Source of the DNA: Candidatus Kaiserbacteria bacterium | GTDB lineage: Bacteria; Patescibacteriota; Minisyncoccia; Phycocordibacterales; UBA2100 | Direction: 5' to 3' | NCBI GenBank assembly: GCA_043747375.1 | Contig: JAYTPG010000058.1 | Span: forward strand, 1 to 44,773 | Length of the DNA stretch: 44,773 nucleotides | Shown here: positions 1 to 44,773 of the stretch, one piece after another | Layout of the letters: the number at the start of each line of letters is the position of its first letter | Numbering within the stretch: the stretch's first letter is position 1 | The notes under the pieces: model-generated | The model's input: the letters and a program-made list of their open reading frames with translations, nothing else | The model's database searches: none | What the model was told of the DNA's origin: nothing | Program-made: the position numbers and the translations under genes

Positions 1-621
1 ACGTCGCTCGGCGCATACGGCGCCCCTTCAATCTCAGGTGTTTCGGGCCCAAACACGATTTCAGTAAACACAAGTGGTACGTGGACTCTCTCGATCAACA
101 ATCAGTTCAACTCGAATTACACCAGCGTTTCTGTAAATTGGGGGGATCCTGTTTACGGCGCATATGCTTCTGCTCCGCAGCAAGCAAATGGCTCGCAGAC
201 GCTTTCTTTCTCGCACAGTTATACACAAGCGGGCTCCTACACCATCGTCTTTACCGCGACGAATGCCGGCGGACAATCTGCAACGGCGTCAGTGACCGTA
301 AACGTCACCGGTTCTGCAAGTGGCCTCTCAATTTCGTATCTTTCTCCAACGGCAGGACGCGTCGGAACGCAAGTAATCATTCAGGGCAGCGCCTTTTCCG
401 CGCTCGACAACACGGTGCACTTTGGTCAGGGCGGCACACTACACGTTCCATCTCAAAACGGAAACACGATCTACTACACGATTCCTTCGTACGCATCATC
501 ATGCGACATCATGCCGGGAAATCAGTGTTTCTACGCGCAGCCCGTTAATGCCGGCTCGTACCAGATTTACGTAACAAACTCAAACGGCACAAGCAATTCT
601 CTTACGTTCACGGTTCTCTAG
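1..621 (+). CDS. Surface/secreted protein fragment with a PKD domain followed by an IPT/TIG domain (5' end lies outside the window)
   Basis: Frame 1 is open from nt 1 to TAG 619-621, so the 109-aa track ORF is only the tail. ...SVNWGDPVYG...SFSHSYTQAGSYTIVFTATNAGGQSATASVTV fits the PKD pattern (WxxGD...HxY..GxYxV). LSISYLSPTAGRVGTQVIIQGSAF...VHFG fits IPT/TIG. Confidence 0.7.
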   Translation, partial: TSLGAYGAPSISGVSGPNTISVNTSGTWTLSINNQFNSNYTSVSVNWGDPVYGAYASAPQQANGSQTLSFSHSYTQAGSYTIVFTATNAGGQSATASVTVNVTGSASGLSISYLSPTAGRVGTQVIIQGSAFSALDNTVHFGQGGTLHVPSQNGNTIYYTIPSYASSCDIMPGNQCFYAQPVNAGSYQIYVTNSNGTSNSLTFTVL

Positions 622-625
622 TCGT

Positions 626-1273
626 ATGATTTTCACGAGGGGTCGAATAACTACGGTTCTGTTTGTAGTCATTGTTCTCTTACTCGTACTCATTGCGCCC
701 TCGATATTTATTCGAGATTCTATTTCAGATTTCTTGTTTACGAAGACGTCCGACATTAAATTTTCCGACGTAGTCCTTATTCCTGGCGCATCGGTCGTGC
801 GCGGAGCGCCGTCTGCGATCTTGCGGTCTCGATCAGACGCCGCGGTCGCGCTGTATCAAGGTGCGCGCGCATCAAATATTTTGGTAAGTGGAGACAATGG
901 CGCAAAGGAATATGACGAAGTGACTCCTGTTGTCGCGTACTTGATTGACTCCGGCATTCCCAAGAAAGATATTATTGTTGACCGCGGTGGTTTCGACACC
1001 TTCACAAGTCTCTTCCGTGCGCGAGAGACACTCGGCTTTCGCTCCATTGTAATTGTGACCCAGGACTTTCACGTGGCTCGCGCCGTCTTTATCGCTCGTG
1101 CGCTTGGGCTCGATGCGCGTGGGTTTGCGACTCCCGGAGGGCGGTTCTTTGACTATGTTCGGGAACTTCCTGCGTCGTGGAAAGCGGTTCTCGATATTGG
1201 ATTTAATCGCACTCCATCGACCGAAGGTGATTTACCGATTTTCACGAAGAACCCCTCGACCCGAACTGAGTGA
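626..1273 (+). CDS. sanA: SanA/YdcF-like DUF218 membrane protein
   Basis: N-terminal TM helix, then ILVSGDNGAKEYDEV...VDRGGFDTFTSL...IVTQDFHVARAVFIA. This parallels E. coli SanA LLSGDN..YNE..DYAGFRTLDS..ITQRFHCERALFIA. Confidence 0.75.
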   Translation: MIFTRGRITTVLFVVIVLLLVLIAPSIFIRDSISDFLFTKTSDIKFSDVVLIPGASVVRGAPSAILRSRSDAAVALYQGARASNILVSGDNGAKEYDEVTPVVAYLIDSGIPKKDIIVDRGGFDTFTSLFRARETLGFRSIVIVTQDFHVARAVFIARALGLDARGFATPGGRFFDYVRELPASWKAVLDIGFNRTPSTEGDLPIFTKNPSTRTE

Positions 1274-2037
1274 AGAATGCTATCATTCCCTCGATGAATA
1301 CCGTGCTCGAGGTTAAAAATTTGCAGAAATCGTACGGTCCAAAACAAGCCGTCAAAGACGTTTCTTTTTCGATTTCAAAAAATGAGATCGTAGCTTTATT
1401 GGGGCCAAATGGAGCTGGCAAAACAACCACACTCAGCATGATTCTTGGAGTGTTGACCCCAACATCGGGCTCGATAAGGCTACATACACATAGTCTCGAA
1501 CACGACCGCACCGCATTTCTCGAACAAACGAATTTCGCCGCTGCCTATGCGCAGCTGCCCGGGAATCTTTCGGTCATTGAGAATCTGAGAATCTTCGGAA
1601 TGATTTATTGCATTCCGGATCGTGAGGAAAAAATTCAAGCCTTACTTTCAGAATTTAATCTTGAGAAGTTCCGTAATACTAAAGTCGGCCTACTTTCTTC
1701 CGGAGAGCAGATGCGTGTTTCTCTTGCGAAAGCTATGTTAAATAATCCGCAATTGCTCTTGCTCGATGAGCCGACGTCTTCTCTCGACCCATCTACCGCG
1801 GAAATAATTCGAGAGGGGATCTGGACGTTTGCGCACGCGGGCTCGGGGTGCGTGCTCTGGACTTCACACAATATGCACGAGGTGACTGCCGTTTGTGATC
1901 GCGTACTTTTTCTCTCTCACGGAAAAATCCTTCTCGAGGGTGATCCGAAGACGTTACCGGAGATGCACGGCAAGAAAAATCTCGAGGAATTATTTATTGC
2001 GGTGGCGCGTGAACCACTTTCTTTTGATCTCGAATAA
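1270..2037 (+). CDS. ABC transporter ATP-binding protein (ABC-2 type exporter)
   Basis: Walker A GPNGAGKTT, signature LSSGEQ, Walker B LLLLDEPTSSLD. GTG 1270 overlaps the sanA stop. In-frame ATG 1294 (MNTVLEVKNL) is an alternative start. Confidence 0.9.
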   Translation: MKNAIIPSMNTVLEVKNLQKSYGPKQAVKDVSFSISKNEIVALLGPNGAGKTTTLSMILGVLTPTSGSIRLHTHSLEHDRTAFLEQTNFAAAYAQLPGNLSVIENLRIFGMIYCIPDREEKIQALLSEFNLEKFRNTKVGLLSSGEQMRVSLAKAMLNNPQLLLLDEPTSSLDPSTAEIIREGIWTFAHAGSGCVLWTSHNMHEVTAVCDRVLFLSHGKILLEGDPKTLPEMHGKKNLEELFIAVAREPLSFDLE

Positions 2038-2038
2038 T

Positions 2039-2845
2039 ATGAAATACGAACGAGCACTTGCAATTACGTATCGCTACTTTCTTCTCGTACGAGGGAACTG
2101 GACGAGAGCGTTTCAAATATTTATCTGGGGAGCGATTGACATTGTACTATGGGGTTTTATCACAAGATACTTAGATTCAGTCGGCGGGCAGAGTGTGAAT
2201 TTTACGACCGTTTTCCTCGGGGCCGTCATTCTCTGGGAATTTGTCACGCGTGCTCAGCAGGGTGTCTCTTCGCCGTTTTTGGAAGATATATGGTCACGCA
2301 ATTTGCTTAATCTGTTCGGCTCACCGCTTTCCGTGGGAGAATATTTATTCGGCCTCCTCGTTACGAGCATCCTGACCAGTATTGCGGGCTTCGCGGTGCT
2401 CGTGCTCTTTGCGGCATATGCGTTCGGTTTTCCGCTCTGGAGTATTGGTCTACCTGTCCTGGCATTTCTGGGAATTCTTTTTATTTTTGGCAGTGTGCTC
2501 GGTGTTGTTGCAATTAGCATACTGCTTCGCTTTGGCCCCTCGGCAGAATGGTTTGTCTGGCCAATTCCCGCAATACTTTCTCCGTTCGTCGGCGTCTTCT
2601 ATCCCGTCAGCGTCCTTCCCGTGTGGATGCAATCAATCGCGCACGTGCTCCCCGTATCATATGTATTTGAGAATCTGAGGTCACTCAGTACAGAAGGGAC
2701 TTTCTCTTCGTCCGAACTACTGTTAGCGACGGGGCTCGATTTTGTTCTTCTAGGAGCGGCGTGCCTGTTGTTTGTCTATATTCATCGTCGCGCACTTCAA
2801 TCGGGCGCGATAGCGCGATTTAGCGCGGAATCATATAGTGGGTAA
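2039..2845 (+). CDS. ABC-2 type transporter permease
   Basis: ATG 2039 lies 1 nt after the ATPase stop. Multi-pass hydrophobic protein. The track ORF start at 1895 overlaps the ATPase gene and is not used. Confidence 0.75.
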   Translation: MKYERALAITYRYFLLVRGNWTRAFQIFIWGAIDIVLWGFITRYLDSVGGQSVNFTTVFLGAVILWEFVTRAQQGVSSPFLEDIWSRNLLNLFGSPLSVGEYLFGLLVTSILTSIAGFAVLVLFAAYAFGFPLWSIGLPVLAFLGILFIFGSVLGVVAISILLRFGPSAEWFVWPIPAILSPFVGVFYPVSVLPVWMQSIAHVLPVSYVFENLRSLSTEGTFSSSELLLATGLDFVLLGAACLLFVYIHRRALQSGAIARFSAESYSG

Positions 2846-2890
2846 ATCTTTCCCATGAAAGATGATCGGGGTATACTGCGTCTATAACGT

Positions 2891-4084
2891 ATGAGGACAT
2901 TTCTTAGTCTTTCTTTGGCGGTAGCTTTTGCGTTGCCGTTTTCCGCGAGCGCTTCGTCGAAATTTGAAGTCACTGGCTGGATTCCATATTGGCGTAGCGC
3001 GACAGGCACTGGTGACACCCTCCCGCACCTCAATTCATTGAGTGAGGTAAATCCTTTTGTGTACTCGGTAAAAACAAACGGCACGATCGTCGACAATGGC
3101 TCGCTCGATGAGGAGCCATGGCTTTCCTTTATCGCCGAGGCGAAAAAACAAAAGGTGCGCGTGATACCGACTATTATGTGGAGTAATGGCGACGCCATTC
3201 ATGCGATTCTTTCAAGCGGCCCGCTTCGCCGTTCCTTTGAAGATCACATTGTAAAATTGGTGAAGCAAAATAAGTTCGACGGCATCGATATCGACTTTGA
3301 GGGAAAGCATGCGGAAGACAAAGATAACTTTTCTATTTTTCTGAAAGGCCTGTATCAGCGCATCGGCACGAAGTGGCTCATGTGTACTATTGAGTCTCGT
3401 ACGCCAAACGAATCACGTTATTTTGGTACCGACATTCCGCCGGACGCGACAATATATGCAAACGATCTTGTCGCGATAAATAAGTATTGCGACCGCGTTC
3501 GAGTAATGGCGTACGACCAGCAGGGAGTCGATCAACATCTTGCAACACTCGCGGCGTCTTCCTCGCAACTCTATGCGCCTGTGGGTGACCCTGCCTGGGT
3601 TGAAAAAGTTGTAAACCTTATGTCAAAAAACATTAAGAAAAGCAAAATGTTGATCGGTGTGCCTACATATGGGTACGAATACGATGTGACGGCATATGCG
3701 AACAAGCAGTATCTGTACGATATTCTCTGGACCTTTAATCCTGGCTACGCGACTTCGATTGCGGCGCAGTATGGAATCACACCCACCAGAAACGCGGCAG
3801 GCGAAATGTATTTCACCTACACGCCCAATGCAAACGTTGCCTCAACTTCGCCAACGTCTCTCGGACCAAATTCTGCACTACTCGCTTCTGCTGCATCAGA
3901 TCTCTACGCAACAACGTACAATTCACATCTCGCATTTCGGCTCATTGATTGGAGCGATGCTGAGTCGATTCGCCAGAAGATCGAACTTGCAAAGGAGCTC
4001 GGAATCAGGGGCATTTCCATTTTCAAACTCGACGGTGGGCAAGATCCGAAACTGTGGAGCGTTCTTGAGGGGGTAAAGAAATAA
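2891..4084 (+). CDS. Secreted glycoside hydrolase family 18 (chitinase / peptidoglycan hydrolase-like)
   Basis: Signal peptide MRTFLSLSLAVAFALPFSASA. GH18 catalytic motif FDGIDIDFE (DxxDxDxE). Confidence 0.8.
   Translation: MRTFLSLSLAVAFALPFSASASSKFEVTGWIPYWRSATGTGDTLPHLNSLSEVNPFVYSVKTNGTIVDNGSLDEEPWLSFIAEAKKQKVRVIPTIMWSNGDAIHAILSSGPLRRSFEDHIVKLVKQNKFDGIDIDFEGKHAEDKDNFSIFLKGLYQRIGTKWLMCTIESRTPNESRYFGTDIPPDATIYANDLVAINKYCDRVRVMAYDQQGVDQHLATLAASSSQLYAPVGDPAWVEKVVNLMSKNIKKSKMLIGVPTYGYEYDVTAYANKQYLYDILWTFNPGYATSIAAQYGITPTRNAAGEMYFTYTPNANVASTSPTSLGPNSALLASAASDLYATTYNSHLAFRLIDWSDAESIRQKIELAKELGIRGISIFKLDGGQDPKLWSVLEGVKK
4041..4073. repeat. Direct repeat copy 1 (functional 3' end of the GH18 gene)
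   Basis: aagatccgaaactgtggagcgttcttgaggggg, encoding ..DPKLWSVLEG... An 18-nt perfect core tggagcgttcttgagggg at 4055-4072 recurs at 4665-4682. Confidence 0.9.
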
Positions 4085-4092
4085 TCGTTCTC

Positions 4093-4590
4093 GTGAAACC
4101 GAAACTTTTTGTTTTTATCGGGAAGCCGGGCGCAGGAAAAAGCACCATTATAAGAAAGTTGTTCCCGCGGAGAGAGGTCGTCGATGTGGCGCCGTTCGTT
4201 TTAAAAACCAAAAGGCGGGGAGCTGTCTCTGACAGCAATTCATTACGTGGCTATCGAAACATGTATCAAGAATTTTGGAAAAAGAAAACAATTCGTGCAC
4301 TCGAGATTGGAACAGGATTCCCTGCCTTTAATGTACGGCAATTGAAAAAAATGACTGCGAAGTTCGACATTACGGTATTTCTCCTTGATGTATCATCTGC
4401 GATCGCACTCACTCGTGTGAAAAGACGAGCAACGCTTTTTGATACTGAAGCTTTACAGAGGCGTCTTACGCGGAGGTTTCCAGAAAAACACAAACTTTTT
4501 CTAGATAACATTGGATTGCCGAATCGCGTCATACAAACAGATCGACCTTTGTCCATAACGATACAAGCCTTCAAGAAAATGATTGCGTAA
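4093..4590 (+). CDS. Small P-loop NTPase / kinase-like protein
   Basis: GTG start. Walker A GKPGAGKST at aa 10-17. 165 aa. No narrower family is recognisable by eye. Confidence 0.55.
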   Translation: MKPKLFVFIGKPGAGKSTIIRKLFPRREVVDVAPFVLKTKRRGAVSDSNSLRGYRNMYQEFWKKKTIRALEIGTGFPAFNVRQLKKMTAKFDITVFLLDVSSAIALTRVKRRATLFDTEALQRRLTRRFPEKHKLFLDNIGLPNRVIQTDRPLSITIQAFKKMIA

Positions 4591-4650
4591 AACTGAGCGC
4601 ATCGGTGTTTCTCGATTAAAGCGTTATCGTAAGGTTCGACCTTACGGTAA

Positions 4651-4685
4651 AAGAACCGAGACTCTGGAGCGTTCTTGAGGGGTAA
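4651..4685. repeat. Direct repeat copy 2 (non-coding relic of a GH18 3' end)
   Basis: aagaaccgagactctggagcgttcttgaggggtaa. In the matching frame it reads EPRLWSVLEG-stop, against DPKLWSVLEG in the live gene. The relic frame is closed upstream by TAA 4617-4619. Confidence 0.85.
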
Positions 4686-4717
4686 AAAACAGGGGATTGC
4701 AATTTGTGTGCGTAGTG

Positions 4718-4723
4718 TAGAAT
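4718..4723 (+). promoter_or_regulatory. -10 box TAGAAT placed 7 nt before ATG 4731 (leaderless-type promoter)
   Basis: gtgTAGAATactcctcATG. No Shine-Dalgarno sequence is present. Confidence 0.4.
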
Positions 4724-4730
4724 ACTCCTC

Positions 4731-5498
4731 ATGCCTGAACAAAATATGAGCGGCTCTGCCGCGCCGACCATGTCGGCCAAAAAAGATTATTCTTCACTTT
4801 ATTTACCACTCGCGATAGTTCTTGCGGGTGCACTTATTGCCGTCGGCCTTTTCTTCGGACTTTCCGGAAAGAACGGCGTAGCTTCTGCTGGTAATCCGCC
4901 TTCAGTAAAGGCAGTGAACGTCAAAGACGTAAAGACAGACGGCGATCCGTTTATAGGAAAGCAAGATGCCCCAGTCACGATGGCGTACTGGTACGATTAC
5001 CAGTGCCCGTTCTGCAAAGCTGTTGATGTAGGAGGCATTCCGCAAATTCCTGTTACTCCTGCGTTCCCGACCCTTATAAAAGATTATGTAAATACCGGAA
5101 AACTTAGAATAATTTTTAAGGATTATCCTTTTCTTGGAAATGACTCCGTAACGGCAGCGATGTACGCACATGCGGTATGGGACACGTACCCAGACAAATT
5201 CTATGTGTGGCATGAGGCAATGTTTAAAGCTCAAGACGCCGAGGGAGATCAAGGGTTCGGTAATGAAGAAACTATCCTCGCACTCGTAAAGAAAATTCCT
5301 GGTCTTGATGCTGGTAAATTGAAGGCTGTTGTCGCACAAAACAAAGACTCGTACAAAAAAATAATGGATGCTAACCGAGCGGAAGGTGCAACGTTTGGTA
5401 TCCAGGGAACTCCCGGATTCATCATTGGAACCGTAAAAATAGACGGTGCAGAGGATCTTAAAGCATTTACTGCCGCTATTGATGGTCAGTTGAAATAA
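4731..5498 (+). CDS. Membrane-anchored DsbA-family thiol:disulfide oxidoreductase
   Basis: N-terminal TM helix. Thioredoxin-fold active site YDYQCPFCK (CPFC). Confidence 0.8.
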   Translation: MPEQNMSGSAAPTMSAKKDYSSLYLPLAIVLAGALIAVGLFFGLSGKNGVASAGNPPSVKAVNVKDVKTDGDPFIGKQDAPVTMAYWYDYQCPFCKAVDVGGIPQIPVTPAFPTLIKDYVNTGKLRIIFKDYPFLGNDSVTAAMYAHAVWDTYPDKFYVWHEAMFKAQDAEGDQGFGNEETILALVKKIPGLDAGKLKAVVAQNKDSYKKIMDANRAEGATFGIQGTPGFIIGTVKIDGAEDLKAFTAAIDGQLK

Positions 5499-5500
5499 AT

Positions 5501-5920
5501 ATGGGAATCGAGTCAGGTAGTAATGGCGGTTCTTCAGAAGAAGAAAAAGACAACATTACTTCGTATTCCGAGTTTTCCGAAAAACAAGCGCAAAAAGATC
5601 TGGCAGAAGCCAAACGAAGCATTATTGAATTTTCAGACACCATCACTTCTTTTCTGGAAAGAGCAGATCGCGAAACTGATAAAAAAGAAATTGAGACACA
5701 GATTAAGAACATTATCGGCAGAACCAGTGCGTTTGCTTCAGAACATAAAGATGCGCCCGTAGACCCCGCTCTCTTCAAAAGTGTGGGAGAACAATTAAAC
5801 ATAGCCGAAGAAATCCTTGATTCGGGTAATCTTATTGCAAGCAAAAAAGCCGCAAAAGATGCCGCAGTAATTTTTACAAATGCCCTCTCGGAAGCGTATT
5901 TTGGCACTGACAAAAAATGA
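5501..5920 (+). CDS. Hypothetical protein (acidic, Lys/Glu-rich)
   Basis: ATG lies 3 nt after the upstream stop and the ORF fills the gap to msrB. No recognisable motif. Confidence 0.5.
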   Translation: MGIESGSNGGSSEEEKDNITSYSEFSEKQAQKDLAEAKRSIIEFSDTITSFLERADRETDKKEIETQIKNIIGRTSAFASEHKDAPVDPALFKSVGEQLNIAEEILDSGNLIASKKAAKDAAVIFTNALSEAYFGTDKK

Positions 5921-5926
5921 TACAGT
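5918..5926 (+). promoter_or_regulatory. Extended -10 TGaTACAGT, 6 nt before ATG 5933 (leaderless-type)
   Basis: aaTGaTACAGTgttcgtATG. The box overlaps the stop codon of the upstream gene. Confidence 0.4.
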
Positions 5927-5932
5927 GTTCGT

Positions 5933-6328
5933 ATGGACAAGAAACCAATGCCAGAAAATGAAGAAGGGTGGGAGAAAATGCTGACCCCCGAACAATACAA
6001 AGTGTTGCGCGAGAAAGGCACTGAAGCGCCTTTTACGGGTGAGTATGTTCATGAAAAAGCGGATGGTACATATGGCTGTGTCGCTTGCGGCAATCCGCTT
6101 TTTAGTTCAGACGCGAAATTTGATTCAGGAACAGGATGGCCATCTTTTGATCAGGCTTTGCCGGGTGCCATTGAGCAGCATCGCGACGCAACTCATGGCA
6201 TGGAGCGAGTAGAGATTACGTGCGGCCGTTGCGGCTCACATCTGGGGCATGTCTTCGACGATGGACCCACCAAAACTGGCAAACGATATTGCATCAATTC
6301 CGTCTGCCTGGATTTGGAAGAAAAATAG
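5933..6328 (+). CDS. msrB: Peptide-methionine (R)-S-oxide reductase
   Basis: Zn-binding CxxC pairs ([21 protein letters not shown]), GTGWPSF, and catalytic RYCINS. Confidence 0.9.
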
Positions 6329-6332
6329 AGAT

Positions 6333-6361
6333 TTGTTCCCGCAACGCTCTTGAGTTAGGCT
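6333..6361 (+). promoter_or_regulatory. Promoter TTGTTC-17-TAGGCT, 6 nt before ATG 6368 (leaderless-type)
   Basis: TTGTTC at 6333-6338, a 17-nt spacer, TAGGCT at 6356-6361, then gtcttgATG. Confidence 0.45.
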
Positions 6362-6367
6362 GTCTTG

Positions 6368-7294
6368 ATGAGACTTCTTATCAATCTTGCTCTTTTGCTT
6401 GCGCTTGGAATCGGGGCGTTCTTTTTTCAAAGAGAGATCCGAGTGACCTTTCATGAGGTGGCGCGACTCGTCGCCCCGTGCACTCTTCCGGTCACCTACA
6501 CGCTCGGGAGCATCGACGCAAATTTTGGAATTAAGACGGAGCAGCTCCAAGAAGATGTGCGCGCCGCGGCTAAGCTCTGGAATGATGCGGCAGGGAAGAA
6601 ACTAATTGAGCAAAGTCCAAATGGCGTCGTATCTGTCGATCTCCATTACGATATTCGACAAGAAACCACCACCCGCTTGAAAGTGCTTGGGATTACCATT
6701 GACGACGACCGCACCACGTATAACGTGGTGAAGTCGAAATACGATACGCTTTTTGCGACGTATGATGCTAAAAAAAGAGATTTCGAAAATCGCGTCTCAG
6801 CATTCAATGTTCGAGAAACAGCGTATGAAAAGAACATATCATATTGGAATTCTCGCGGCGGCGCTCCAAAAGATGAGTTTGCGCGACTGCGCGCGGAGCA
6901 GGAACAGCTAGCCGCTCTTTCTCAAGGCATTAAGACGCTACAGGCAGACGTGAACAGCGACGCTCGAGACATCAATGACCTTGCGGTCGAACTCAATCAT
7001 CTCATTGATGTACTCAACATTGACGCGAAAAAATACAACGCAACCGGCGCAAAAACTGGCGGTGAATTTGAAGAGGGTCTGTACGAGAGGACGCTCGGAA
7101 AAGAAAGTATTACGATCTTTGAATACGACAACAAGGCGCATCTCATTCGCGTTTTAGCGCACGAGCTTGGTCACGCCCTTGGACTCGACCACGTCGACGA
7201 TCCTGAGGCCGTCATGTATTACCTCAACAAAGGCACAAATGTCGCGCTCTCAAAAGCCGACACAAATGCATTGAAAGCCCTGTGTCGAATGTAG
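6368..7294 (+). CDS. Membrane-anchored matrixin-like (M10) zinc metalloprotease
   Basis: HELGHALGLDH zinc motif followed by a Met-turn (EAVMY). N-terminal TM helix and a central coiled-coil-like segment. ATG 6368 is preferred over TTG 6365. Confidence 0.7.
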   Translation: MRLLINLALLLALGIGAFFFQREIRVTFHEVARLVAPCTLPVTYTLGSIDANFGIKTEQLQEDVRAAAKLWNDAAGKKLIEQSPNGVVSVDLHYDIRQETTTRLKVLGITIDDDRTTYNVVKSKYDTLFATYDAKKRDFENRVSAFNVRETAYEKNISYWNSRGGAPKDEFARLRAEQEQLAALSQGIKTLQADVNSDARDINDLAVELNHLIDVLNIDAKKYNATGAKTGGEFEEGLYERTLGKESITIFEYDNKAHLIRVLAHELGHALGLDHVDDPEAVMYYLNKGTNVALSKADTNALKALCRM

Positions 7295-7331
7295 TCTAAA
7301 AAACCGCCTATTCATGAAGTGAATTTTAAGA

Positions 7332-7337
7332 TAAAAT
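7332..7337 (+). promoter_or_regulatory. -10 box TAAAAT, 6 nt before ATG 7344 (leaderless-type)
   Basis: agaTAAAATgcccacATG. Confidence 0.4.
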
Positions 7338-7343
7338 GCCCAC

Positions 7344-8423
7344 ATGCTTGCTCCGCCGTTTTACGACCCAACGAAAAGTTACGAAGAGAATTACGAGGGC
7401 GGTCCATGGAATGGCTTTAAAGACGGGGTAAACATTGTGAGTGAGGGAGAGCCTCACTTTTCCTTTTTAGGCGAAAAGATTCACTATCCGCTCGGAATTC
7501 CAGCAGGACCACTACTCAACAGTGCTTATGTTGGGGCCGCATTTCAAAAGGGTTTCGATGTGCCCATTTACAAAACAGTCCGCAGCGATACTTTTCCGTG
7601 CCACCCGTTCCCCAACGTGCTGTCGGTAAAAATTGATGGCGATTTAACGATTGAAAAAGCAAAACAACCCCTGATTGCGCAGGTCGATTATGTTGAGCCA
7701 CTCTCGATAACGAATTCCTTTGGCGTTCCTTCAAAACCTGCAGCACTTTGGCAAGCGGATGCAAAGAAAGCGGTACAGTTTGCTCAAAAGGGCCAGGTGA
7801 TGATTATGAGTTTTATGGGTACGGTGCGCGAGGGGCAAAGCCCTGACGATTTCGCGGCAGATTTTGCAACGGCGGCCGAACTCTCTGTCTCGACAGGAGC
7901 AAAAATCTTTGAAGTGAATCTCTCGTGCCCAAATATCGGAAACGAAGGGCTCGTTTGTTACAATCTCGATATGACCGAGAACGTCTGCGCCGCAATACGT
8001 GAGAAGCTCGGCTCAAAGCCACTCGTGCTTAAGGTGGGTTATTTTGGAGATGACTCTGAATTGGAAAAGCTTGCAGAAATTGCAAAAAAATATGCGCAAG
8101 GGATTTCTGCAATCAATACCATTGCCGCTCCGGTCGTAAAAAATGACGGCACGCAAGCACTTCCCGGCAGCCCGGTGCGACTTCGCAGTGGTGTCTGCGG
8201 CCACTCGATAAAATGGGCGGGCCTTGAAATGACGCAGCGTCTCGCAGATGCTCGAAAAAAAGTGAACGCTGATTTTGCGATTGTCGGCGTCGGTGGCGTA
8301 ACGGTCCCTGCGGATTTTAAAGAATATCGTGACGCCGGGGCGGATTTGGTTATGAGTGCAACGGGTGCGATGTGGAATCCGTATTTAGCCCGCGACATTA
8401 AAGCCACCTTTCCTGAGGGCTAA
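7344..8423 (+). CDS. Dihydroorotate dehydrogenase-like (class 1 family) FMN oxidoreductase
   Basis: IFEVNLSCPNIG matches the class-1 DHOD/DPD active-site loop (NLSCPN). TIM-barrel-like G-rich C-terminal phosphate-binding segments (VGVGGV, SATGAM). Confidence 0.6.
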   Translation: MLAPPFYDPTKSYEENYEGGPWNGFKDGVNIVSEGEPHFSFLGEKIHYPLGIPAGPLLNSAYVGAAFQKGFDVPIYKTVRSDTFPCHPFPNVLSVKIDGDLTIEKAKQPLIAQVDYVEPLSITNSFGVPSKPAALWQADAKKAVQFAQKGQVMIMSFMGTVREGQSPDDFAADFATAAELSVSTGAKIFEVNLSCPNIGNEGLVCYNLDMTENVCAAIREKLGSKPLVLKVGYFGDDSELEKLAEIAKKYAQGISAINTIAAPVVKNDGTQALPGSPVRLRSGVCGHSIKWAGLEMTQRLADARKKVNADFAIVGVGGVTVPADFKEYRDAGADLVMSATGAMWNPYLARDIKATFPEG

Positions 8424-8429
8424 CACAGC

Positions 8430-9809
8430 ATGGAAGACCTTAAAGAAAAATGTGGCGTGTTTGGTGTTTACGGAAAAGGCCTCGACGTCGCGCGTCTTGC
8501 CTATTTTGGACTCTACTCGCTTCAGCATCGCGGCCAAGAAAGCGCGGGGATTACCGTTTCAGATGGCGAAAAACTAAGCGGACACAAAGATATGGGTCTC
8601 GTCGCCCAGGTCTTTTCTGAGGACATTATTACCTCGCTCAAGGGCCACATCGCCATAGGCCACAATCGCTACTCGACTGCAGGCGGCTCAAAGGTGCGGC
8701 ACGCACAGCCCATCTTGAGTCCGGACGGCATCTTTGCGCTCGGACACAATGGCAATTTACCCTCAACAAAAGCACTCTGGGATTATCTACGGGCATGTGG
8801 CGATGTTTCTGATGGCTCGGACTCCAGTCTCGTCGTTGACGCGATACATGCGGCAATGAAAAAAGGACTTTCCCTCGAAGACGCAATTCGTGAAGTATAC
8901 CCACTTCTTACGGGCGCGTTTTCGATTCTGATTGTTTCCAAAGACAAGCTGATTGCCATTCGAGATCATTGCGGCATCCGGCCGCTTTCTCTCGCGAAAC
9001 TTAATGGCGGTTACATTCTTTCTTCTGAAACATGCGCGCTTCACCCTATAGGAGCGCAGCACATTCGCGAAATAGAGCCAGGTGAAATGTTGGTGATCGA
9101 TGAAAGCGGGCTTCGCAGTGAACAACTTGCAACGCCCAATCCTAAATTCGACATGTTCGAATTTGTGTATTTCGCGCGTCCCGACAGCGACCTCATGGGC
9201 AAATCGGTCTACGAAGTTCGTAAAAATTTCGGCAAGGAACTTGCCCGAGAAAAGAAAATTGAAGCCGATGTGGTTATTCCCGTGCCAGAGACTGCCGTAC
9301 CAGTCGCAATTGGCTACTCGCAAGCTTCGGGAATTCCATTCGAACTCGGGCTCGCGAAAAATCGATATATTCACCGTACCTTTATCCAACCCGAACAGCA
9401 TCTTCGCGAGCAAGGCGTCAAAATGAAATTGACTCCAACGCCGGGCACTATTGCGGGGAAGCGAGTGATTGTAGTTGATGATTCAATCGTGCGGGGAACT
9501 ACTTCGCGGCAAATTGTGAAAATGCTTTTCGAAACGGGCGCAAAAGAAGTGCATTTTGTGGTATCTTCACCACCGGTTAAATTCCCAGACTTTTACGGCA
9601 TAGATACTCCGAAGCAAGCCGATCTTATTGCGTCGCACAAATCCGAAGAAGAGATTAGGGAGTATTTGGGCGCGACCTCACTCCAATATCTTTCACTTGC
9701 CGGGGCAGTCAAATCCATTGGTATTCCCGAGTCACAGTTAAACTCTTCCTGTTTTACGGGAGTGTACCCAATTGATATAGGAGAGAGGAAGGAGGAGATT
9801 TCATACTGA
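8430..9809 (+). CDS. purF: Amidophosphoribosyltransferase
   Basis: Short propeptide, then CGVFGVYG Ntn-amidotransferase Cys. PRPP loop VVDDSIVRGTTS. Confidence 0.9.
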   Translation: MEDLKEKCGVFGVYGKGLDVARLAYFGLYSLQHRGQESAGITVSDGEKLSGHKDMGLVAQVFSEDIITSLKGHIAIGHNRYSTAGGSKVRHAQPILSPDGIFALGHNGNLPSTKALWDYLRACGDVSDGSDSSLVVDAIHAAMKKGLSLEDAIREVYPLLTGAFSILIVSKDKLIAIRDHCGIRPLSLAKLNGGYILSSETCALHPIGAQHIREIEPGEMLVIDESGLRSEQLATPNPKFDMFEFVYFARPDSDLMGKSVYEVRKNFGKELAREKKIEADVVIPVPETAVPVAIGYSQASGIPFELGLAKNRYIHRTFIQPEQHLREQGVKMKLTPTPGTIAGKRVIVVDDSIVRGTTSRQIVKMLFETGAKEVHFVVSSPPVKFPDFYGIDTPKQADLIASHKSEEEIREYLGATSLQYLSLAGAVKSIGIPESQLNSSCFTGVYPIDIGERKEEISY

Positions 9810-9832
9810 ATATACGCCTAAATTTACCCCGG

Positions 9833-9854
9833 CTTGTCGAGCGTAATCGACAGG
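9833..9854 (+). terminator. Weak hairpin after purF
   Basis: cttgtcga-gcgtaa-tcgacagg (8 bp with one G-U pair) followed by tatatagtttat. The U-tract is poor. Confidence 0.3.
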
Positions 9855-9919
9855 TATATAGTTTATAGATTAGTAGCTTAGGGCGTGTGTCGGCGCTCTA
9901 AATATAAGTTTTAAAGGTC

Positions 9920-10110
9920 TTTTTAAGCGTGTGGCCCGATTTTTTTGTCGGGATACGAGGAAAGGGGTCCATCGCTTTCGGGCGAGAGGACAATCGGACA
10001 GGCTTTTTCAGCCTAGTATCTGCGGAAACCCTTCGGTATAGCTTCCTATCGTGACGTCGTTCGGAAAAAAGCTTTTGGTAACGAAAGCCTCCAAATGAAC
10101 GACCTGGAAG
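9920..10110 (+). ncRNA. Probable glmS ribozyme (GlcN6P-responsive) in the glmS 5' leader
   Basis: Lies in a 370-nt gap directly upstream of glmS. AAGCG (9925-9929), then a P1-like hairpin cccga-N7-tcggg. uACGAGG resembles conserved GACGAGG. AUCGC-UUUCGGGCGA resembles AUCGAA..UUCGGCGGA. Further hairpins follow (aggcu-uuuuc-agccu). Boundaries are approximate. Confidence 0.6.
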
Positions 10111-10179
10111 TACAAATACATACTTGTTCGTCTTTACTTACAAGGGGCGACGGTTGTCGCCCATAAATGAGAATTACAT

Positions 10180-12000
10180 ATGTGTGGTATTTTTGCGTAC
10201 ACGGGTGAAAAAAATGCGAGTGAGGTTCTTTTAAACGGGCTTATTTCTCTTGAATATAGAGGATACGATTCTGCGGGCATTTATCTTCCCGAGTCAGGTG
10301 CGATTAAGGCACGAGGCGCGGTAAACGAACTTCGCAAGAAGGTTCCTGCAAATTTTCCTGGCAAAAGCGGAATCGCCCATTTGCGCTGGGCCACGCACGG
10401 TGAACCAGTAGAAAGGAACGCTCATCCGCACGTTGACTGCACGGGCGAGATTTGGGTCGTGCACAATGGCATCATCGAAAATTTCAAAGAACTTAAGCGA
10501 GCTCTGGAAAAAGACGGACACACATTTACCTCTGATTCTGATACCGAAGTCTTGGCGCATCTCGTCGAAAAGCATTTAAAAATAGAAAAGGATTTTGAAA
10601 AAGCCGCATTTGCTTCGCTCAACGAAGTGCGCGGCACCTACGGCATCGCACTTCAATACAAAGGGGAGCCCAACAAGCTTATCGCCGCCCGAATGGGGTC
10701 TCCTATCGTGATTGGTCTCGGCAACGGCGAACATTTCATTGCGTCCGATCCGTCGCCAATTCTGCCTCATACGCGTACGGTTGTCTTTCTTGAAGATGGA
10801 GAAGTCGCCGTTCTCACACCAAAAAAACACTCTATCTTCAAGCTTGACGCATCAAAAGTTAAGCGTGACTCAATGGAAATCGAATGGAATGCTGAAGAGG
10901 CTCAAAAGGGTGGCTACGAGCACTTCATGCTTAAAGAAATCATGGAAGGTCCAGAAGTCATTCGCAATACGCTCCGTGGTCGACTTATCGTCGACAAGGG
11001 AGACGTAAAACTCGGCGGGCTCGAAGCGGTAAAAAAAGAACTTGCGGGTATAGAACGACTCATCATTGTTGCCTGCGGTACGGCATATTACGCCGGCGCC
11101 GTAGGCGAATACATGATTGAAGAGCATACGGGAATTCCCGTAGAAGTCGACTTGGCAAGTGAATTTCGCTATCGAAAGCCAGTCTTGAATAAAAAGACGG
11201 CAGTTCTGGCTATTTCTCAGTCCGGCGAAACCCTCGACACGCTCGAAGCGATGCGAGAAGGTAAGCGACGCGGCGCGCTCACGCTCGGCATCGTGAACAC
11301 TGTCGGCTCGACCATTTCTCGAGAAACAGACGCTGGAGTTCACAACCATGCAGGGCCAGAAATCAGCGTTGCTTCCACCAAAGCCTTTCTTTCCCAGCTC
11401 ACAGCACTTTCACTTTTCACGCTCTTTTTGGGACGACAGCGAAAGATGTCCGAAGCGGAAGGTCGCGACATCACAAGCGAGCTGGAAGCGCTCCCTGCAA
11501 AAGTACAAAAAATACTCGACAAGCATGAGGAAATACAAAAGATGGCCCAGAAATATGTAAAAAGCCGGGATTTTCTCTATATCGGTCGCCGATATAATTA
11601 TCCCGTTGCGTTTGAGGGGGCTATTAAGCTGAAGGAGATTTCATACATTCACGCGGAAGGCTGTGGCGCAGGGGAAATGAAGCACGGGCCAATCGCGATG
11701 ATTGATAACAATTTTCCAACCATGGCGCTCGCGACGAGCGACAGTGTCTATGAAAAGATGGTTTCAAACATTCACGAAATAAAAGCGCGTAAAGGTCCCG
11801 TTATAGCGATTGCCACAGAAGGGGACGAAGAAATCGCAAAGCTCGCCGACGACGTCATCTACGTACCAAAGACAATAGAAATGCTCTCCCCGATTCTAAA
11901 CGTAATACCACTTCAGCTTTTTGCGTACTACTTCGCAAAAGAAAAAGGGTTGAATGTCGACCGTCCGCGCAATCTCGCAAAGTCTGTTACGGTTGAGTAG
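10180..12000 (+). CDS. glmS: Glutamine--fructose-6-phosphate aminotransferase
   Basis: MCGIFAY N-terminal Cys amidotransferase. Two SIS domains (ISQSGETLDT). C-terminal NLAKSVTVE. Confidence 0.95.
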   Translation: MCGIFAYTGEKNASEVLLNGLISLEYRGYDSAGIYLPESGAIKARGAVNELRKKVPANFPGKSGIAHLRWATHGEPVERNAHPHVDCTGEIWVVHNGIIENFKELKRALEKDGHTFTSDSDTEVLAHLVEKHLKIEKDFEKAAFASLNEVRGTYGIALQYKGEPNKLIAARMGSPIVIGLGNGEHFIASDPSPILPHTRTVVFLEDGEVAVLTPKKHSIFKLDASKVKRDSMEIEWNAEEAQKGGYEHFMLKEIMEGPEVIRNTLRGRLIVDKGDVKLGGLEAVKKELAGIERLIIVACGTAYYAGAVGEYMIEEHTGIPVEVDLASEFRYRKPVLNKKTAVLAISQSGETLDTLEAMREGKRRGALTLGIVNTVGSTISRETDAGVHNHAGPEISVASTKAFLSQLTALSLFTLFLGRQRKMSEAEGRDITSELEALPAKVQKILDKHEEIQKMAQKYVKSRDFLYIGRRYNYPVAFEGAIKLKEISYIHAEGCGAGEMKHGPIAMIDNNFPTMALATSDSVYEKMVSNIHEIKARKGPVIAIATEGDEEIAKLADDVIYVPKTIEMLSPILNVIPLQLFAYYFAKEKGLNVDRPRNLAKSVTVE

Positions 12001-12010
12001 TGTTCAAACA

Positions 12011-12042
12011 AAAAAACGCTCCCAACAAGGGAGCGTTTTTTC
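12011..12042. terminator. Bidirectional intrinsic terminator between convergent glmS and metK
   Basis: aaaaaa-CGCTCCC-aacaa-GGGAGCG-tttttt, with an A-run on one side and a T-run on the other. Confidence 0.85.
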
Positions 12043-12049
12043 TAGTTGT

Positions 12050-13114
12050 CTACATCTTCTCAACCGCTTCCCACGGGCGGTCTGCCACACCGAAGTGACC
12101 GTAGGCGGCGGTTGGTTGGTAGATAGGGCGACGGAGGTCCAGGCGATCGATGATGGCGAGTGGTCGGAAATCAAAATGTTTTTTCACCCAATCCGTCAGA
12201 TGTTTGCTCGAACCGTTTTCCGACACAACTTCCACCATCACCGGTTCTGCGCGACCGATCGCGTAGGCGACGGAAACAAGGGCTTTTTTGGCGTGGCCAT
12301 TTCCGACTATGTTTTTTGCGACATAGCGACACATGTAAGCGGCTGAGCGATCTACTTTAGTCGCGTCCTTGCCAGAAAATGCGCCACCGCCGTGGGCAAT
12401 GAGGCCTCCGTAGCTGTCTACCATTATTTTGCGTCCGGTGAGGCCCGCGTCAGCCTCGAAGCCGCCTTGCACAAATCGGCCGGTTGGATTAACCAAAATC
12501 TCAATATCTTCGTGCCAGAATTTACCCAGTGTTGGTTTGAAAAGGCGAGTGATGAGGGCGGCCCGAATGTCTTCTTGCTTAGCTTTTTCCGCATGCTGAG
12601 TCGAAACAAGTGCCGTTATTACACGATTGTCATCAATGGTCACCTGAGTTTTTCCGTCGGGGCGTAGCCATGGGAGCGTTTTGTCTTTTCGAAGTTTCTC
12701 AAGATTTCGAGCCAGTGCGTGTGCGAGTACAACTCCCACAGGAAGCATCTCGGGAGTTTCGTCGGTTGCGTAGCCATACATGATTCCTTGGTCGCCAGCG
12801 CCGCCGGTGTCGACGCCCATCGCGATGTCGTTGGATTGCTTTGCAACCCGGACCGAGATTTTCAATTCGTCTTTGTATCCAATTTTTCTATATACATCCT
12901 GCGCAATCTTTTTAAAATCAATTTTCGCGTTTGTTTTAATTTCGCCACCAATCATCATGTAGCCGTGACTGCCAAAGCTTTCAATCGCTACGCGACTCAA
13001 GGGATCTTTCTTTAGTGCGGCGTCTAAAATCGCGTCAGAAATCTGATCGCACACCTTATCGGGGTGACCGCTCGTAACGCTTTCTGTCGTGTACCTACTA
13101 GGAATATGAATCAT
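12050..13114 (-). CDS. metK: S-adenosylmethionine synthetase
   Basis: ESVTSGHPDKVCDQISDAILD, GAGDQGIMYGYA, GGGAFSGKDATKVDRSAAY. Confidence 0.95.
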   Translation of the reverse strand: MIHIPSRYTTESVTSGHPDKVCDQISDAILDAALKKDPLSRVAIESFGSHGYMMIGGEIKTNAKIDFKKIAQDVYRKIGYKDELKISVRVAKQSNDIAMGVDTGGAGDQGIMYGYATDETPEMLPVGVVLAHALARNLEKLRKDKTLPWLRPDGKTQVTIDDNRVITALVSTQHAEKAKQEDIRAALITRLFKPTLGKFWHEDIEILVNPTGRFVQGGFEADAGLTGRKIMVDSYGGLIAHGGGAFSGKDATKVDRSAAYMCRYVAKNIVGNGHAKKALVSVAYAIGRAEPVMVEVVSENGSSKHLTDWVKKHFDFRPLAIIDRLDLRRPIYQPTAAYGHFGVADRPWEAVEKM

Positions 13115-13140
13115 GTGTCCACTCGTCCGTACGTATCCTT

Positions 13141-13168
13141 AACGAATAAATCTCCCCACAGGGAGATT
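13141..13168 (-). terminator. Intrinsic terminator serving as expression platform of the SAM riboswitch
   Basis: Minus strand AATCTCCC-tgtg-GGGAGATT followed by TATTCGTT, 10 nt after aptamer P1 and about 26 nt before the metK ATG. Confidence 0.7.
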
Positions 13169-13178
13169 CTTTAATAAG

Positions 13179-13270
13179 GCATCTTCCCGTGAGGGCTGGA
13201 TGGGGCACCTTACGTTTCCGTAGGTTGCCGGCGGGTCGATAAGCCAGAACTTTCACCGCACTCTTGATAC
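13179..13270 (-). ncRNA. SAM-I (S-box) riboswitch aptamer
   Basis: Minus strand GUAUCAAGAGUGCGGUGAAAGUUCUGGCUUAUCGACCCGCCGGCAACCUACGGAAACGUAAGGUGCCCCAUCCAGCCCUCACGGGAAGAUGC. P1 is GUAUC/GAUGC. Conserved AUCAAGAG, a GA-rich k-turn region, GGCAACC, P3 CCUACG-gaaa-CGUAAGG, GGUGCC, AUCCAGC, P4 CCC-ucac-GGG and GAAGAUG are all present. Confidence 0.85.
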
Positions 13271-13289
13271 GTATGGGGTGTGTATGCAC

Positions 13290-13319
13290 ATACTAACAGA
13301 TATTGCGCTCGTTGCGCAA
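13290..13319 (-). promoter_or_regulatory. Candidate metK promoter TTGCGC-18-(TGt)TAGTAT
   Basis: Minus-strand -35 at 13319..13314 and extended -10 at 13298..13290. The predicted start (about 13283) lies just upstream of the riboswitch P1. Confidence 0.4.
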
Positions 13320-13323
13320 CCAG

Positions 13324-13329
13324 TATACT
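13324..13329 (+). promoter_or_regulatory. -10 box TATACT, 7 nt before ATG 13337 (leaderless-type)
   Basis: cagTATACTtatcgctATG. Divergent from the metK promoter. Confidence 0.4.
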
Positions 13330-13336
13330 TATCGCT

Positions 13337-14263
13337 ATGAGCGCTATGGAAGGCGGGCCAATGTTGAAAAAATCTCCGACTCTTCGAGTCGGTGCAAGAC
13401 TAAGAAAAACCCCAGACATTTCAAAAGATACTCACGAGCTTCCGCCAGCATTGCCAAGTTCACCATCTCAAGAAACTGTCCCTGAAGTAACGTTGAAAAG
13501 AAAAGCACCCGAGGGAAAAAATCCAAAAAAAGAAAGTGTAAAAATGCCAAAAACAACAAGGCAATCTCCTCCGCCGCTCCCGCAATCAACCATCTCAGTT
13601 GCCAGTCCTCAAAACATTGTACCGCCACCTCTTCCTGAATCGAACAAAAGTTCACTACATGATTTACATCGACCGCCTCCGATGAAGATGCTCGATTCCA
13701 CCGCGACTCGGATGAATGCAGTATCACAAGATGTCCGTCCGGCTATCGCCAGTGTGGACTCAAGACATTGGAGGGAAGATCTGAGTGTGAGTAATTCTAA
13801 GGAAGGGATTGCTGGATCGGAACGTAAATCGAGTCGAGAGATGGTTGGGCGTGCAGTCGTGAATCCCGAATCGCGGACAGCGCCTGAGACGCCTAGGGTA
13901 GAAAACAGAGGATTCATAGAGCGGGGAGTGCAGAAAACTTTTTCTGGAGTCGGAGAAGGGGCGCTTTTAACGGGAGCGGGCATTGGGGCAGGGGCTATAC
14001 TCGCTTCACTTGGCTTGAGTTGGGGTGTAAACACTCTTGCGAGTGCGATTGTCGGATCTATCAAGGCAGTAGCTTTGGTAACTACGGGCATATTTTCAGG
14101 ACTGATGTTTGCAAAAGTCGCCATAGCAAGCCTTTTTGCCGCGGGAGCCTTTAAATTGGCTTCGGAATCGATAATAAACGCAGGTAATGGGATAAAAAAG
14201 ATGTTAGGCATCGGAGGGAAGTCAGATCACCATAAGTCCCACGGTGGCGGACATGGGCACTAG
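13337..14263 (+). CDS. Hypothetical membrane protein: Pro-rich disordered N-terminal part, Gly/Ala-rich TM region, His-rich tail
   Basis: ATG 13337 is preferred over 13280 because 13141-13300 is occupied by the metK riboswitch and promoter. PPPLP occurs twice, then GAGIGAGAILASLGL...FAAGAF hydrophobic segments. The protein ends HHKSHGGGHGH. Confidence 0.5.
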   Translation: MSAMEGGPMLKKSPTLRVGARLRKTPDISKDTHELPPALPSSPSQETVPEVTLKRKAPEGKNPKKESVKMPKTTRQSPPPLPQSTISVASPQNIVPPPLPESNKSSLHDLHRPPPMKMLDSTATRMNAVSQDVRPAIASVDSRHWREDLSVSNSKEGIAGSERKSSREMVGRAVVNPESRTAPETPRVENRGFIERGVQKTFSGVGEGALLTGAGIGAGAILASLGLSWGVNTLASAIVGSIKAVALVTTGIFSGLMFAKVAIASLFAAGAFKLASESIINAGNGIKKMLGIGGKSDHHKSHGGGHGH

Positions 14264-14281
14264 TGTGCTACAAAGGTAGGT

Positions 14282-14857
14282 ATGAAAAGACTCGTTCTTG
14301 CTTCAGCTTCGCCCCGCCGGCGAATCCTTCTTGAAGGTGCGGGATTAAAATTCACGATCGAAGAAAGTGGGTTTACCGAAGACATCACACAAAAGATTCC
14401 TCACCATGCGCTCGCACAAAAGCTCGCCCTCGGAAAAGCTGAAACGGTCGCCGTGCGTCATCGGGATTCCGTGATTCTCGCCGCAGACACTCTCATCATA
14501 TTCAATAAAAAAGTTCTCGCTAAGCCGGAAACGGCTGCGCGTGCCCGCGCAATGCTGAGAGCCATGAGCGGTAAAACAAATTTCGCGATCACGGGTGTTG
14601 CACTTATCGATACAAAATCTGGAAAGAAAATTGTGTTTTCAGAAGAGACAAAAGTCCATTTTCGGAAACTGAGTCCAAAGGAAATCGAAAAATATGTTAA
14701 GACAGGGGAGCCACTATATGTCGCGGGCGGATACGCGCTTCAAGGTGGCGCAGCATCATTTGCGGACCACATCGAAGGCGACTTTTATAACATTGTCGGA
14801 CTTCCGCTCGCAAAGACGATCGAAACCTTGAAAAAGCTAGGAATTGAAGCAAAATAG
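14282..14857 (+). CDS. maf: Maf-like nucleoside triphosphate pyrophosphatase
   Basis: LVLASASPRRRILL...AADT...GGYALQG. Confidence 0.85.
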   Translation: MKRLVLASASPRRRILLEGAGLKFTIEESGFTEDITQKIPHHALAQKLALGKAETVAVRHRDSVILAADTLIIFNKKVLAKPETAARARAMLRAMSGKTNFAITGVALIDTKSGKKIVFSEETKVHFRKLSPKEIEKYVKTGEPLYVAGGYALQGGAASFADHIEGDFYNIVGLPLAKTIETLKKLGIEAK

Positions 14858-14900
14858 AGCCCTTTTCTTTTCCCTAAAAGCTGATACAATGCTCTGCAAT

Positions 14901-14921
14901 GGCCTCATATGAGGCCTTTTT
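14901..14921 (+). terminator. Hairpin plus T5 after maf
   Basis: GGCCTCATATGAGGCC palindrome followed by TTTTT. It contains the ATG at 14909 used by the ORF track. Confidence 0.6.
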
Positions 14922-14923
14922 AT

Positions 14924-15913
14924 ATGCCTCATATCAAAAAAGTGGTGACGATTGGCGGAGGAACAGGAACTTTTACGGTTCTCTCCGGCCTTAAGAATTA
15001 TCCTCTTGATCTGACGGCGATCATTGCAATGACCGACGATGGCGGGTCATCGGGCGTCTTGCGAGACGAATACGGCGTGCTTCCTCCGGGCGACTTGCGA
15101 CAGGCGCTTGTTGCACTTTCCGACGCAGGCGGGGACATGCGCGACCTCTTCAATCATCGCTACCAAAATGGTGGCTTGAAGGGTCATAATTTTGGCAACC
15201 TTTTCATCTCGACACTGGAACAAGTAACCGGAAACCTCGATAAAGCACTTGAGGTAGTGAGCAATATTCTCAATATTCGAGGGCACGTTATTCCAGTCAC
15301 GCTTTCAAAAGTTAAACTCAAGATCGAACTCAACAACGGAAAAATAATTCACGGTGAAGACGCGATGCGCGGCTACCGCCTACTCTCAAAATTCGGTGTA
15401 AAGAAAATGCGTCTCGAGCCCGACGCGGTCGCCAACCCGAAAGCGCTCGAGGCCATAAAAGGGGCTGATCTCATCATTGTCTGCCCAGGTCACTTGTACG
15501 GCTCGCTCATCCCGAATTTCTTGGTTAAAGGCATAGGGCAGGCCGTAGCTAAATCGAAGGCAAAAAAGGTTTACGTCGCGAATCTCATGAATCGACATGG
15601 AGACACCGATAACTTTACCGTGAAAGACTATGTGGATGCACTTGAAAAAGCGATCGGCAAAAAGGGTACGTTTGATTACGTGGTATACAACACGAAAACG
15701 CCGCCAAAAAATCTTATAAAGAAATATGCAGAAGAAGGCGAACCGGTTGTTTGTGGTGATGAGTGCCAGAATGCAGCATTCAAACTTGTTGGCGCGAATT
15801 TGCTTTCAAAAAATGTGACTAACATCACCAAGGGCGACACGCTCGCATGGCAGCGAGCGCTCATTCGACACGATTCTGATGCGTTGGCGAAAGTTATTGT
15901 AGGTCTCAAGTAG
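14924..15913 (+). CDS. YvcK/CofD-like (gluconeogenesis factor family, UPF0052) protein
   Basis: VVTIGGGTGTFTVLSGLK...MTDDGGSSG...GPGSLY-like PGHLYGSLIPN. Start moved to ATG 14924, downstream of the terminator hairpin. Confidence 0.8.
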   Translation: MPHIKKVVTIGGGTGTFTVLSGLKNYPLDLTAIIAMTDDGGSSGVLRDEYGVLPPGDLRQALVALSDAGGDMRDLFNHRYQNGGLKGHNFGNLFISTLEQVTGNLDKALEVVSNILNIRGHVIPVTLSKVKLKIELNNGKIIHGEDAMRGYRLLSKFGVKKMRLEPDAVANPKALEAIKGADLIIVCPGHLYGSLIPNFLVKGIGQAVAKSKAKKVYVANLMNRHGDTDNFTVKDYVDALEKAIGKKGTFDYVVYNTKTPPKNLIKKYAEEGEPVVCGDECQNAAFKLVGANLLSKNVTNITKGDTLAWQRALIRHDSDALAKVIVGLK

Positions 15914-15934
15914 TCTCGACAGGCGCCCTCTCTT

Positions 15935-15943
15935 TGATAGCAT
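15935..15943 (+). promoter_or_regulatory. Extended -10 TGaTAGCAT, 6 nt before ATG 15950 (leaderless-type)
   Basis: ctctTTGaTAGCATatagggATG. Confidence 0.45.
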
Positions 15944-15949
15944 ATAGGG

Positions 15950-16450
15950 ATGAATTCCCGAACGTCGAGCACGGTGATTGTTCTACTCCTTTTGGTTATC
16001 GCTGTGTTGGGCTGGTTGCTCTCGACGAAATCCGCGGAGGCGCCTTCGACAAATGAGGTTGCAGTGCCTGTAAATTCCAATACTGAGGTTCCTGGAAATG
16101 TGCAAACGCCCCCAACAGCAAAGCCTCCGCTCTCCAAGCAGGTTCAAATACTTTCACCAAAAGCAAACGAGAGCGTCGGAAAGAAATTTACCGTGACTGG
16201 AAAAGCCCCTGGAAATTGGTTCTTTGAAGGGTCCGCGCCGATACAGGTGCGCGATTCAGAAACTAGCAAAATTTTTCAAGGTGTCGCCAAGGTGAGTGGT
16301 GATTGGATGACAACAAAGCTCGTCCCTTTTTCCGCTGACATAATAATTCAGGGATATTCGGGAAACGCCACACTCGTCTTTCTGAGAGATAACCCCTCGG
16401 GCATGCCGGAAAACGACGATTCCGTTGAGCTACCAATTAAAATCCAATAA
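15950..16450 (+). CDS. Secreted/anchored protein with Gmad2-type immunoglobulin-like domain
   Basis: N-terminal TM/signal segment. VQILSPKANESVGKKFTVTGKAPGNWFFEGSAPIQVRD...VPFSADI...NPSG fits the Gmad2 Ig-like pattern. Confidence 0.55.
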   Translation: MNSRTSSTVIVLLLLVIAVLGWLLSTKSAEAPSTNEVAVPVNSNTEVPGNVQTPPTAKPPLSKQVQILSPKANESVGKKFTVTGKAPGNWFFEGSAPIQVRDSETSKIFQGVAKVSGDWMTTKLVPFSADIIIQGYSGNATLVFLRDNPSGMPENDDSVELPIKIQ

Positions 16451-16452
16451 AT

Positions 16453-16836
16453 ATGGAGGGCGAAATAGAAAAACTGAGAAGTCCGAGGCAAATACTTGAA
16501 CGAAAGCTCGAAGACGCCGAGGGCGTTCGTAGACGTCTCCAGATTGGCCTGGAAGGTCTCGCACTAAAGGATACGGGCGACGGTGAGGTGGAAAAAGAAG
16601 TTCTTATTGTTCAAGGCTTTATAGACAAAATAGACGCCGCAAAAAGACTTCTCGCAAATACCGCAGCCTCGGATCACGACATTAGTCAAACGACGCAAGA
16701 TTTAGGCCTTGAAATCGAGGCATTTCGAAAATTTCGTGGCGTAGAAAGCGACAAAAAAGAGACTGGGGGCGGTATAGTGATTGACTGGCAGAAGGCCCGA
16801 AGAGAGATGCGAAATAGGGGCAGTTTGGGAATTTAA
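16453..16836 (+). CDS. Hypothetical protein (charged, helical)
   Basis: ATG lies 3 nt after the upstream stop and the ORF fills the gap to nth. No motif recognised. Confidence 0.45.
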   Translation: MEGEIEKLRSPRQILERKLEDAEGVRRRLQIGLEGLALKDTGDGEVEKEVLIVQGFIDKIDAAKRLLANTAASDHDISQTTQDLGLEIEAFRKFRGVESDKKETGGGIVIDWQKARREMRNRGSLGI

Positions 16837-16847
16837 TACGCAGTCCT

Positions 16848-17534
16848 ATGTCAAAGTTGGGCAAACTGCCGACCGAAAAAAGCGAGGCGAGAAAAACGCG
16901 TGTAAGAAAAATCGTACGTTCTCTCAAGAAGATATACCCCGTCCCCAAAAGCGAGCTTCGGTACGAAACCCCATTTCAATTTCTTGTGGCGGTAGTTCTT
17001 TCGGCTCAATGTACAGATAAGCTCGTGAATCGGGTCACGGACGAATTGTTTCAGAAATATAAAACTCCGAAAGATTTTGCGAGCACTAGTCTCAACGAAT
17101 TTACGAACGCGATTTCAAGTGTTAGTTTTTTTCGCAATAAGGCGAAGCACATTATGCTTGCTGCCAAAATGGTCTGCGAGGATTCTGGCGGCCACGTCCC
17201 TCGAAACGAAGCGGCTCTCGTTCGTTTGCCCGGCGTTGGCTACAAAACGGCACACGTTGTCTTGAACGAATTATTCAATATCTCTGAAGGAATTCCAACT
17301 GACACTCATGTAAAACGCTTCGCAAAGAAGTTTGATTTAACTGACCAATCGGACTTAAAAAAGATATCGAAGGAATTAGAGAAACTGATTCCCAAAAAGG
17401 ACTGGAAGTACGTGAATAACGGACTTGTGCTCTATGGGCGATATGTCTGCCCGGCGCGCCCGCACGACTGTGCGAAGCACCCGCTTACAAAATTATGGCC
17501 GCAAGCAGCCACACGGTGGCCCAAGGTGAAATGA
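16848..17534 (+). CDS. nth: Endonuclease III family DNA glycosylase (HhH-GPD) with a degenerate Fe-S ligand set
   Basis: PFQFLVAVVLSAQCTDKLVN, HhH LPGVGYKTAHVVL, catalytic region PTDTHV. The C-terminus is CPARPHDCAKHPLTKLW (C-x6-C-x2-H-x5-W). Confidence 0.8.
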   Translation: MSKLGKLPTEKSEARKTRVRKIVRSLKKIYPVPKSELRYETPFQFLVAVVLSAQCTDKLVNRVTDELFQKYKTPKDFASTSLNEFTNAISSVSFFRNKAKHIMLAAKMVCEDSGGHVPRNEAALVRLPGVGYKTAHVVLNELFNISEGIPTDTHVKRFAKKFDLTDQSDLKKISKELEKLIPKKDWKYVNNGLVLYGRYVCPARPHDCAKHPLTKLWPQAATRWPKVK

Positions 17535-17560
17535 AGAATCTCGGGTAGGATAGTAGAGAC

Positions 17561-18853
17561 ATGAAAACATTCCTCCGCCGCACTGTGGTGTTTCTTCTTA
17601 CCGTTGAAGCTCAGCTCGTACTCTCCCGCTACAAACCAAAGATAATCGCTATTACGGGAAATATTGGAAAGACCGCAGCCAAAGACGCGATATTTGCCGT
17701 GGTGTCAGCCCCCCATGCTACTCGCAAAAGTCTCAAAAGTTTTAATAGCGACATTGGTGTGCCGCTCACGATACTTGGTCTCGACAACCCCTGGTCGAAT
17801 CCGTTTCTCTGGTTCGTGACCCTTAGCAAGGGACTACTGGTCCTTTTTCGAGGTGCCTATCCGAAATTGCTCGTGCTTGAAGTTGGCGCAGATAAGCCGG
17901 GAGATATTCGCGCCATTGCCTCGTGGCTCAAGCCCAATATCGCAGTATTTACGGGTGTTCCCAAGATTCCTGCACATGTTGGCTTTTTTGATTCTCCCGA
18001 AGCTTTAGTAAAAGAAAAGAGTGCGCTCTTTGAATATCTAAAATCAGACGGCATTTTGATTGCGAACGGCGACAATGAGTACACCGCGACATTACCAAAG
18101 AATACTCGCCAACGTTTTCTCACCTATGGATTCGATTCAAAAAACACCATCGCCGCAAGTCATGCGGAAATTATATACAAAGATGACAGACCCGTTGGAA
18201 TGTCGACGCACATAATGGCCGTTAATCCAATTGATTTGAAAATCTATGGTGCCTTGGGGAAGCCGTGTCTGTACGCCGCTCTTGCCGCGTGTGCAGTGGC
18301 GAAAGCTCTTGAAATTGATGTGTCGGTCGCCGCGAAAACTCTTGGCGAGTGGGAGCCGACACCTGGCCGAATGCGCATATTAAACGGGATTAATGACTCA
18401 GCGATTATTGATGATAGTTATAATTCCTCACCGACTCCTGCGCTTTCTGCGCTTGAGACATTAAAACTCGTCCGAGGCATACGAAAGATAGCGGTTCTTG
18501 GAGATATGCGCGAACTCGGTACACTCAGTGTTAAAGGCCATCAAGAAGTTGGCAAATATGCCGCGGGCGTCGCGGATGTGCTGATTACGGTCGGCGCTGA
18601 ATCAAAGGTACTTGCAGAAGCGGCTCGTGAGGCCGGTATGTCGAAAGAGAGTGTTCGCGAATACGAATATGGTTCAGCCGAAAAAGTCGGCAAAGTTCTT
18701 GCTCGCGAGGTGCGCCCAGGAGACATCGTGCTCATTAAGGGCTCGCAAAACAAGATACGGCTGGAGCGTACCGTGTATGAACTTTTGGCAGATACACAAA
18801 AGGCGGAAAAACTTCTAGTGCGGTACGACAGTATGTGGCGTAGCAAAGCGTAA
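17561..18853 (+). CDS. murF: UDP-N-acetylmuramoyl-tripeptide--D-alanyl-D-alanine ligase
   Basis: Mur ligase P-loop ITGNIGKTAAKD. IDDSYNSSP is typical of MurF. C-terminal GDMRELG. Confidence 0.8.
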   Translation: MKTFLRRTVVFLLTVEAQLVLSRYKPKIIAITGNIGKTAAKDAIFAVVSAPHATRKSLKSFNSDIGVPLTILGLDNPWSNPFLWFVTLSKGLLVLFRGAYPKLLVLEVGADKPGDIRAIASWLKPNIAVFTGVPKIPAHVGFFDSPEALVKEKSALFEYLKSDGILIANGDNEYTATLPKNTRQRFLTYGFDSKNTIAASHAEIIYKDDRPVGMSTHIMAVNPIDLKIYGALGKPCLYAALAACAVAKALEIDVSVAAKTLGEWEPTPGRMRILNGINDSAIIDDSYNSSPTPALSALETLKLVRGIRKIAVLGDMRELGTLSVKGHQEVGKYAAGVADVLITVGAESKVLAEAAREAGMSKESVREYEYGSAEKVGKVLAREVRPGDIVLIKGSQNKIRLERTVYELLADTQKAEKLLVRYDSMWRSKA

Positions 18854-18868
18854 ATGTCAATATAGAAA

Positions 18869-18891
18869 GCCGCCGACATTAAGCCGGCGGC
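18869..18891. terminator. GC hairpin between convergent genes
   Basis: GCCGCCG-acattaagc-CGGCGGC. Only a weak T-run follows. Confidence 0.35.
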
Positions 18892-18926
18892 AAGTTTACG
18901 AACAAGAACAGTCTTGCTCGACGACG

Positions 18927-19256
18927 CTAGTGTTCCAAAATAAGGAACTGTCTCGCGTCAATTTCTCCGCACAAGATTTTTACGGCCATTTTATCGATCG
19001 GTTCATCCGGCGGACGGCTTTCGTGGACTGCGAGAAGCCATATCGAGAGAGCAACGGGCATGTCTTGTCCCGGCGCAATAATCTTAGCTGACCGGACGAT
19101 ATTTCGCTTTAGAAATTGCGAAAGTTGGCTGGTGATGAAATTTTCGTGTAGCTTAGCGATCTCTTTTTCGGTGAAAAGTGCATGGACCACACATGGTTTC
19201 AAATTTTCAAGATGGATTGTTACGCCACCAGAAAATGTTGCTTGACCATAGTTCAT
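18927..19256 (-). CDS. Hypothetical protein
   Basis: 109-aa ORF with an upstream Shine-Dalgarno-like aagaGGTGa 4 nt before the ATG. No motif recognised. Confidence 0.45.
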   Translation of the reverse strand: MNYGQATFSGGVTIHLENLKPCVVHALFTEKEIAKLHENFITSQLSQFLKRNIVRSAKIIAPGQDMPVALSIWLLAVHESRPPDEPIDKMAVKILCGEIDARQFLILEH

Positions 19257-19368
19257 CGGTCACCTCTTGTATTGTTTCGTGGAGAGTGAAATGCGACTCA
19301 GTCGCTTTCTTAATGTACCTCAGTTGCGCGGCAATGTAAATACTTTTCGCATATTTTTTTCATTGCGG

Positions 19369-19374
19369 TACTAT
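19369..19374 (+). promoter_or_regulatory. -10 box TACTAT, 6 nt before ATG 19381 (leaderless-type)
   Basis: TTCGCA-17-TACTAT-tgaggt-ATG. Confidence 0.45.
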
Positions 19375-19380
19375 TGAGGT

Positions 19381-20064
19381 ATGCAAAAGGTAGCGGTGTT
19401 TGACGTAGACGGGACCATTTTTCGTTCGTCTCTCCTTATCCAGGTGGTGGACCAGCTGATCCGGGACGGGGTTTTTGATGAGACTGTGCAGGGCGTGTAT
19501 GCGAAAGATCATGAGCGTTGGGTCGACCGAGAAGGAGATTATGACGCGTATATCGATGCTGTCGTAAGAGCGTTCAAGACAAATTTAAAAGGTGTTCAGT
19601 ACGGGGCACTTGCGGACGCCGCAGAGAAAGTGGTGACGGCCCAATGGAAAAGAACATACCGATACACCAGGGATTTGTTAAAAGAATTAAAAGCGAAAGA
19701 TTATTTTTTACTCGCGGTCTCGCATTCTCCTAAAACCGTACTGGATAAATTTTGTCCCCGTCTCGGATTCGATAAGGCATACGGGATGGTCTACGAAATT
19801 GGACCAACTGATGCATTTACGGGAGGAATTATTGACGAGCATTTGATTTACAACAAGGCAAATATTTTAAAACGAGCTGTGGAAAAAGAGAATCTCACTC
19901 TTACGGATTCCGTTTGCGTCGGAGACACAGAAACAGATATTCCTATGCTTGAAATGGTGGCACAACCGATTTGTTTTAATCCCAACATGAAATTATTTCG
20001 CCATGCAAAACGCATGAAGTGGAAAGTTGTTGTTGAACGAAAAGATGTTGTGTATGAGATATAG
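19381..20064 (+). CDS. HAD-IB family hydrolase (SerB-like phosphatase)
   Basis: Motif I VFDVDGTIF, motif II SHSP, motif IV GDTETDIPML. Confidence 0.75.
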   Translation: MQKVAVFDVDGTIFRSSLLIQVVDQLIRDGVFDETVQGVYAKDHERWVDREGDYDAYIDAVVRAFKTNLKGVQYGALADAAEKVVTAQWKRTYRYTRDLLKELKAKDYFLLAVSHSPKTVLDKFCPRLGFDKAYGMVYEIGPTDAFTGGIIDEHLIYNKANILKRAVEKENLTLTDSVCVGDTETDIPMLEMVAQPICFNPNMKLFRHAKRMKWKVVVERKDVVYEI

Positions 20065-20068
20065 GTCT

Positions 20069-20788
20069 ATGGCCGCACTCATCTCTTTATTAGTCGTGGG
20101 GTATACAGGATACTGTGTGTGGCACATCCATTCGCTTGCTCAATTGAGCCGCCCGGCTGTCGCAGAGGCGCATGCTTTTGAGAGGGAAGAACCTTCGATG
20201 CCACGTAGAATATTGATTCTTGGTGACAGTACCGCGGTTGGAGTAGGTTCTCCGGCAGCTCTTTCTGTCGCTGGCCGACTCTCGAATGAATTCTCGGCGT
20301 CAGTAGAGAATTACGGGAAGAGCGGCGCTGTAACCGCGGATTTAGATGGTCAAATAAATAGCGCGAAAAAAGATCGGTTCGATCTTATCCTTATTCAGAT
20401 TGGCGCGAACGACGTTATTAATTTTTATTCCCTGAAAAACTCAGCGAAAATGCTCGATGCCGCTCTTATCAAGCTACATAGCCGCGCCGATAGAATCGCA
20501 ATACTTACCGCGGGAAATATCGGAAATGCCCCCTTATTCCCTTGGCCTGTAAGTTGGGCAATGACCTACCGAACACAAATATTACGGGAATTATTTATGG
20601 CAACTGCAGAGAAAAATGATGCCGTATACGTGGATATTTTCTCCCAGCCGGATATCTTTCCATCAAATCCATCGAAGTATTATGCACCGGACATGCTTCA
20701 TCCAAGCGGGGAGGGGTATGGCTATTGGTTTTCTATTGTGAAAAAATATGTCGAAAAAAAGTGGCCCGAGCTTGCGACAAATAAATAA
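20069..20788 (+). CDS. SGNH/GDSL hydrolase with N-terminal TM anchor
   Basis: ILILGDSTAVG (block I), GANDV (block III), DMLHPSGEGY (DxxH). ATG 20069 is chosen because it is non-overlapping. In-frame alternatives are 20054, 20045 and 20027. Confidence 0.7.
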   Translation: MAALISLLVVGYTGYCVWHIHSLAQLSRPAVAEAHAFEREEPSMPRRILILGDSTAVGVGSPAALSVAGRLSNEFSASVENYGKSGAVTADLDGQINSAKKDRFDLILIQIGANDVINFYSLKNSAKMLDAALIKLHSRADRIAILTAGNIGNAPLFPWPVSWAMTYRTQILRELFMATAEKNDAVYVDIFSQPDIFPSNPSKYYAPDMLHPSGEGYGYWFSIVKKYVEKKWPELATNK

Positions 20789-21623
20789 GTTTCGACGTGT
20801 CGTTCTCGACTATTTTGATAAAAATGGTCGGCATAATTTGCTGTGGCGAGAAACTCGCGACCCGTACAAAATACTTGTTTCTGAAATAATGCTTCAGCAG
20901 ACCCAGGTTGACAGGGTAGTTCCGTACTACGACAAATTTCTTCGTGCGTTTCCGACAGTGCAAAGGTTGGGAAGATCAGAGCTTTCTAAAGTATTAACAT
21001 TGTGGAGTGGCCTTGGATACAATCGCCGAGCAAAACTTTTGCGAGATTGCGCAAAGGAGATTGTCGAAAAATACGGCGGCACGGTCCCGCGGGACCGTGC
21101 CGCACTCGAGTCCCTGCCAGGCATCGGCCCCTATACCGCGGGCGCGGTGCGCGCGTTTGCGTGGAACGAACCCGATGTTTTTATCGAAACCAATATCCGC
21201 ACTGCATTTTTACATCATTTCAATGTGCCCCATCTTACTCACGGTCGTAAGAAAAGTGGAACAGTGCGAGATGAGGAAATTCTCGAGATTGCGAAGAGGG
21301 CCGCGCAGGGGCAGGAGGCGCGGAGATGGCATTGGGCTTTGATGGACTATGGTGCACATTTAAAACGAAGCGGCGTAAAGCTAAATCAAAAAAGTGCGCA
21401 CTACACGAAGCAATCAAAATTTGAAGGCTCAATAAGGCAAATTCGTGGTGCCATTCTGAGAGCCCTAAAAACACCAGCATCTAAGCCACAAATAATTTCT
21501 AGGTGTCACCTAGAGAGCCAGGTGACACCTAGAGGGCAGGAGTTTGATAAGGCGCTGGTGTCTCTGGAGCGTGATGGGCTTATTTCAAAACAAAAGGGAA
21601 AATGGCGAATCTCCGAAGCCTAA
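20748..21623 (+). CDS. MutY-like HhH-GPD adenine glycosylase lacking the Fe-S loop and NUDIX domain
   Basis: WRETRDPYKILVSEIMLQQTQVDRVVPYYDKFLRAFPTV, HhH LPGIGPYTAGAVRAFAW. No Cys cluster follows MDYGAH. The C-terminus RQIRGAILRAL...LERDGLISKQKGKWRI looks like a winged helix. Overlaps the upstream gene by 41 nt. Confidence 0.7.
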   Translation: MSKKSGPSLRQINKFRRVVLDYFDKNGRHNLLWRETRDPYKILVSEIMLQQTQVDRVVPYYDKFLRAFPTVQRLGRSELSKVLTLWSGLGYNRRAKLLRDCAKEIVEKYGGTVPRDRAALESLPGIGPYTAGAVRAFAWNEPDVFIETNIRTAFLHHFNVPHLTHGRKKSGTVRDEEILEIAKRAAQGQEARRWHWALMDYGAHLKRSGVKLNQKSAHYTKQSKFEGSIRQIRGAILRALKTPASKPQIISRCHLESQVTPRGQEFDKALVSLERDGLISKQKGKWRISEA

Positions 21624-21659
21624 ACTCCGGAGACTCTAGTGATTGAGGCGGTGAAGAAG

Positions 21660-21950
21660 TTAGGTGCGCAGAGCCGCCCGAATTTCTTCGAACATTTCTG
21701 TCACCTCACAAGACCCGTGGTTCGAGAACCACTGTATTACACCTTCTCCGCACCCTACAACTGCAGCGGGAACTGTCGCGGTGTCGATCTTTGAAACCTT
21801 CAAGATGTTTTCGACGACGACTGCCTTTTCTTCTGGGGGCAATTGCGTGATGTCGATCTCATCGAAAGGGACATTCGCGTCCTGAAGCATGCTTTTGAGC
21901 GTTTTGCACGGTTCGCACATGGTGCGACCGTAAATGACGACTCTCGACAT
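21660..21950 (-). CDS. Glutaredoxin/NrdH-like thioredoxin-fold protein
   Basis: VVIYGRTMCEPCKTLKSML (CxxC). GGAGG Shine-Dalgarno 7 nt upstream. Confidence 0.7.
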   Translation of the reverse strand: MSRVVIYGRTMCEPCKTLKSMLQDANVPFDEIDITQLPPEEKAVVVENILKVSKIDTATVPAAVVGCGEGVIQWFSNHGSCEVTEMFEEIRAALRT

Positions 21951-22052
21951 AGTCAGCCTCCATCTACTTGCGGAACCAAAAGCAATTCTTTCTAAAGAAC
22001 AGCCAGCTAGGATTCTATGCTGAACCCAAGTCTCGTCAAGTGATCCGTGATC

Positions 22053-23987
22053 TTACACCGAGACTATAACAGGAATCACAATTGGTCTCTTTTGCGTGCG
22101 CTGAAGGAGGAAACGGGCGACGGCATCGGCAAGGTCGTCGCGGGCGTGGTCGATGTCGGCGGCGCGGGGGTTCTTGAGCGACTGCTCCACGCTTTTGCGA
22201 ATGATGAGTCGAGTTTGATCCATCAGGTCTTTGTTGTCGCGGAGGTATACGAATCCGCGAGAAATGATGTCGGGAGATTTGTGCAATCTGCCGGTGCGGC
22301 GGTCGACAGTTGCGACGACGACACAGAAACCTTCTTGGCCCAGTGCCTTACGGTCGCGCATCAATACATCAGAAAGTTCGGTAACAGTTTGCCCTTCGAC
22401 GACGCGTAATTCTGAGGGGGCTTTTACGGGGAGCTTAGAAATCTTCTCACCGTTTTTAATTTCAACGATAGAGCTGTTGTCCGCAATCGCGATATGGTCC
22501 GGAGCAACGCCCATTTCTACGGCAAGATCAGCGTGAACACGCAGCATATAGTGATAGCCGTGGACCGGTATGAAGAACTTTGGTTTTACTTGTTTGTGAA
22601 TCCATGCCGCTTCTTCGCGGTTTCCGTGACCCGAAGCGTGCACGTCGCTCGCATGATAGGTGATGATGTGAGCGCCTTGTCGAGAAAGATTATCTTTAAG
22701 CTTCTGAACGGCTCGCTCATTGCCCGGAATTACGGAGGACGAGAGAACGATAGTGTCTTTCGGGGTAAGGCGAATGTACTTATGTGACTTGTTGCCGATG
22801 CGTGCGAGTGAGGCGAATTCGTCGCCCTGCGCGCCCGTGGCTAAAATAATAATTTTTTCCGGGGGGAATCGGTCAATGTCTTCAACTGGAATAACGGTGT
22901 CATCTTTATATTTGATGAGTCCGAGTTCGCGTGCGATTTCAATGTTTGTGCGCATACTTCGTCCATCGATGACGATTTTTTTACCGTGTTGCTCTGCGAA
23001 TTCCACGATTCGAATTAATCGTTCAAGGTGAGACGCAAACATGGCTATAATAAGTCGACCATGCGTCTCACGCACAATCTTTTCAAGTGTCGTATAAACG
23101 ATTGATTCCGGAATGGACCATCCTGGTTGCCAGACGTTTGTCGAGTCCATGAGAAGCGCAAGCACTTTACGGTTTTTAAATACAGCAAACGACTTGTGTT
23201 CCTCTTCGCTCGGCTCGCCGTTCAAGTGATTGAGCTTGATGTCGCCCGTAAAAACAACATCCCCCCATGCAGTTTCAATGATGATTCCCATGGAGTCGGG
23301 CACGGTGTGGGTGACGCCAAAAAAGCGAATGGTGTGGCTGCCAAGTTTTAGAACCTCGTCTTTTTCAACTTCTCGAATAGTTACGGGTGCCGTTTGAGCG
23401 AATTCTTCTTGGCGCTTCTTGATCATCATGCCCGTCAGGCGGCGCGTGTAGATCGTAGGATTACCAATTCGGTCGATGATGTAAGGAATTCCACCGATGT
23501 GATCGAGGTGGCCGTGGGAGATGAGAAGACCGCGAATTTTGTCACGACGCTCTTCGAGGTACCCGGTGTTTGGCAAGATGTAATCGATACCAGGAGTCTC
23601 TTCTTCGCGGAATTGAAAACCGGCGTCAAGCACAAAAATGTCGTTGCCTACTTCGATGGCGGTCATGTTGCGGCCGATTTCTTCAACGCCACCAAGGGGA
23701 ATGATGCGTACGACATCGTTTTCGGGTGGCGGAATTCGAACACTTACGGCGCGCGGATCGCGATCGGTCGCAGTGTGGTGTTCAACGTGTTGCTTGCCTC
23801 GTCGAGGCGGGCGAGAGCCGAATCGAGCGCCTCCTGGTCGAGATCGGCGTGGGCCTGCAGGGCGTGCCTGTGGGCCTGCCTGGCGGCGTGGCGCCTGAGG
23901 ACCGCCTTGTCCTTGTTGGCGGGGGGGAAAGTTTCTTTGGCCAGGATTCGAAGTTTGACCTGACGGCTGTGTATTATCACTAGGCAT
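22053..23987 (-). CDS. rnj: Ribonuclease J with an Arg/Pro/Gly/Gln-rich N-terminal extension
   Basis: Metallo-beta-lactamase HGHLDHIGG, a beta-CASP region, and an RNase J C-terminal domain. The first ~95 aa are low-complexity (PRRQAGPQARPAGPRRSRPGGARFGSRPPRRGK). Confidence 0.9.
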   Translation of the reverse strand: MPSDNTQPSGQTSNPGQRNFPPRQQGQGGPQAPRRQAGPQARPAGPRRSRPGGARFGSRPPRRGKQHVEHHTATDRDPRAVSVRIPPPENDVVRIIPLGGVEEIGRNMTAIEVGNDIFVLDAGFQFREEETPGIDYILPNTGYLEERRDKIRGLLISHGHLDHIGGIPYIIDRIGNPTIYTRRLTGMMIKKRQEEFAQTAPVTIREVEKDEVLKLGSHTIRFFGVTHTVPDSMGIIIETAWGDVVFTGDIKLNHLNGEPSEEEHKSFAVFKNRKVLALLMDSTNVWQPGWSIPESIVYTTLEKIVRETHGRLIIAMFASHLERLIRIVEFAEQHGKKIVIDGRSMRTNIEIARELGLIKYKDDTVIPVEDIDRFPPEKIIILATGAQGDEFASLARIGNKSHKYIRLTPKDTIVLSSSVIPGNERAVQKLKDNLSRQGAHIITYHASDVHASGHGNREEAAWIHKQVKPKFFIPVHGYHYMLRVHADLAVEMGVAPDHIAIADNSSIVEIKNGEKISKLPVKAPSELRVVEGQTVTELSDVLMRDRKALGQEGFCVVVATVDRRTGRLHKSPDIISRGFVYLRDNKDLMDQTRLIIRKSVEQSLKNPRAADIDHARDDLADAVARFLLQRTQKRPIVIPVIVSV

Positions 23988-24004
23988 ATTTTAAAATTAA
24001 TTAA

Positions 24005-25894
24005 TTACTTTTTTACTGAGTTCATAAACAGAGTCCAAATTCGTTCAGTGTCGGTATACCACTCATTCACTGCCTGGAAACGTTCGGCGGGAGTCGTGAG
24101 CGCTCCTATATCTATGCCGCGCACACCGCTCGGCACAATATATATGAAATCCGGAGAATACAAGAAAATGGCTGGTCGGTCCTTTTCTACGATTGCCGAG
24201 AACTGAGAGTATAGATCATCTCGGTCTTTTTTGTTAGTGGTTGCTCGAGCCTGGGTTAAAAGCAAGTCTGCCTTCGCGTTTGTATACATGGCGAGGTTGA
24301 GACCGGGATCATTTCGCTGAGTCGAGTGCCAGAATGCGAACACATCTGCAGATCTGCCGACGACTTCACCAAAAAGAATCGCGTCGTAGTTTCTTGGGCG
24401 CAACACGGAGTTGTTGAAATCGGAAAGCGGATAGACTTGTACGTCTACCCGTACACCAATGGCTCGCCATGCCGTTGCGACAATGTTTGCGGTCGCGGAA
24501 AGCTCTGGCTCATCCGCCGTTGCGATTTTTAGTGCGAGCGGGACTTTCTTTTTCATCCACACGTTTGTCGAACTACTTATTGTCCAACCACCACGTTTTA
24601 ATATTTGGGTTGCGTCGGAAATGCGAGATTCAGGGGTACTGGTACTAGTGGGAACGAGGGGGAAGGTATGTGAGAAAGGCGATGGCATTGCAGGAGAAAC
24701 GGTTCCCAGCGTGCCCGCGGGAAGCGGGGTCGTGGAAACGGTTCCGAAACCATTAAGGACGGAGTTTACTATTTGCTCGCGATCAATGGCGGCTGTAAGC
24801 GCTGCGCGGACGGAGTCGTCAACGAGCGCAGGGTTATGATTTTCGTTGAAAAATACACCAAAAACTCTTGGAAGTGGCGCGCGGATAATGGAAACGTTGG
24901 TTCGCTTAATTGCTTTTACGTCCAGAGGGGTGAGACCCGCAACTGAATCAATTTGGCCGCCGTTAAAAGCCTTTACGAGCGCTCCTTCGTTGGGAAAGAA
25001 CACAAACGACATCCGCGAGAGATAGGGTCCTTTGAGGACAAATTGATCAAACGGACGAAGATCGTATCTTGTCGCGGAGCCCGTTGAATCGGTGGTTACA
25101 TTATCGATCTTGTATGGGCCTGAACCAATTGGACGAGTGTTAAGTGGTGAGAAAGGAAATTCCTCCGGCGTGATTTTCTGCCAACGCGCTTTGGGAAGAA
25201 TGCCAAGCGTAGTGTTTTCTATAAACGGAGCATATGCGTGCGGCAGGGTGAAAATAATCGTGTATGGGTCCGGCGAGGAAACAGTCACGCCTTCCCAGTC
25301 CGCTCGTCGAGTACTTTTTATTTCTTGGTTTTGTGCGGCGGCAACCGTGAACAGGACATCTTCGGAGCTAACCGGCGTTCCGTCGTGAAAGGTTGCATTT
25401 TTTCGAAGGGAAAAAGCGTATACCGTTCCATCGTTAGATACTGAAAAATGGTCCGCAAGGTCGGGGGCATATGATCCGTCGGGTTCGGCCCGTGTGAGCC
25501 CGGAATACACGAGAGCGGTTAAGTCTTGGTCTGCTTGTGAAAGAGCGAGCAACGGATTGATAAATCGAGCAGGACCCGTTTCTCCTTCGGTGAATGTTCC
25601 GCCACGCGTCGGAATTACAACTGAGATAGCATCATTCAATGCCGCCAAAAAATATACGGTGCTGAGGCCCAAAATGATGGTACAGACATACAACGTCAGG
25701 CGTTCGCTCGGAGAAAATTGAGTGAGTAGTTGCTCGAGATGCGAAATACTCCACATGCTCCGTCGTCGAACAAGTGCTTTGCGCACTGGAGAAACCGCGA
25801 TAGTTTCGACTATCTCAGGTTCTGGAATATCGTTGAAATCCGAATGCTGATCCATCATGATGGGACCCGACGCGATGCTTATGCTAAAGCGCAA
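24005..25894 (-). CDS. ABC transporter substrate-binding protein, family 5 (peptide/nickel type), TM-anchored
   Basis: FSLRKNATFHDGTPVSSEDVLFT matches the SBP_bac_5 signature region. N-terminal TM helix LTLYVCTIILGLSTVYFLAAL. TTG start at 25894. ATG alternatives at 25858 and 25855. Confidence 0.8.
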   Translation of the reverse strand: MRFSISIASGPIMMDQHSDFNDIPEPEIVETIAVSPVRKALVRRRSMWSISHLEQLLTQFSPSERLTLYVCTIILGLSTVYFLAALNDAISVVIPTRGGTFTEGETGPARFINPLLALSQADQDLTALVYSGLTRAEPDGSYAPDLADHFSVSNDGTVYAFSLRKNATFHDGTPVSSEDVLFTVAAAQNQEIKSTRRADWEGVTVSSPDPYTIIFTLPHAYAPFIENTTLGILPKARWQKITPEEFPFSPLNTRPIGSGPYKIDNVTTDSTGSATRYDLRPFDQFVLKGPYLSRMSFVFFPNEGALVKAFNGGQIDSVAGLTPLDVKAIKRTNVSIIRAPLPRVFGVFFNENHNPALVDDSVRAALTAAIDREQIVNSVLNGFGTVSTTPLPAGTLGTVSPAMPSPFSHTFPLVPTSTSTPESRISDATQILKRGGWTISSSTNVWMKKKVPLALKIATADEPELSATANIVATAWRAIGVRVDVQVYPLSDFNNSVLRPRNYDAILFGEVVGRSADVFAFWHSTQRNDPGLNLAMYTNAKADLLLTQARATTNKKDRDDLYSQFSAIVEKDRPAIFLYSPDFIYIVPSGVRGIDIGALTTPAERFQAVNEWYTDTERIWTLFMNSVKK

Positions 25895-25912
25895 ATCAGG
25901 TCTACTAAAACT

Positions 25913-26179
25913 CTATCTGGCTAACAAGTTGATGAGTGCCGACAGGGCAAACAATACTGCAAGAACAATCGTCGCATAAAAGAGGGTTTTCTCCAAGCCG
26001 CGGCGTGTGTGAAAACCAGAGCTGAAATTATCAGCCCCGAATGCGCCTCCCAAACTCGCCCCGGTTCTTTGCAAAAGTATTGCGAGAACGAGGAGAATCG
26101 AGAGGACGATCTGCACATAGGGCAGAGTCGCCATGAGTTCCATGCCGGTCATAGTAGCAGGGGTAGAGATGTCGGTCAA
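25913..26179 (-). CDS. secG: Preprotein translocase subunit SecG
   Basis: Two TM helices. LAILLQRTGASLGGAFG is typical of SecG. Confidence 0.8.
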   Translation of the reverse strand: MTDISTPATMTGMELMATLPYVQIVLSILLVLAILLQRTGASLGGAFGADNFSSGFHTRRGLEKTLFYATIVLAVLFALSALINLLAR

Positions 26180-26189
26180 CTCTTGTGAT

Positions 26190-28211
26190 TTAAGGTGCCA
26201 TCAAGGCGCGGCCTTGAGCGACAGTAACTGTTCTGATGCCGGTAGATTTTATGTAGTCGAGAATTTGTTGGAATTCGCTCGTCGGAATGTTGAATTGATC
26301 GGGCGTCGAACCTATTTGGTGGAAGCAAAGGATATACCACTGTTTGTTCGCTTTTGCCCTATCTATCCATGACTTGATAGAAGCAAGCGAAGTTGTGTTT
26401 TCGATGCACTGTGAGAAGAGGTTGTATTTGTCGCTTGTCCCCGTGTTGAGTTGACTGTCGTCCACCCCTCGGCCAGCGGCGTATCCTGCAGCTGCTGTCA
26501 GATTTTTAACCTTGGCGTTCACGGAACCATACGGGTAGGCGATTGTCGTCACGGCCTTACCAGTCAAGTTTTGCAAATAGGTACGAGAGCCAATGATCTC
26601 GTTATTAATCTGCGCGTTAGTGAGCGTGACAAGGTCTGGATGAGAAATTGTATGATCTGCAATCTCGTACCCGAGGTTTGCGATAGTAGTCGCCATCCCC
26701 GGAGTCATATACCCTGGGAAATTTGAGTTGTTCCGTATAACGTCAGAAATAAGGTAAAACGTCGCTGGAAGGCCAGATTTCTGCAGCACAGGTAATGCAT
26801 TTGTGTACTGAGAAGCCCATGCATCGTCGAACGACAAAGTCACCATGCCTTGTGTGAATACCCCGGGGGTCGGCACTATCACGGTAACAGGAACCGAAGC
26901 AGTGCTTGAGCCACCTGCGCCGGCGCACGAAATCGTGTAGGCCGAAGTTATTATTGGAGAAACAGAAAGCGATCCCGAGATTGCTTGAGCGCCGGACCAA
27001 GCTCCCGAAGCGGTGCAAGAAGTAGAGTTTTGGGAGCTCCAAGAAATCACCGTGGACTGACCTTGAGAAATGCTTGTGAGGCTTGCAGAAATCGTAACCG
27101 TCGGCTTTGGAGGTGGCGGCAAGATGTTTACGGTTACGGTCGCTTGCGATGATACACTGCCGCCTGCGCCAGCACAGGTCAGAACATAGGTTGTGGTAAT
27201 GGTGGGCGAAACTGTTTGTGAGCCCGCAAGTGCCAATGCGCCTATCCAGCCATTTGAGCCGGTGCACGAGGTCGCGTTCTGCGAACTCCAGACAAGTGAC
27301 GAGGACTGGCCTTGAATAATTGAGGTCGGGGTGGCGGTAAATGTGACCGCCGGTTTAAGGGGCGGCGGAGTTACTGGAAGAACATTTACGATGACTTGAT
27401 TTGAAACACTCCCACCGGTTCCGGTGCAGCTGAGTACAAATGTTGTAGTCGCAACTGGAGAAATTGTCTGCGTTCCCGAAAGAGCCACAACACCAGTCCA
27501 GCCATTCGATGCGGTGCACGAGGTCGCGTTTGTGGAGGTCCAAGAAAGAGTTGAATTCGAACCGGTGACAATGGATGTCGGACTTGCCGAAAAGGAAAGA
27601 GTTGGTTGGGCAGGCGGCGGCACGTCTGCTGTGAAAGAAACGTCATCAATCGTGAGTGTCCCTTTTAAGTAGATTAGTTGAAATACGTTGGCTTTTGTCA
27701 TGCCTGCTGGGATAACGATTGGAGCGGAGATTTGATTCCATGCTCCTGCAGAGGACGGAACGTCCGCCAGCCAATAATATGAGACGGCACCACCTGCGTT
27801 CGTGTACGCGACGTCTATTTCTGTCGCAACATTTGAGTTGTACCAGACACTATAGGTGTAGGAGGCGCCCGGAGTCACTGACGAGTCTGCGGGGAACCAA
27901 TTTGCGTCCCCCGTAGAATCAGCAGCGAACGTAATAGTCGCGCCTTTTGAGCCTGTATGAGCCGTAGCACTATAAGAGAAAGAGGGATTGGGCGTGCCCC
28001 AATAGGACTGACTCCAGCTTGCAGGAAGTGATCCCGCAGCAGCTTCAAAAGAAGGATTCTGAATCAGATTTGTCACCGCCTGAGCGTGCGAAACGTTCGG
28101 CGAAAATCCGATGCTCAATATCAAACCTGCTGTTAAAAACAAACCGCGCCCAGTGTGAAAATATCCCATACGAGAAAGTGGAATTATGACCCCCAATAAT
28201 TCAAACAGCAC
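26190..28211 (-). CDS. Secreted polysaccharide deacetylase (CE4/NodB) with N-terminal CBM-like domain and three tandem Ig-like repeats
   Basis: GTG start with AGGAG 8 nt upstream. NLIQNPSFE... is a CBM4_9-like module. Three ~85-aa repeats (aa ~198-446). NodB motifs LSFDDAW and HTISHPDL. Confidence 0.85.
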   Translation of the reverse strand: MLFELLGVIIPLSRMGYFHTGRGLFLTAGLILSIGFSPNVSHAQAVTNLIQNPSFEAAAGSLPASWSQSYWGTPNPSFSYSATAHTGSKGATITFAADSTGDANWFPADSSVTPGASYTYSVWYNSNVATEIDVAYTNAGGAVSYYWLADVPSSAGAWNQISAPIVIPAGMTKANVFQLIYLKGTLTIDDVSFTADVPPPAQPTLSFSASPTSIVTGSNSTLSWTSTNATSCTASNGWTGVVALSGTQTISPVATTTFVLSCTGTGGSVSNQVIVNVLPVTPPPLKPAVTFTATPTSIIQGQSSSLVWSSQNATSCTGSNGWIGALALAGSQTVSPTITTTYVLTCAGAGGSVSSQATVTVNILPPPPKPTVTISASLTSISQGQSTVISWSSQNSTSCTASGAWSGAQAISGSLSVSPIITSAYTISCAGAGGSSTASVPVTVIVPTPGVFTQGMVTLSFDDAWASQYTNALPVLQKSGLPATFYLISDVIRNNSNFPGYMTPGMATTIANLGYEIADHTISHPDLVTLTNAQINNEIIGSRTYLQNLTGKAVTTIAYPYGSVNAKVKNLTAAAGYAAGRGVDDSQLNTGTSDKYNLFSQCIENTTSLASIKSWIDRAKANKQWYILCFHQIGSTPDQFNIPTSEFQQILDYIKSTGIRTVTVAQGRALMAP
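26874..27620 (-). repeat. Three tandem ~255-nt coding repeats (Ig-like modules) inside the CE4 gene
   Basis: PTLSFSASPTSIVTGSNSTLSWTSTNATSCTASNGWTG.., PAVTFTATPTSIIQGQSSSLVWSSQNATSCTGSNGWIG.., PTVTISASLTSISQGQSTVISWSSQNSTSCTASGAWSG... Confidence 0.85.
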
Positions 28212-28279
28212 CCATAGTACTCCTAACTTTTATTTTGTCACCCTGTTTCTGTGGATTTGTTTGATCGATCGCGATTTCT

Positions 28280-28309
28280 TTGACATCTTACGCGAAAGTC
28301 ATGTATAAT
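28280..28309 (+). promoter_or_regulatory. Sigma-70-type promoter of groES-groEL
   Basis: TTGACA (28280-28285), 18-nt spacer, TATAAT (28304-28309). No CIRCE inverted repeat is seen. Confidence 0.6.
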
Positions 28310-28362
28310 CGCTTTCTCAAATAGGTCGCGCGCATTAGCAACAGTTTAGTAAATTTTATATT

Positions 28363-28680
28363 ATGTCAAAAAAAAGTAGTAAGAAAGTTTCGGTCATGCC
28401 ACTTGGCGACCGAGTGTTAGTAAAGCCTGAGGTGACAGAAAACGAAAAAAGCGTTTCCGGAATTATTATTCCCGACAGTGCTAGACAGGAAAAGCCGGAG
28501 CAAGGCGAAGTGATTGCAGTTGGTGAAGGCCGACGCAACGAACGAGGAGAGCTTATCCCTATGCGAGTGAAAGTGGGGCAGACCATCATGTTCGAGAAAT
28601 ACTCTTTCACGACAATCAAAATAAATGATGAGGAGTGCCTCGTTGGTCCCGAAGCAAGCATTTTAGCAATCATTCAATAA
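28363..28680 (+). CDS. groES: Co-chaperonin GroES
   Basis: PLGDRVLVKP...GEVIAVG.... Possible alternative start at M12 (28396). Confidence 0.95.
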   Translation: MSKKSSKKVSVMPLGDRVLVKPEVTENEKSVSGIIIPDSARQEKPEQGEVIAVGEGRRNERGELIPMRVKVGQTIMFEKYSFTTIKINDEECLVGPEASILAIIQ

Positions 28681-28692
28681 AGCAGCTGTCAT

Positions 28693-30345
28693 ATGGCAAA
28701 ACAAGTAATTTTCGACGCAGAAGTACGCAGCGCTCTTAAAAGAGGTGTAGATACGGTCGCAAATGCCGTGAAAGTAACGATCGGTCCTCGTGGTCGCAAT
28801 GTCGCACTCGATCGTTCATGGGGCTCTCCCGTCATAACGAACGATGGTGTATCAATTGCAAAAGAAATCACTCTCAAAGACAAATTTGAAAATATGGGCG
28901 CGGCAATCGTGAAAGAAGTCGCTACGAAGACGAATGATAAAGCGGGCGACGGCACCACGACCGCAGTTGTACTTATGCAGGCTATCGTGCACGAAGGTTT
29001 GAAGCGCACCGCGCTCGGCGCAAATGCCATGATGGTTCGTCGTGGCATCGAAGCTGGCGCAAAAGCGGCAGTTGAAGAACTGAAAAAAATGGCAAAACCG
29101 ATTTCGGGAAAAGACGACATCCGTCAAGTTGCGACTATTTCTGCAGAGAGTGAAGAGCTTGGAAAAACGATTGCGGACACCGTTGAAAAAGTAGGGAAAG
29201 ACGGCGTTGTCACTGTTGAGGAATCACAATCGCTTGGTATTGAAGCCGAATACGTCGAAGGCATGGAATTCGACAAAGGATATGTTTCCGCATACATGAT
29301 TACCAATGCTGACCGCATGGAGGCTGAGGCGCGAGACGCATCAGTCCTGGTTACCGACAAAAAGATTTCTGCGATCAAGGATATTCTTCCAGTCTTAGAA
29401 AAAGTTGCGCAAAGTGGCAAACGAGATCTTGTCATTATTGCGGACGATGTTGACGGAGAAGCACTCACTACATTTGTCGTTAATAAACTGAAAGGAGTTT
29501 TCAACGTGCTCGCGATCAAAGCTCCTGGTTATGGCGATCGAAAGAAAGAGATGCTTCAAGATATTGCAATTACCCTCGGTGCACAATTGATTTCTGACGA
29601 CCTCGGAATGTCGATGGAAAAAATAGACTTGAACATGCTCGGAAAAGCAACGCGAATCGTTGCGACGAAAGATTCGACCGTGATTGTTGGCGGCAAAGGA
29701 AAAAAAGCGACCATCGAAGAACGCGTTGCTTCTTTGCGAAAGCAACTTGATCAGACGGATTCTAAATTCGACAAAGAGAAAATCGCCGAGCGAATTGCGA
29801 AACTCACGGGCGGTGTCGCCGTCATTCGAGTTGGCGCGGCCACCGAAACAGAAATGAAATACTTGAAAGACAAAATCGAAGACGCGGTAAACGCAACCAA
29901 GGCTGCGATTGCAGAAGGCATCGTCCCTGGCGGAGGCGCGGCACTCGCAAAAGTGGGTGAAAAACTCGCAAAAAAGCTTGATCCGAAAGCGCACGATGAA
30001 TACACGGTGGGCTATCGGATTCTGCTCACTGCACTTTCTGCTCCTCTTCTTCAGATTGTAAAAAATGCAGGGCGCGAAGACGGCGCGGTCATTTTGCGGG
30101 ACGTGGTGGCGAAAGGTCCGGCCTGGGGTTTTGACGCATCAAGTGAATCAAATGAATACGAGCTGGTTGATATGTACGAAGCGGGGATTATTGACCCGGT
30201 GAAAGTCACTCGTAGCGGCGTAGAAAATGCAGCTTCAGCGGCGGCTGTGCTTCTCACCACGGAAGCAGCAGTTGCTGATCTTCCTGAACCGAAGGCTGCT
30301 CCAGCTGGGGGCCAAGGCGGAATGGGAGGCATGGACATGGACTGA
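28693..30345 (+). CDS. groEL: Chaperonin GroEL
   Basis: AKQVIFD...GPRGRNV...DGTTTA...C-terminal GGMGGMDMD. Confidence 0.98.
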   Translation: MAKQVIFDAEVRSALKRGVDTVANAVKVTIGPRGRNVALDRSWGSPVITNDGVSIAKEITLKDKFENMGAAIVKEVATKTNDKAGDGTTTAVVLMQAIVHEGLKRTALGANAMMVRRGIEAGAKAAVEELKKMAKPISGKDDIRQVATISAESEELGKTIADTVEKVGKDGVVTVEESQSLGIEAEYVEGMEFDKGYVSAYMITNADRMEAEARDASVLVTDKKISAIKDILPVLEKVAQSGKRDLVIIADDVDGEALTTFVVNKLKGVFNVLAIKAPGYGDRKKEMLQDIAITLGAQLISDDLGMSMEKIDLNMLGKATRIVATKDSTVIVGGKGKKATIEERVASLRKQLDQTDSKFDKEKIAERIAKLTGGVAVIRVGAATETEMKYLKDKIEDAVNATKAAIAEGIVPGGGAALAKVGEKLAKKLDPKAHDEYTVGYRILLTALSAPLLQIVKNAGREDGAVILRDVVAKGPAWGFDASSESNEYELVDMYEAGIIDPVKVTRSGVENAASAAAVLLTTEAAVADLPEPKAAPAGGQGGMGGMDMD

Positions 30346-30367
30346 TAATTCGAAAATGGTGAATGCA

Positions 30368-30399
30368 ATACGGCCACCCGAAGGGCGGCCGTATTTTTG
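30368..30399 (+). terminator. Intrinsic terminator of groESL
   Basis: ATACGGCCaCCC-gaa-GGGcGGCCGTAT followed by TTTTTGT. Confidence 0.85.
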
Positions 30400-30605
30400 T
30401 GGATGCCAACTCAATAAAAACAGGAAACGCAAGAAGGACAAAAAAAGAAATAACTGTACACATCTTGGTCGACCGTCCGAAATGTGTACAGAGTAAATAA
30501 TGCAAACAATGTGGTACAAGGTTTTTTTAAACCCCATTGTCAAGGCGACGCCTTGACATGGCTAGACCCGAACCCGTTTAACGAGAATTCATTGCAATAT
30601 GTTTT

Positions 30606-30848
30606 TCAATACCTGAAATTCGCGACATCAACATGTCTATATTCTTTTGCATAGCCAAACACAGTTCGCATTTGTTCCGTCAGTGCCGCGATTGCTTTTG
30701 TGTTCTCTGTAATTTGAGATTGTAAATCGAGACGCAGTTGTCGCAAATCTTCTTTTGTGGCAAGAGTGGACATGGTCCCGCGCATCGAAGGCATGTTCTC
30801 TTGCATGTCAGTCACAATTTCCAGTATTTGTTTAGTTCCTTTGTCCAT
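30606..30848 (-). CDS. Hypothetical 80-aa coiled-coil protein
   Basis: Minus-strand TATAAT (30860..30855) lies exactly 6 nt before the ATG. Heptad-like TKEDLRQLRLDLQSQITENTKAIAALTEQ. Confidence 0.5.
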   Translation of the reverse strand: MDKGTKQILEIVTDMQENMPSMRGTMSTLATKEDLRQLRLDLQSQITENTKAIAALTEQMRTVFGYAKEYRHVDVANFRY

Positions 30849-30854
30849 GAAGAA

Positions 30855-30860
30855 ATTATA
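30855..30860 (-). promoter_or_regulatory. -10 box TATAAT, 6 nt before ATG 30848 (leaderless-type)
   Basis: Minus strand gaatcTATAATttcttcATG. Confidence 0.5.
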
Positions 30861-30904
30861 GATTCAATTGTATTTCTTGCACCCTTTCAGCCAGGCTGTT
30901 TTCA

Positions 30905-30913
30905 TGTTATAAT
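30905..30913 (+). promoter_or_regulatory. Extended -10 promoter TGtTATAAT of the 35-aa peptide gene
   Basis: TGtTATAATACTAGAC. Nearly identical to the box at 31173-31191 (TGgTATAATACTGGcAGAC). Confidence 0.5.
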
Positions 30914-30963
30914 ACTAGACCTGTCAGGGTCGACAGTGAACATTGTAAGGAAAGGTTATTTCC

Positions 30964-31071
30964 ATGACCTGGTTGGACAAACTTGGACTTGTAATACTTT
31001 TTCCCATAGCAGTCTCGTACCTTGCGGCCGCGCTACATCGTGGTGGTGTCGCCTGGCGACATAAATGGTAA
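30964..31071 (+). CDS. 35-aa single-TM peptide (below the ORF-track size cut-off)
   Basis: aaGGAAAGG Shine-Dalgarno 9 nt before the ATG. MTWLDKLGLVILFPIAVSYLAAALHRGGVAWRHKW. Has its own extended -10 upstream and a 12-bp perfect terminator directly downstream. Confidence 0.5.
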   Translation: MTWLDKLGLVILFPIAVSYLAAALHRGGVAWRHKW

Positions 31072-31097
31072 AAAAGAAAATAAGTTCCTCCCTCAAG

Positions 31098-31139
31098 CGT
31101 CCAGATGCATTGGGCTGCATCTGGACGTTCTTTATTGTT
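31098..31139 (+). terminator. Intrinsic terminator of the 35-aa peptide gene
   Basis: CGTCCAGATGCA-ttgggc-TGCATCTGGACG followed by TTCTTTATTGTT. Confidence 0.85.
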
Positions 31140-31153
31140 AGAAAGGGCAGCTG

Positions 31154-31181
31154 TTGATTATTTCTGATAATTTGGTATAAT
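31154..31181 (+). promoter_or_regulatory. Promoter TTGATT-16-(TGg)TATAAT of the 76-aa gene
   Basis: -35 at 31154-31159, extended -10 at 31173-31181. Confidence 0.55.
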
Positions 31182-31229
31182 ACTGGCAGACTAGAGCTCT
31201 TAACCACGCGTTGAAAGGACGCTCGGAAA

Positions 31230-31460
31230 ATGACGAAGCTCACGCTTCTCGGAGTATCGCTTTTTGTGACTATTGTGCTTTGTGCACAAGGGGCACAGGA
31301 CTGCATTTTCAGTGACGGAGGAGAGAAATGGTATTGTCCCGCGGGATTTTCATCAATGGAGGGTCACCCTCCCCGCGACAACATCGTCAAATCTTTTCTT
31401 CCCACGGAAGATGCGTCTCCGCGACAAGATCGCGAGGACATCGAAGCGAAAAGAAGCTAA
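31230..31460 (+). CDS. 76-aa secreted small protein (signal peptide, Cys-containing mature part, charged tail)
   Basis: aAAGGAcgctcggaaaATG. MTKLTLLGVSLFVTIVLCAQG..DCIFSDGGEKWYCPAGF. Has its own promoter and terminator. Confidence 0.55.
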   Translation: MTKLTLLGVSLFVTIVLCAQGAQDCIFSDGGEKWYCPAGFSSMEGHPPRDNIVKSFLPTEDASPRQDREDIEAKRS

Positions 31461-31466
31461 TGCAAA

Positions 31467-31508
31467 AGAGGCGCACGTTGAATAAACGCTGCGCCTCTCG
31501 AGTTTTTT
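31467..31508 (+). terminator. Intrinsic terminator of the 76-aa gene
   Basis: AGAGGCGCA-N14-TGCGCCTCT followed by cgagTTTTTT. Confidence 0.75.
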
Positions 31509-31566
31509 GGAACGTAAGAATCTCGCTTTGGTTATTCCCATATAAATAATTCAGCCCGAAAACCGG

Positions 31567-31575
31567 TGCTAGAAT
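31567..31575 (+). promoter_or_regulatory. Candidate extended -10 TGcTAGAAT for the giant gene
   Basis: ggTGcTAGAATtgattcttgtagtttcatATG. The predicted leader is about 12 nt. Confidence 0.35.
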
Positions 31576-31593
31576 TGATTCTTGTAGTTTCAT

Positions 31594-34500
31594 ATGCGGA
31601 TGTCACAAGGCACTTTTCGAAATCTTTCTAAAATCATTTTTGTCTTGAGTTTTGCTATTTTTTTTCTAGGCGCTCCTACGTCGTTTGTTTTTGCCGGGAG
31701 CGGAAATGCAGCGTGTGTAGGCGGGGATTATTCATGTGAATATCCTGCAAAGAAACAGCCTAACATCAACTCCTCTGCAACTGTTCAGTGTATGCAAAAG
31801 AAGCCCTGTCAGGACACTGCGGCAGGGGCAATCACTAATGGATTTTGCAAATCTGATGGCGTTTGTTCTGCCGAAACAACTGCTCTGAAAGATGACAAGC
31901 AACAAAAAATCCAGCAGGTCTCTAAGGACGCTCTCGATGGGGCGACGCCAAAAACTCAAGGTCGTCTTGGTGATTCTCCAAGCACTGATGCTGAGCCAGG
32001 CTCACCTCTAAACAACGGCACAACACAATCGACTGTTGATCTAAAAGGTGACTACAATCCTCCACCGGAAAGCACGGCCAATAATTTCCCAAAGGCCGGC
32101 AGTTCGCCGGATGTTACCGCTGATCCAGGCCCTAATACTCCCTTGAAGCCGGGCACGGGCGAAACAACGATCGAAAAAGCGGTGGATGGAAACCCGTCAA
32201 AAGGATTTTCGAGATGGGCAAATTTGGTCGGTGATATTTTTTCCATGCCGATTTTCGGCGGCGGCGGGAGTGGTTTTGGTGGTGGCTCGATGGACGGTGG
32301 TTTTTTTGGTGACAGTAGCGGTGGCTTAGGTGGCGGTTCATTTTATTCCGGCACAACTGGATTTACTAGTGGAGGCGGCGTTCCCGTAGGTCAGTCAGGT
32401 CAACTCCCCGGGTATGGGAAAGCGGGAGCAGATTCATTTGTCACTGGTCCTTGCCTAAACGGAAGTTGTATAGCAAAAAATGGAATACCAGCAGGTGTTG
32501 CACAAAATCCCGTGGTACCACAACAATCGAGCATCGCTTCGCTTATGGAGCAGGGGAAACAGGCGATAGCAAATGGTTTTCCAAGCTTCCCGCAGAACGC
32601 ATTCGAGAGTTTTAAAATTCCAGAAATTGCTCAACTCTCAAATCAGGGAAACTCATCAGCGTTTTTGACTGACGTCCCAGGCACGAGCCTATCTTTTCCA
32701 CAATCCGACGTTTTTGGAAATACCGTTCTTGCAGAAAACGGCCTAGTCCAGTCCGACGCGAGCCTTATTCCTCGAACAGGAGATGGGGGAGATATCTCTC
32801 AAAAAGCAGCAGACTACAACGCAGGTATCGATAAGATAAATCAAGATGTCGCGGCGACTCGAAAGGAGTTTCTCGCGTCTCATCCAGGATGTAACGCATC
32901 CGACGCGTGTGTTCAGGAGTTGTACAGGAAAATTTCAGAAGTCCAGAATAAGGGTTTCTCAGATCCGAATCTTGGTGATCCTCTAAGTACCGTCGTAGAT
33001 GAGGCGAACAAGCAGAATATTCACGACAGCGCAGCACAAGCGGGCAGATCTTCGAGCGAATATTTACTCAGCAAATATGGGGTTACCCCGGCCCAGGTGC
33101 AGCAAGGAGTAACTGAAACAGGAAGCATTGGCCCGCGGTCTGAAAACACCAATCCGGTTCCCGGGATTACCGTAAGTACCGAAAATCCCACGGGCCAATC
33201 TGCGCCAGGAGCCGTTTCTGCAGACCAATTTAACGTCACTGCAGAAAATCAGCCAACCATTTTTGAGGCGGCACAAAAAACAGCCGGGGATGGGTTCCAA
33301 AGTCTAAAAGAAAACGCATCAAACGCTTTTGAAAATGTGAAGTCCGGTGTTCGGTATGCCTATAATGAGTACACTCCGTTTGGTTCTCCCACCGCGAACG
33401 GAAATCAAATCGCGAACGATGCAAATATTTCTCCGAGTATTCTTGACGCTAATGTGGGCAACTCCCCGCTTGCTCCAGGGAGTCTTTTTACTGAATCAGA
33501 CCTTCAGGCTGCACGTGGTGCGGATCAGATACTGGGGCGGACTTCCCAAGGAGGAAGCACTTTAAGTGAGTCTCCACAGAATCCAAATTTTTCCGCAGAA
33601 CCGAAACTTACGGACGTCGCTGGCATCCAGGTAGATAAAGCTCTTACAGGAAAAGAGATAACGGGGAGCTCTTTTGCCGAAGCGTCCGGAATTATCTGCA
33701 AAGACCGCGGATGTGATGCTGGGTTTACCGCCAAGGCACTGGGAGGCAGTGCCGCGCAGGAGTCTAATTGGAATCCCAATAACTCCACGGGGTCATTTGA
33801 GGGAATAGGACAGCTTAATGACTCGGAGACAGGACGAGCGACTCGTTCTCTAGAAAAGTTGGCCGCTGCGCCGAATTATTTAACAGAACAAGATCGTAAT
33901 ACAGTTCTTGGTGTTGTTGATGATATAAAAGCCTCAGAAGCCGCAGGAAAAAATCCAAATAACGATCCTCGACTTGGGGCGTGGCTTATGACGGCTCGGC
34001 AGGCTGATTTATCGGGACTCGGTAAAAATGTGAGTGGAATTGACGCGGCGAATGAGTTTGCCGCAGGAGATGCTAAAACAGGAGCCGCCGTGATTCAATT
34101 GGGACAACTTGCACCAAGCGCACTGACTGGACCAGATGGATTTGATCCGGATAGGGCACTTACATCAAACGAACGATGGGCACTGCGAGTGAATTCTTTA
34201 CCGAGCATATCTAACGGGGATACGGTAGGTGACGCAATAAGTAAAATCGAAAATAGTCCGATTTACTCAAAGCATTTTGATCAGGGTATTGCGTGGACGA
34301 CGGCATATGCCCCTGATACTTCAGCCGTTCCGGAAAACATTGCTTCAAGCATAGATCGTTCGGGCTCCTCTTTAAATGGCTCTCGCGCTGCGAGTATTCC
34401 GTCTGACATTGCAAATACACCATGGAATTCAGAGGCACCGATTGTGGCATACGATCCTTCACTTAGCCCAAACGAAGTGCAGGCAAATGGTGCTGAAGAG

Positions 34501-36990
34501 TTTGTTTCAAAACGCATGTCAGCACCAGAGATGGCCGCTTCGGGGGCTAAGAATCAGGAGTTTGCAAACATCTCTTCTGGCGACTTTGCGGTGCGCGGAG
34601 TTACTGCAACGTCACCAGTTACCACTGATACACAAACACGGCAGGAGTTTATATTAAATGGGGAAAAAGCCCCCTCCGTTCAAGAGACTGATTCTAGAAA
34701 CGAAGTTGCAAATCTTGCGGCAGGAGAGACGCAAGGCAATAATCAAAATCCCGCGGCCGCCACGGGAGTGCCGTTTGCGCAAAAAAATGTTGCTTTAATG
34801 CCTCACACATACAGATATGATTCGAATACGGGAGAAATTATAGAGACCACCAATCCGCTCACGCTTTCAGAGGGCAAGCCAGTTAATTTTTCCAATGCTG
34901 AGCCGCCCACAGTGAATACTGTAAAACCCGGCTATTATGTTAAGGGTCCCCTCTGGCAATTCTCAGGACAAGATCAGATATTCGTCGGATCAACTCCAGA
35001 AATAGACTCTCCCGCAGGTCCGTCAGGAAGCCCTAGTGGTCCGGCGGCTTTCGGTAATTTGCCCGCAGTGCCTGTCGGGCAAGTAGAAATGTCTTCACTG
35101 GAACCGATTAATAGCCCACTTGGCAACAGCAATGCGATTGCAGAGTACCCGTCGCCATACCAGCTTAATAAGCCCGCCATACTTCAGGGCGGGAATGTCA
35201 ACGTAGCGCAAAATGGCGGCACAGGGCAATCTTTGACTGATTTCGGCGGTGCGCCCGATTGGTCGCGAAGATCGTTTGGGCCAAACCTTTCGGCCTCAGC
35301 TGAATCGCCAAAAGGTCCGGATGGTTTGCAGAATTTTAATGTTGCCCAAGAAGCTCCAATGCTTGCATATAATCGAGCGCGTGGGGCGATTCTAGAGGGG
35401 GACGCCACCCAAAACGGGGGAACATCGAATGGTGCTTACCGATTGGATTATGTTGCTTCAGAAAGCCAGTTTGCTAAATCGGCTTTTGGACCCAGCCTCG
35501 CTGTGGCCTTCCAGCCTGCTTCACAGCCTCTACCGAGTGACGTCTTGAGAGGCGATCGGATCGGACCAGATGCAAATGGTTTTGTTTCTGCTCAGAAAAG
35601 TGTTGGACCGGCGGGCCTGCCCGTTAACGGGCAATTTGGCTCACAGCTTCCAAGCCAGCAAGTCGCCGGAACTCCACGAGTGGCAGCCGGTAATTTTAAC
35701 GGGACATATTTGATTGCGGCAGATCGATCATTAAGTGACCCTTCTACACTCGAGAGACGACTCTCTTTTGTTGACGCAAATAAATTTTCTGCTCCCGATA
35801 GTGCGCCGAATTCTGTCGTAGCAAATCGGGATGCTGCACCACTCTGGAAACTTGGCTCATTTACTTCGCCGATTGGTGGGATGGCTGTCGATGTCCCACG
35901 TACGCCTGGTCTCACAGGCTCGCAGAGCGGAGAAGCCGTGCGAATTGGCTCCGCTCAAAACGGAGGCTCGGTGAATGGGTACATTGCGCAGGCGGTGAAT
36001 CAGCAGGGATTCACATCTGAGACCCATCCCGCATTGCCAGTCTTTAATCCCGCCGCAGGCGTCGCTGTTGCGAATGCACGGCCTGAGGGAACATCTCAAG
36101 ATTCATTCCAGCCCGCAAATAGTCCAGAAACAAAGGTGGCACAGCTCCCAGAAATTACTGTGGTGCAAGCTCAGTCTACGCAAACACAACATGCGCCAGC
36201 GGTATTTGCGAATCCACAGAATCCTGGGGCAAATGTTGTTGGCTTGGACAGAAACATACGACCAGCAGCTATTCCTGCGATTCTCGACGCGTCGAAAAAT
36301 CCTGCACCAGTTCACGTTGCGGCAAATATTCCTCCGCGAACTCCTCCTAGCACCGTACAAGCGAGCATGTTTGGCAATATGAATTTTGGTTCGCTCTTGA
36401 GTGGATTAACCGGAGCGCTTTCAAGCCTTTTTGGCTCCGGAAGCAAGAGTGCTTCGCCGTCGCAACCCGCCGCCCCGAAAGGGAAGCCGATTATTTCAGT
36501 CGTCGTAAATCCGTCGGTTGTTGAAAAAGGGAAAGGAACGACGCTCGCATGGGGAGGGGTAAATTGGAGTGATGAAGCTTCTACCAGGTGCGGCATCTTT
36601 GGACCAAACGGAAAAATATTTGAAGGAGGCATAAATGGGAAGACGACCACTTCGCCACTGACCCACACGAGTGAATTTGCCATTGCGTGTGTGGGCTTGA
36701 AGGCGCACGACAGCGCACTGCAAAGAATTGTTGTGCAAGTTTCGGGGGATTCAGGTGTTCCAACAAAAGCGGTAATCTCAGGGCAATTCTCCGGAGCGCA
36801 AGACAGCACAGGAATTAGCGCTGCAACGAACGGAACTGCGCAGAATACTTCTCCTCAGCAGACAGGATCCGTTTCTACGGGAGGCGTTACTCCTATTCCG
36901 CAAAGCCCAAACGAATCATGCAATCCTAATTCACCAAATTTCGTTGCATGTTTGGAGGCGCAGATGTCGCCGTCAGACAAGTTGTATTAA
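31594..36990 (+). CDS. 1798-aa secreted giant protein: Cys-rich N-module, Gly-rich tract, low-complexity N/Q/S/P/G regions, SLT-like motif, C-terminal Ig-like module
   Basis: Uninterrupted ORF. Signal-like IIFVLSFAIFFLGAPTSFVFA. AAQESNWNPNNSTGSFEGIGQL at nt 33751-33816. C-terminal KPIISVVVNPSVVEKGKGTTLAWGG...CG...FAIACVG at ~36484-36750. Confidence 0.85.
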   Translation: MRMSQGTFRNLSKIIFVLSFAIFFLGAPTSFVFAGSGNAACVGGDYSCEYPAKKQPNINSSATVQCMQKKPCQDTAAGAITNGFCKSDGVCSAETTALKDDKQQKIQQVSKDALDGATPKTQGRLGDSPSTDAEPGSPLNNGTTQSTVDLKGDYNPPPESTANNFPKAGSSPDVTADPGPNTPLKPGTGETTIEKAVDGNPSKGFSRWANLVGDIFSMPIFGGGGSGFGGGSMDGGFFGDSSGGLGGGSFYSGTTGFTSGGGVPVGQSGQLPGYGKAGADSFVTGPCLNGSCIAKNGIPAGVAQNPVVPQQSSIASLMEQGKQAIANGFPSFPQNAFESFKIPEIAQLSNQGNSSAFLTDVPGTSLSFPQSDVFGNTVLAENGLVQSDASLIPRTGDGGDISQKAADYNAGIDKINQDVAATRKEFLASHPGCNASDACVQELYRKISEVQNKGFSDPNLGDPLSTVVDEANKQNIHDSAAQAGRSSSEYLLSKYGVTPAQVQQGVTETGSIGPRSENTNPVPGITVSTENPTGQSAPGAVSADQFNVTAENQPTIFEAAQKTAGDGFQSLKENASNAFENVKSGVRYAYNEYTPFGSPTANGNQIANDANISPSILDANVGNSPLAPGSLFTESDLQAARGADQILGRTSQGGSTLSESPQNPNFSAEPKLTDVAGIQVDKALTGKEITGSSFAEASGIICKDRGCDAGFTAKALGGSAAQESNWNPNNSTGSFEGIGQLNDSETGRATRSLEKLAAAPNYLTEQDRNTVLGVVDDIKASEAAGKNPNNDPRLGAWLMTARQADLSGLGKNVSGIDAANEFAAGDAKTGAAVIQLGQLAPSALTGPDGFDPDRALTSNERWALRVNSLPSISNGDTVGDAISKIENSPIYSKHFDQGIAWTTAYAPDTSAVPENIASSIDRSGSSLNGSRAASIPSDIANTPWNSEAPIVAYDPSLSPNEVQANGAEEFVSKRMSAPEMAASGAKNQEFANISSGDFAVRGVTATSPVTTDTQTRQEFILNGEKAPSVQETDSRNEVANLAAGETQGNNQNPAAATGVPFAQKNVALMPHTYRYDSNTGEIIETTNPLTLSEGKPVNFSNAEPPTVNTVKPGYYVKGPLWQFSGQDQIFVGSTPEIDSPAGPSGSPSGPAAFGNLPAVPVGQVEMSSLEPINSPLGNSNAIAEYPSPYQLNKPAILQGGNVNVAQNGGTGQSLTDFGGAPDWSRRSFGPNLSASAESPKGPDGLQNFNVAQEAPMLAYNRARGAILEGDATQNGGTSNGAYRLDYVASESQFAKSAFGPSLAVAFQPASQPLPSDVLRGDRIGPDANGFVSAQKSVGPAGLPVNGQFGSQLPSQQVAGTPRVAAGNFNGTYLIAADRSLSDPSTLERRLSFVDANKFSAPDSAPNSVVANRDAAPLWKLGSFTSPIGGMAVDVPRTPGLTGSQSGEAVRIGSAQNGGSVNGYIAQAVNQQGFTSETHPALPVFNPAAGVAVANARPEGTSQDSFQPANSPETKVAQLPEITVVQAQSTQTQHAPAVFANPQNPGANVVGLDRNIRPAAIPAILDASKNPAPVHVAANIPPRTPPSTVQASMFGNMNFGSLLSGLTGALSSLFGSGSKSASPSQPAAPKGKPIISVVVNPSVVEKGKGTTLAWGGVNWSDEASTRCGIFGPNGKIFEGGINGKTTTSPLTHTSEFAIACVGLKAHDSALQRIVVQVSGDSGVPTKAVISGQFSGAQDSTGISAATNGTAQNTSPQQTGSVSTGGVTPIPQSPNESCNPNSPNFVACLEAQMSPSDKLY

Positions 36991-37046
36991 TACTTGCGCA
37001 TCATACCTGCGTGATATAGTAGATTTGTTATTCTAAAAAAATTCAT

Positions 37047-37595
37047 ATGATTTTTTTACTTATTGTGGGAGCCGTAATTGCCTGGGCAATATACGCGTAC
37101 AATCGCTTCGTCACGCTCGCGACACAAATTAAAGAAGCGTGGTCAGATATAGATGTGCAGCTTAAGCGCCGTTATGACCTCATTCCAAATCTTGTTGAAA
37201 CCGTAAAGGGGTACGCGGAGCACGAGGCGGGGACACTGGAGAAGGTGACCGAAATGCGGACGCGCGCAATGAATGCGACCGTGCCAGCGGAGAAAGCAGA
37301 GGCAGAGAACCTGCTTTCAGGTGCACTCAAGTCGCTCTTTGCGGTTTCCGAGAATTACCCGAATTTGAAGGCGAATGAAAACTTCTTGGAATTGCAACGT
37401 GAGCTTTCCGACACGGAAAACAAGCTTCAGGCCGCGCGTCGCTTCTACAATTCAGTCGTTAAAGAACTGAATGCGGCCGTACAAATGTTCCCAGGAAATT
37501 TGATCGCAGGCTGGGGTGGATTCAAAATGGAAACGTTCTTTACGCTTGCCGAAAATGAATCTGCTGCAAAAGAACCAGTGCAAGTGAAATTCTAA
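37047..37595 (+). CDS. lemA: LemA family protein
   Basis: N-terminal TM helix. YNRFVTLATQIKEAWSDIDVQLKRRYDLIPNLVETVKGYAEHE and ...ENKLQAARRFYN. Confidence 0.9.
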   Translation: MIFLLIVGAVIAWAIYAYNRFVTLATQIKEAWSDIDVQLKRRYDLIPNLVETVKGYAEHEAGTLEKVTEMRTRAMNATVPAEKAEAENLLSGALKSLFAVSENYPNLKANENFLELQRELSDTENKLQAARRFYNSVVKELNAAVQMFPGNLIAGWGGFKMETFFTLAENESAAKEPVQVKF

Positions 37596-37597
37596 AT

Positions 37598-38134
37598 ATG
37601 GTTGAGAGTGGGGAAAGACCAAATAAGAAACCCCACGGAATTGCTGAGCTGGCACGTGCTGCGGTTGCAGCTACAATGCTTAGCGCGGCTGGTCCCGTGG
37701 AGATTGTTCACGCAAAAGGAGATGCCGCATTTGAACAAAGTGATAAGATGTTGCAAAACGGTAAAGGTTTAGAGCTGCGCATGTCCGAATCAGCTCAAAA
37801 GGAAAGCCAAAAACTCACCGCTTTTATTCACGATTTTTTTGAAGAGAAATCTCCGCAGAGAGATGTTTTTTCTCTAATCGCAAACAGTTTGCCCGACGCT
37901 GATTTGAAGGTCTTTCTAGCTGCGGTCGTCAAAGTGGCTCACAGACGCATATTTGCGGGCGGGTCTGGTGTCGGGTTCATTACCTCAACAGTGGAGTTTC
38001 AGAGTGCCGTTTATAGTGAGATGAGTAGAAATGCCGATCACGAGCTGTCGATATCGCAAATCGCTTCTATGACGGGACCGCTATCACGTGGAGCGGATCA
38101 CTGGATTCATAATCAGGAACATCAACCGAAATGA
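37598..38134 (+). CDS. Hypothetical protein
   Basis: ATG lies 3 nt after the lemA stop. 178 aa with a signal/TM-like AAVAATMLSAAGP. No motif recognised. Confidence 0.5.
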   Translation: MVESGERPNKKPHGIAELARAAVAATMLSAAGPVEIVHAKGDAAFEQSDKMLQNGKGLELRMSESAQKESQKLTAFIHDFFEEKSPQRDVFSLIANSLPDADLKVFLAAVVKVAHRRIFAGGSGVGFITSTVEFQSAVYSEMSRNADHELSISQIASMTGPLSRGADHWIHNQEHQPK

Positions 38135-38150
38135 CGGGGCGTCCAGTTAC

Positions 38151-38178
38151 TTGTAAATATTAATATTCGTGATATAAT
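38151..38178 (+). promoter_or_regulatory. Promoter TTGTAA-16-(TGa)TATAAT of the 81-aa gene
   Basis: -35 at 38151-38156, extended -10 at 38170-38178. Confidence 0.55.
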
Positions 38179-38220
38179 ATATTCGTCGTAGTAGCAACAT
38201 ATAGATTAGAGGAGGCGCAG

Positions 38221-38466
38221 ATGCGCTTTGTTATTGTTTCTGCAATGGTTCTCAATGCAGCTACTCTGCCGACTTTGGCCGATCACGCGATCGAACCAAA
38301 AGTCGCCATTGTGCGGCAAGCAGAAGCTAAACCCGACATCGTCCGCAAGGAAAATTCGGAGCAATGCAAAAATGTCGTTATGAATCTCTACGATCCAAAC
38401 GGCAAATGGGCAGGGCTCAAGGTGACCTTCGGTTGCCTGAGTGAAAGCGGCGATTACCAAAACTAG
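38221..38466 (+). CDS. 81-aa secreted small protein (two Cys)
   Basis: GGAGG Shine-Dalgarno 6 nt upstream. Signal peptide MRFVIVSAMVLNAATLPTLADHA. Has its own terminator. Confidence 0.55.
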   Translation: MRFVIVSAMVLNAATLPTLADHAIEPKVAIVRQAEAKPDIVRKENSEQCKNVVMNLYDPNGKWAGLKVTFGCLSESGDYQN

Positions 38467-38490
38467 TGTCGACCGAGAGGGGAACACGAC

Positions 38491-38527
38491 GCGACGGACA
38501 AATTAATGTCCGTCGCCTTCTTTTTTA
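38491..38527 (+). terminator. Intrinsic terminator
   Basis: GCGACGGACA-aattaa-TGTCCGTCGC followed by cttcTTTTTT. Confidence 0.85.
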
Positions 38528-38602
38528 TATCCGATTTGCGAGTTTTGATTTTGCACCGAGAGCGGCGTCTATAATCTTAAGGTTTTCCATACTTATACGT
38601 TC

Positions 38603-38611
38603 TGATAGTAT
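38603..38611 (+). promoter_or_regulatory. Extended -10 TGaTAGTAT, 6 nt before ATG 38618 (leaderless-type)
   Basis: tcTGaTAGTATatccctATG. A second candidate, TTGATT-19-TATAAT, lies at 38545-38575. Confidence 0.45.
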
Positions 38612-38617
38612 ATCCCT

Positions 38618-39514
38618 ATGGCTTCACTTTATACACAAGAACGGAAAAACGTAGCGCGAACGTGGCTTCTTATGGGGGTATTTCTCATCCTCGTCATTTT
38701 GATCGGCTGGGGCGCGTCATACTATTTCAACAATCAAGGTATTTTGTACGTGGCGATTGGATTCAGCCTTCTGACGAACGTTGGCGCGTATTGGTTTTCC
38801 GACAAGATCGCGATTTCTTCTGTTGGCGCGGTTCCCGCTGACGAAAATCAGTATAAGGAACTGCATAGAATTGTAGAAAATTTAGCTATCACCGCGGGGC
38901 TACCAAAACCCAAAGTCTATATTATAGAAGATGCCGCACCAAATGCCTTTGCAACAGGGAGAGATAAAAATCACGCGGTGGTTGCCGTCACTACCGGCCT
39001 CCTCGGCATGATGAATCGCAGCGAACTCGAAGGTGTACTGGCACACGAACTTTCGCATGTAGGAAATCGAGACATTTTAGTGATGACCGTCGCTGTTGTG
39101 CTTGTGGGCTTTATCTCCGCCCTGGCAGACTTTTTCATTCGCATTAGCTACTTTGGTGGGGGAGATAGAGACAAAAACGCTGGACCCCTCATCTTGATTG
39201 CCGTCGTTTTGTCGGCGATTTTGGCGCCAATCGCAGCTCAACTTATTCAACTCGCCATTTCGCGAAAACGAGAATTTCTCGCAGACGCCGACGGCGCGCT
39301 TCTCACTAGGTACCCCGAAGGTCTTGCCTCGGCTCTCGTAAAAATCGGTGGTTATGCGAAGCCAATGGAAAACGCATCGGCCACTACTGCGCACCTCTTC
39401 ATTTCAAATCCTTTTGGCATGCACCCAGCCGCCGCCTGGTTTCAAAAACTCTTCTCTACACACCCTCCGATTGAAGAGCGCATCGCTATTTTGCGAGACA
39501 TGAAATCGGTATGA
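38618..39514 (+). CDS. htpX: Zinc metalloprotease HtpX (M48)
   Basis: HELSHVGNRD HExxH motif, four TM segments, EFLADADGA downstream Glu motif. Confidence 0.9.
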   Translation: MASLYTQERKNVARTWLLMGVFLILVILIGWGASYYFNNQGILYVAIGFSLLTNVGAYWFSDKIAISSVGAVPADENQYKELHRIVENLAITAGLPKPKVYIIEDAAPNAFATGRDKNHAVVAVTTGLLGMMNRSELEGVLAHELSHVGNRDILVMTVAVVLVGFISALADFFIRISYFGGGDRDKNAGPLILIAVVLSAILAPIAAQLIQLAISRKREFLADADGALLTRYPEGLASALVKIGGYAKPMENASATTAHLFISNPFGMHPAAAWFQKLFSTHPPIEERIAILRDMKSV

Positions 39515-39897
39515 ACGAAAGAGTTTTGGAGCAAACAAAAAATCTTGATCCGGTTATTTCCGCGCAAGATTTTGCTCTGACTCCTGAATCAACAAATAAC
39601 TTTTTTCTACACTTCATTCCGAACGAATTTGGCGAAATGTACAGATCAAAAAAATATTATCAAAGATTCGCTGCAGAAAATAAAGACCTGCATCAGAATC
39701 TATTGAAAATATTTGAGGATTTTCCAGCCCCAATCGTTCTGGGCGGCACTGCGGGATTTGCTTTGTCGGATATAGAAACGGTTCGCAAAAATGCTGCCGC
39801 GAGAGTTGATTTCTTCAGCAAACATAAATCGGAGCTCTACAAAGCGTATCTGGCGATGAGGCGGTTTGTGACGAGCGATGTAGAGATTTTTAGATAA
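39511..39897 (+). CDS. Hypothetical protein
   Basis: ATGA overlap with the htpX stop. 128 aa. No motif recognised. Confidence 0.5.
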   Translation: MNERVLEQTKNLDPVISAQDFALTPESTNNFFLHFIPNEFGEMYRSKKYYQRFAAENKDLHQNLLKIFEDFPAPIVLGGTAGFALSDIETVRKNAAARVDFFSKHKSELYKAYLAMRRFVTSDVEIFR

Positions 39898-39990
39898 GTG
39901 CAAGGAACTTTCTCCGCGCGTATTCTTTCCCCGGGTCGCATTCATGGTTCAGGGGTCCGCGAGGACGGCTAATGCGCAAGTGGTCTCGAT

Positions 39991-40019
39991 TTGTTCAAAG
40001 AATCAAGTTCGCGTAGAAT
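39991..40019 (+). promoter_or_regulatory. Candidate tRNA promoter TTGTTC-17-TAGAAT
   Basis: -35 at 39991-39996, -10 at 40014-40019, about 34 nt upstream of the tRNA 5' end. Confidence 0.4.
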
Positions 40020-40052
40020 CTGTGAGTACAAATTGCAATTACTTCATAGAGC

Positions 40053-40137
40053 GGAGGCGTCGCATAGTGGTCTAGTGCGCTCGCTTGGAAAGCGAGTGTG
40101 CCGAAAGGCACCGTGAGTTCGAATCTCACCGCCTCCG
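40053..40137 (+). tRNA. tRNA-Ser (anticodon GGA), long variable arm, no encoded CCA
   Basis: Acceptor GGAGGCG/CGCCTCC. D-arm GCA-TAGTGGTCTAG-TGC. Anticodon arm CTCGC-TTGGAAA-GCGAG. Variable arm TGTGCCGAAAGGCACC. T-arm GTGAG-TTCGAAT-CTCAC. Discriminator G. Confidence 0.95.
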
Positions 40138-40293
40138 CTCTGTGTGGAAGAAAGCACTCGCCCTGGAAATGCTTTCGACACTGATCCAGCACCCACCTCA
40201 GATTTCTTAATTTTTTAAGTTGACTCTTCAGAAGGATCATCTACACTTGGGCACATTAGTTAGTAGTATATTCGTCACACTATTTCATTATTT

Positions 40294-40722
40294 ATGGACA
40301 TGAAAAACGGGGCCTCTGGAGCATTCAATGGTTTTAAGCAATTTATTCTTCGAGGTAACGTAGTCGACCTCTCTGTCGGCGTCGTCATTGGTGCCGCGTT
40401 TGGCGCTGTTGTTAGTGCACTCGTAAAAGACCTCATTACCCCGCTCATCGCGGCTATTGTTACTGCGCCAGATTTTTCTGCACTTCAATTTACACTTAAT
40501 GGAAGTAAATTCATGTACGGAGATTTCCTCAATGCCTTGATCTCGTTTGTTATCGTTGCCGCCGCCGTCTATTTCTTTGTGGTCATGCCAGTCAATGCTC
40601 TCATGGCTGCTGCGCGACGTGAACCGCCAGCGGACCCAACTTCAAAGAAATGTCCTGAGTGCAAGAGTGAGATTCCAATAGATGCTCGACGATGTGCGCA
40701 CTGCACGCAGGCAGTCGCCTAG
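40294..40722 (+). CDS. mscL: Large-conductance mechanosensitive channel MscL with C-terminal zinc-ribbon extension
   Basis: FKQFILRGNVVDLSVGVVIGAAFGAVVSALVKDLITP. C-terminal KKCPECKSEIPIDARRCAHC. Confidence 0.9.
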   Translation: MDMKNGASGAFNGFKQFILRGNVVDLSVGVVIGAAFGAVVSALVKDLITPLIAAIVTAPDFSALQFTLNGSKFMYGDFLNALISFVIVAAAVYFFVVMPVNALMAAARREPPADPTSKKCPECKSEIPIDARRCAHCTQAVA

Positions 40723-40743
40723 TCAAATTTAGTTAGTCCGTCC

Positions 40744-40774
40744 AAAAAAGCCGCGCACCTCGCGCGGCTTTTTC
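40744..40774 (+). terminator. Intrinsic terminator of mscL
   Basis: aaaaaaGCCGCGC-acctc-GCGCGGC followed by TTTTTC. Confidence 0.8.
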
Positions 40775-40826
40775 ATTGTGCATAACACATTGGACGGGTT
40801 CTTTCGCGGGGGTATCATTGGGGGAC

Positions 40827-41291
40827 ATGGATTTTACTTTTATAGCGATTTTTGCTTCTGGGTTTTCTGCCGTTTTGCTCGCATACATTTGGTATCTGCC
40901 GTCCGTCTTTGGCGCTGCCTGGATGCGCATGAGCAACATTACGCCTGAGATGGCTGAGCGCGGAAAAAAAAGAATGCCATTGATGGTGCTTCTGGGACTT
41001 ATTTCTGCAATGCTCGTAGCGTACGTTATGAGTTATGTGAGTAGCGCATGGGGATTTTATGATTGGATTGGAGCGGTTGAGCTTGGCTTTTGGTGCTGGG
41101 CTGGATTTGTCGCGCCGACGATGCTCGGGATGGTTCTTTGGGAGCAGAAACCGTTTTCACTCTACTTGATAAATGTTATGTATTGGTTTCTCGCAATGCT
41201 CGTCATGGCACAGATCGTTGTTGCCGCCGCAGCGCTAAACCCGACCTATTCGAACGCAACACCTCTTGCTGGCACGTATGTCGGCGAGTAA
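40827..41291 (+). CDS. DUF1761-like membrane protein
   Basis: ATG 40827 is chosen because TTG 40776 abuts the mscL terminator. MDFTFIAIFASGFSAVLLAYIWYLPSVFGAAWMRM fits the DUF1761 N-terminal pattern. Confidence 0.6.
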   Translation: MDFTFIAIFASGFSAVLLAYIWYLPSVFGAAWMRMSNITPEMAERGKKRMPLMVLLGLISAMLVAYVMSYVSSAWGFYDWIGAVELGFWCWAGFVAPTMLGMVLWEQKPFSLYLINVMYWFLAMLVMAQIVVAAAALNPTYSNATPLAGTYVGE

Positions 41292-41739
41292 AAAAAATAT
41301 CCTTGCTTTTTCTGCTCTCGCCTTGATCCTCATGCTCGGAGGAATTGCATCTGTTTTTATCAATGACACCCGACGAACGATCTCCTCGGAAAAAGTAATC
41401 TCTGTTGCGGGGAGCGTGGTGTCGGTAACGATTGCTGACACTGCGCAAAAAAGAGAAGTTGGTCTCAGTGGTAGAACCGGGCTCGGAAGCAACGAGGGCA
41501 TGCTCTTTTCTTTTCCGACCCCCGGTATGTACGCCTTTTGGATGAAGGACATGCTGTTTCCTGTTGATATTATTTGGATTGCAAAAGACGGTAAGATAGG
41601 GACCATTTTCGAGCATGTTTCCCCGGCAACGTACCCCGAAGTCTTTAATCCTTTCAGGCCAGCGCAATTTGTTTTGGAGGTAAAAGAGGGATTCGTTCAT
41701 GAACACGAAATAATGCTTGGCGACACTGTGACCTTTTAG
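41278..41739 (+). CDS. DUF192 (COG1430) domain protein with signal/TM anchor
   Basis: GLSGRTGLGSNEGMLFSFPTPGMYAFWMKDMLFPVDIIWIAKDGKI. ATG 41278 is preferred over TTG 41266. Confidence 0.7.
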   Translation: MSASKKNILAFSALALILMLGGIASVFINDTRRTISSEKVISVAGSVVSVTIADTAQKREVGLSGRTGLGSNEGMLFSFPTPGMYAFWMKDMLFPVDIIWIAKDGKIGTIFEHVSPATYPEVFNPFRPAQFVLEVKEGFVHEHEIMLGDTVTF

Positions 41740-41775
41740 ATTTGCTAAAGCCCAATTTCGTGGGATAATAGCCGT

Positions 41776-42122
41776 CTGCACAAAGCAGTCGCCCTCAAGT
41801 AATTGGGGGAGGAAAGTCCGGACACGCGCGCGCAAGCGCAGACAGGTAGCGGGTAACGCCCGTCGGAAGTGATTCCAGGGATGCGAGCAGAGACGCCAAT
41901 GCCGAGAGGCTAGGGTGCCCAGTCTGCCGAAAGGCAGGCTTGGGGATAGTCCTGTAGTAATACAGGAATGAAACGGCAAAATTCCTATCCGCGTGCAAGG
42001 CCGTGCTTGTTGCAACCACGCGTGGCAACAAGAGAGCCGCTTGAGGTTGTCGGTAACGACGATCCCAGACACATGATTGCTCAACCGCGAAAGCGGGGGA
42101 CAAAATCCGGCTTATGGTGCAG
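41776..42122 (+). ncRNA. rnpB: RNase P RNA (bacterial type A core)
   Basis: GGAGGAAAGTCCGGAC (P4 5' strand) and ACAAAATCCGGCTTAT (P4 3' strand). P1 is CTGCAC (41776-41781) / GTGCAG (42117-42122). ~347 nt. Ends are approximate. Confidence 0.85.
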
Positions 42123-42133
42123 TGAAGCCGAAA

Positions 42134-42161
42134 GAAGTGGGAGTGCTTGCACTCCCACTTC
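42134..42161 (+). other. Perfect 11-12 bp hairpin immediately 3' of rnpB
   Basis: GAAGTGGGAGT-gcttgc-ACTCCCACTTC. No U-tract follows. Confidence 0.6.
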
Positions 42162-42204
42162 CGAGGCAAACAAAATAAACGCGCAAAGTTATATGGTACA
42201 GAAA

Positions 42205-42237
42205 GAAACCAGGGTGTAAGCCCTGGTTTCTTTTTTT
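42205..42237 (+). terminator. Intrinsic terminator about 80 nt downstream of rnpB
   Basis: GAAACCAGGG-tgtaag-CCCTGGTTTC followed by TTTTTTT. Confidence 0.85.
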
Positions 42238-42266
42238 CAAAAAAGATATGTTACGATAGATTCACT

Positions 42267-44564
42267 ATGAACACACACGAAAACGCATATGTTTTGTTTT
42301 TCGATGCATTTGCTCGATGGTGCATCATTTTTATTTCTTTTCTGATCCCATTCTTTGTCATACCCGTCTCATGGGCTTCCGCAGCGCAGTCCAAAATGAT
42401 TCTTATTGCAAGCGTTCTTATTGTCGGCACACTTTCGTGGGTTATTGCTCGATGCGTAGAGCGAGCTGTCCCGAGTCTCCCAAACCCAATAATGGGGGCA
42501 GCAATTTTGTTACCAATCGCGTACACGATTTCCGCGCTTGTCGCACGCTCCTCTTCGGTTTCTTTTGTAAGCGGAAATGGTCAGCTCGACACGGTAGCAT
42601 CAACAGCCATACTTTTTGGTATCGTTTCACTTGCCTTTGTATCTTTTCACGACGCAAAACGAGCGGCACGCGCCGCCGTTTTTGCGTTTCTCATTGGTGC
42701 GGGAGTTTTGTTTCTCATTCAGGAAATGCACCTCCTATTTCCGGCGTATGTTACTTTTTTCGGCACGCTTCCTGGAAACGCATCCTCGCTTGCAGGTTCG
42801 TGGCATGACTTGGCGATCTTTGCAGGGCTCGCCGCAATCTTTGGAACGCTTCTCTTGCAAACTCACGTTGCTCGAGGTGCAGTCATCATTTGGAGTCTTC
42901 GCGCCGTTGTGGTACTTGCACTTGCCCTGCTTCTTGTCGTTAACTTTGTCGATACATGGTATTTCGTAAGTGCCGCGCTGGCTCTTTACATCATATTTAC
43001 ATTGCTGAGGCCGCAGACTCTTCGACAGAGATTTCTCGAGCGCCTTCGCGATATCTGGCCCGTACTTGGTATCGCACTTTTGTCTCTTGGCGCCGCGCTT
43101 GCCCCTACATTCATATTCAGTCATCTACCGGCACAGCTGCAGATACCGCAGACAGAAGTTCGCCCTTCTTTTGAAGGGACATTTGCGGTCGGACATCCCG
43201 TATTTGAGAAGTCGACAAATTTCATTTTCGGATCTGGACCAAATACATTCATGCAGCAATGGGCTCGATTTAAACCGAGCGGAGTCAATGCAACCGATTT
43301 TTGGAATGCTGACTTCACCAGTGGCGTCGGTGTTGTTCCGACTTCATTTGTAACGGTGGGTCTCTTAGGCGTCCTCGCATGGCTGGCAATATTTCTTGCG
43401 ATTCTTTGGAGTGGTTATAAACATGTGCGCGAAAATTCCGAGGAGGGAGGCATGCGCGTCACCTTCGTTATCGTTACTCTCTACCTGCTCGCTTTTCACA
43501 TTATTTATGTGCCAGGAATCGCAATATCGGTAATGCTTTTCTTACTACTCGGTATTTTAGGGGCAAGCAAAAAATCTCCAAGCATTTCTATTCTCGGCGA
43601 TTATTGGGGCGCGTCACAGGCCGCTATTGCGTTCCTTGTCGTACTTCTTATTCTCTGCGCTTCACTGGCGACGCTTCGAACAACTATTTCTACACTCGTC
43701 GTGTACCAAGCGGCTGCACAGTACCGAATCGACAATGATGTTTCCAAGGCAATTGCGCGCGTGAATACCGCGATATGGATCGACGGAGAAAATGACGTCG
43801 CCCAGCGTGCCGCTGTTGAAGTTGGCCTTCTTCAATTCCAGAAACTTGCTCCCGCGGTTGGTTCCGATACGATAAAACGAGACGCACTTCAGGCGAGTCT
43901 TTCGGAAACAATCTCGCACGCACTCGCAGCTGTTTCAATAGACAATACAAACTATCAAAACTGGTTTTCTATTGCAGGGCTCTACCAGTCGCTCGCCGGG
44001 GTGGGTATTCAGGGTGCATACGATCAGGCCCGCAATGCCTACCTTAAAGCGGCGTCTACGACGCCGACAAATCCGTTGCCGTATATTCAGCTTGCCCAGA
44101 CTTCCATGGTCCAAGGGGACGCCGCGACCGCCTTGATGGCACTTAACAATGCAATAGCGTTGAAACAAAATCTCGCTGCACCCTATTACTTACGTTCACA
44201 AATTGACATCGCACAAGGTAACCTGAATCAAGCCACCCAAGATGCGTTGGCTGCCGCGCAACTTGCGCAACAAGATCCACTTGCGTGGTATAACCTGGGC
44301 GCCGTCCTATACGCTGGAAACGATCCTAAAGATGCGGCAACGGCTTTTGAAAGAGCTATTTCACTTCAAGCAGATTATTCTAATGCCCTCTTCGCACTCG
44401 GCGTAATTTATGACCAGCTTGGAAGGCATCCTGAGGCGCTCGAAATGATTCAGCGCCTTGAAAAACTGAATCCGAATGATGCAACGATCAAGCAAGTTCT
44501 TGCCAATATTCAATCGGGTAAGCCAGCGATGGGGGAATCAAAGCCCGTCCCAAAGAAAAAGTAA
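42267..44564 (+). CDS. Polytopic membrane protein with C-terminal TPR repeats (O-antigen ligase/Wzy_C-like architecture)
   Basis: ATG 42267 is chosen because the upstream part of the track ORF runs through the rnpB hairpin and terminator. More than 10 hydrophobic segments, then TPR-like repeats (WYNLGAVLYAGNDPKDAATAFERAISLQADYSNALFALGVIYDQLGRHPEALEMIQRLEKLNP). Confidence 0.65.
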   Translation: MNTHENAYVLFFDAFARWCIIFISFLIPFFVIPVSWASAAQSKMILIASVLIVGTLSWVIARCVERAVPSLPNPIMGAAILLPIAYTISALVARSSSVSFVSGNGQLDTVASTAILFGIVSLAFVSFHDAKRAARAAVFAFLIGAGVLFLIQEMHLLFPAYVTFFGTLPGNASSLAGSWHDLAIFAGLAAIFGTLLLQTHVARGAVIIWSLRAVVVLALALLLVVNFVDTWYFVSAALALYIIFTLLRPQTLRQRFLERLRDIWPVLGIALLSLGAALAPTFIFSHLPAQLQIPQTEVRPSFEGTFAVGHPVFEKSTNFIFGSGPNTFMQQWARFKPSGVNATDFWNADFTSGVGVVPTSFVTVGLLGVLAWLAIFLAILWSGYKHVRENSEEGGMRVTFVIVTLYLLAFHIIYVPGIAISVMLFLLLGILGASKKSPSISILGDYWGASQAAIAFLVVLLILCASLATLRTTISTLVVYQAAAQYRIDNDVSKAIARVNTAIWIDGENDVAQRAAVEVGLLQFQKLAPAVGSDTIKRDALQASLSETISHALAAVSIDNTNYQNWFSIAGLYQSLAGVGIQGAYDQARNAYLKAASTTPTNPLPYIQLAQTSMVQGDAATALMALNNAIALKQNLAAPYYLRSQIDIAQGNLNQATQDALAAAQLAQQDPLAWYNLGAVLYAGNDPKDAATAFERAISLQADYSNALFALGVIYDQLGRHPEALEMIQRLEKLNPNDATIKQVLANIQSGKPAMGESKPVPKKK

Positions 44565-44570
44565 TTCCAT

Positions 44571-44773
44571 ATGATGCGTAGCGCGTTTCGTTTCCTCTCG
44601 GCGGAGGTCAGGGGACTTCATCGAGCCGCATCCATTCTCGCAGGTGCCGCACTTTTATCTTCACTTCTTGCGCTCGCGCGGGACCGACTTCTTGCGCACA
44701 CGTTCGGAGCGGGCGCCCAGCTCGACCTTTATTACGCCGCGTTTCGAATTCCTGACCTACTCTTTGTTGCAAC
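44571..44773 (+). CDS. murJ: Lipid II flippase MurJ/MviN, N-terminal fragment (3' end lies outside the window)
   Basis: LLSSLLALARDRLLAHTFGAGAQLDLYYAAFRIPDLLFVA matches the MurJ N-terminal pattern (..RD...A..FGAG...DAF..AFRIPN.L). Confidence 0.7.
   Translation, partial: MMRSAFRFLSAEVRGLHRAASILAGAALLSSLLALARDRLLAHTFGAGAQLDLYYAAFRIPDLLFVA

Follow-up and report, generated by a model that had tools for sequence, protein, structure and literature searches.

A probable single-gene insertion bracketed by a duplicated GH18 gene end in a Candidatus Kaiserbacteria genome

The last codons of a gene for a GH18-family glycoside hydrolase in a Candidatus Kaiserbacteria genome are present a second time 610 nt downstream, on the far side of a small gene that encodes a P-loop protein. 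The arrangement lies in a 44,773-nt stretch of DNA (contig JAYTPG010000058.1), which was analysed as a whole and is termed the window below. How did the 3′ end of the gene come to be present twice, and does the small gene between the copies represent a gain? The features of the locus, all on the + strand, are as follows.

2891–4084, +: GH18-family glycoside hydrolase gene, 397 aa, with a signal-peptide-like N-terminus (Pfam Glyco_hydro_18)
4041–4080, +: repeat copy 1, formed by the final 13 codons of the live GH18 gene (repeat search, alignment)
4085–4092, +: spacer of 8 nt from the GH18 stop codon to the GTG of the inserted gene (sequence)
4093–4590, +: inserted gene, encoding a 165-aa P-loop kinase with a predicted NMP-kinase-like fold, of a rare AAA_33-like family (homologues, AlphaFold, Foldseek)
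4624–4650, +: hairpin with 12-nt arms and a 3-nt loop that closes the insert on the right and directly adjoins copy 2 (inverted-repeat search)
4651–4689, +: repeat copy 2, a non-coding and apparently decaying duplicate of the GH18 3′ end (alignment)
4697–4723, +: conserved dsbA promoter-like block (conserved upstream of dsbA in relatives)
4731–5498, +: gene for a DsbA-like thioredoxin-fold protein with a CPFC motif (Pfam Thioredoxin_4, DSBA)

The direct repeat had been noticed in a preliminary description of this DNA, and a repeat search of the window recovers it at positions 4041–4077 and 4651–4687 (37 nt, 86% identity, spacing 610). Gapped local alignment widens it to positions 4041–4080 and 4651–4689, where 35 of 40 positions are identical (~88%) and the sole indel is 1 nt (G5 versus G4). 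The repeat has a perfect core of 18 nt, TGGAGCGTTCTTGAGGGG. The five differences between the copies are unevenly placed: the left 13 nt contain three of them and the core is free of any. Homology stops sharply at 4041/4651, and similarity of the upstream flanks is at the level of shuffled sequences (P = 0.18–0.8). A longer repeat was therefore rejected (P = 0.18 anchored, 0.82 local), and an apparent TTC..CT..ACGGT match upstream of the repeat is not significant. The bracketed insert is 570 nt and consists of the 165-aa P-loop gene (4093–4590) and the hairpin (4624–4650).

The earlier judgement that the 18-nt core is far beyond chance holds. A 19-nt repeat pattern allowing up to 3 mismatches has only two sites in the window, with 0 expected from 100 shuffles, and the 18-nt core allowing up to 2 mismatches has only two sites in the entire genome of 866,760 bp; it is thus not a genome-wide motif. 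With the corresponding probe of each locus aligned to its own downstream 1.5 kb, the score is 52 here and 16–24 at 26 orthologous loci, which serve as an empirical null. The arrangement of the locus is identical in contigs of five independent metagenome assemblies (ERZ28573555, ERZ28573512, ERZ27315223, SRR14689434 and SRR23617286), with 0 differences across as much as 2,800 nt, and an assembly artefact is thereby ruled out. The probability that chance similarity, a common motif or an artefact explains the repeat is negligible in view of these scores, copy numbers and assemblies.

The GH18 protein matches Pfam Glyco_hydro_18 with E = 1.2e-29 over 312 of 317 model positions, and its translation displays the catalytic DxxDxDxE motif as DGIDIDFE. 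The stop codon is at 4082–4084 and the gene is of the short form, ending in ...DGGQDPKLWSVLEGVKK-stop. GH18 orthologues are found in 22 of 24 sampled congeners, and a GVK[KQR]-stop tail is common to the relatives; the ...LEGVKK-stop of copy 1 is genus-typical. Copy 2 reads TAA(4617–4619)-SVIVRFDLTVKEPRLWSVLEG-TAA, i.e. its frame is closed 11 codons upstream, as had been stated. Comparison with outgroups shows that copy 1 keeps the ancestral state at four of the five differing positions and that copy 2 has the derived one, the derived changes being D>E, the deletion of 1 nt and the loss of the stop codon. Copy 2 thus appears to be a decaying duplicate. The suggestion that the insertion carried in or regenerated a replacement C-terminus can be dispensed with, since the live tail is the genus-typical one and the degenerate sequence is the duplicate; no “carried in” C-terminus is needed. 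Orthologous GH18 ends are ~70% identical between species as against ~88% between the two copies (35/40, with 18/18 in the core). This supports an origin of both copies in the same lineage, and the duplication would be younger than the species splits.

The preliminary description proposed that related genomes be examined for an empty site, and such sites are found. The GH18 gene has dsbA as its direct downstream neighbor in at least 14 genomes of other species of the genus (G001, G011, G017, G021, G010, G002, G007, G024, G060, G096, G089, G106, G073 and G098), and the wider order ABC permease - GH18 - dsbA - msrB is common to G060 and this genome. Searches of 24 and later of 115 congeneric genomes did not find the P-loop gene anywhere, and neither did a search of 16 genomes from other families of the order. 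In a tree of GH18 sequences this genome (G000) falls within a clade with 85/96 support together with genomes that have the empty site, and others with an empty site branch outside the clade. This placement argues that the P-loop gene is a gain and not a loss. Its low GC and GC3 (see below) and the low identity of its best homologue (39%) support a foreign origin. A phage, plasmid or viral source was rejected, since no homologues of the protein were found in phage, plasmid and IMG/VR collections. The locus does not appear to be a recurrent hotspot, as a second GH18 3′ end is lacking downstream in all 26 orthologous loci compared. Insertion of a ~0.6 kb single-gene cassette, as first proposed, is thus supported by the empty sites, the absence of the gene from 115 congeners and the restriction of the repeat to this locus.

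The right junction locates the insertion more closely. The DsbA-like protein (Pfam Thioredoxin_4 4.6e-26, DSBA 3.3e-11) is 65% identical in amino acid sequence to its orthologue in G060, which directly adjoins GH18, and dsbA is the ancestral right-hand neighbor of GH18. The promoter-like block upstream of dsbA consists of TTGCAA, 15 nt and then an extended −10 sequence, TGTAGAAT. A block of the type TTGC(A/G)...TAGTGTAGAAT, with the ATG 6–9 nt later, is found upstream of dsbA in ten relatives (G001, G011, G017, G010, G024, G060, G096, G089, G106 and G098). Here the block ends 7 nt before the ATG and the dsbA mRNA is therefore probably leaderless; a generic promoter scan made no call at the block, owing to the 15-nt spacer. 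In G060, G106 and G096, the nearest relatives in this stretch, a base by base comparison shows the GH18 stop codon 3–4 nt before TTGCA...TAGTGTAGAAT. From the GAG codon to TTGCA there are 17 nt at copy 2 and 18–19 nt in these three genomes. Copy 2 thus occupies the ancestral position of the GH18 end relative to the dsbA promoter-like block. The 7 nt that follow copy 2 read CAGGGGA (4690–4696). It is unlike the ATAATCG that follows copy 1 and unlike the stop-codon region of the relatives, and therefore the right junction is not one of simple duplication and drift. An insertion into the 3′ end of GH18 had been described; the site is indeed at the end of the gene, but at the junction of the GH18 stop codon and the dsbA promoter, not inside the reading frame.

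The P-loop gene has a GC content of 0.432 (gene mean 0.482; 3.5th percentile) and its GC3 is at the 9th percentile. The AT-richness suspected by eye is real but mild, and the neighboring dsbA and orf139 are low in GC as well. The hairpin given as CGTAAGG-ttcga-CCTTACG at 4628–4646 is present and extends to arms at 4624–4635 and 4639–4650. It forms the central stem of the minimum free energy fold of region 4585–4700, a fold that as a whole is not exceptional (z = −1.55). The hairpin has no T-run and was not called in a terminator scan; it may serve the inserted gene as a transcription stop of its own. Scans showed no convincing canonical terminator or promoter within the insert and no promoter-like site in the 8-nt spacer (4085–4092), which suggests that the inserted gene is probably co-transcribed with GH18. 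Positions 3900–4900 gave no Rfam match to a structured RNA at E ≤ 1.

The translated P-loop gene displays the Walker A motif GKPGAGKS in KLFVFIGKPGAGKST (residues 4–18), directly after an N-terminal beta strand. G10, G15 and K16 are invariant in a 36-sequence family alignment, as is E71, and the alignment also shows lid arginines R108/R112. The AlphaFold model of the 165-aa protein has a pLDDT of 95.9 and a pTM of 0.91. The top 50 Foldseek matches in the PDB are adenylate, UMP-CMP, shikimate, gluconate and thymidylate kinases (E down to 7e-8, TM 0.54–0.70), and identity to any solved kinase is 19% or less. The protein itself reaches 22.7 bits with Pfam AAA_33, below the gathering cut-off of 27; of 36 family members, however, 29 do match AAA_33 (E ≤ 0.001, best 3.2e-12). 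The family profile matches the kinase domain of C. thermocellum PnkP and PSTK (E ~1e-7 to 1e-6). The predicted structure allows the protein to be classed with confidence as a P-loop kinase of the NMP-kinase fold. Sorting by profile and structure, as had been asked for, places it neither with zeta toxins nor with AAA+ proteins. Zeta toxin (PF06414) was rejected since the Zeta_toxin model is not matched by this protein and is matched by only 6 of 36 relatives; no small antitoxin open reading frame is present as a partner, and the P-loop gene stands between GH18 and dsbA. An AAA+ ATPase was rejected as well, given the kinase fold and the length of 165 aa, and AAA+ matches cover only the ~25-residue Walker A stretch. 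A PADLOC search for a defence-system or toxin identity gave noise only (E ~0.005).

A search among 1.84 billion sequences yielded 57 cluster representatives at E ≤ 0.001, the best of them 39% identical; in a word-indexed search the sole match to the protein was itself. It appears to belong to a rare, uncharacterised AAA_33-like family of ~57 clusters. The family has the specific motifs ILELGTNH and RDFP; this member has TGF for TNH, and L for a near-invariant C98. Three homologues whose surroundings were read (27–39% identical) are surrounded by ordinary chromosomal genes on small-genome-like metagenome contigs, and two of the three loci adjoin tmk, dCMP deaminase, dUTPase and thyX/thyA genes. 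The kinase would act on a small molecule or a polynucleotide, possibly in nucleotide salvage.

The repeat, the empty sites of the relatives, the confinement of the gene to one lineage and the polarity of the copy differences can be brought together in one proposal, to which a probability of about three in four is given. In the lineage of this genome ~570 nt of foreign DNA would have entered where the GH18 stop codon adjoined the dsbA promoter. The incoming piece would have consisted of one promoterless P-loop kinase gene and its 3′ hairpin, and the event would have doubled ~40 nt of resident sequence, the last 13 GH18 codons. The left copy presumably remained a selected part of the live GH18 gene; the right copy, with the insert on one side and the dsbA promoter on the other, would have been decaying since. 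The DNA may have been acquired by uptake (a ComEC gene is present in the genome) and captured by illegitimate, non-site-specific repair or by template switching during replication, with resumption ~40 nt upstream of the point of departure. The P-loop gene would now be expressed by read-through from GH18. Ku was not found in this 93%-complete genome, so that capture by classical NHEJ is unsupported. A flanking duplication of 40 nt far exceeds the target-site duplications made by transposases; to our knowledge, it is also not a well-documented outcome of bacterial illegitimate recombination. A search of the literature for comparable insertion scars in CPR genomes found nothing relevant.

Two further accounts are very improbable. 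The P-loop gene could be ancestral to the genus and lost elsewhere by recombination between the direct repeats, and deletion between 40-nt repeats would indeed restore exactly the empty-site structure of the relatives. Such a history needs many independent losses, with G000 nested among empty-site genomes and the gene carried by 0 of 115 congeners; the copies are also more alike (88%) than orthologous GH18 ends between species (~70%), and the composition of the gene is atypical. The other account, offered earlier as an alternative, is that a tandem GH18 gene once lay between GH18 and dsbA and was nearly all replaced or deleted, with its last 40 nt left behind. As this would predict, copy 2 is a remnant of a GH18 3′ end with a compatible reading frame. 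Similarity ends abruptly at 4651, however, with shuffle-like flanks upstream, and no GH18 resemblance is present anywhere in 4085–4650, so that the remainder of the paralogue would have vanished completely while copy 2 stayed 88% identical to copy 1. None of 26 relatives compared has a tandem GH18 or a second 3′ end.

A rival of more weight, though still unlikely, is integration of an att type. A small circular element with an attP mimicking the GH18 3′ end would have crossed over in the 18-nt core, leaving copy 1 as attL and copy 2 as attR, with the integrase acting in trans or since deleted. A replacement 3′ end at an intact target gene is the classic layout for integrative elements, and here the target is a gene 3′ end and the gene is kept intact. 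The perfect core lies between diverged arms with sharp outer boundaries of homology, and direct repeats stand at both ends of the insert (4041–4080 and 4651–4689). The pattern of differences (three in the left 13 nt, none in the core) fits as well, but five events are not statistically telling. The genome also has islands bounded by repeats elsewhere: on contig C9 a truncated large-serine-recombinase remnant is enclosed by a 78-nt direct repeat pair, and on contig C46 a 31-nt repeat pair adjoins tRNA-Gln. Against this, the only open reading frame in the insert is the kinase gene, with no integrase or transposase. The absence of a recombinase noted earlier extends to the surroundings of the insert, and the genome has one tyrosine recombinase (PF00589), which is Xer-like and on contig C23, and no serine-recombinase catalytic domain. 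The insert is merely 570 nt, and its promoterless gene starts 8 nt past the GH18 stop. The element's arms would have required as their source a GH18 gene with 88% or more identity to this one, and yet the cargo gene is present in 0 of 115 congeners. A genome-wide check for further copies of cassette and repeat found no second insert and the core at two sites only, and no relative combines a different cargo at this site with a second GH18 end. Illegitimate capture of DNA that had been taken up, in the course of which resident sequence was duplicated, is therefore favored over att-type integration. There is only a slim chance that the insert is a miniature non-autonomous cassette moved by an unrecognised trans-acting CPR system with a gene-3′-end target, a ~40-nt duplication and crossover in the 18-nt core. 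If true, this would add a new way for gene cassettes to move in ultra-small genomes.

On the favored reading, the insertion is an ordinary, if clean, scar left by horizontal gene transfer in a CPR/Patescibacteria genome and no new type of system. It is a well-resolved single-gene gain in a reduced genome, with both junctions, the empty site of sister species and the polarity of decay visible, and thus a worked case of how reduced genomes gain genes without obvious mobile-element machinery. It also exemplifies the placement of a promoterless gene behind an existing gene with the neighbor's promoter undisturbed, and it flags a rare P-loop kinase family that is structurally confident, functionally uncharacterised and may act in nucleotide salvage.

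The protein and the insertion can each be compared with known systems. The protein resembles the AAA_33/NMP-kinase-like group (adenylate, UMP-CMP, shikimate and gluconate kinases, PnkP and PSTK) in its N-terminal strand, its Walker A motif of the type GxxGxGKS/T, its five-stranded parallel sheet and its lid with conserved arginines, at TM 0.6–0.7; it differs in its identity of 19% or less to solved kinases, its score below the AAA_33 cut-off and its own motifs. The insert shares with integron cassettes a single promoterless open reading frame followed by an imperfect palindrome and, presumably, expression from an upstream promoter, but integron cassettes are not flanked by duplicated target. 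An integron cassette was rejected in any case: there are no attC R''/R' sites (RYYYAAC ... GTTRRRY) and no GTTRRRY in 4585–4700, and there is no IntI integrase or attI, the sole PF00589 protein being that on C23. As in IS elements and transposons, a direct repeat of the target lies immediately on both sides of the insert. Theirs are 2–14 bp and accompany terminal inverted repeats and a transposase, whereas here the repeat is 40 nt; no transposase open reading frame and no inverted repeat pairing the insert ends (~4085 and ~4650) are present, and this origin was rejected. Phage 21 and e14 reportedly duplicate the 3′ end of a protein-coding target, the icd gene of E. coli. In insertions of this type, as here, a direct repeat of the gene 3′ end flanks the insert, the upstream gene is intact and the displaced fragment decays beside the downstream neighbor. 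The present insert differs in being 570 nt with one promoterless gene and no integrase or other element genes, and in that the live 3′ end looks resident and ancestral, not imported.

The GH18 gene of the Candidatus Kaiserbacteria genome (G000; 0.87 Mb, 93% complete, of the CPR/Patescibacteria type) displays a Pfam match with E = 1.2e-29 and the catalytic motif DGIDIDFE. The next old neighbour downstream is a gene whose product is of the DsbA/Thioredoxin_4 type and has the motif CPFC, and between the two genes are a P-loop open reading frame of 165 aa and a duplicate of the GH18 3′ end. Here a reduced genome has acquired a single gene horizontally, and the insertion has left a scar of textbook quality. 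The region is base-for-base identical in contigs of five independent metagenome assemblies, thus the arrangement is real. Its features are:

2891–4084, + strand: GH18 gene (Pfam match and catalytic motif)
8 nt, + strand: spacer from GH18 stop to GTG start (sequence)
4093–4590, + strand: 165-aa P-loop open reading frame, GTG start (ORF and Pfam analysis)
33 nt, + strand: gap from P-loop open reading frame to hairpin (sequence)
4624–4650, + strand: hairpin (repeat search)
4651–4689, + strand: duplicate of the GH18 3′ end, termed copy 2 (repeat alignment)
4697–4723, + strand: promoter-like block between copy 2 and the dsbA-like gene, conserved in relatives
4731–5498, + strand: dsbA-like gene (Pfam DsbA/Thioredoxin_4)

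A repeat search matches positions 4041–4077 with 4651–4687 (37 nt, 86%). A gapped local alignment extends this to 4041–4080 (copy 1) and 4651–4689, with 35 of 40 positions identical and one 1-nt indel (G5 vs. G4). No match to the repeat pattern is expected in shuffles, and the 18-nt core occurs at two places only in the whole genome of 866,760 bp, both at the GH18/dsbA locus. The direct repeat with its core is as stated in the preliminary description. So are the TAA that closes the copy 2 frame 11 codons upstream, the coordinates of the hairpin and the spacing between the GH18 stop and the GTG start. An equivalent probe compared with its own downstream sequence scores 16–24 in 26 orthologous loci and 52 in the window. 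The copies are 88% identical to each other vs. ~66%–72% for GH18 3′ ends between species. This shows that the duplication is younger than the species splits and that it arose from the G000 lineage's own sequence. The five copy differences were polarised against the sequences of relatives. Four are derived in copy 2, i.e. GAT>GAA (D>E; D is conserved in most relatives), AAA>AGA, the loss of one G, and AAG>AAA; for CTG/CTC, the fifth, the polarity is ambiguous. The duplicate is therefore copy 2, which is non-coding and drifting.

Of 24 congeners sampled, 22 gave a GH18 orthologue, and GH18 is followed directly by dsbA in at least 14 congeneric genomes (a first set of G001, G011, G017, G021, G010, G002, G007 and G024, and a second of G060, G096, G089, G106, G073 and G098). 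The check for an empty site proposed in the preliminary description is thus positive. G060, whose DNA is the most similar in this stretch, has the wider order ABC permease–GH18–dsbA–msrB in common with G000. In G060, G106 and G096 the GH18 sequence ends ...GVKK-TAG, and a block TTGC(A/G)...TAGTGTAGAAT starts 3–4 nt past the stop. The distance from the GAG codon to TTGCA is 17 nt at copy 2 vs. 18–19 nt in relatives; copy 2 sits at the ancestral distance from the dsbA promoter-like block. Copy 1 follows without a break from the rest of the live GH18 gene, which keeps the genus-typical tail GVKK-stop. Thus both copies are in place and the intervening DNA is the insert.

The P-loop gene at this locus is a gain rather than a loss. 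The protein was not found in the 24 congeners, nor in 16 genomes from the order's other families. Among 115 congeners the sole matches, with E > 0.003, are unrelated P-loop stretches. In a maximum likelihood GH18 tree, the clade in which G000 falls (85/96 support) also holds G060, G073, G002, G001 and G089, all with an empty site, and more empty-site genomes are outside this clade. The composition of the gene, a further check that had been proposed, is mildly atypical: GC is 0.432 (3.5th percentile of 635 long open reading frames), GC3 is at the 9th percentile and the codon score at the 14th.

A second copy of the GH18 end could also be the remnant of a decayed tandem GH18 paralogue, the alternative offered in the preliminary description. 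This is unlikely, as homology stops abruptly at 4041/4651, the upstream flanks are no more alike than shuffles, and none of the 26 orthologous loci of relatives has a second GH18 end. Site-specific integration of the kind seen with phage 21 in icd, with copy 1 as attL and copy 2 as attR, is a less likely possibility. It would explain why an 18-nt core is perfect while the arms have diverged, and why the edges are sharp. However, the insert has no integrase; the single Xer-like tyrosine recombinase of the genome lies on a different contig, and a catalytic domain of a serine recombinase is not found in the genome. A search for other copies of the cassette, suggested earlier, yielded none in the genome, and no relatives were found in phage, plasmid and IMG/VR collections. 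In addition, the genus does not otherwise have the cargo gene, yet attP arms would need a near-identical GH18 origin.

The main inference of the preliminary description, a single-gene insertion at the GH18 3′ end, therefore holds on the basis of the empty sites, the gain, and the polarity of the copies. Two features fit less well. The 40-nt duplication is unusually long for an illegitimate event, and no Ku was found in the 93%-complete G000. The heptanucleotide that follows copy 2, CAGGGGA, is unlike both the sequence after copy 1 and the stop region of relatives, thus the right junction is not a simple duplication. ComEC is present in G000, and for this reason uptake from the environment is a plausible route by which foreign DNA may have entered.

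Other repeat pairs were seen in the same genome. On contig C9 (476–3153), two minus-strand open reading frames lie between the copies of a 78-nt direct repeat (90% identity, spacing 2.6 kb). One of the frames encodes a 439-aa secreted-looking protein, and the other 280 aa that resemble the zinc-ribbon/coiled-coil C-terminal region of large serine recombinases, with the catalytic domain absent. The stretch is probably an integrated element that has decayed. On C46 (14740–20561), the copies of a 31-nt pair (30/31 identical) are 5.8 kb apart and one abuts the 3′ end of tRNA-Gln(ctg) (20564–20637, minus strand), the usual mark of a tRNA-gene-integrated island. On C18 (7468–8131), two near-identical hairpin-forming 26-nt repeats of the TGTTCCACTTTAC...GTAAAGTGGAACA type flank a single 194-aa minus-strand open reading frame, and a tRNA-like sequence adjoins. 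A 34-nt direct repeat in the window (27245–27278 and 27497–27530; 91% identical, 252 nt apart) is within one 673-aa minus-strand open reading frame (26190–28211) and is probably an internal protein repeat.

The locus has a second nearly lineage-specific small gene, orf139 (5501–5920, + strand), between dsbA and msrB (GC 0.408, 0.6th percentile; GC3 0.338, 0.2nd percentile). Pfam gives no match for it, a direct repeat at its flanks was looked for and not found, and only one of 115 congeners yielded a homologue (32% identity); the dsbA–msrB spacer of G060 has ~200 nt of non-coding DNA in its place. The GH18 orthologues of the genus are also of two forms (L004, L005, L008, L011–L013, L015–L017, L019, L061), which are interspersed on the GH18 tree: a short form ending ...GVK[KQR]-stop, and a long form with a C-terminal extension of ~100–130 aa that ends in a peptidoglycan-binding-like repeat (...FGPATxxAVQKFQxKYGI...GYVGPxTRAKLN). 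Some have an N-terminal extension as well.

A word-indexed search of 5.8 billion proteins matched the P-loop protein only to itself. An exhaustive HMMER search of 1.84 billion cluster representatives gave 57 sequences at E <= 0.001, 35 of them at <= 1e-10, nearly all 160–175 aa long and aligned end to end (best identity 39%). G10, G15 and K16 (Walker A), E71 and P130 are invariant in the family, and D31, Y54, G73, C98, R108, R112 and F129 nearly so; the only departure from these in the window's protein is L in place of C98. Pfam AAA_33 is matched by 29 of 36 family members, and the window's protein alone is under the cut-off. An AlphaFold model built with the family alignment (pLDDT 95.9, pTM 0.91) yielded Foldseek hits to adenylate, UMP-CMP, shikimate, gluconate and thymidylate kinases (E down to 7e-8, TM 0.54–0.70), and the best PDB sequence matches of the family profile are the Clostridium thermocellum PnkP kinase domain and PSTK. 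The protein, whose class had been left for later assignment, is thus predicted to be a small P-loop kinase. On these matches it is neither an AAA+ ATPase nor a GTPase, and it is not recognisable as a zeta toxin; PADLOC gave nothing of note.

Among 400 sampled genomes of the phylum, just one other encodes a family member of full length. Three homologues (27%–39% identical) placed on contigs are all amid ordinary chromosomal genes, and two of them adjoin tmk, dCMP deaminase, dUTPase, thyX/thyA and DHFR genes, a weak hint that the family may have a role in (deoxy)nucleotide metabolism. The contig of the closest homologue (L051) also has, at 9327–10988, an open reading frame for a 553-aa protein with Vault, Vault_3 and MVP_shoulder Pfam matches. 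Around it are bacterial-type genes (ThrRS, ribosomal protein L25, thyX), an unusual setting for a gene that resembles that of the major vault protein.

The P-loop gene starts 8 nt past the GH18 stop and no promoter-like site of its own was found, thus it is probably transcribed by read-through from GH18. The TTGCA...TAGTGTAGAAT block is strongly conserved in ten relatives (L006, L007, L009, L015, L019, L055, L057–L059 and L061) and in the window, where block and dsbA start span 4697–4731. The block ends 6–9 nt before the dsbA ATG in relatives, and is probably the dsbA promoter; the mRNA would then be leaderless throughout the genus. A generic promoter scan gave no call at the block because its spacer is 15 nt.

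The insertion next to GH18 is a fresh instance of an already known type of event, with a cargo from a rare, uncharacterised kinase family. What is unusual here is the combination of a 40-nt flanking duplication with no identifiable mobility machinery.

Follow-up and report, generated by a model that had tools for sequence, protein, structure and literature searches.

The 1.25-kb spacer between groEL and the gene of a giant surface protein contains three small units, each with its own −10 promoter and a strong terminator made of a hairpin and a U-run. The window is the whole stretch of DNA analysed here (44,773 nucleotides), and the host is an ultra-small CPR bacterium with a Kaiserbacteria/Paceibacteria-type genome. 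We lean towards the reading that the spacer consists of three monocistronic units, namely a decaying copy of a coiled-coil gene and two orphan small genes, which likely encode young envelope peptides. The first-pass annotation had described three autonomous micro-genes upstream of the giant gene. Three units with their own signals were found, but the minus-strand ORF80 is not intact, as it is frameshifted. Transcription and translation of the units, and likewise the membrane topology, are predicted from the DNA.

The groEL gene ends with an intrinsic terminator at 30367–30402 on the plus strand (hairpin 30367–30395 and a U-run; inverted repeat I2; −19.6 kcal/mol, z = −2.5). The terminator hairpins of the three small units show folding z-scores from −3.8 to −4.4, and they are followed by U-runs. 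The extended −10 box TGnTATAAT is present at 39 sites in the genome, and two of them are located within the island (about 0.07 expected, an estimate from base composition). According to a script count, 20 of the 39 sites directly precede the start codon of an ORF of at least 50 codons. A second class of these sites has leaders of 32–55 nt, including genes read as rpoA, gyrB and infB. Since extended −10 boxes are uncommon in this genome and most of them look functional, and all three units end in hairpins, it is reasonable to infer that the three small units are expressed independently.

The GC content of the island is 43.8%, compared with 47.9% for the genome and 49–50% for the flanking genes, and these values bear out an earlier impression by eye that the island is more AT-rich than its flanks. 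The non-coding parts have a GC content of 41.7%, and ORF35 and ORF76 have 50.0 and 50.6%, respectively. Thus, the low GC content of the island is explained by its non-coding parts alone. Across the island, the sequence is 100% identical in five other assemblies, which come from several samples; the only differences seen, in one assembly (L012), lie at the 3′ end of groEL. Therefore, purifying selection (Ka/Ks) is not measurable. No match to the island DNA was detected in 40 relatives. In relatives, groEL is followed either by a large secreted-protein gene within 70–315 nt or directly by lemA. This arrangement indicates that the island is, by comparison with these genomes, a species-specific and variable stretch. 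The whole block including the giant gene varies between species. A search of the island against Rfam detected no RNA family.

The minus-strand coiled-coil gene

ORF80 is located at 30606–30848 on the minus strand. The −10 box TATAAT at 30860–30855 lies exactly 6 nt before the ATG (TATAAT-TTCTTC-ATG), as reported earlier, and would give a leaderless mRNA start. The codon score of ORF80 is 0.075, which is higher than that of 98% of false ORFs. The 80-aa coiled-coil ORF had thus been placed correctly, but the gene is not intact. An extra T at position 30641 on the minus strand (GAA-T-ATA-GAC), inside the invariant GYAKEID motif, causes a frameshift and moves the conserved C-terminus out of frame. 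The same base is present in the five other assemblies.

ORF80 is intact at the N-terminus, where the family motif M-D-x-x-T-K-x-ILEIVT-x-x-Q reads MDKGTKQILEIVTDMQ; the family profile matches at 1.1e-30, over positions 1–61 of 78 only. The frame then reads GYAKE-YRHVDV..., and the stretch IDMLMSRISGIEKHI / I-D-M-L-M-S-R-I-S-G-I-E-K-H is found in the next frame. The invariant G-[YF]-A-K-E-I-D and L-M-x-R-x-x-x-x-E are not present in the frame of ORF80. According to the alignment with the family C-termini, the conserved C-terminus (IDMLMSRISGIEKHIAMNSR and then a stop) is encoded at 30578–30640 on the minus strand, in the +1 frame relative to ORF80. This out-of-frame segment matches one family member (P0003) by BLASTP with E = 1e-7 and 58% identity over 19 aa. 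Because the GYAKEID...LM-R motif is not in frame, ORF80 is regarded as a disrupted family member, and its product is probably truncated and inactive. A programmed frameshift at 30641 was also considered, and it was rejected on inspection, as GAA-T-ATA has no slippery site.

An intrinsic terminator for the ORF80 transcript is located at 30440–30491 on the minus strand. Its hairpin CTGTACACAT...ATGTGTACAG (30454–30491; inverted repeat I1) is followed by UUAUUUCUUUUUUUG. The folding energy is −17.7 kcal/mol (z = −3.8), and none of the shuffles folds as well. This terminator is an addition to the signals in the first-pass annotation. In the proposed mechanism, a leaderless mRNA would run from the TATAAT box to this terminator, and the one-base insertion at 30641 would cut off the invariant C-terminal motif and give a truncated product. 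The minus-strand unit would then represent a small stand-alone coiled-coil gene, of which this copy is decaying.

The family of ORF80, named here after the GYAKEID motif, consists of proteins of about 75–115 aa from CPR bacteria and Alphaproteobacteria (172 cluster representatives at E < 1e-3, 25 at E < 1e-10). The family motifs are K-x-ILEIVT...Q and G-Y/F-A-K-E-I-D-x-L-M-x-R, of which G-A-K-E-I-D is invariant in the alignments. ORF80 shares with the family the N-terminal motif, a heptad-like central helix and the leaderless layout TATAAT-N6-ATG, and its relatives are 59–62% identical. It differs from them in the one-base insertion, which removes the I-D...L-M-x-R...E C-terminus from the frame, and in a 10-aa insertion (PSMRGTMSTL) after residue 19. 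The leaderless layout is also observed in eight family members from both CPR bacteria and Alphaproteobacteria (L066–L070, L072, L073 and L081), with the −10 box 6–8 nt before the ATG. The AlphaFold model of an intact relative (P0004) is one long helix with a pLDDT of 90.6. No curated Pfam or NCBIfam family matches at its cut-off. The nearest library entry is phrog_25353, which has no assigned function, and the similarity to Pfam DUF2730 is weak and below the threshold. Conserved neighbours of the family genes were not detected.

Translation starts and the two plus-strand units

A leaderless start is the norm at gene starts in this genome. A TANNNT motif 5–9 nt before the ATG is found at 39% of long ORFs, compared with 6% in the background (22–39% for the TATAAT-type layout). 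Shine-Dalgarno-like motifs are found upstream of 11% of starts, which equals the background of 11%, and at 7% of operon-internal genes. Leaderless gene organisation is known from Actinobacteria and Deinococcus (GeneMarkS-2 paper, PMC6028130; survey of leaderless genes, PMC3160421). The −10 box 5–9 nt before the ATG, as in that organisation, is dominant here and is present at ORF80. Unlike in those leaderless systems, the operon-internal genes of this genome also show no enrichment of Shine-Dalgarno motifs. In the bin, a 16S 3′ fragment has GGATTCATTCC rather than GGATCACCTCC at its end; this fragment may not belong to the organism.

ORF35 and ORF76 do not have the leaderless layout that dominates this genome. 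For ORF35, a GGAAAGG Shine-Dalgarno sequence had been put forward in the first-pass annotation. Since gene starts here show no enrichment of such motifs, this argument carries no weight. The promoters of the two units had also been suggested to be a duplicated module. The similarity stops after TGnTATAATACT, and its local alignment score of 19 is reached by 8% of shuffles (15.1 ± 2.3). In the downstream 12 nt of the two promoters, 5 of 12 positions are identical, which is ordinary among the extended −10 sites of the genome. The proposed duplication is not upheld by these values.

ORF35 (30964–31071, plus strand) is a candidate 35-aa single-pass membrane peptide, an orphan without annotation, with a transmembrane segment at about residues 7–24 and a basic/aromatic C-terminal tail. 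The peptide given in the first-pass annotation was confirmed, as were the extended −10 box and the perfect 12-bp terminator. The extended −10 promoter TGTTATAAT is located at 30905–30913, and the predicted transcript starts near 30920 with a leader of about 44 nt. The intrinsic terminator at 31096–31141 on the plus strand has a 12–14 bp stem followed by UUCUUUAUUGUU (−23.8 kcal/mol, z = −4.4; inverted repeat I4, 100% complementary). The perfect 12-bp inverted repeat is formed by 31098–31109 and 31116–31127 and is followed by a U-rich run.

The helix LGLVILFPIAVSYLAAAL of ORF35 has a mean hydropathy of 2.35. The codon log-likelihoods of ORF35 (0.077) and ORF76 (0.075) are in the range of true genes and above those of 97–98% of off-frame ORFs, and all alternative ORFs in the island give noise-like codon scores. 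Among shuffles of the predicted ORF35 transcript, 0.08% contain an ATG-initiated ORF of 30 aa or more with an 18-residue window as hydrophobic as that of ORF35. Genome-wide, four other ORFs of this kind are present, where 0.85 are expected. Compared with intergenic and Markov-null ORFs, ORF35 ranks in the top 3.5%. The statistics of a 35-codon ORF are weak, and a reader seeking such ORFs selected this one post hoc.

Neither in 115 genus genomes nor in 400 of the order did any homologue of ORF35 reach E ≤ 0.01, and a word-based search of 5.8 billion proteins with its 40-aa stop-to-stop frame gave no match. A second copy was not detected in this genome, and the ORF is not called as a gene anywhere in the public collection. 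Searches of ORF35 and ORF76 against Pfam, NCBIfam, PHROGs and PADLOC also gave no match. The description of ORF35 as an unannotated membrane peptide is plausible; the codon score and the hydrophobicity statistics speak for a real gene. We regard ORF35 as probably a real small membrane protein.

Known bacterial small membrane proteins from short ORFs include AcrZ, MgrB, MgtS, KdpF and CydX. Like such proteins, ORF35 is shorter than 50 aa, combines one hydrophobic helix with a short charged tail, forms a monocistronic unit and was missed by annotation. It differs from these five in showing no sequence relationship to them, no conserved partner and no conservation within the genus. The unit combines an extended −10 box, a leader of about 43 nt and a separate terminator, and it would give a 35-aa single-pass membrane peptide, for which the positive-inside rule predicts an N-out/C-in topology.

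ORF76 (31230–31460, plus strand) is an orphan 76-aa protein with a putative N-terminal signal peptide, C25 and C36 in the mature part, and a charged tail. This agrees with the earlier description of a signal-peptide protein with a Cys-containing mature part. The promoter at 31154–31181 consists of TTGATT, a 16-nt spacer and TGgTATAAT (10 of 12 matches, TG present). The intrinsic terminator is at 31467–31508, and its hairpin (31467–31498; −21.1 kcal/mol, z = −3.8) is followed by UCGAGUUUUUU. A TTTTTT run directly follows the hairpin. Both the promoter and the terminator had been recognized before. ORF76 is called as a gene in public annotations and belongs to the top 0.1% of the Markov null. 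The maximum hydropathy of an 18-residue window at its N-terminus is 2.04. As read directly from the sequence, the N-terminus (MTK / LTLLGVSLFVTIVLC / A-Q-G) fits a Sec signal peptide, for which a basic residue in the n-region, 10–15 hydrophobic residues in the h-region and small residues at −3/−1 are expected. The signal is not a lipobox, as L precedes C.

In the 115 genomes of the genus, no genuine homologue of ORF76 was found, and the search of 5.8 billion proteins returned only ORF76 itself. The JGI metagenomes gave nothing, and the genome has no paralogue. The single match in the genus (E = 3.6e-4) lies antisense inside a 415-aa FAD-dependent monooxygenase-like ORF and was rejected as a chance match. 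Neither the 81-aa secreted protein encoded at 38221 nor the N-termini of the giant proteins of relatives showed similarity to ORF76. We are fairly confident that ORF76 is a real gene. The unit likewise has an extended −10 box, a leader of about 43 nt and a separate terminator, and it would produce a Sec-exported peptide of about 54 aa that may contain one disulfide and has a charged tail. Conservation of the two reading frames in relatives, by which the first-pass annotation would have had them judged, was not observed, as the searches returned no homologue of either ORF; the frame of ORF80 is itself broken by an indel.

It is possible, but in our view unlikely, that ORF35 (ORF76 less probably) is not translated. 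The units would then be small non-coding RNAs or transcriptional noise, and the frames would be present by chance. The lack of conservation anywhere fits such a reading. Some ATG-ORF of at least 30 aa appears in 13% of shuffles of the 176-nt transcript, neither ORF has the typical leaderless start, Shine-Dalgarno motifs are not used, and the neighbouring ORF80 is itself decaying. However, the codon score, the coding-like GC content and the hydrophobic helix are jointly unlikely by chance. No Rfam family was detected, neither leader shows significant structure (z = −1.2 and −0.2), and the rank of ORF76 among null ORFs also argues for translation. ORF35 and ORF76 most likely serve as young envelope peptides within a rapidly evolving cell-surface locus, and not as toxin–antitoxin or bacteriocin components.

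Other readings of the island

The island might be an eroded remnant of a small mobile element or a prophage fragment that brought ORF80 and its neighbours, but we consider this improbable. Intact relatives of ORF80 match phrog_25353 (E = 9e-7), and one homologue has small ORFs and a SocA_Panacea gene in its vicinity. A repeated element, the 22-bp perfect palindrome TTGTCAAGGCGaCGCCTTGACA at 30537–30558, marks the island's left edge; the genome has three copies of it, of which one is inserted in frame in trmD. The GC content of the island below that of the genome points in the same direction, but it is accounted for by the non-coding parts, as described above. No flanking direct repeats were found, and the spacer contains no integrase, transposase or tRNA gene. 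Family members searched by tblastn against phage and plasmid collections gave no match, and they have no conserved neighbours.

ORF35 and ORF76 immediately precede the giant gene and share its strand, in a block that varies as a whole between species. They could on these grounds be accessory factors of the giant secreted protein (holin-like, chaperone-like or an immunity peptide), as the first-pass annotation proposed for the secreted product. We consider this very unlikely. Each unit has its own terminator and is thus not co-transcribed with the giant gene. In relatives with a giant gene after groEL, the gaps of 70–315 nt contain no such small ORFs and no similarity, and the N-terminus of the giant protein is itself signal-peptide-like by eye. 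Within the genus, a related giant gene is thus already known without the peptides. With 35 aa, ORF35 is also far below the size of holins, all of which are, to our knowledge, far larger. It has its own terminator and is not coupled to an endolysin without an export signal.

A type I toxin, damaging the membrane and repressed by an antisense or adjacent small RNA, was another suggestion for ORF35. Type I toxins include Fst, TisB, Ldr, AapA1 and others. ORF35 is like them in its size (below about 60 aa), its single transmembrane helix, its basic/aromatic C-terminal tail and its strong promoter and terminator. A weak −10-like TATTAT at 31182 on the minus strand might drive an antisense RNA covering the 3′ end of the unit. 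However, this candidate has no −35 box, TG extension or terminator of its own, and no convincing antisense promoter was found. ORF35 matches no toxin family in Pfam, NCBIfam, PHROGs or PADLOC, is present in a single copy, and has no significant self-inhibiting fold in its leader. The same architecture is common to many harmless small membrane proteins, and we regard a type I toxin as very unlikely. The related suggestion that ORF76 is a bacteriocin-like factor does not agree with its N-terminus, which is a hydrophobic Sec-type signal MTKLTLLGVSLFVTIVLCAQGA and not the double-glycine leader of a class II bacteriocin precursor. Such a precursor would have a C39-peptidase ABC transporter or an immunity gene nearby, and none of the ORFs listed from groEL to the giant gene resembles either. 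No evidence points to a toxin or bacteriocin nature of ORF35 or ORF76. It is also very improbable that ORF35 is a membrane-active peptide (type I-toxin-like or holin-like) with ORF76 as its secreted partner, both newly born in a hypervariable host-interaction locus of a CPR episymbiont and working with the giant protein; if true, this would be the first toxin-like short ORF described in the lineage, as we know of none described before.

Meaning for the lineage

These findings do not alter a major open question. They define a widespread, unnamed leaderless coiled-coil family, and they describe a 22-bp palindrome that behaves like a Rickettsia-type in-frame insertion element. Leaderless starts without a Shine-Dalgarno signal have to be considered when genes are called in such genomes. 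Should ORF35 and ORF76 be translated, they would join a growing list of tiny, lineage-restricted CPR envelope peptides missed by annotation. The stretch downstream of groEL would then be a fast-turnover site at which surface and host-interaction genes are gained and lost.

Three units between groEL and the giant gene

In genome G000 (867 kb, 81 contigs, 93% complete), of which the window is contig C58, groES (28363-28680) and groEL (28693-30345) are followed by a 1.25-kb spacer, a giant gene encoding a 1798-aa ORF (31594-36990), and lemA. The GC content of the spacer is 43.8%; the genome as a whole has 47.9%, and the genes on either side have 49-50%. Thus, the AT-richness that the first-pass annotation had judged by eye is real, and all the features it listed for this island were found at the positions it gave. 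On the minus strand, the 80-aa ORF (ORF80, 30606-30848) is preceded by the -10 box TATAAT (30860-30855), followed by TTCTTC and the ATG. A hairpin CTGTACACAT...ATGTGTACAG on the same strand (30454-30491, a TGTACA-centred inverted repeat; -17.7 kcal/mol, z = -3.8) is a fourth terminator, overlooked in the first reading. Since UUAUUUCUUUUUUUG comes next on that strand, the hairpin appears to terminate the ORF80 unit. On the plus strand, the 35-aa ORF (ORF35, 30964-31071) has the extended -10 box TGTTATAAT (30905-30913). On its 3' side lies an inverted repeat with two perfectly complementary 12-bp arms (31098-31109/31116-31127), which folds with -23.8 kcal/mol (z = -4.4 relative to shuffles) and precedes UUCUUUAUUGUU. 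The 76-aa ORF (ORF76, 31230-31460, plus strand) has the upstream promoter TTGATT-16-TGgTATAAT and a terminator hairpin followed by UUUUUU (-21.1 kcal/mol, z = -3.8). The distance from box to ATG is 50 nt for ORF35 and 48 nt for ORF76, and neither leader shows significant folding.

The two plus-strand promoters had been proposed to descend from a duplicated module. The sequence common to them is TGnTATAATACT only; their local alignment score of 19 (shuffles, 15.1 +/- 2.3) is attained by 8% of shuffles, and the identity just 3' of the box is ordinary among the other extended -10 sites of the genome. The duplication is not upheld by these results.

The spacer also contains a 22-bp perfect palindrome TTGTCAAGGCGnCGCCTTGACA (30537-30558), which has two further copies in the genome (C11:1077-1098, locus L003; C59:636-657, locus L004). 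One copy lies in frame inside trmD, where a loop is longer by about 7 residues (LSRRRLD); the extra residues are absent in 12 of 13 same-genus relatives. A degenerate copy is located in a coding region on contig C43. The palindrome resembles a miniature in-frame insertion of the Rickettsia-palindromic-element type.

Start signals in the genome

Non-overlapping long ORFs, a proxy for genes rather than a curated annotation, were used for the start-signal statistics. TANNNT is located 5-9 nt 5' of the ATG in 39% of the long ORFs and at 6% of random positions. Sites that agree with TATAAT in 5 or 6 of its 6 positions are found at that spacing in 22% and 1.7%, respectively. The base profile of the start region has T at -12 and -7 and A at -11, and it lacks a purine peak. 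The genome is predominantly leaderless. Since a -10 box near the ATG is enriched genome-wide, the TATAAT located 6 nt from the ATG of ORF80 represents the leaderless start usual in this organism. The genome has 39 TGnTATAAT sites; according to an automated count, 20 of them lie 4-10 nt before the start codon of an ORF with 50 codons or more. A second class of sites has leaders of 32-55 nt before long ORFs read as rpoA, gyrB and infB, and ORF35 and ORF76 fall in this rarer leadered class.

GGAG, GAGG, AGGA or AAGG is present at -18 to -5 in 11% of the starts, which equals the background. Among genes close behind a same-strand upstream gene, such motifs are not enriched either (7%, compared with 11% in a control window). 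Because Shine-Dalgarno motifs are not enriched here, GGAAAGG of ORF35 and GAAAGGA of ORF76 carry no evidential weight, and the support that the former had been thought to lend ORF35 is empty. One fragment of a 16S 3' end (C7:1-300; the contig, binned with this genome, is only putatively from the same organism) ends with GGATTCATTCC, not GGATCACCTCC, without the CCUCC anti-Shine-Dalgarno. This end would fit a loss of the anti-Shine-Dalgarno and is only a lead. In the main 16S copy (C28:476-1847, minus strand), several hundred bases are inserted after ...CTTGTACTC (roughly position 1390 in E. coli numbering), and the 3' part of the gene is cut by the contig end.

The ORF80 family

A word-based search with ORF80 gave three relatives at 59-62% identity; a further relative is encoded in a same-genus genome. 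In a profile search of 1.84 billion representatives, 172 matches were obtained at E < 1e-3, of which 25 also passed E < 1e-10. The matches are mostly 75-115 aa long and span the whole profile, whereas the window protein spans only positions 1-61 of 78. In the family alignments, the N-terminal motif is K-x-ILEIVT-x-x-Q and the middle varies in length; G-[YF]-A-K-E-I-D is invariant and precedes L-M-x-R-x-x-x-x-E. ORF80 ends with ...VFGYAKE and then YRHVDVANFRY-stop. In the next frame, IDMLMSRISGIEKHIAMNSR-stop (30640-30578, minus strand) matches the C-terminus of the relative P0003 with E = 1e-7. The frameshift is caused by one extra T at 30641 (GAA-T-ATA-GAC). No slippery sequence was found there on inspection; programmed frameshifting was therefore rejected, and the T is read as a mutation. 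The presence of an identical sequence in five other assemblies (ENA, Logan) speaks against an assembly error. The alignments identify ORF80 as a disrupted copy within a genuine family, and the lesion is probably recent because the C-terminal frame is still clean. The first-pass description of a coiled-coil ORF with TATAAT 6 nt from its ATG thus stands, but the ORF is not intact.

Pfam and NCBIfam yielded no curated name for the family, only sub-threshold coiled-coil noise; phrog_25353, of unknown function, matches the intact members (E = 9e-7). The AlphaFold model of the intact relative P0004 is one long helix (pLDDT 90.6). The family is found in CPR bacteria, including other 'Candidatus Kaiserbacteria', and in Alphaproteobacteria (loci L066-L082 for both groups); one contig (L069) carries two copies. 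Neither conserved neighbour genes nor matches in phage and plasmid collections were found. All members with a clear start have a -10 box 6-8 nt 5' of the ATG. The family is widespread, unnamed, stand-alone and consistently leaderless.

ORF35 and ORF76 in a variable locus

A codon log-likelihood score was trained on the long ORFs, as gene proxy, against their off-frames. ORF35 (about 0.078) and ORF76 (0.075) score like true genes, inside their distribution, and exceed 97-98% of off-frame ORFs, whereas the nine alternative island ORFs scored are all negative, within the false-ORF range or close to it. Ranked against intergenic ORFs and a Markov null, ORF35 falls within the highest 3.5%; ORF76 is within the highest 0.1% for the Markov null. 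Their GC contents (50.0% and 50.6%) are like those of coding DNA, compared with 41.7% for the non-coding parts of the island. When the predicted ORF35 transcript is shuffled, only 0.08% of the shuffles contain an ATG-ORF (30 aa or longer) in which some stretch of 18 residues equals LGLVILFPIAVSYLAAAL in hydrophobicity. A good codon score together with such a helix is found genome-wide in four other intergenic ORFs of 28-50 aa, against 0.85 expected, and ORFs of this class are mostly real. From these statistics, ORF76 is quite likely a translated gene, and the balance leans towards the same for ORF35, allowing for its having been picked after the fact. A minus-strand ORF of 68 aa (31387-31593), over the 3' end and terminator of ORF76, is among the public gene calls; it is probably spurious, since its codon score (-0.017) is nearer to noise than to genes.

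The first-pass annotation had suggested tracing the ORF35 frame in relatives. No relative was found at E <= 0.01, whether among 115 same-genus genomes (best E = 0.08), 400 genomes of the order or 5.8 billion proteins. ORF35 is single-copy, absent from the public protein collection and listed by no gene caller. ORF76 matched only itself in the protein search and nothing in JGI metagenomes; its sole genus match, antisense to a 415-aa ORF reading like a monooxygenase, was rejected. Another small secreted two-Cys protein (81 aa, 38170-38466) is encoded 3' of lemA with its own candidate promoter (TGATATAAT, 42-nt leader with AGAGGAGG); it shows no sequence similarity to ORF76.

The spacer DNA has no match in 40 relatives. 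Among 29 genomes of the genus, the typical follower of groEL is either a large ORF, 70-315 nt away and with an N-terminus resembling a signal peptide, or lemA directly, and the giant protein has only domain-sized pieces in common with its counterparts. Because of the missing spacer match and the different followers of groEL, the region is regarded as a variable slot, and the three units as peculiar to the species. Neither direct repeats nor mobility genes were found at the flanks of the units.

The adjacent position makes a link of ORF35 and ORF76 to the giant protein possible, as in the accessory role proposed earlier for ORF76; their separate terminators, and related giant genes in relatives without such peptides beside them, disfavour it. 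Neither ORF matches toxin, defence or bacteriocin families. A type I toxin is further disfavoured for ORF35 by its single copy, its leader without significant folding and the one antisense -10-like box being weak, and a bacteriocin-like ORF76 by its Sec-type signal in place of a double-glycine leader and by the lack of a transporter or immunity gene nearby.

The best-supported reading is that of a rapidly evolving envelope locus with three monocistronic units, each independent of the others. The first would be a leaderless coiled-coil gene inactivated recently, the second an orphan 35-aa single-pass membrane peptide, presumably N-out/C-in by the positive-inside rule, and the third an orphan Sec-exported peptide with two cysteines. 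These are of kinds already known: small unannotated membrane proteins, orphan genes in variable loci and leaderless starts.

Follow-up and report, generated by a model that had tools for sequence, protein, structure and literature searches.

A giant secreted protein from a Kaiserbacteria-like bacterium with a divergent, probably lysozyme-like domain

In lysozyme-like enzymes, the active site is laid out as a helix, a glutamate and a beta-hairpin, and in lytic transglycosylases and goose-type lysozymes a single glutamate acts as the general acid. Bdellovibrio pairs peptidoglycan deacetylases with a deacetylation-specific lysozyme, DslA. For CPR bacteria of the Paceibacteria type, the way in which other cells are contacted and exploited is, to our knowledge, essentially unknown, and we know of no member cultured with a defined host. 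Several related systems have been described. The VirB1-like hydrolases of monoderm type IV secretion systems (T4SS), such as TraG of pIP501 and PrgK of pCF10, have homologues in Patescibacteria (PMC12102498). Giant surface proteins were found in the CPR bacteria Vampirococcus lugosii (PMC8080830) and Patescibacterium danicum (PMC11809585), and the giant 'Archaeovorins' of Omnitrophota occasionally carry an SLT-type domain (bioRxiv 10.1101/2023.11.21.568195). For their interaction with hosts, CPR bacteria have already been proposed to use lytic transglycosylases that they secrete, as well as giant surface proteins (PMC11665869, PMC8080830).

The window analysed here is a 44.8-kb stretch of DNA. 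An initial annotation, made from the letters alone, had supposed an episymbiont-type organism. This is right at the level of the lineage, the GroEL protein being 80% identical to that of a Candidatus Kaiserbacteria MAG. The 5.4-kb ORF that had drawn attention is indeed uninterrupted. It runs from 31594 to 36990 on the forward strand and encodes 1798 amino acids followed by a stop codon; public gene callers start at Met3 (31600), giving a product of 1796 amino acids. The N-terminus, described as signal-like, is confirmed as hydrophobic and of the Sec type, a probable signal peptide (aa 1-34, 31594-31695, +) with an n-region RNLSK, an h-region IIFVLSFAIFFLGAP, a KD-19 hydropathy peak of 2.25 at aa 14-32 and, as read by eye, a V-F-A/G cleavage site after A34. 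A similar signal-type N-terminus is present in 9 of the 11 homologues presented below. Over its full length, the protein shows no further transmembrane segment and no LPXTG motif. Its 16 cysteines all occur as closely spaced pairs. A DsbA-like gene is found in the window at 4731-5498. Signal-type N-termini, paired cysteines and this gene together suggest an extracytoplasmic location.

The composition of the protein (A 11.5, G 11.1, S 10.9, P 8.0, N 7.1, T 6.4 and Q 5.6%) bears out the long N/Q/S/P/G/A-rich stretches noticed earlier, and GSPNQTA residues account for 55-70% of most of its 40-aa segments. It belongs to the CPR giant secreted/surface proteins, a descriptive class defined by more than 1000 amino acids, a signal peptide or membrane anchor, a mostly low-complexity sequence, few full-length homologues and a CPR genome. 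Three small conserved modules are set along roughly 1400 residues of rapidly evolving, low-complexity sequence, which is probably extended or disordered. No more than about 23% of the protein is conserved, and only 13-19% can be aligned to syntenic orthologues. The Gly-rich tract FGGGGSGFGGGSMDGGFFGDSSGGLGGG was correctly located (aa 221-248, 32254-32337, +); it lies within the first low-complexity region (aa ~92-689), which is not conserved. QNGG[TS] occurs three times (aa 1206, 1273 and 1455) and FGP[NS]L twice (aa 1228 and 1298). These motifs had been seen as recurring, but the recurrence amounts to a faint duplication of about 68 aa, self-BLAST and TRF revealing no real internal repeat at the DNA or protein level.

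The N-terminal module (aa 41-91, 31714-31866, +; phmmer E 4e-10 to P0008) is Cys-rich as claimed, with six cysteines (41, 48, 66, 72, 85 and 91) and not the eight first counted. They form three CX5-6C pairs; C72, C85 and C91 do not vary across the family, and C41 hardly does. The module would be disulfide-knotted. The C-terminal module, about 95 aa long (aa ~1625-1720, 36466-36753, +), is defined by homology and has a conserved V, a conserved W and a Cys pair, 1666/1699. It was thought to close the protein but is followed by an unconserved S/T/G/Q-rich tail of about 78 aa with a Cys pair at 1776/1786 (36754-36987, +). This module is probably an Ig-like beta-sandwich, but the Ig-like hints are weak (He_PIG at E 0.003 in one member, PDB matches at E of at least 0.04), and the module is therefore left unlabelled. 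The same module is shared with the neighbouring secreted polysaccharide deacetylase (26190-28211, -), which carries three tandem copies of it (aa ~203-451). The terminal modules would anchor the giant protein.

The part of the second low-complexity region that varies between strains spans aa 1083-1553 (34840-36252, +). All 36 nucleotide differences from a sister strain fall in it, with patches at nt 35352-35440 and 36198-36251; the polysaccharide deacetylase gene is a second hot spot of strain variation. The pN/pS ratio in this part is 0.23-0.30, which does not support positive selection. Because the ratio is about 0.3 even in the variable part, the region is a real, constrained coding sequence. 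A diversity-generating retroelement was also rejected as the source of the patches: there is no template/variable repeat pair, the substitutions are not adenine-specific, and no reverse transcriptase was found among the ORFs scanned.

The third module, of about 225 aa, is the putative lysozyme-like domain (aa ~690-915, 33661-34338, +). The motif AAQESNWNPNNSTGSFEGIGQL, from which a lytic transglycosylase had been proposed, is present at aa 720-741, with Glu723, the putative general acid, encoded by GAG at 33760-33762 (+). An exhaustive phmmer search against 1.84 billion proteins found the domain in 11 other proteins only (E 1e-38 to 2e-8), ranging from 682 to 2389 aa; identity across the 12 family sequences is 27-40%, and the public copies are all annotated 'hypothetical protein'. 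A word-indexed protein search returned only the sister-strain copy with the full protein as query, and nothing with the domain or the family alignment; since the 99%-identical P0001 was also missed, these negatives are uninformative. Pattern scans of JGI metagenome contigs and IMG/VR, built from the four closest sequences, gave no relatives. Within the family, the conservation expected of a catalytic glutamate is found: E723 is kept in 12 of 12 sequences and S724 in 11 of 12, along with G737 and Q740. The other invariant positions are P788, G795, Q838, A840, P841, A881 and G898, and S724, Y/F735, D791, W797 and L798 are nearly invariant. The conserved blocks are CKxxGC (702-707), QES (722-724), GIGQL (737-741), NPNxDPxxGAWLxxARQ (787-803), QLAPS (838-842) and GIA (898-900).

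None of the curated libraries recognises the domain. Scans of the whole window protein and of five segments against Pfam, NCBIfam and PHROGs, like that of the protein against PDB sequences, gave nothing even at E<=10, and the excised domain likewise went unrecognised. With the family profile, no lysozyme or SLT was retrieved from PDB sequences, the sole match being the de novo 4D2 helical bundle (E 0.15). When members were scanned one by one against Pfam, the only families that two members matched at E<0.02 were Phage_lysozyme2 (0.0012) and SLT (0.0033 and 0.014). These sub-threshold matches are limited to the two closest homologues out of 12 members: SLT (PF01464) reaches 17.4 bits in P0002, for a cut-off of 21.3, and 15.4 bits in P0004, and Phage_lysozyme2 (PF18013) reaches 19.5 bits in P0004, for a cut-off of 28.2. 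They cover profile positions 11-69, the half that contains the catalytic motif. No family member attains the PF01464 gathering threshold; that of PF18013 is also missed, and the window protein does not match this profile. The initial reading as a lytic transglycosylase is partly supported: the conserved glutamate bears it out, and the protein itself has no HMM match.

Alignment by hhalign of the family profile with five E. coli SLT domains places E723 on the catalytic glutamate of Slt70. The score is 30.0 (P 9e-4), with a probability of only 23% over 33 columns; the reversed profile scored 12.2 and 30 column shuffles at most 18.2 (P at least 0.066). GIGQL (aa 737-741) is set on GLMQ, the L-M positions not being kept. 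No SLT motif III (AYNxG) is conserved in the family alignment; in greedy hhalign mode, AARQ (aa 800-803) comes opposite AAYN with zero alignment confidence.

Using the 12-sequence alignment, AF2 produced an all-alpha model of the domain with a pLDDT of 90.7 and a pTM of 0.89, as compared with a pLDDT of 40 from the single sequence. Model residues 26-41 (aa 709-724) form a helix, at the C-terminal end of which stand E40 (E723) and S41. A beta-hairpin (residues 47-57) holding G54 and Q57 comes next, and then a helix (60-74). In Foldseek searches, TM-scores were 0.3-0.42 and RMSD values 6-17 A. Against BFVD, the best E was 0.028, with no match at E<=0.001; the best probabilities were 0.91-0.97, and the top 50 contained 17 proteins named as lysozyme or lytic-transglycosylase types (peptidoglycan hydrolase, muramidase, LT_GEWL, phage tail lysozyme, lytic transglycosylase, SLT or phi29 gp13) and four tape-measure proteins. 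Against the PDB, 12 of the top 50 were GH23 chitinase, GH124, MltF, MltD or phage lytic transglycosidase; a GH23 entry appeared at E 1.2, no entry at E<=0.001, and the best matches were unrelated helical proteins (PqqC, designed repeats). TM-scores to MltF and MltD are only about 0.17-0.19. Both lists are strongly enriched in GH23-type enzymes, but genuine GH23 domains, when modelled with confidence, would normally score much better. The domain is no genuine member of the SLT family and is too divergent to be classed as a standard lytic transglycosylase.

It may be asked whether the likeness to SLT reflects nothing but a short motif met by chance, aa 690-915 being an unrelated all-helical domain. 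Such an explanation would account for the lack of any significant HMM, profile-profile or fold match and for PqqC and designed repeats at the head of the PDB list. It appears distinctly improbable in view of five independent weak signals that agree on one superfamily and one residue, namely the sub-threshold Pfam matches, the hhalign score above its controls, the Foldseek enrichment, the helix-Glu-hairpin topology and the co-occurrence of peptidoglycan modules. Moreover, in a protein of the same composition, chance alone predicts 0.04 occurrences of ESx[FWY]xP, and 3e-5 of its combination with G.GQ[LIM] 10-20 residues downstream. The motif goes beyond chance above all because it is kept in all homologues, a fact weightier than this expectation.

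Alternatively, the module could bind glycans or the wall without catalysis, Glu723 serving binding or folding in a protein that would then act only as an adhesin or a surface fibre. CPR surface adhesins typically have a giant, low-complexity, fast-evolving build (PMC8080830, PMC11809585), and the weak fold match to active enzymes, as well as the missing motif III, would agree with such a role. On the contrary, E723, S724, G737 and Q740 persist at 27-40% identity in the way of a maintained active site. In addition, homologues pair the domain with dedicated modules: P0007 and P0008 carry PG_binding_1 and P0010 carries Amidase_2, each with a score exceeding the Pfam cut-off. Because PG_binding_1 modules are already present there, a second domain devoted to binding would be redundant. 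This alternative is, if anything, a shade less probable than a chance motif. The preferred reading remains that of a new and divergent family of lysozyme-like domains, which is probably active on murein.

The genomic context is informative with respect to inheritance. The gene lies between groEL (28693-30345, +) and lemA (37047-37595, +). The slot groES-groEL-X-lemA, with an M48 peptidase gene also beside it, holds 9 of the 11 homologues, and the gene is therefore considered vertically inherited and lineage-specific, not mobile. A non-coding spacer of 1.25 kb (30346-31593) separates it from groEL, with a terminator-like hairpin (31096-31129), a promoter-like site (31154-31181) and no Rfam match to a structured RNA. 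In four homologue loci, the corresponding gap is only 50-80 bp, which suggests co-transcription with groEL. GroEL, LemA and the M48 peptidase are 62-84% identical between loci, whereas more than 80% of the giant's length has diverged beyond recognition. In L002, L003 and about 20 other loci, groEL stands directly beside lemA and the giant gene is absent. In L001, a syntenic giant of 1572 aa has the same N-terminal Cys pattern; it was rejected as a homologue, being not detectably homologous and devoid of the lysozyme-like domain. Genes for a Mur ligase and MurJ, as well as the polysaccharide deacetylase gene, are found in the neighbourhood.

A mobile origin of the gene, as the remnant or cargo of an element encoding a VirB1-type T4SS hydrolase or a phage tape-measure or tail lysozyme, could be evoked from the tape-measure and tail lysozyme proteins in the structural match lists and from Phage_lysozyme2 being the best single Pfam match in a homologue. 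However, the statement that no T4SS, pilus or phage genes are adjacent holds across the whole window; neither there nor in the homologue loci are T4SS, pilus, phage, integrase or transposase genes found, and the context matches no described system of the T4SS, pilus or phage type, as had been remarked. A tblastn search with the domain was empty in 50,697 phage and 72,556 plasmid records, the pattern scans gave no IMG/VR relatives, the gene does not stand out in GC content and the chromosomal slot is conserved. A phage or plasmid origin is effectively refuted by these observations, and the mobile-element explanation is hardly credible.

The housekeeping surroundings raise a more serious alternative, in which the protein would be a lineage-specific autolysin or spacemaker that remodels the peptidoglycan of the producing cell itself, in the service of growth, division or the passage of surface structures, and is co-expressed with genes for envelope stress and quality control. 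The fixed, vertically inherited slot, the short groEL-X gap of four loci, the nearby Mur ligase, MurJ and deacetylase genes, and the lack of any immunity-like gene or secretion apparatus nearby would all fit. Divergence over more than 80% of the length is unexpected for housekeeping when GroEL, LemA and the M48 peptidase stay so similar. Close relatives do without the gene, L001 has an unrelated giant lacking the domain, and in the window a terminator-like hairpin and 1.25 kb intervene between groEL and the gene. On balance, a role confined to the producer's own wall seems rather unlikely, though clearly more plausible than the explanations discussed before.

With somewhat better than even confidence, we favour a Sec-exported giant protein bearing a Cys module, a GH23/SLT-like domain and an Ig-like module, and likely to cleave the glycan strand of peptidoglycan. 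The lysozyme-like relationship of the domain is inferred from weak, convergent signals; the substrate, the target, the catalytic role of Glu723, the disorder and the anchoring are likewise proposals. Cleavage of the glycan strand would be the most likely activity of the domain, with Glu723, at the end of a helix preceding a beta-hairpin, as the single general acid. The substrate could also be another beta-1,4 glycan, given the GH23 chitinase and GH124 cellulase among the Foldseek matches of the model. The enzyme would be active beyond the cytoplasmic membrane, either on the cell surface or in a zone of contact with another cell, the long spacers giving it reach and the terminal modules attachment. 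As to the target, a rough apportioning gives the wall of a host or partner cell well below even confidence and the own wall somewhat less, the rest going to other targets or to none.

A bolder proposal, which we regard as improbable, may be imagined. The domain would be a new glycosidase family, structurally distinct and derived from lysozyme/GH23, forming the head of a long, flexible surface tether by which Kaiserbacteria-like episymbionts would open the wall of a partner. The deacetylase with the shared C-terminal module would protect or mark walls, following a deacetylase/lysozyme logic like that of Bdellovibrio, and the spacers would be exchanged between strains by recombination, thereby tracking hosts or evading phages.

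Whatever the target, the giant gene family is a concrete and testable candidate: the protein is secreted, a single glutamate of catalytic type is conserved, the domain around it (aa ~684-919) lends itself to separate expression, and orthologues are easy to find thanks to the fixed genomic address groEL-X-lemA. The domain family is new to curated libraries, and exhaustive HMMER searching with an alignment of 12 sequences sufficed for a model at pLDDT 91. Since the literature already describes murein hydrolases secreted by CPR bacteria and their giant, fast-evolving surface proteins, the advance is one of variant and not of principle.

Compared with the SLT/GH23 enzymes (Slt70, MltC, MltD, MltE and MltF), the domain shares a mostly alpha-helical, extracytoplasmic character, a helix-end glutamate in E-S with x(F/W)xP after it (ESNWNP here, ESAWNP in Slt70) and, the L-M positions not being kept, a G-x-x-Q on the following hairpin (GIGQL as against GLMQI). 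It differs in its size (about 225 aa versus about 150-170), with extra helices after motif II, its own blocks (NPNxDPxxGAWLxAARQ, QLAPS and GIA), a CKxxGC disulfide and no AYNxG. Like phage tail lysozymes (PF18013) and tape-measure proteins, the giant has a lysozyme-like domain embedded midway along a very long chain that is mostly non-globular; this likeness is reflected in the best Pfam match of a homologue (E 0.0012) and in many BFVD matches of this kind, with probabilities up to 0.97. In contrast, it possesses a Sec signal and a chromosomal slot beside groEL, without phage genes or a match in phage records or IMG/VR. The VirB1-like T4SS hydrolases are also large and secreted; in them an SLT-like domain stands beside further domains that act on or bind the wall, and some family members here add Amidase_2 or PG_binding_1. 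The present family differs from them by the absence of virB4 or any other T4SS gene in the 44.8 kb and in the homologue loci, of a plasmid match and, in the window protein, of a detected CHAP domain, and by much longer low-complexity regions. With Bdellovibrio, the parallel lies in a secreted polysaccharide deacetylase and a lysozyme-like protein encoded close together, here also with a common module, and may be taken as an analogy only. Finally, the CPR giants and Archaeovorins resemble this protein in exceeding 1000 aa, in being secreted or surface-located and fast-evolving with few full-length homologues, and in their proposed role at the cell interface. They carry FhaB, PKD, WD40, TPR and SLT domains, none of which is recognisable in the present family, whereas the fixed position between groEL and lemA is particular to the latter.

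The 1798-aa protein is encoded by a single ORF at 31594-36990 (+), as the initial annotation had it, and no rival long ORF occurs on either strand. Its signal-like N-terminus is that of a typical Sec signal (Kyte-Doolittle 19-residue peak of 2.25 at aa 14-32), with a putative V-F-A|G cleavage site after A34, located by eye. A second hydrophobic segment and an LPXTG motif were looked for in the protein and neither was found. The Gly-rich tract described earlier is present at aa 221-248 (nt 32254-32337), as are the QNGG[TS] and FGP[NS]L motifs, in three and two copies, respectively. The motif AAQESNWNPNNSTGSFEGIGQL lies at aa 720-741, Glu723 being encoded by GAG at nt 33760-33762. The N-terminal module, credited at first with eight cysteines, actually contains six. 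In the whole protein, the 16 cysteines all occur in close pairs (41/48, 66/72, 85/91, 287/292, 433/439, 702/707, 1666/1699 and 1776/1786). The C-terminal module is found at aa ~1625-1720 but does not close the protein as had been stated, because a 78-aa low-complexity tail comes after it. True internal repeats are absent at both the protein and the DNA level.

Curated libraries and PDB sequences gave no match to the protein or its segments. A word-indexed protein search with the whole protein returned a single match, a 99%-identical copy from a sister strain (P0001). When queried with the domain or with the family alignment, the same kind of search missed even P0001, so that its negatives carry no weight for rare families or those rich in low-complexity sequence. 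An exhaustive phmmer search with aa 670-930 against 1.84 billion representatives yielded 11 homologues (E 1e-38 to 2e-8, identity 30-45%) within proteins of 682-2389 aa, all public copies being annotated "hypothetical protein". The region common to all 11 covers query residues ~21-245. In the alignment of these sequences with the window protein (A1, 12 sequences), E723, G737, Q740, P788, G795, Q838, A840, P841, A881 and G898 are invariant, whereas S724, Y/F735, D791, W797 and L798 are almost so. Conservation of Glu723, on which the initial proposal of a wall-breaching enzyme had been made to depend, is thus borne out.

Several comparisons bear on the nature of this domain. When single members were scanned against Pfam, Phage_lysozyme2 and SLT were the only families matched by two members at E<0.02. 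P0002 reached 17.4 bits against SLT (cut-off 21.3), and P0004 reached 19.5 bits against Phage_lysozyme2 (cut-off 28.2) and 15.4 bits against SLT, all below threshold. These two homologues are the closest relatives of the window protein, and the matches are to that half of the profile in which the catalytic motif lies (positions 11-69). The family was also aligned by hhalign with five genuine family-1 enzymes of E. coli (Slt70, MltC, MltD, MltE and MltF). Across 33 columns, E723 falls on the catalytic Glu of Slt70 and GIGQL on GLMQI, with a score of 30.0 (P 9e-4, probability 23%), to be compared with 12.2 for the reversed control and at most 18.2 for 30 column shuffles (minimum P 0.066). AF2 gave a confident model with the 12-sequence alignment (pLDDT 90.7, pTM 0.89; pLDDT 40 without it). 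Among its eleven helices, one ends at E723-S724 and is followed by a short beta-hairpin, containing G737 and Q740, and then by a helix. A Glu at a helix end, a beta-hairpin and a further helix is the arrangement found round the catalytic Glu in lysozyme-like enzymes. None of the neighbours that Foldseek returned for this model is significant (best E 0.028, TM at most 0.42). Even so, a single fold class dominates the lists. Of the first 50 BFVD entries, 17 bear the name peptidoglycan hydrolase, muramidase (phi12 P5), LT_GEWL, phage tail lysozyme, lytic transglycosylase, SLT or phi29 gp13, and tape-measure proteins account for another four; the first 50 PDB entries include 12 that are GH23 chitinase, GH124, MltF, MltD or phage lytic transglycosidase.

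If the peptidoglycan modules of homologues described below are counted in, five independent weak signals, none significant alone, point to one superfamily and one residue. A chance motif within an unrelated helical domain and a non-catalytic binding domain are both unlikely, to about the same degree. We conclude that aa ~690-915 form a new family of lysozyme-like domains that has diverged strongly. The domain probably acts in the manner of a lytic transglycosylase or a lysozyme.

Comparison of the whole protein with its family by phmmer reveals three modules in common and no more, jointly ~23% of its length. The first is the signal with the Cys-rich N-terminus (E 4e-10 to P0008), where C72, C85 and C91 are invariant; the second, the lysozyme-like domain, is present in all members; the third, the C-terminal module, is shared with P0002, P0004-P0006 and P0010 (E 1e-5 to 1e-11) and has an invariant V, W and two Cys. 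The fold of this last module is probably Ig-like, as suggested by a He_PIG match in one member (E 0.003) and weak PDB matches. Its HMM also picks out the 673-aa secreted polysaccharide deacetylase encoded nearby (26190-28211 (-)), in which it detects three tandem copies (domain E 1e-8 to 1e-9). These copies, of ~85 aa with two Cys each, lie at aa ~203-283, 287-368 and 372-451, just ahead of the catalytic domain, and are also seen as a DNA repeat family (D1, 26956-27530, period ~250 nt); the deacetylase orthologue of locus L089 has two. In this lineage, extracellular enzymes directed at the wall thus share the module as an accessory. Some homologues carry further wall-related modules: PG_binding_1 occurs in P0007 and P0008, and an N-acetylmuramoyl-L-alanine amidase in P0010, each match exceeding its Pfam cut-off. 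Among distant members beyond the groEL-lemA slot, an M15-like H-x-x-x-x-x-x-D...H stretch in P0009 (L092, 3466-10029), a CHAP-like stretch in P0010 (L093, 370-4611) and an SGNH-like GDS motif in P0011 were recognized by eye, Amidase_2 of P0010 being the only extra module of these three that Pfam confirms.

The window belongs to a CPR bacterium, as judged from GroEL, whose gene lies just upstream of the giant one: it shares 80% identity with its counterpart in a Candidatus Kaiserbacteria MAG, and its best 37 matches all come from Patescibacteria/Paceibacteria-type genomes. The entire gene content of the window is of the housekeeping type: an ABC transporter, a GH18 (chitinase-like) protein (2891-4084 (+)), a DsbA-like thioredoxin oxidoreductase (4731-5498 (+)), MsrB, a matrixin-type M10-like peptidase (6365-7294 (+)), PurF, GlmS with its upstream ribozyme (9915-10113 (+)), MetK with an upstream SAM riboswitch (13176-13273 (-)), Maf, CofD, a Mur ligase, DNA glycosylases, RNase J, a solute-binding protein, the deacetylase, GroES/EL, LemA, an M48 peptidase, tRNA-Ser(GGA) (40053-40138 (+)), MscL, class A bacterial RNase P RNA (41776-42126 (+)) and a TPR protein. 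The GH18, DsbA-like and M10 proteins are probably extracytoplasmic, and the presence of a DsbA-like gene is in keeping with the pairing of the giant's cysteines. As first noted, T4SS, pilus and phage genes are absent from the window, and so are integrases and transposases; a mobile-element origin is effectively excluded.

Nine of the 11 homologues occupy, like the window gene, the slot X in groES-groEL-X-lemA(-M48 peptidase), P0009 and P0010 being elsewhere. From one syntenic locus to another, GroEL, LemA and the M48 peptidase align end to end at 62-84% identity; the alignable share of the giant protein is merely 13-19%, at 31-44% identity. In about 24 other CPR loci lemA lies directly 3′ of groEL, and the giant gene therefore fills the slot in a subclade only. 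In a Kaiserbacteria MAG (L001), the slot holds a different secreted protein of 1572 aa (12551-17269 (+)). It lacks a lysozyme-like domain, and no similarity between it and the window protein could be detected. Its N-terminal Cys pattern matches that of the giant, and its C-terminal "YTGTxxQN" repeats match phrog_2307 (phage L-Ala-D-Glu peptidase, E 7e-8); the C-terminus of P0003 is similar to this repeat. In two homologue loci, a 23S_rRNA_IVP/bAvd-like four-helix-bundle gene (L088, 17770-18129; L094, 13383-13751) separates lemA from the M48 gene; in the window this place is taken by an unannotated 178-aa ORF (37598-38134). The groEL-to-giant gap is just 50-80 bp in four homologue loci, as against 1.25 kb in the window (30346-31593, GC 0.44). 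This spacer, devoid of coding or Rfam similarity, has a terminator-like hairpin (14-bp stem, 31096-31129) and a promoter-like site (31154-31181, 10/12 match, extended -10). The fixed housekeeping slot speaks for a self-directed role, on the cell's own wall, and so does the probable co-transcription of the gene with groESL in several genomes.

The sister-strain contig L081 is 99.68% identical to the window over 23.2 kb (21603-44773), with 61 of 66 mismatches in three clusters. The giant gene has 36, all within aa 1083-1553 (nt 34840-36251) and mostly in two patches; the deacetylase about 15 (26868-27965), with a 3-nt indel at 27360; the groEL 3′ end 10 (30216-30276), plus indels. In the variable patches, pS is ~0.3 and pN/pS 0.23-0.26, which does not have the look of in-situ positive selection. 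The pattern suggests that short stretches of a diverged allele were imported by recombination into sequence still under purifying selection. A diversity-generating retroelement was also rejected, since no reverse transcriptase was found among the ORFs of the window that were scanned, no template/variable repeat was found, and the changes are not adenine-specific.

Fast evolution, together with patchy phylogenetic distribution and the CPR lifestyle, favours a role at the interface with, or directed at, a host. In CPR bacteria, such a role has already been proposed both for giant surface proteins and for lytic transglycosylases that are secreted (PMC11665869, PMC8080830, PMC11809585). Whichever the target, the protein would be exported by Sec, its Cys pairs would be oxidised (a DsbA-like gene is present), and its long low-complexity stretches would serve as flexible spacers. 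Glu723 would be the general acid with which the lysozyme-like domain cuts the glycan strands of peptidoglycan, and the terminal modules would mediate attachment. We give this reading as a whole somewhat better than even chances, its central functional claim being built on weak remote-homology signals. The giant protein is nevertheless a good candidate for a part in CPR cell-cell interaction, and one that lends itself to direct testing.

With respect to known systems, the domain differs from SLT in scoring below the HMM threshold and in departing from motif III, both of which define membership; for these reasons it should not be filed under PF01464/GH23. Murein hydrolases secreted by CPR bacteria are already known, and so are giant and variable proteins on their surface. 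As far as searched, what is new is the domain family, its divergence from all curated models, its conserved groEL-lemA address and the module common to the giant protein and the deacetylase.
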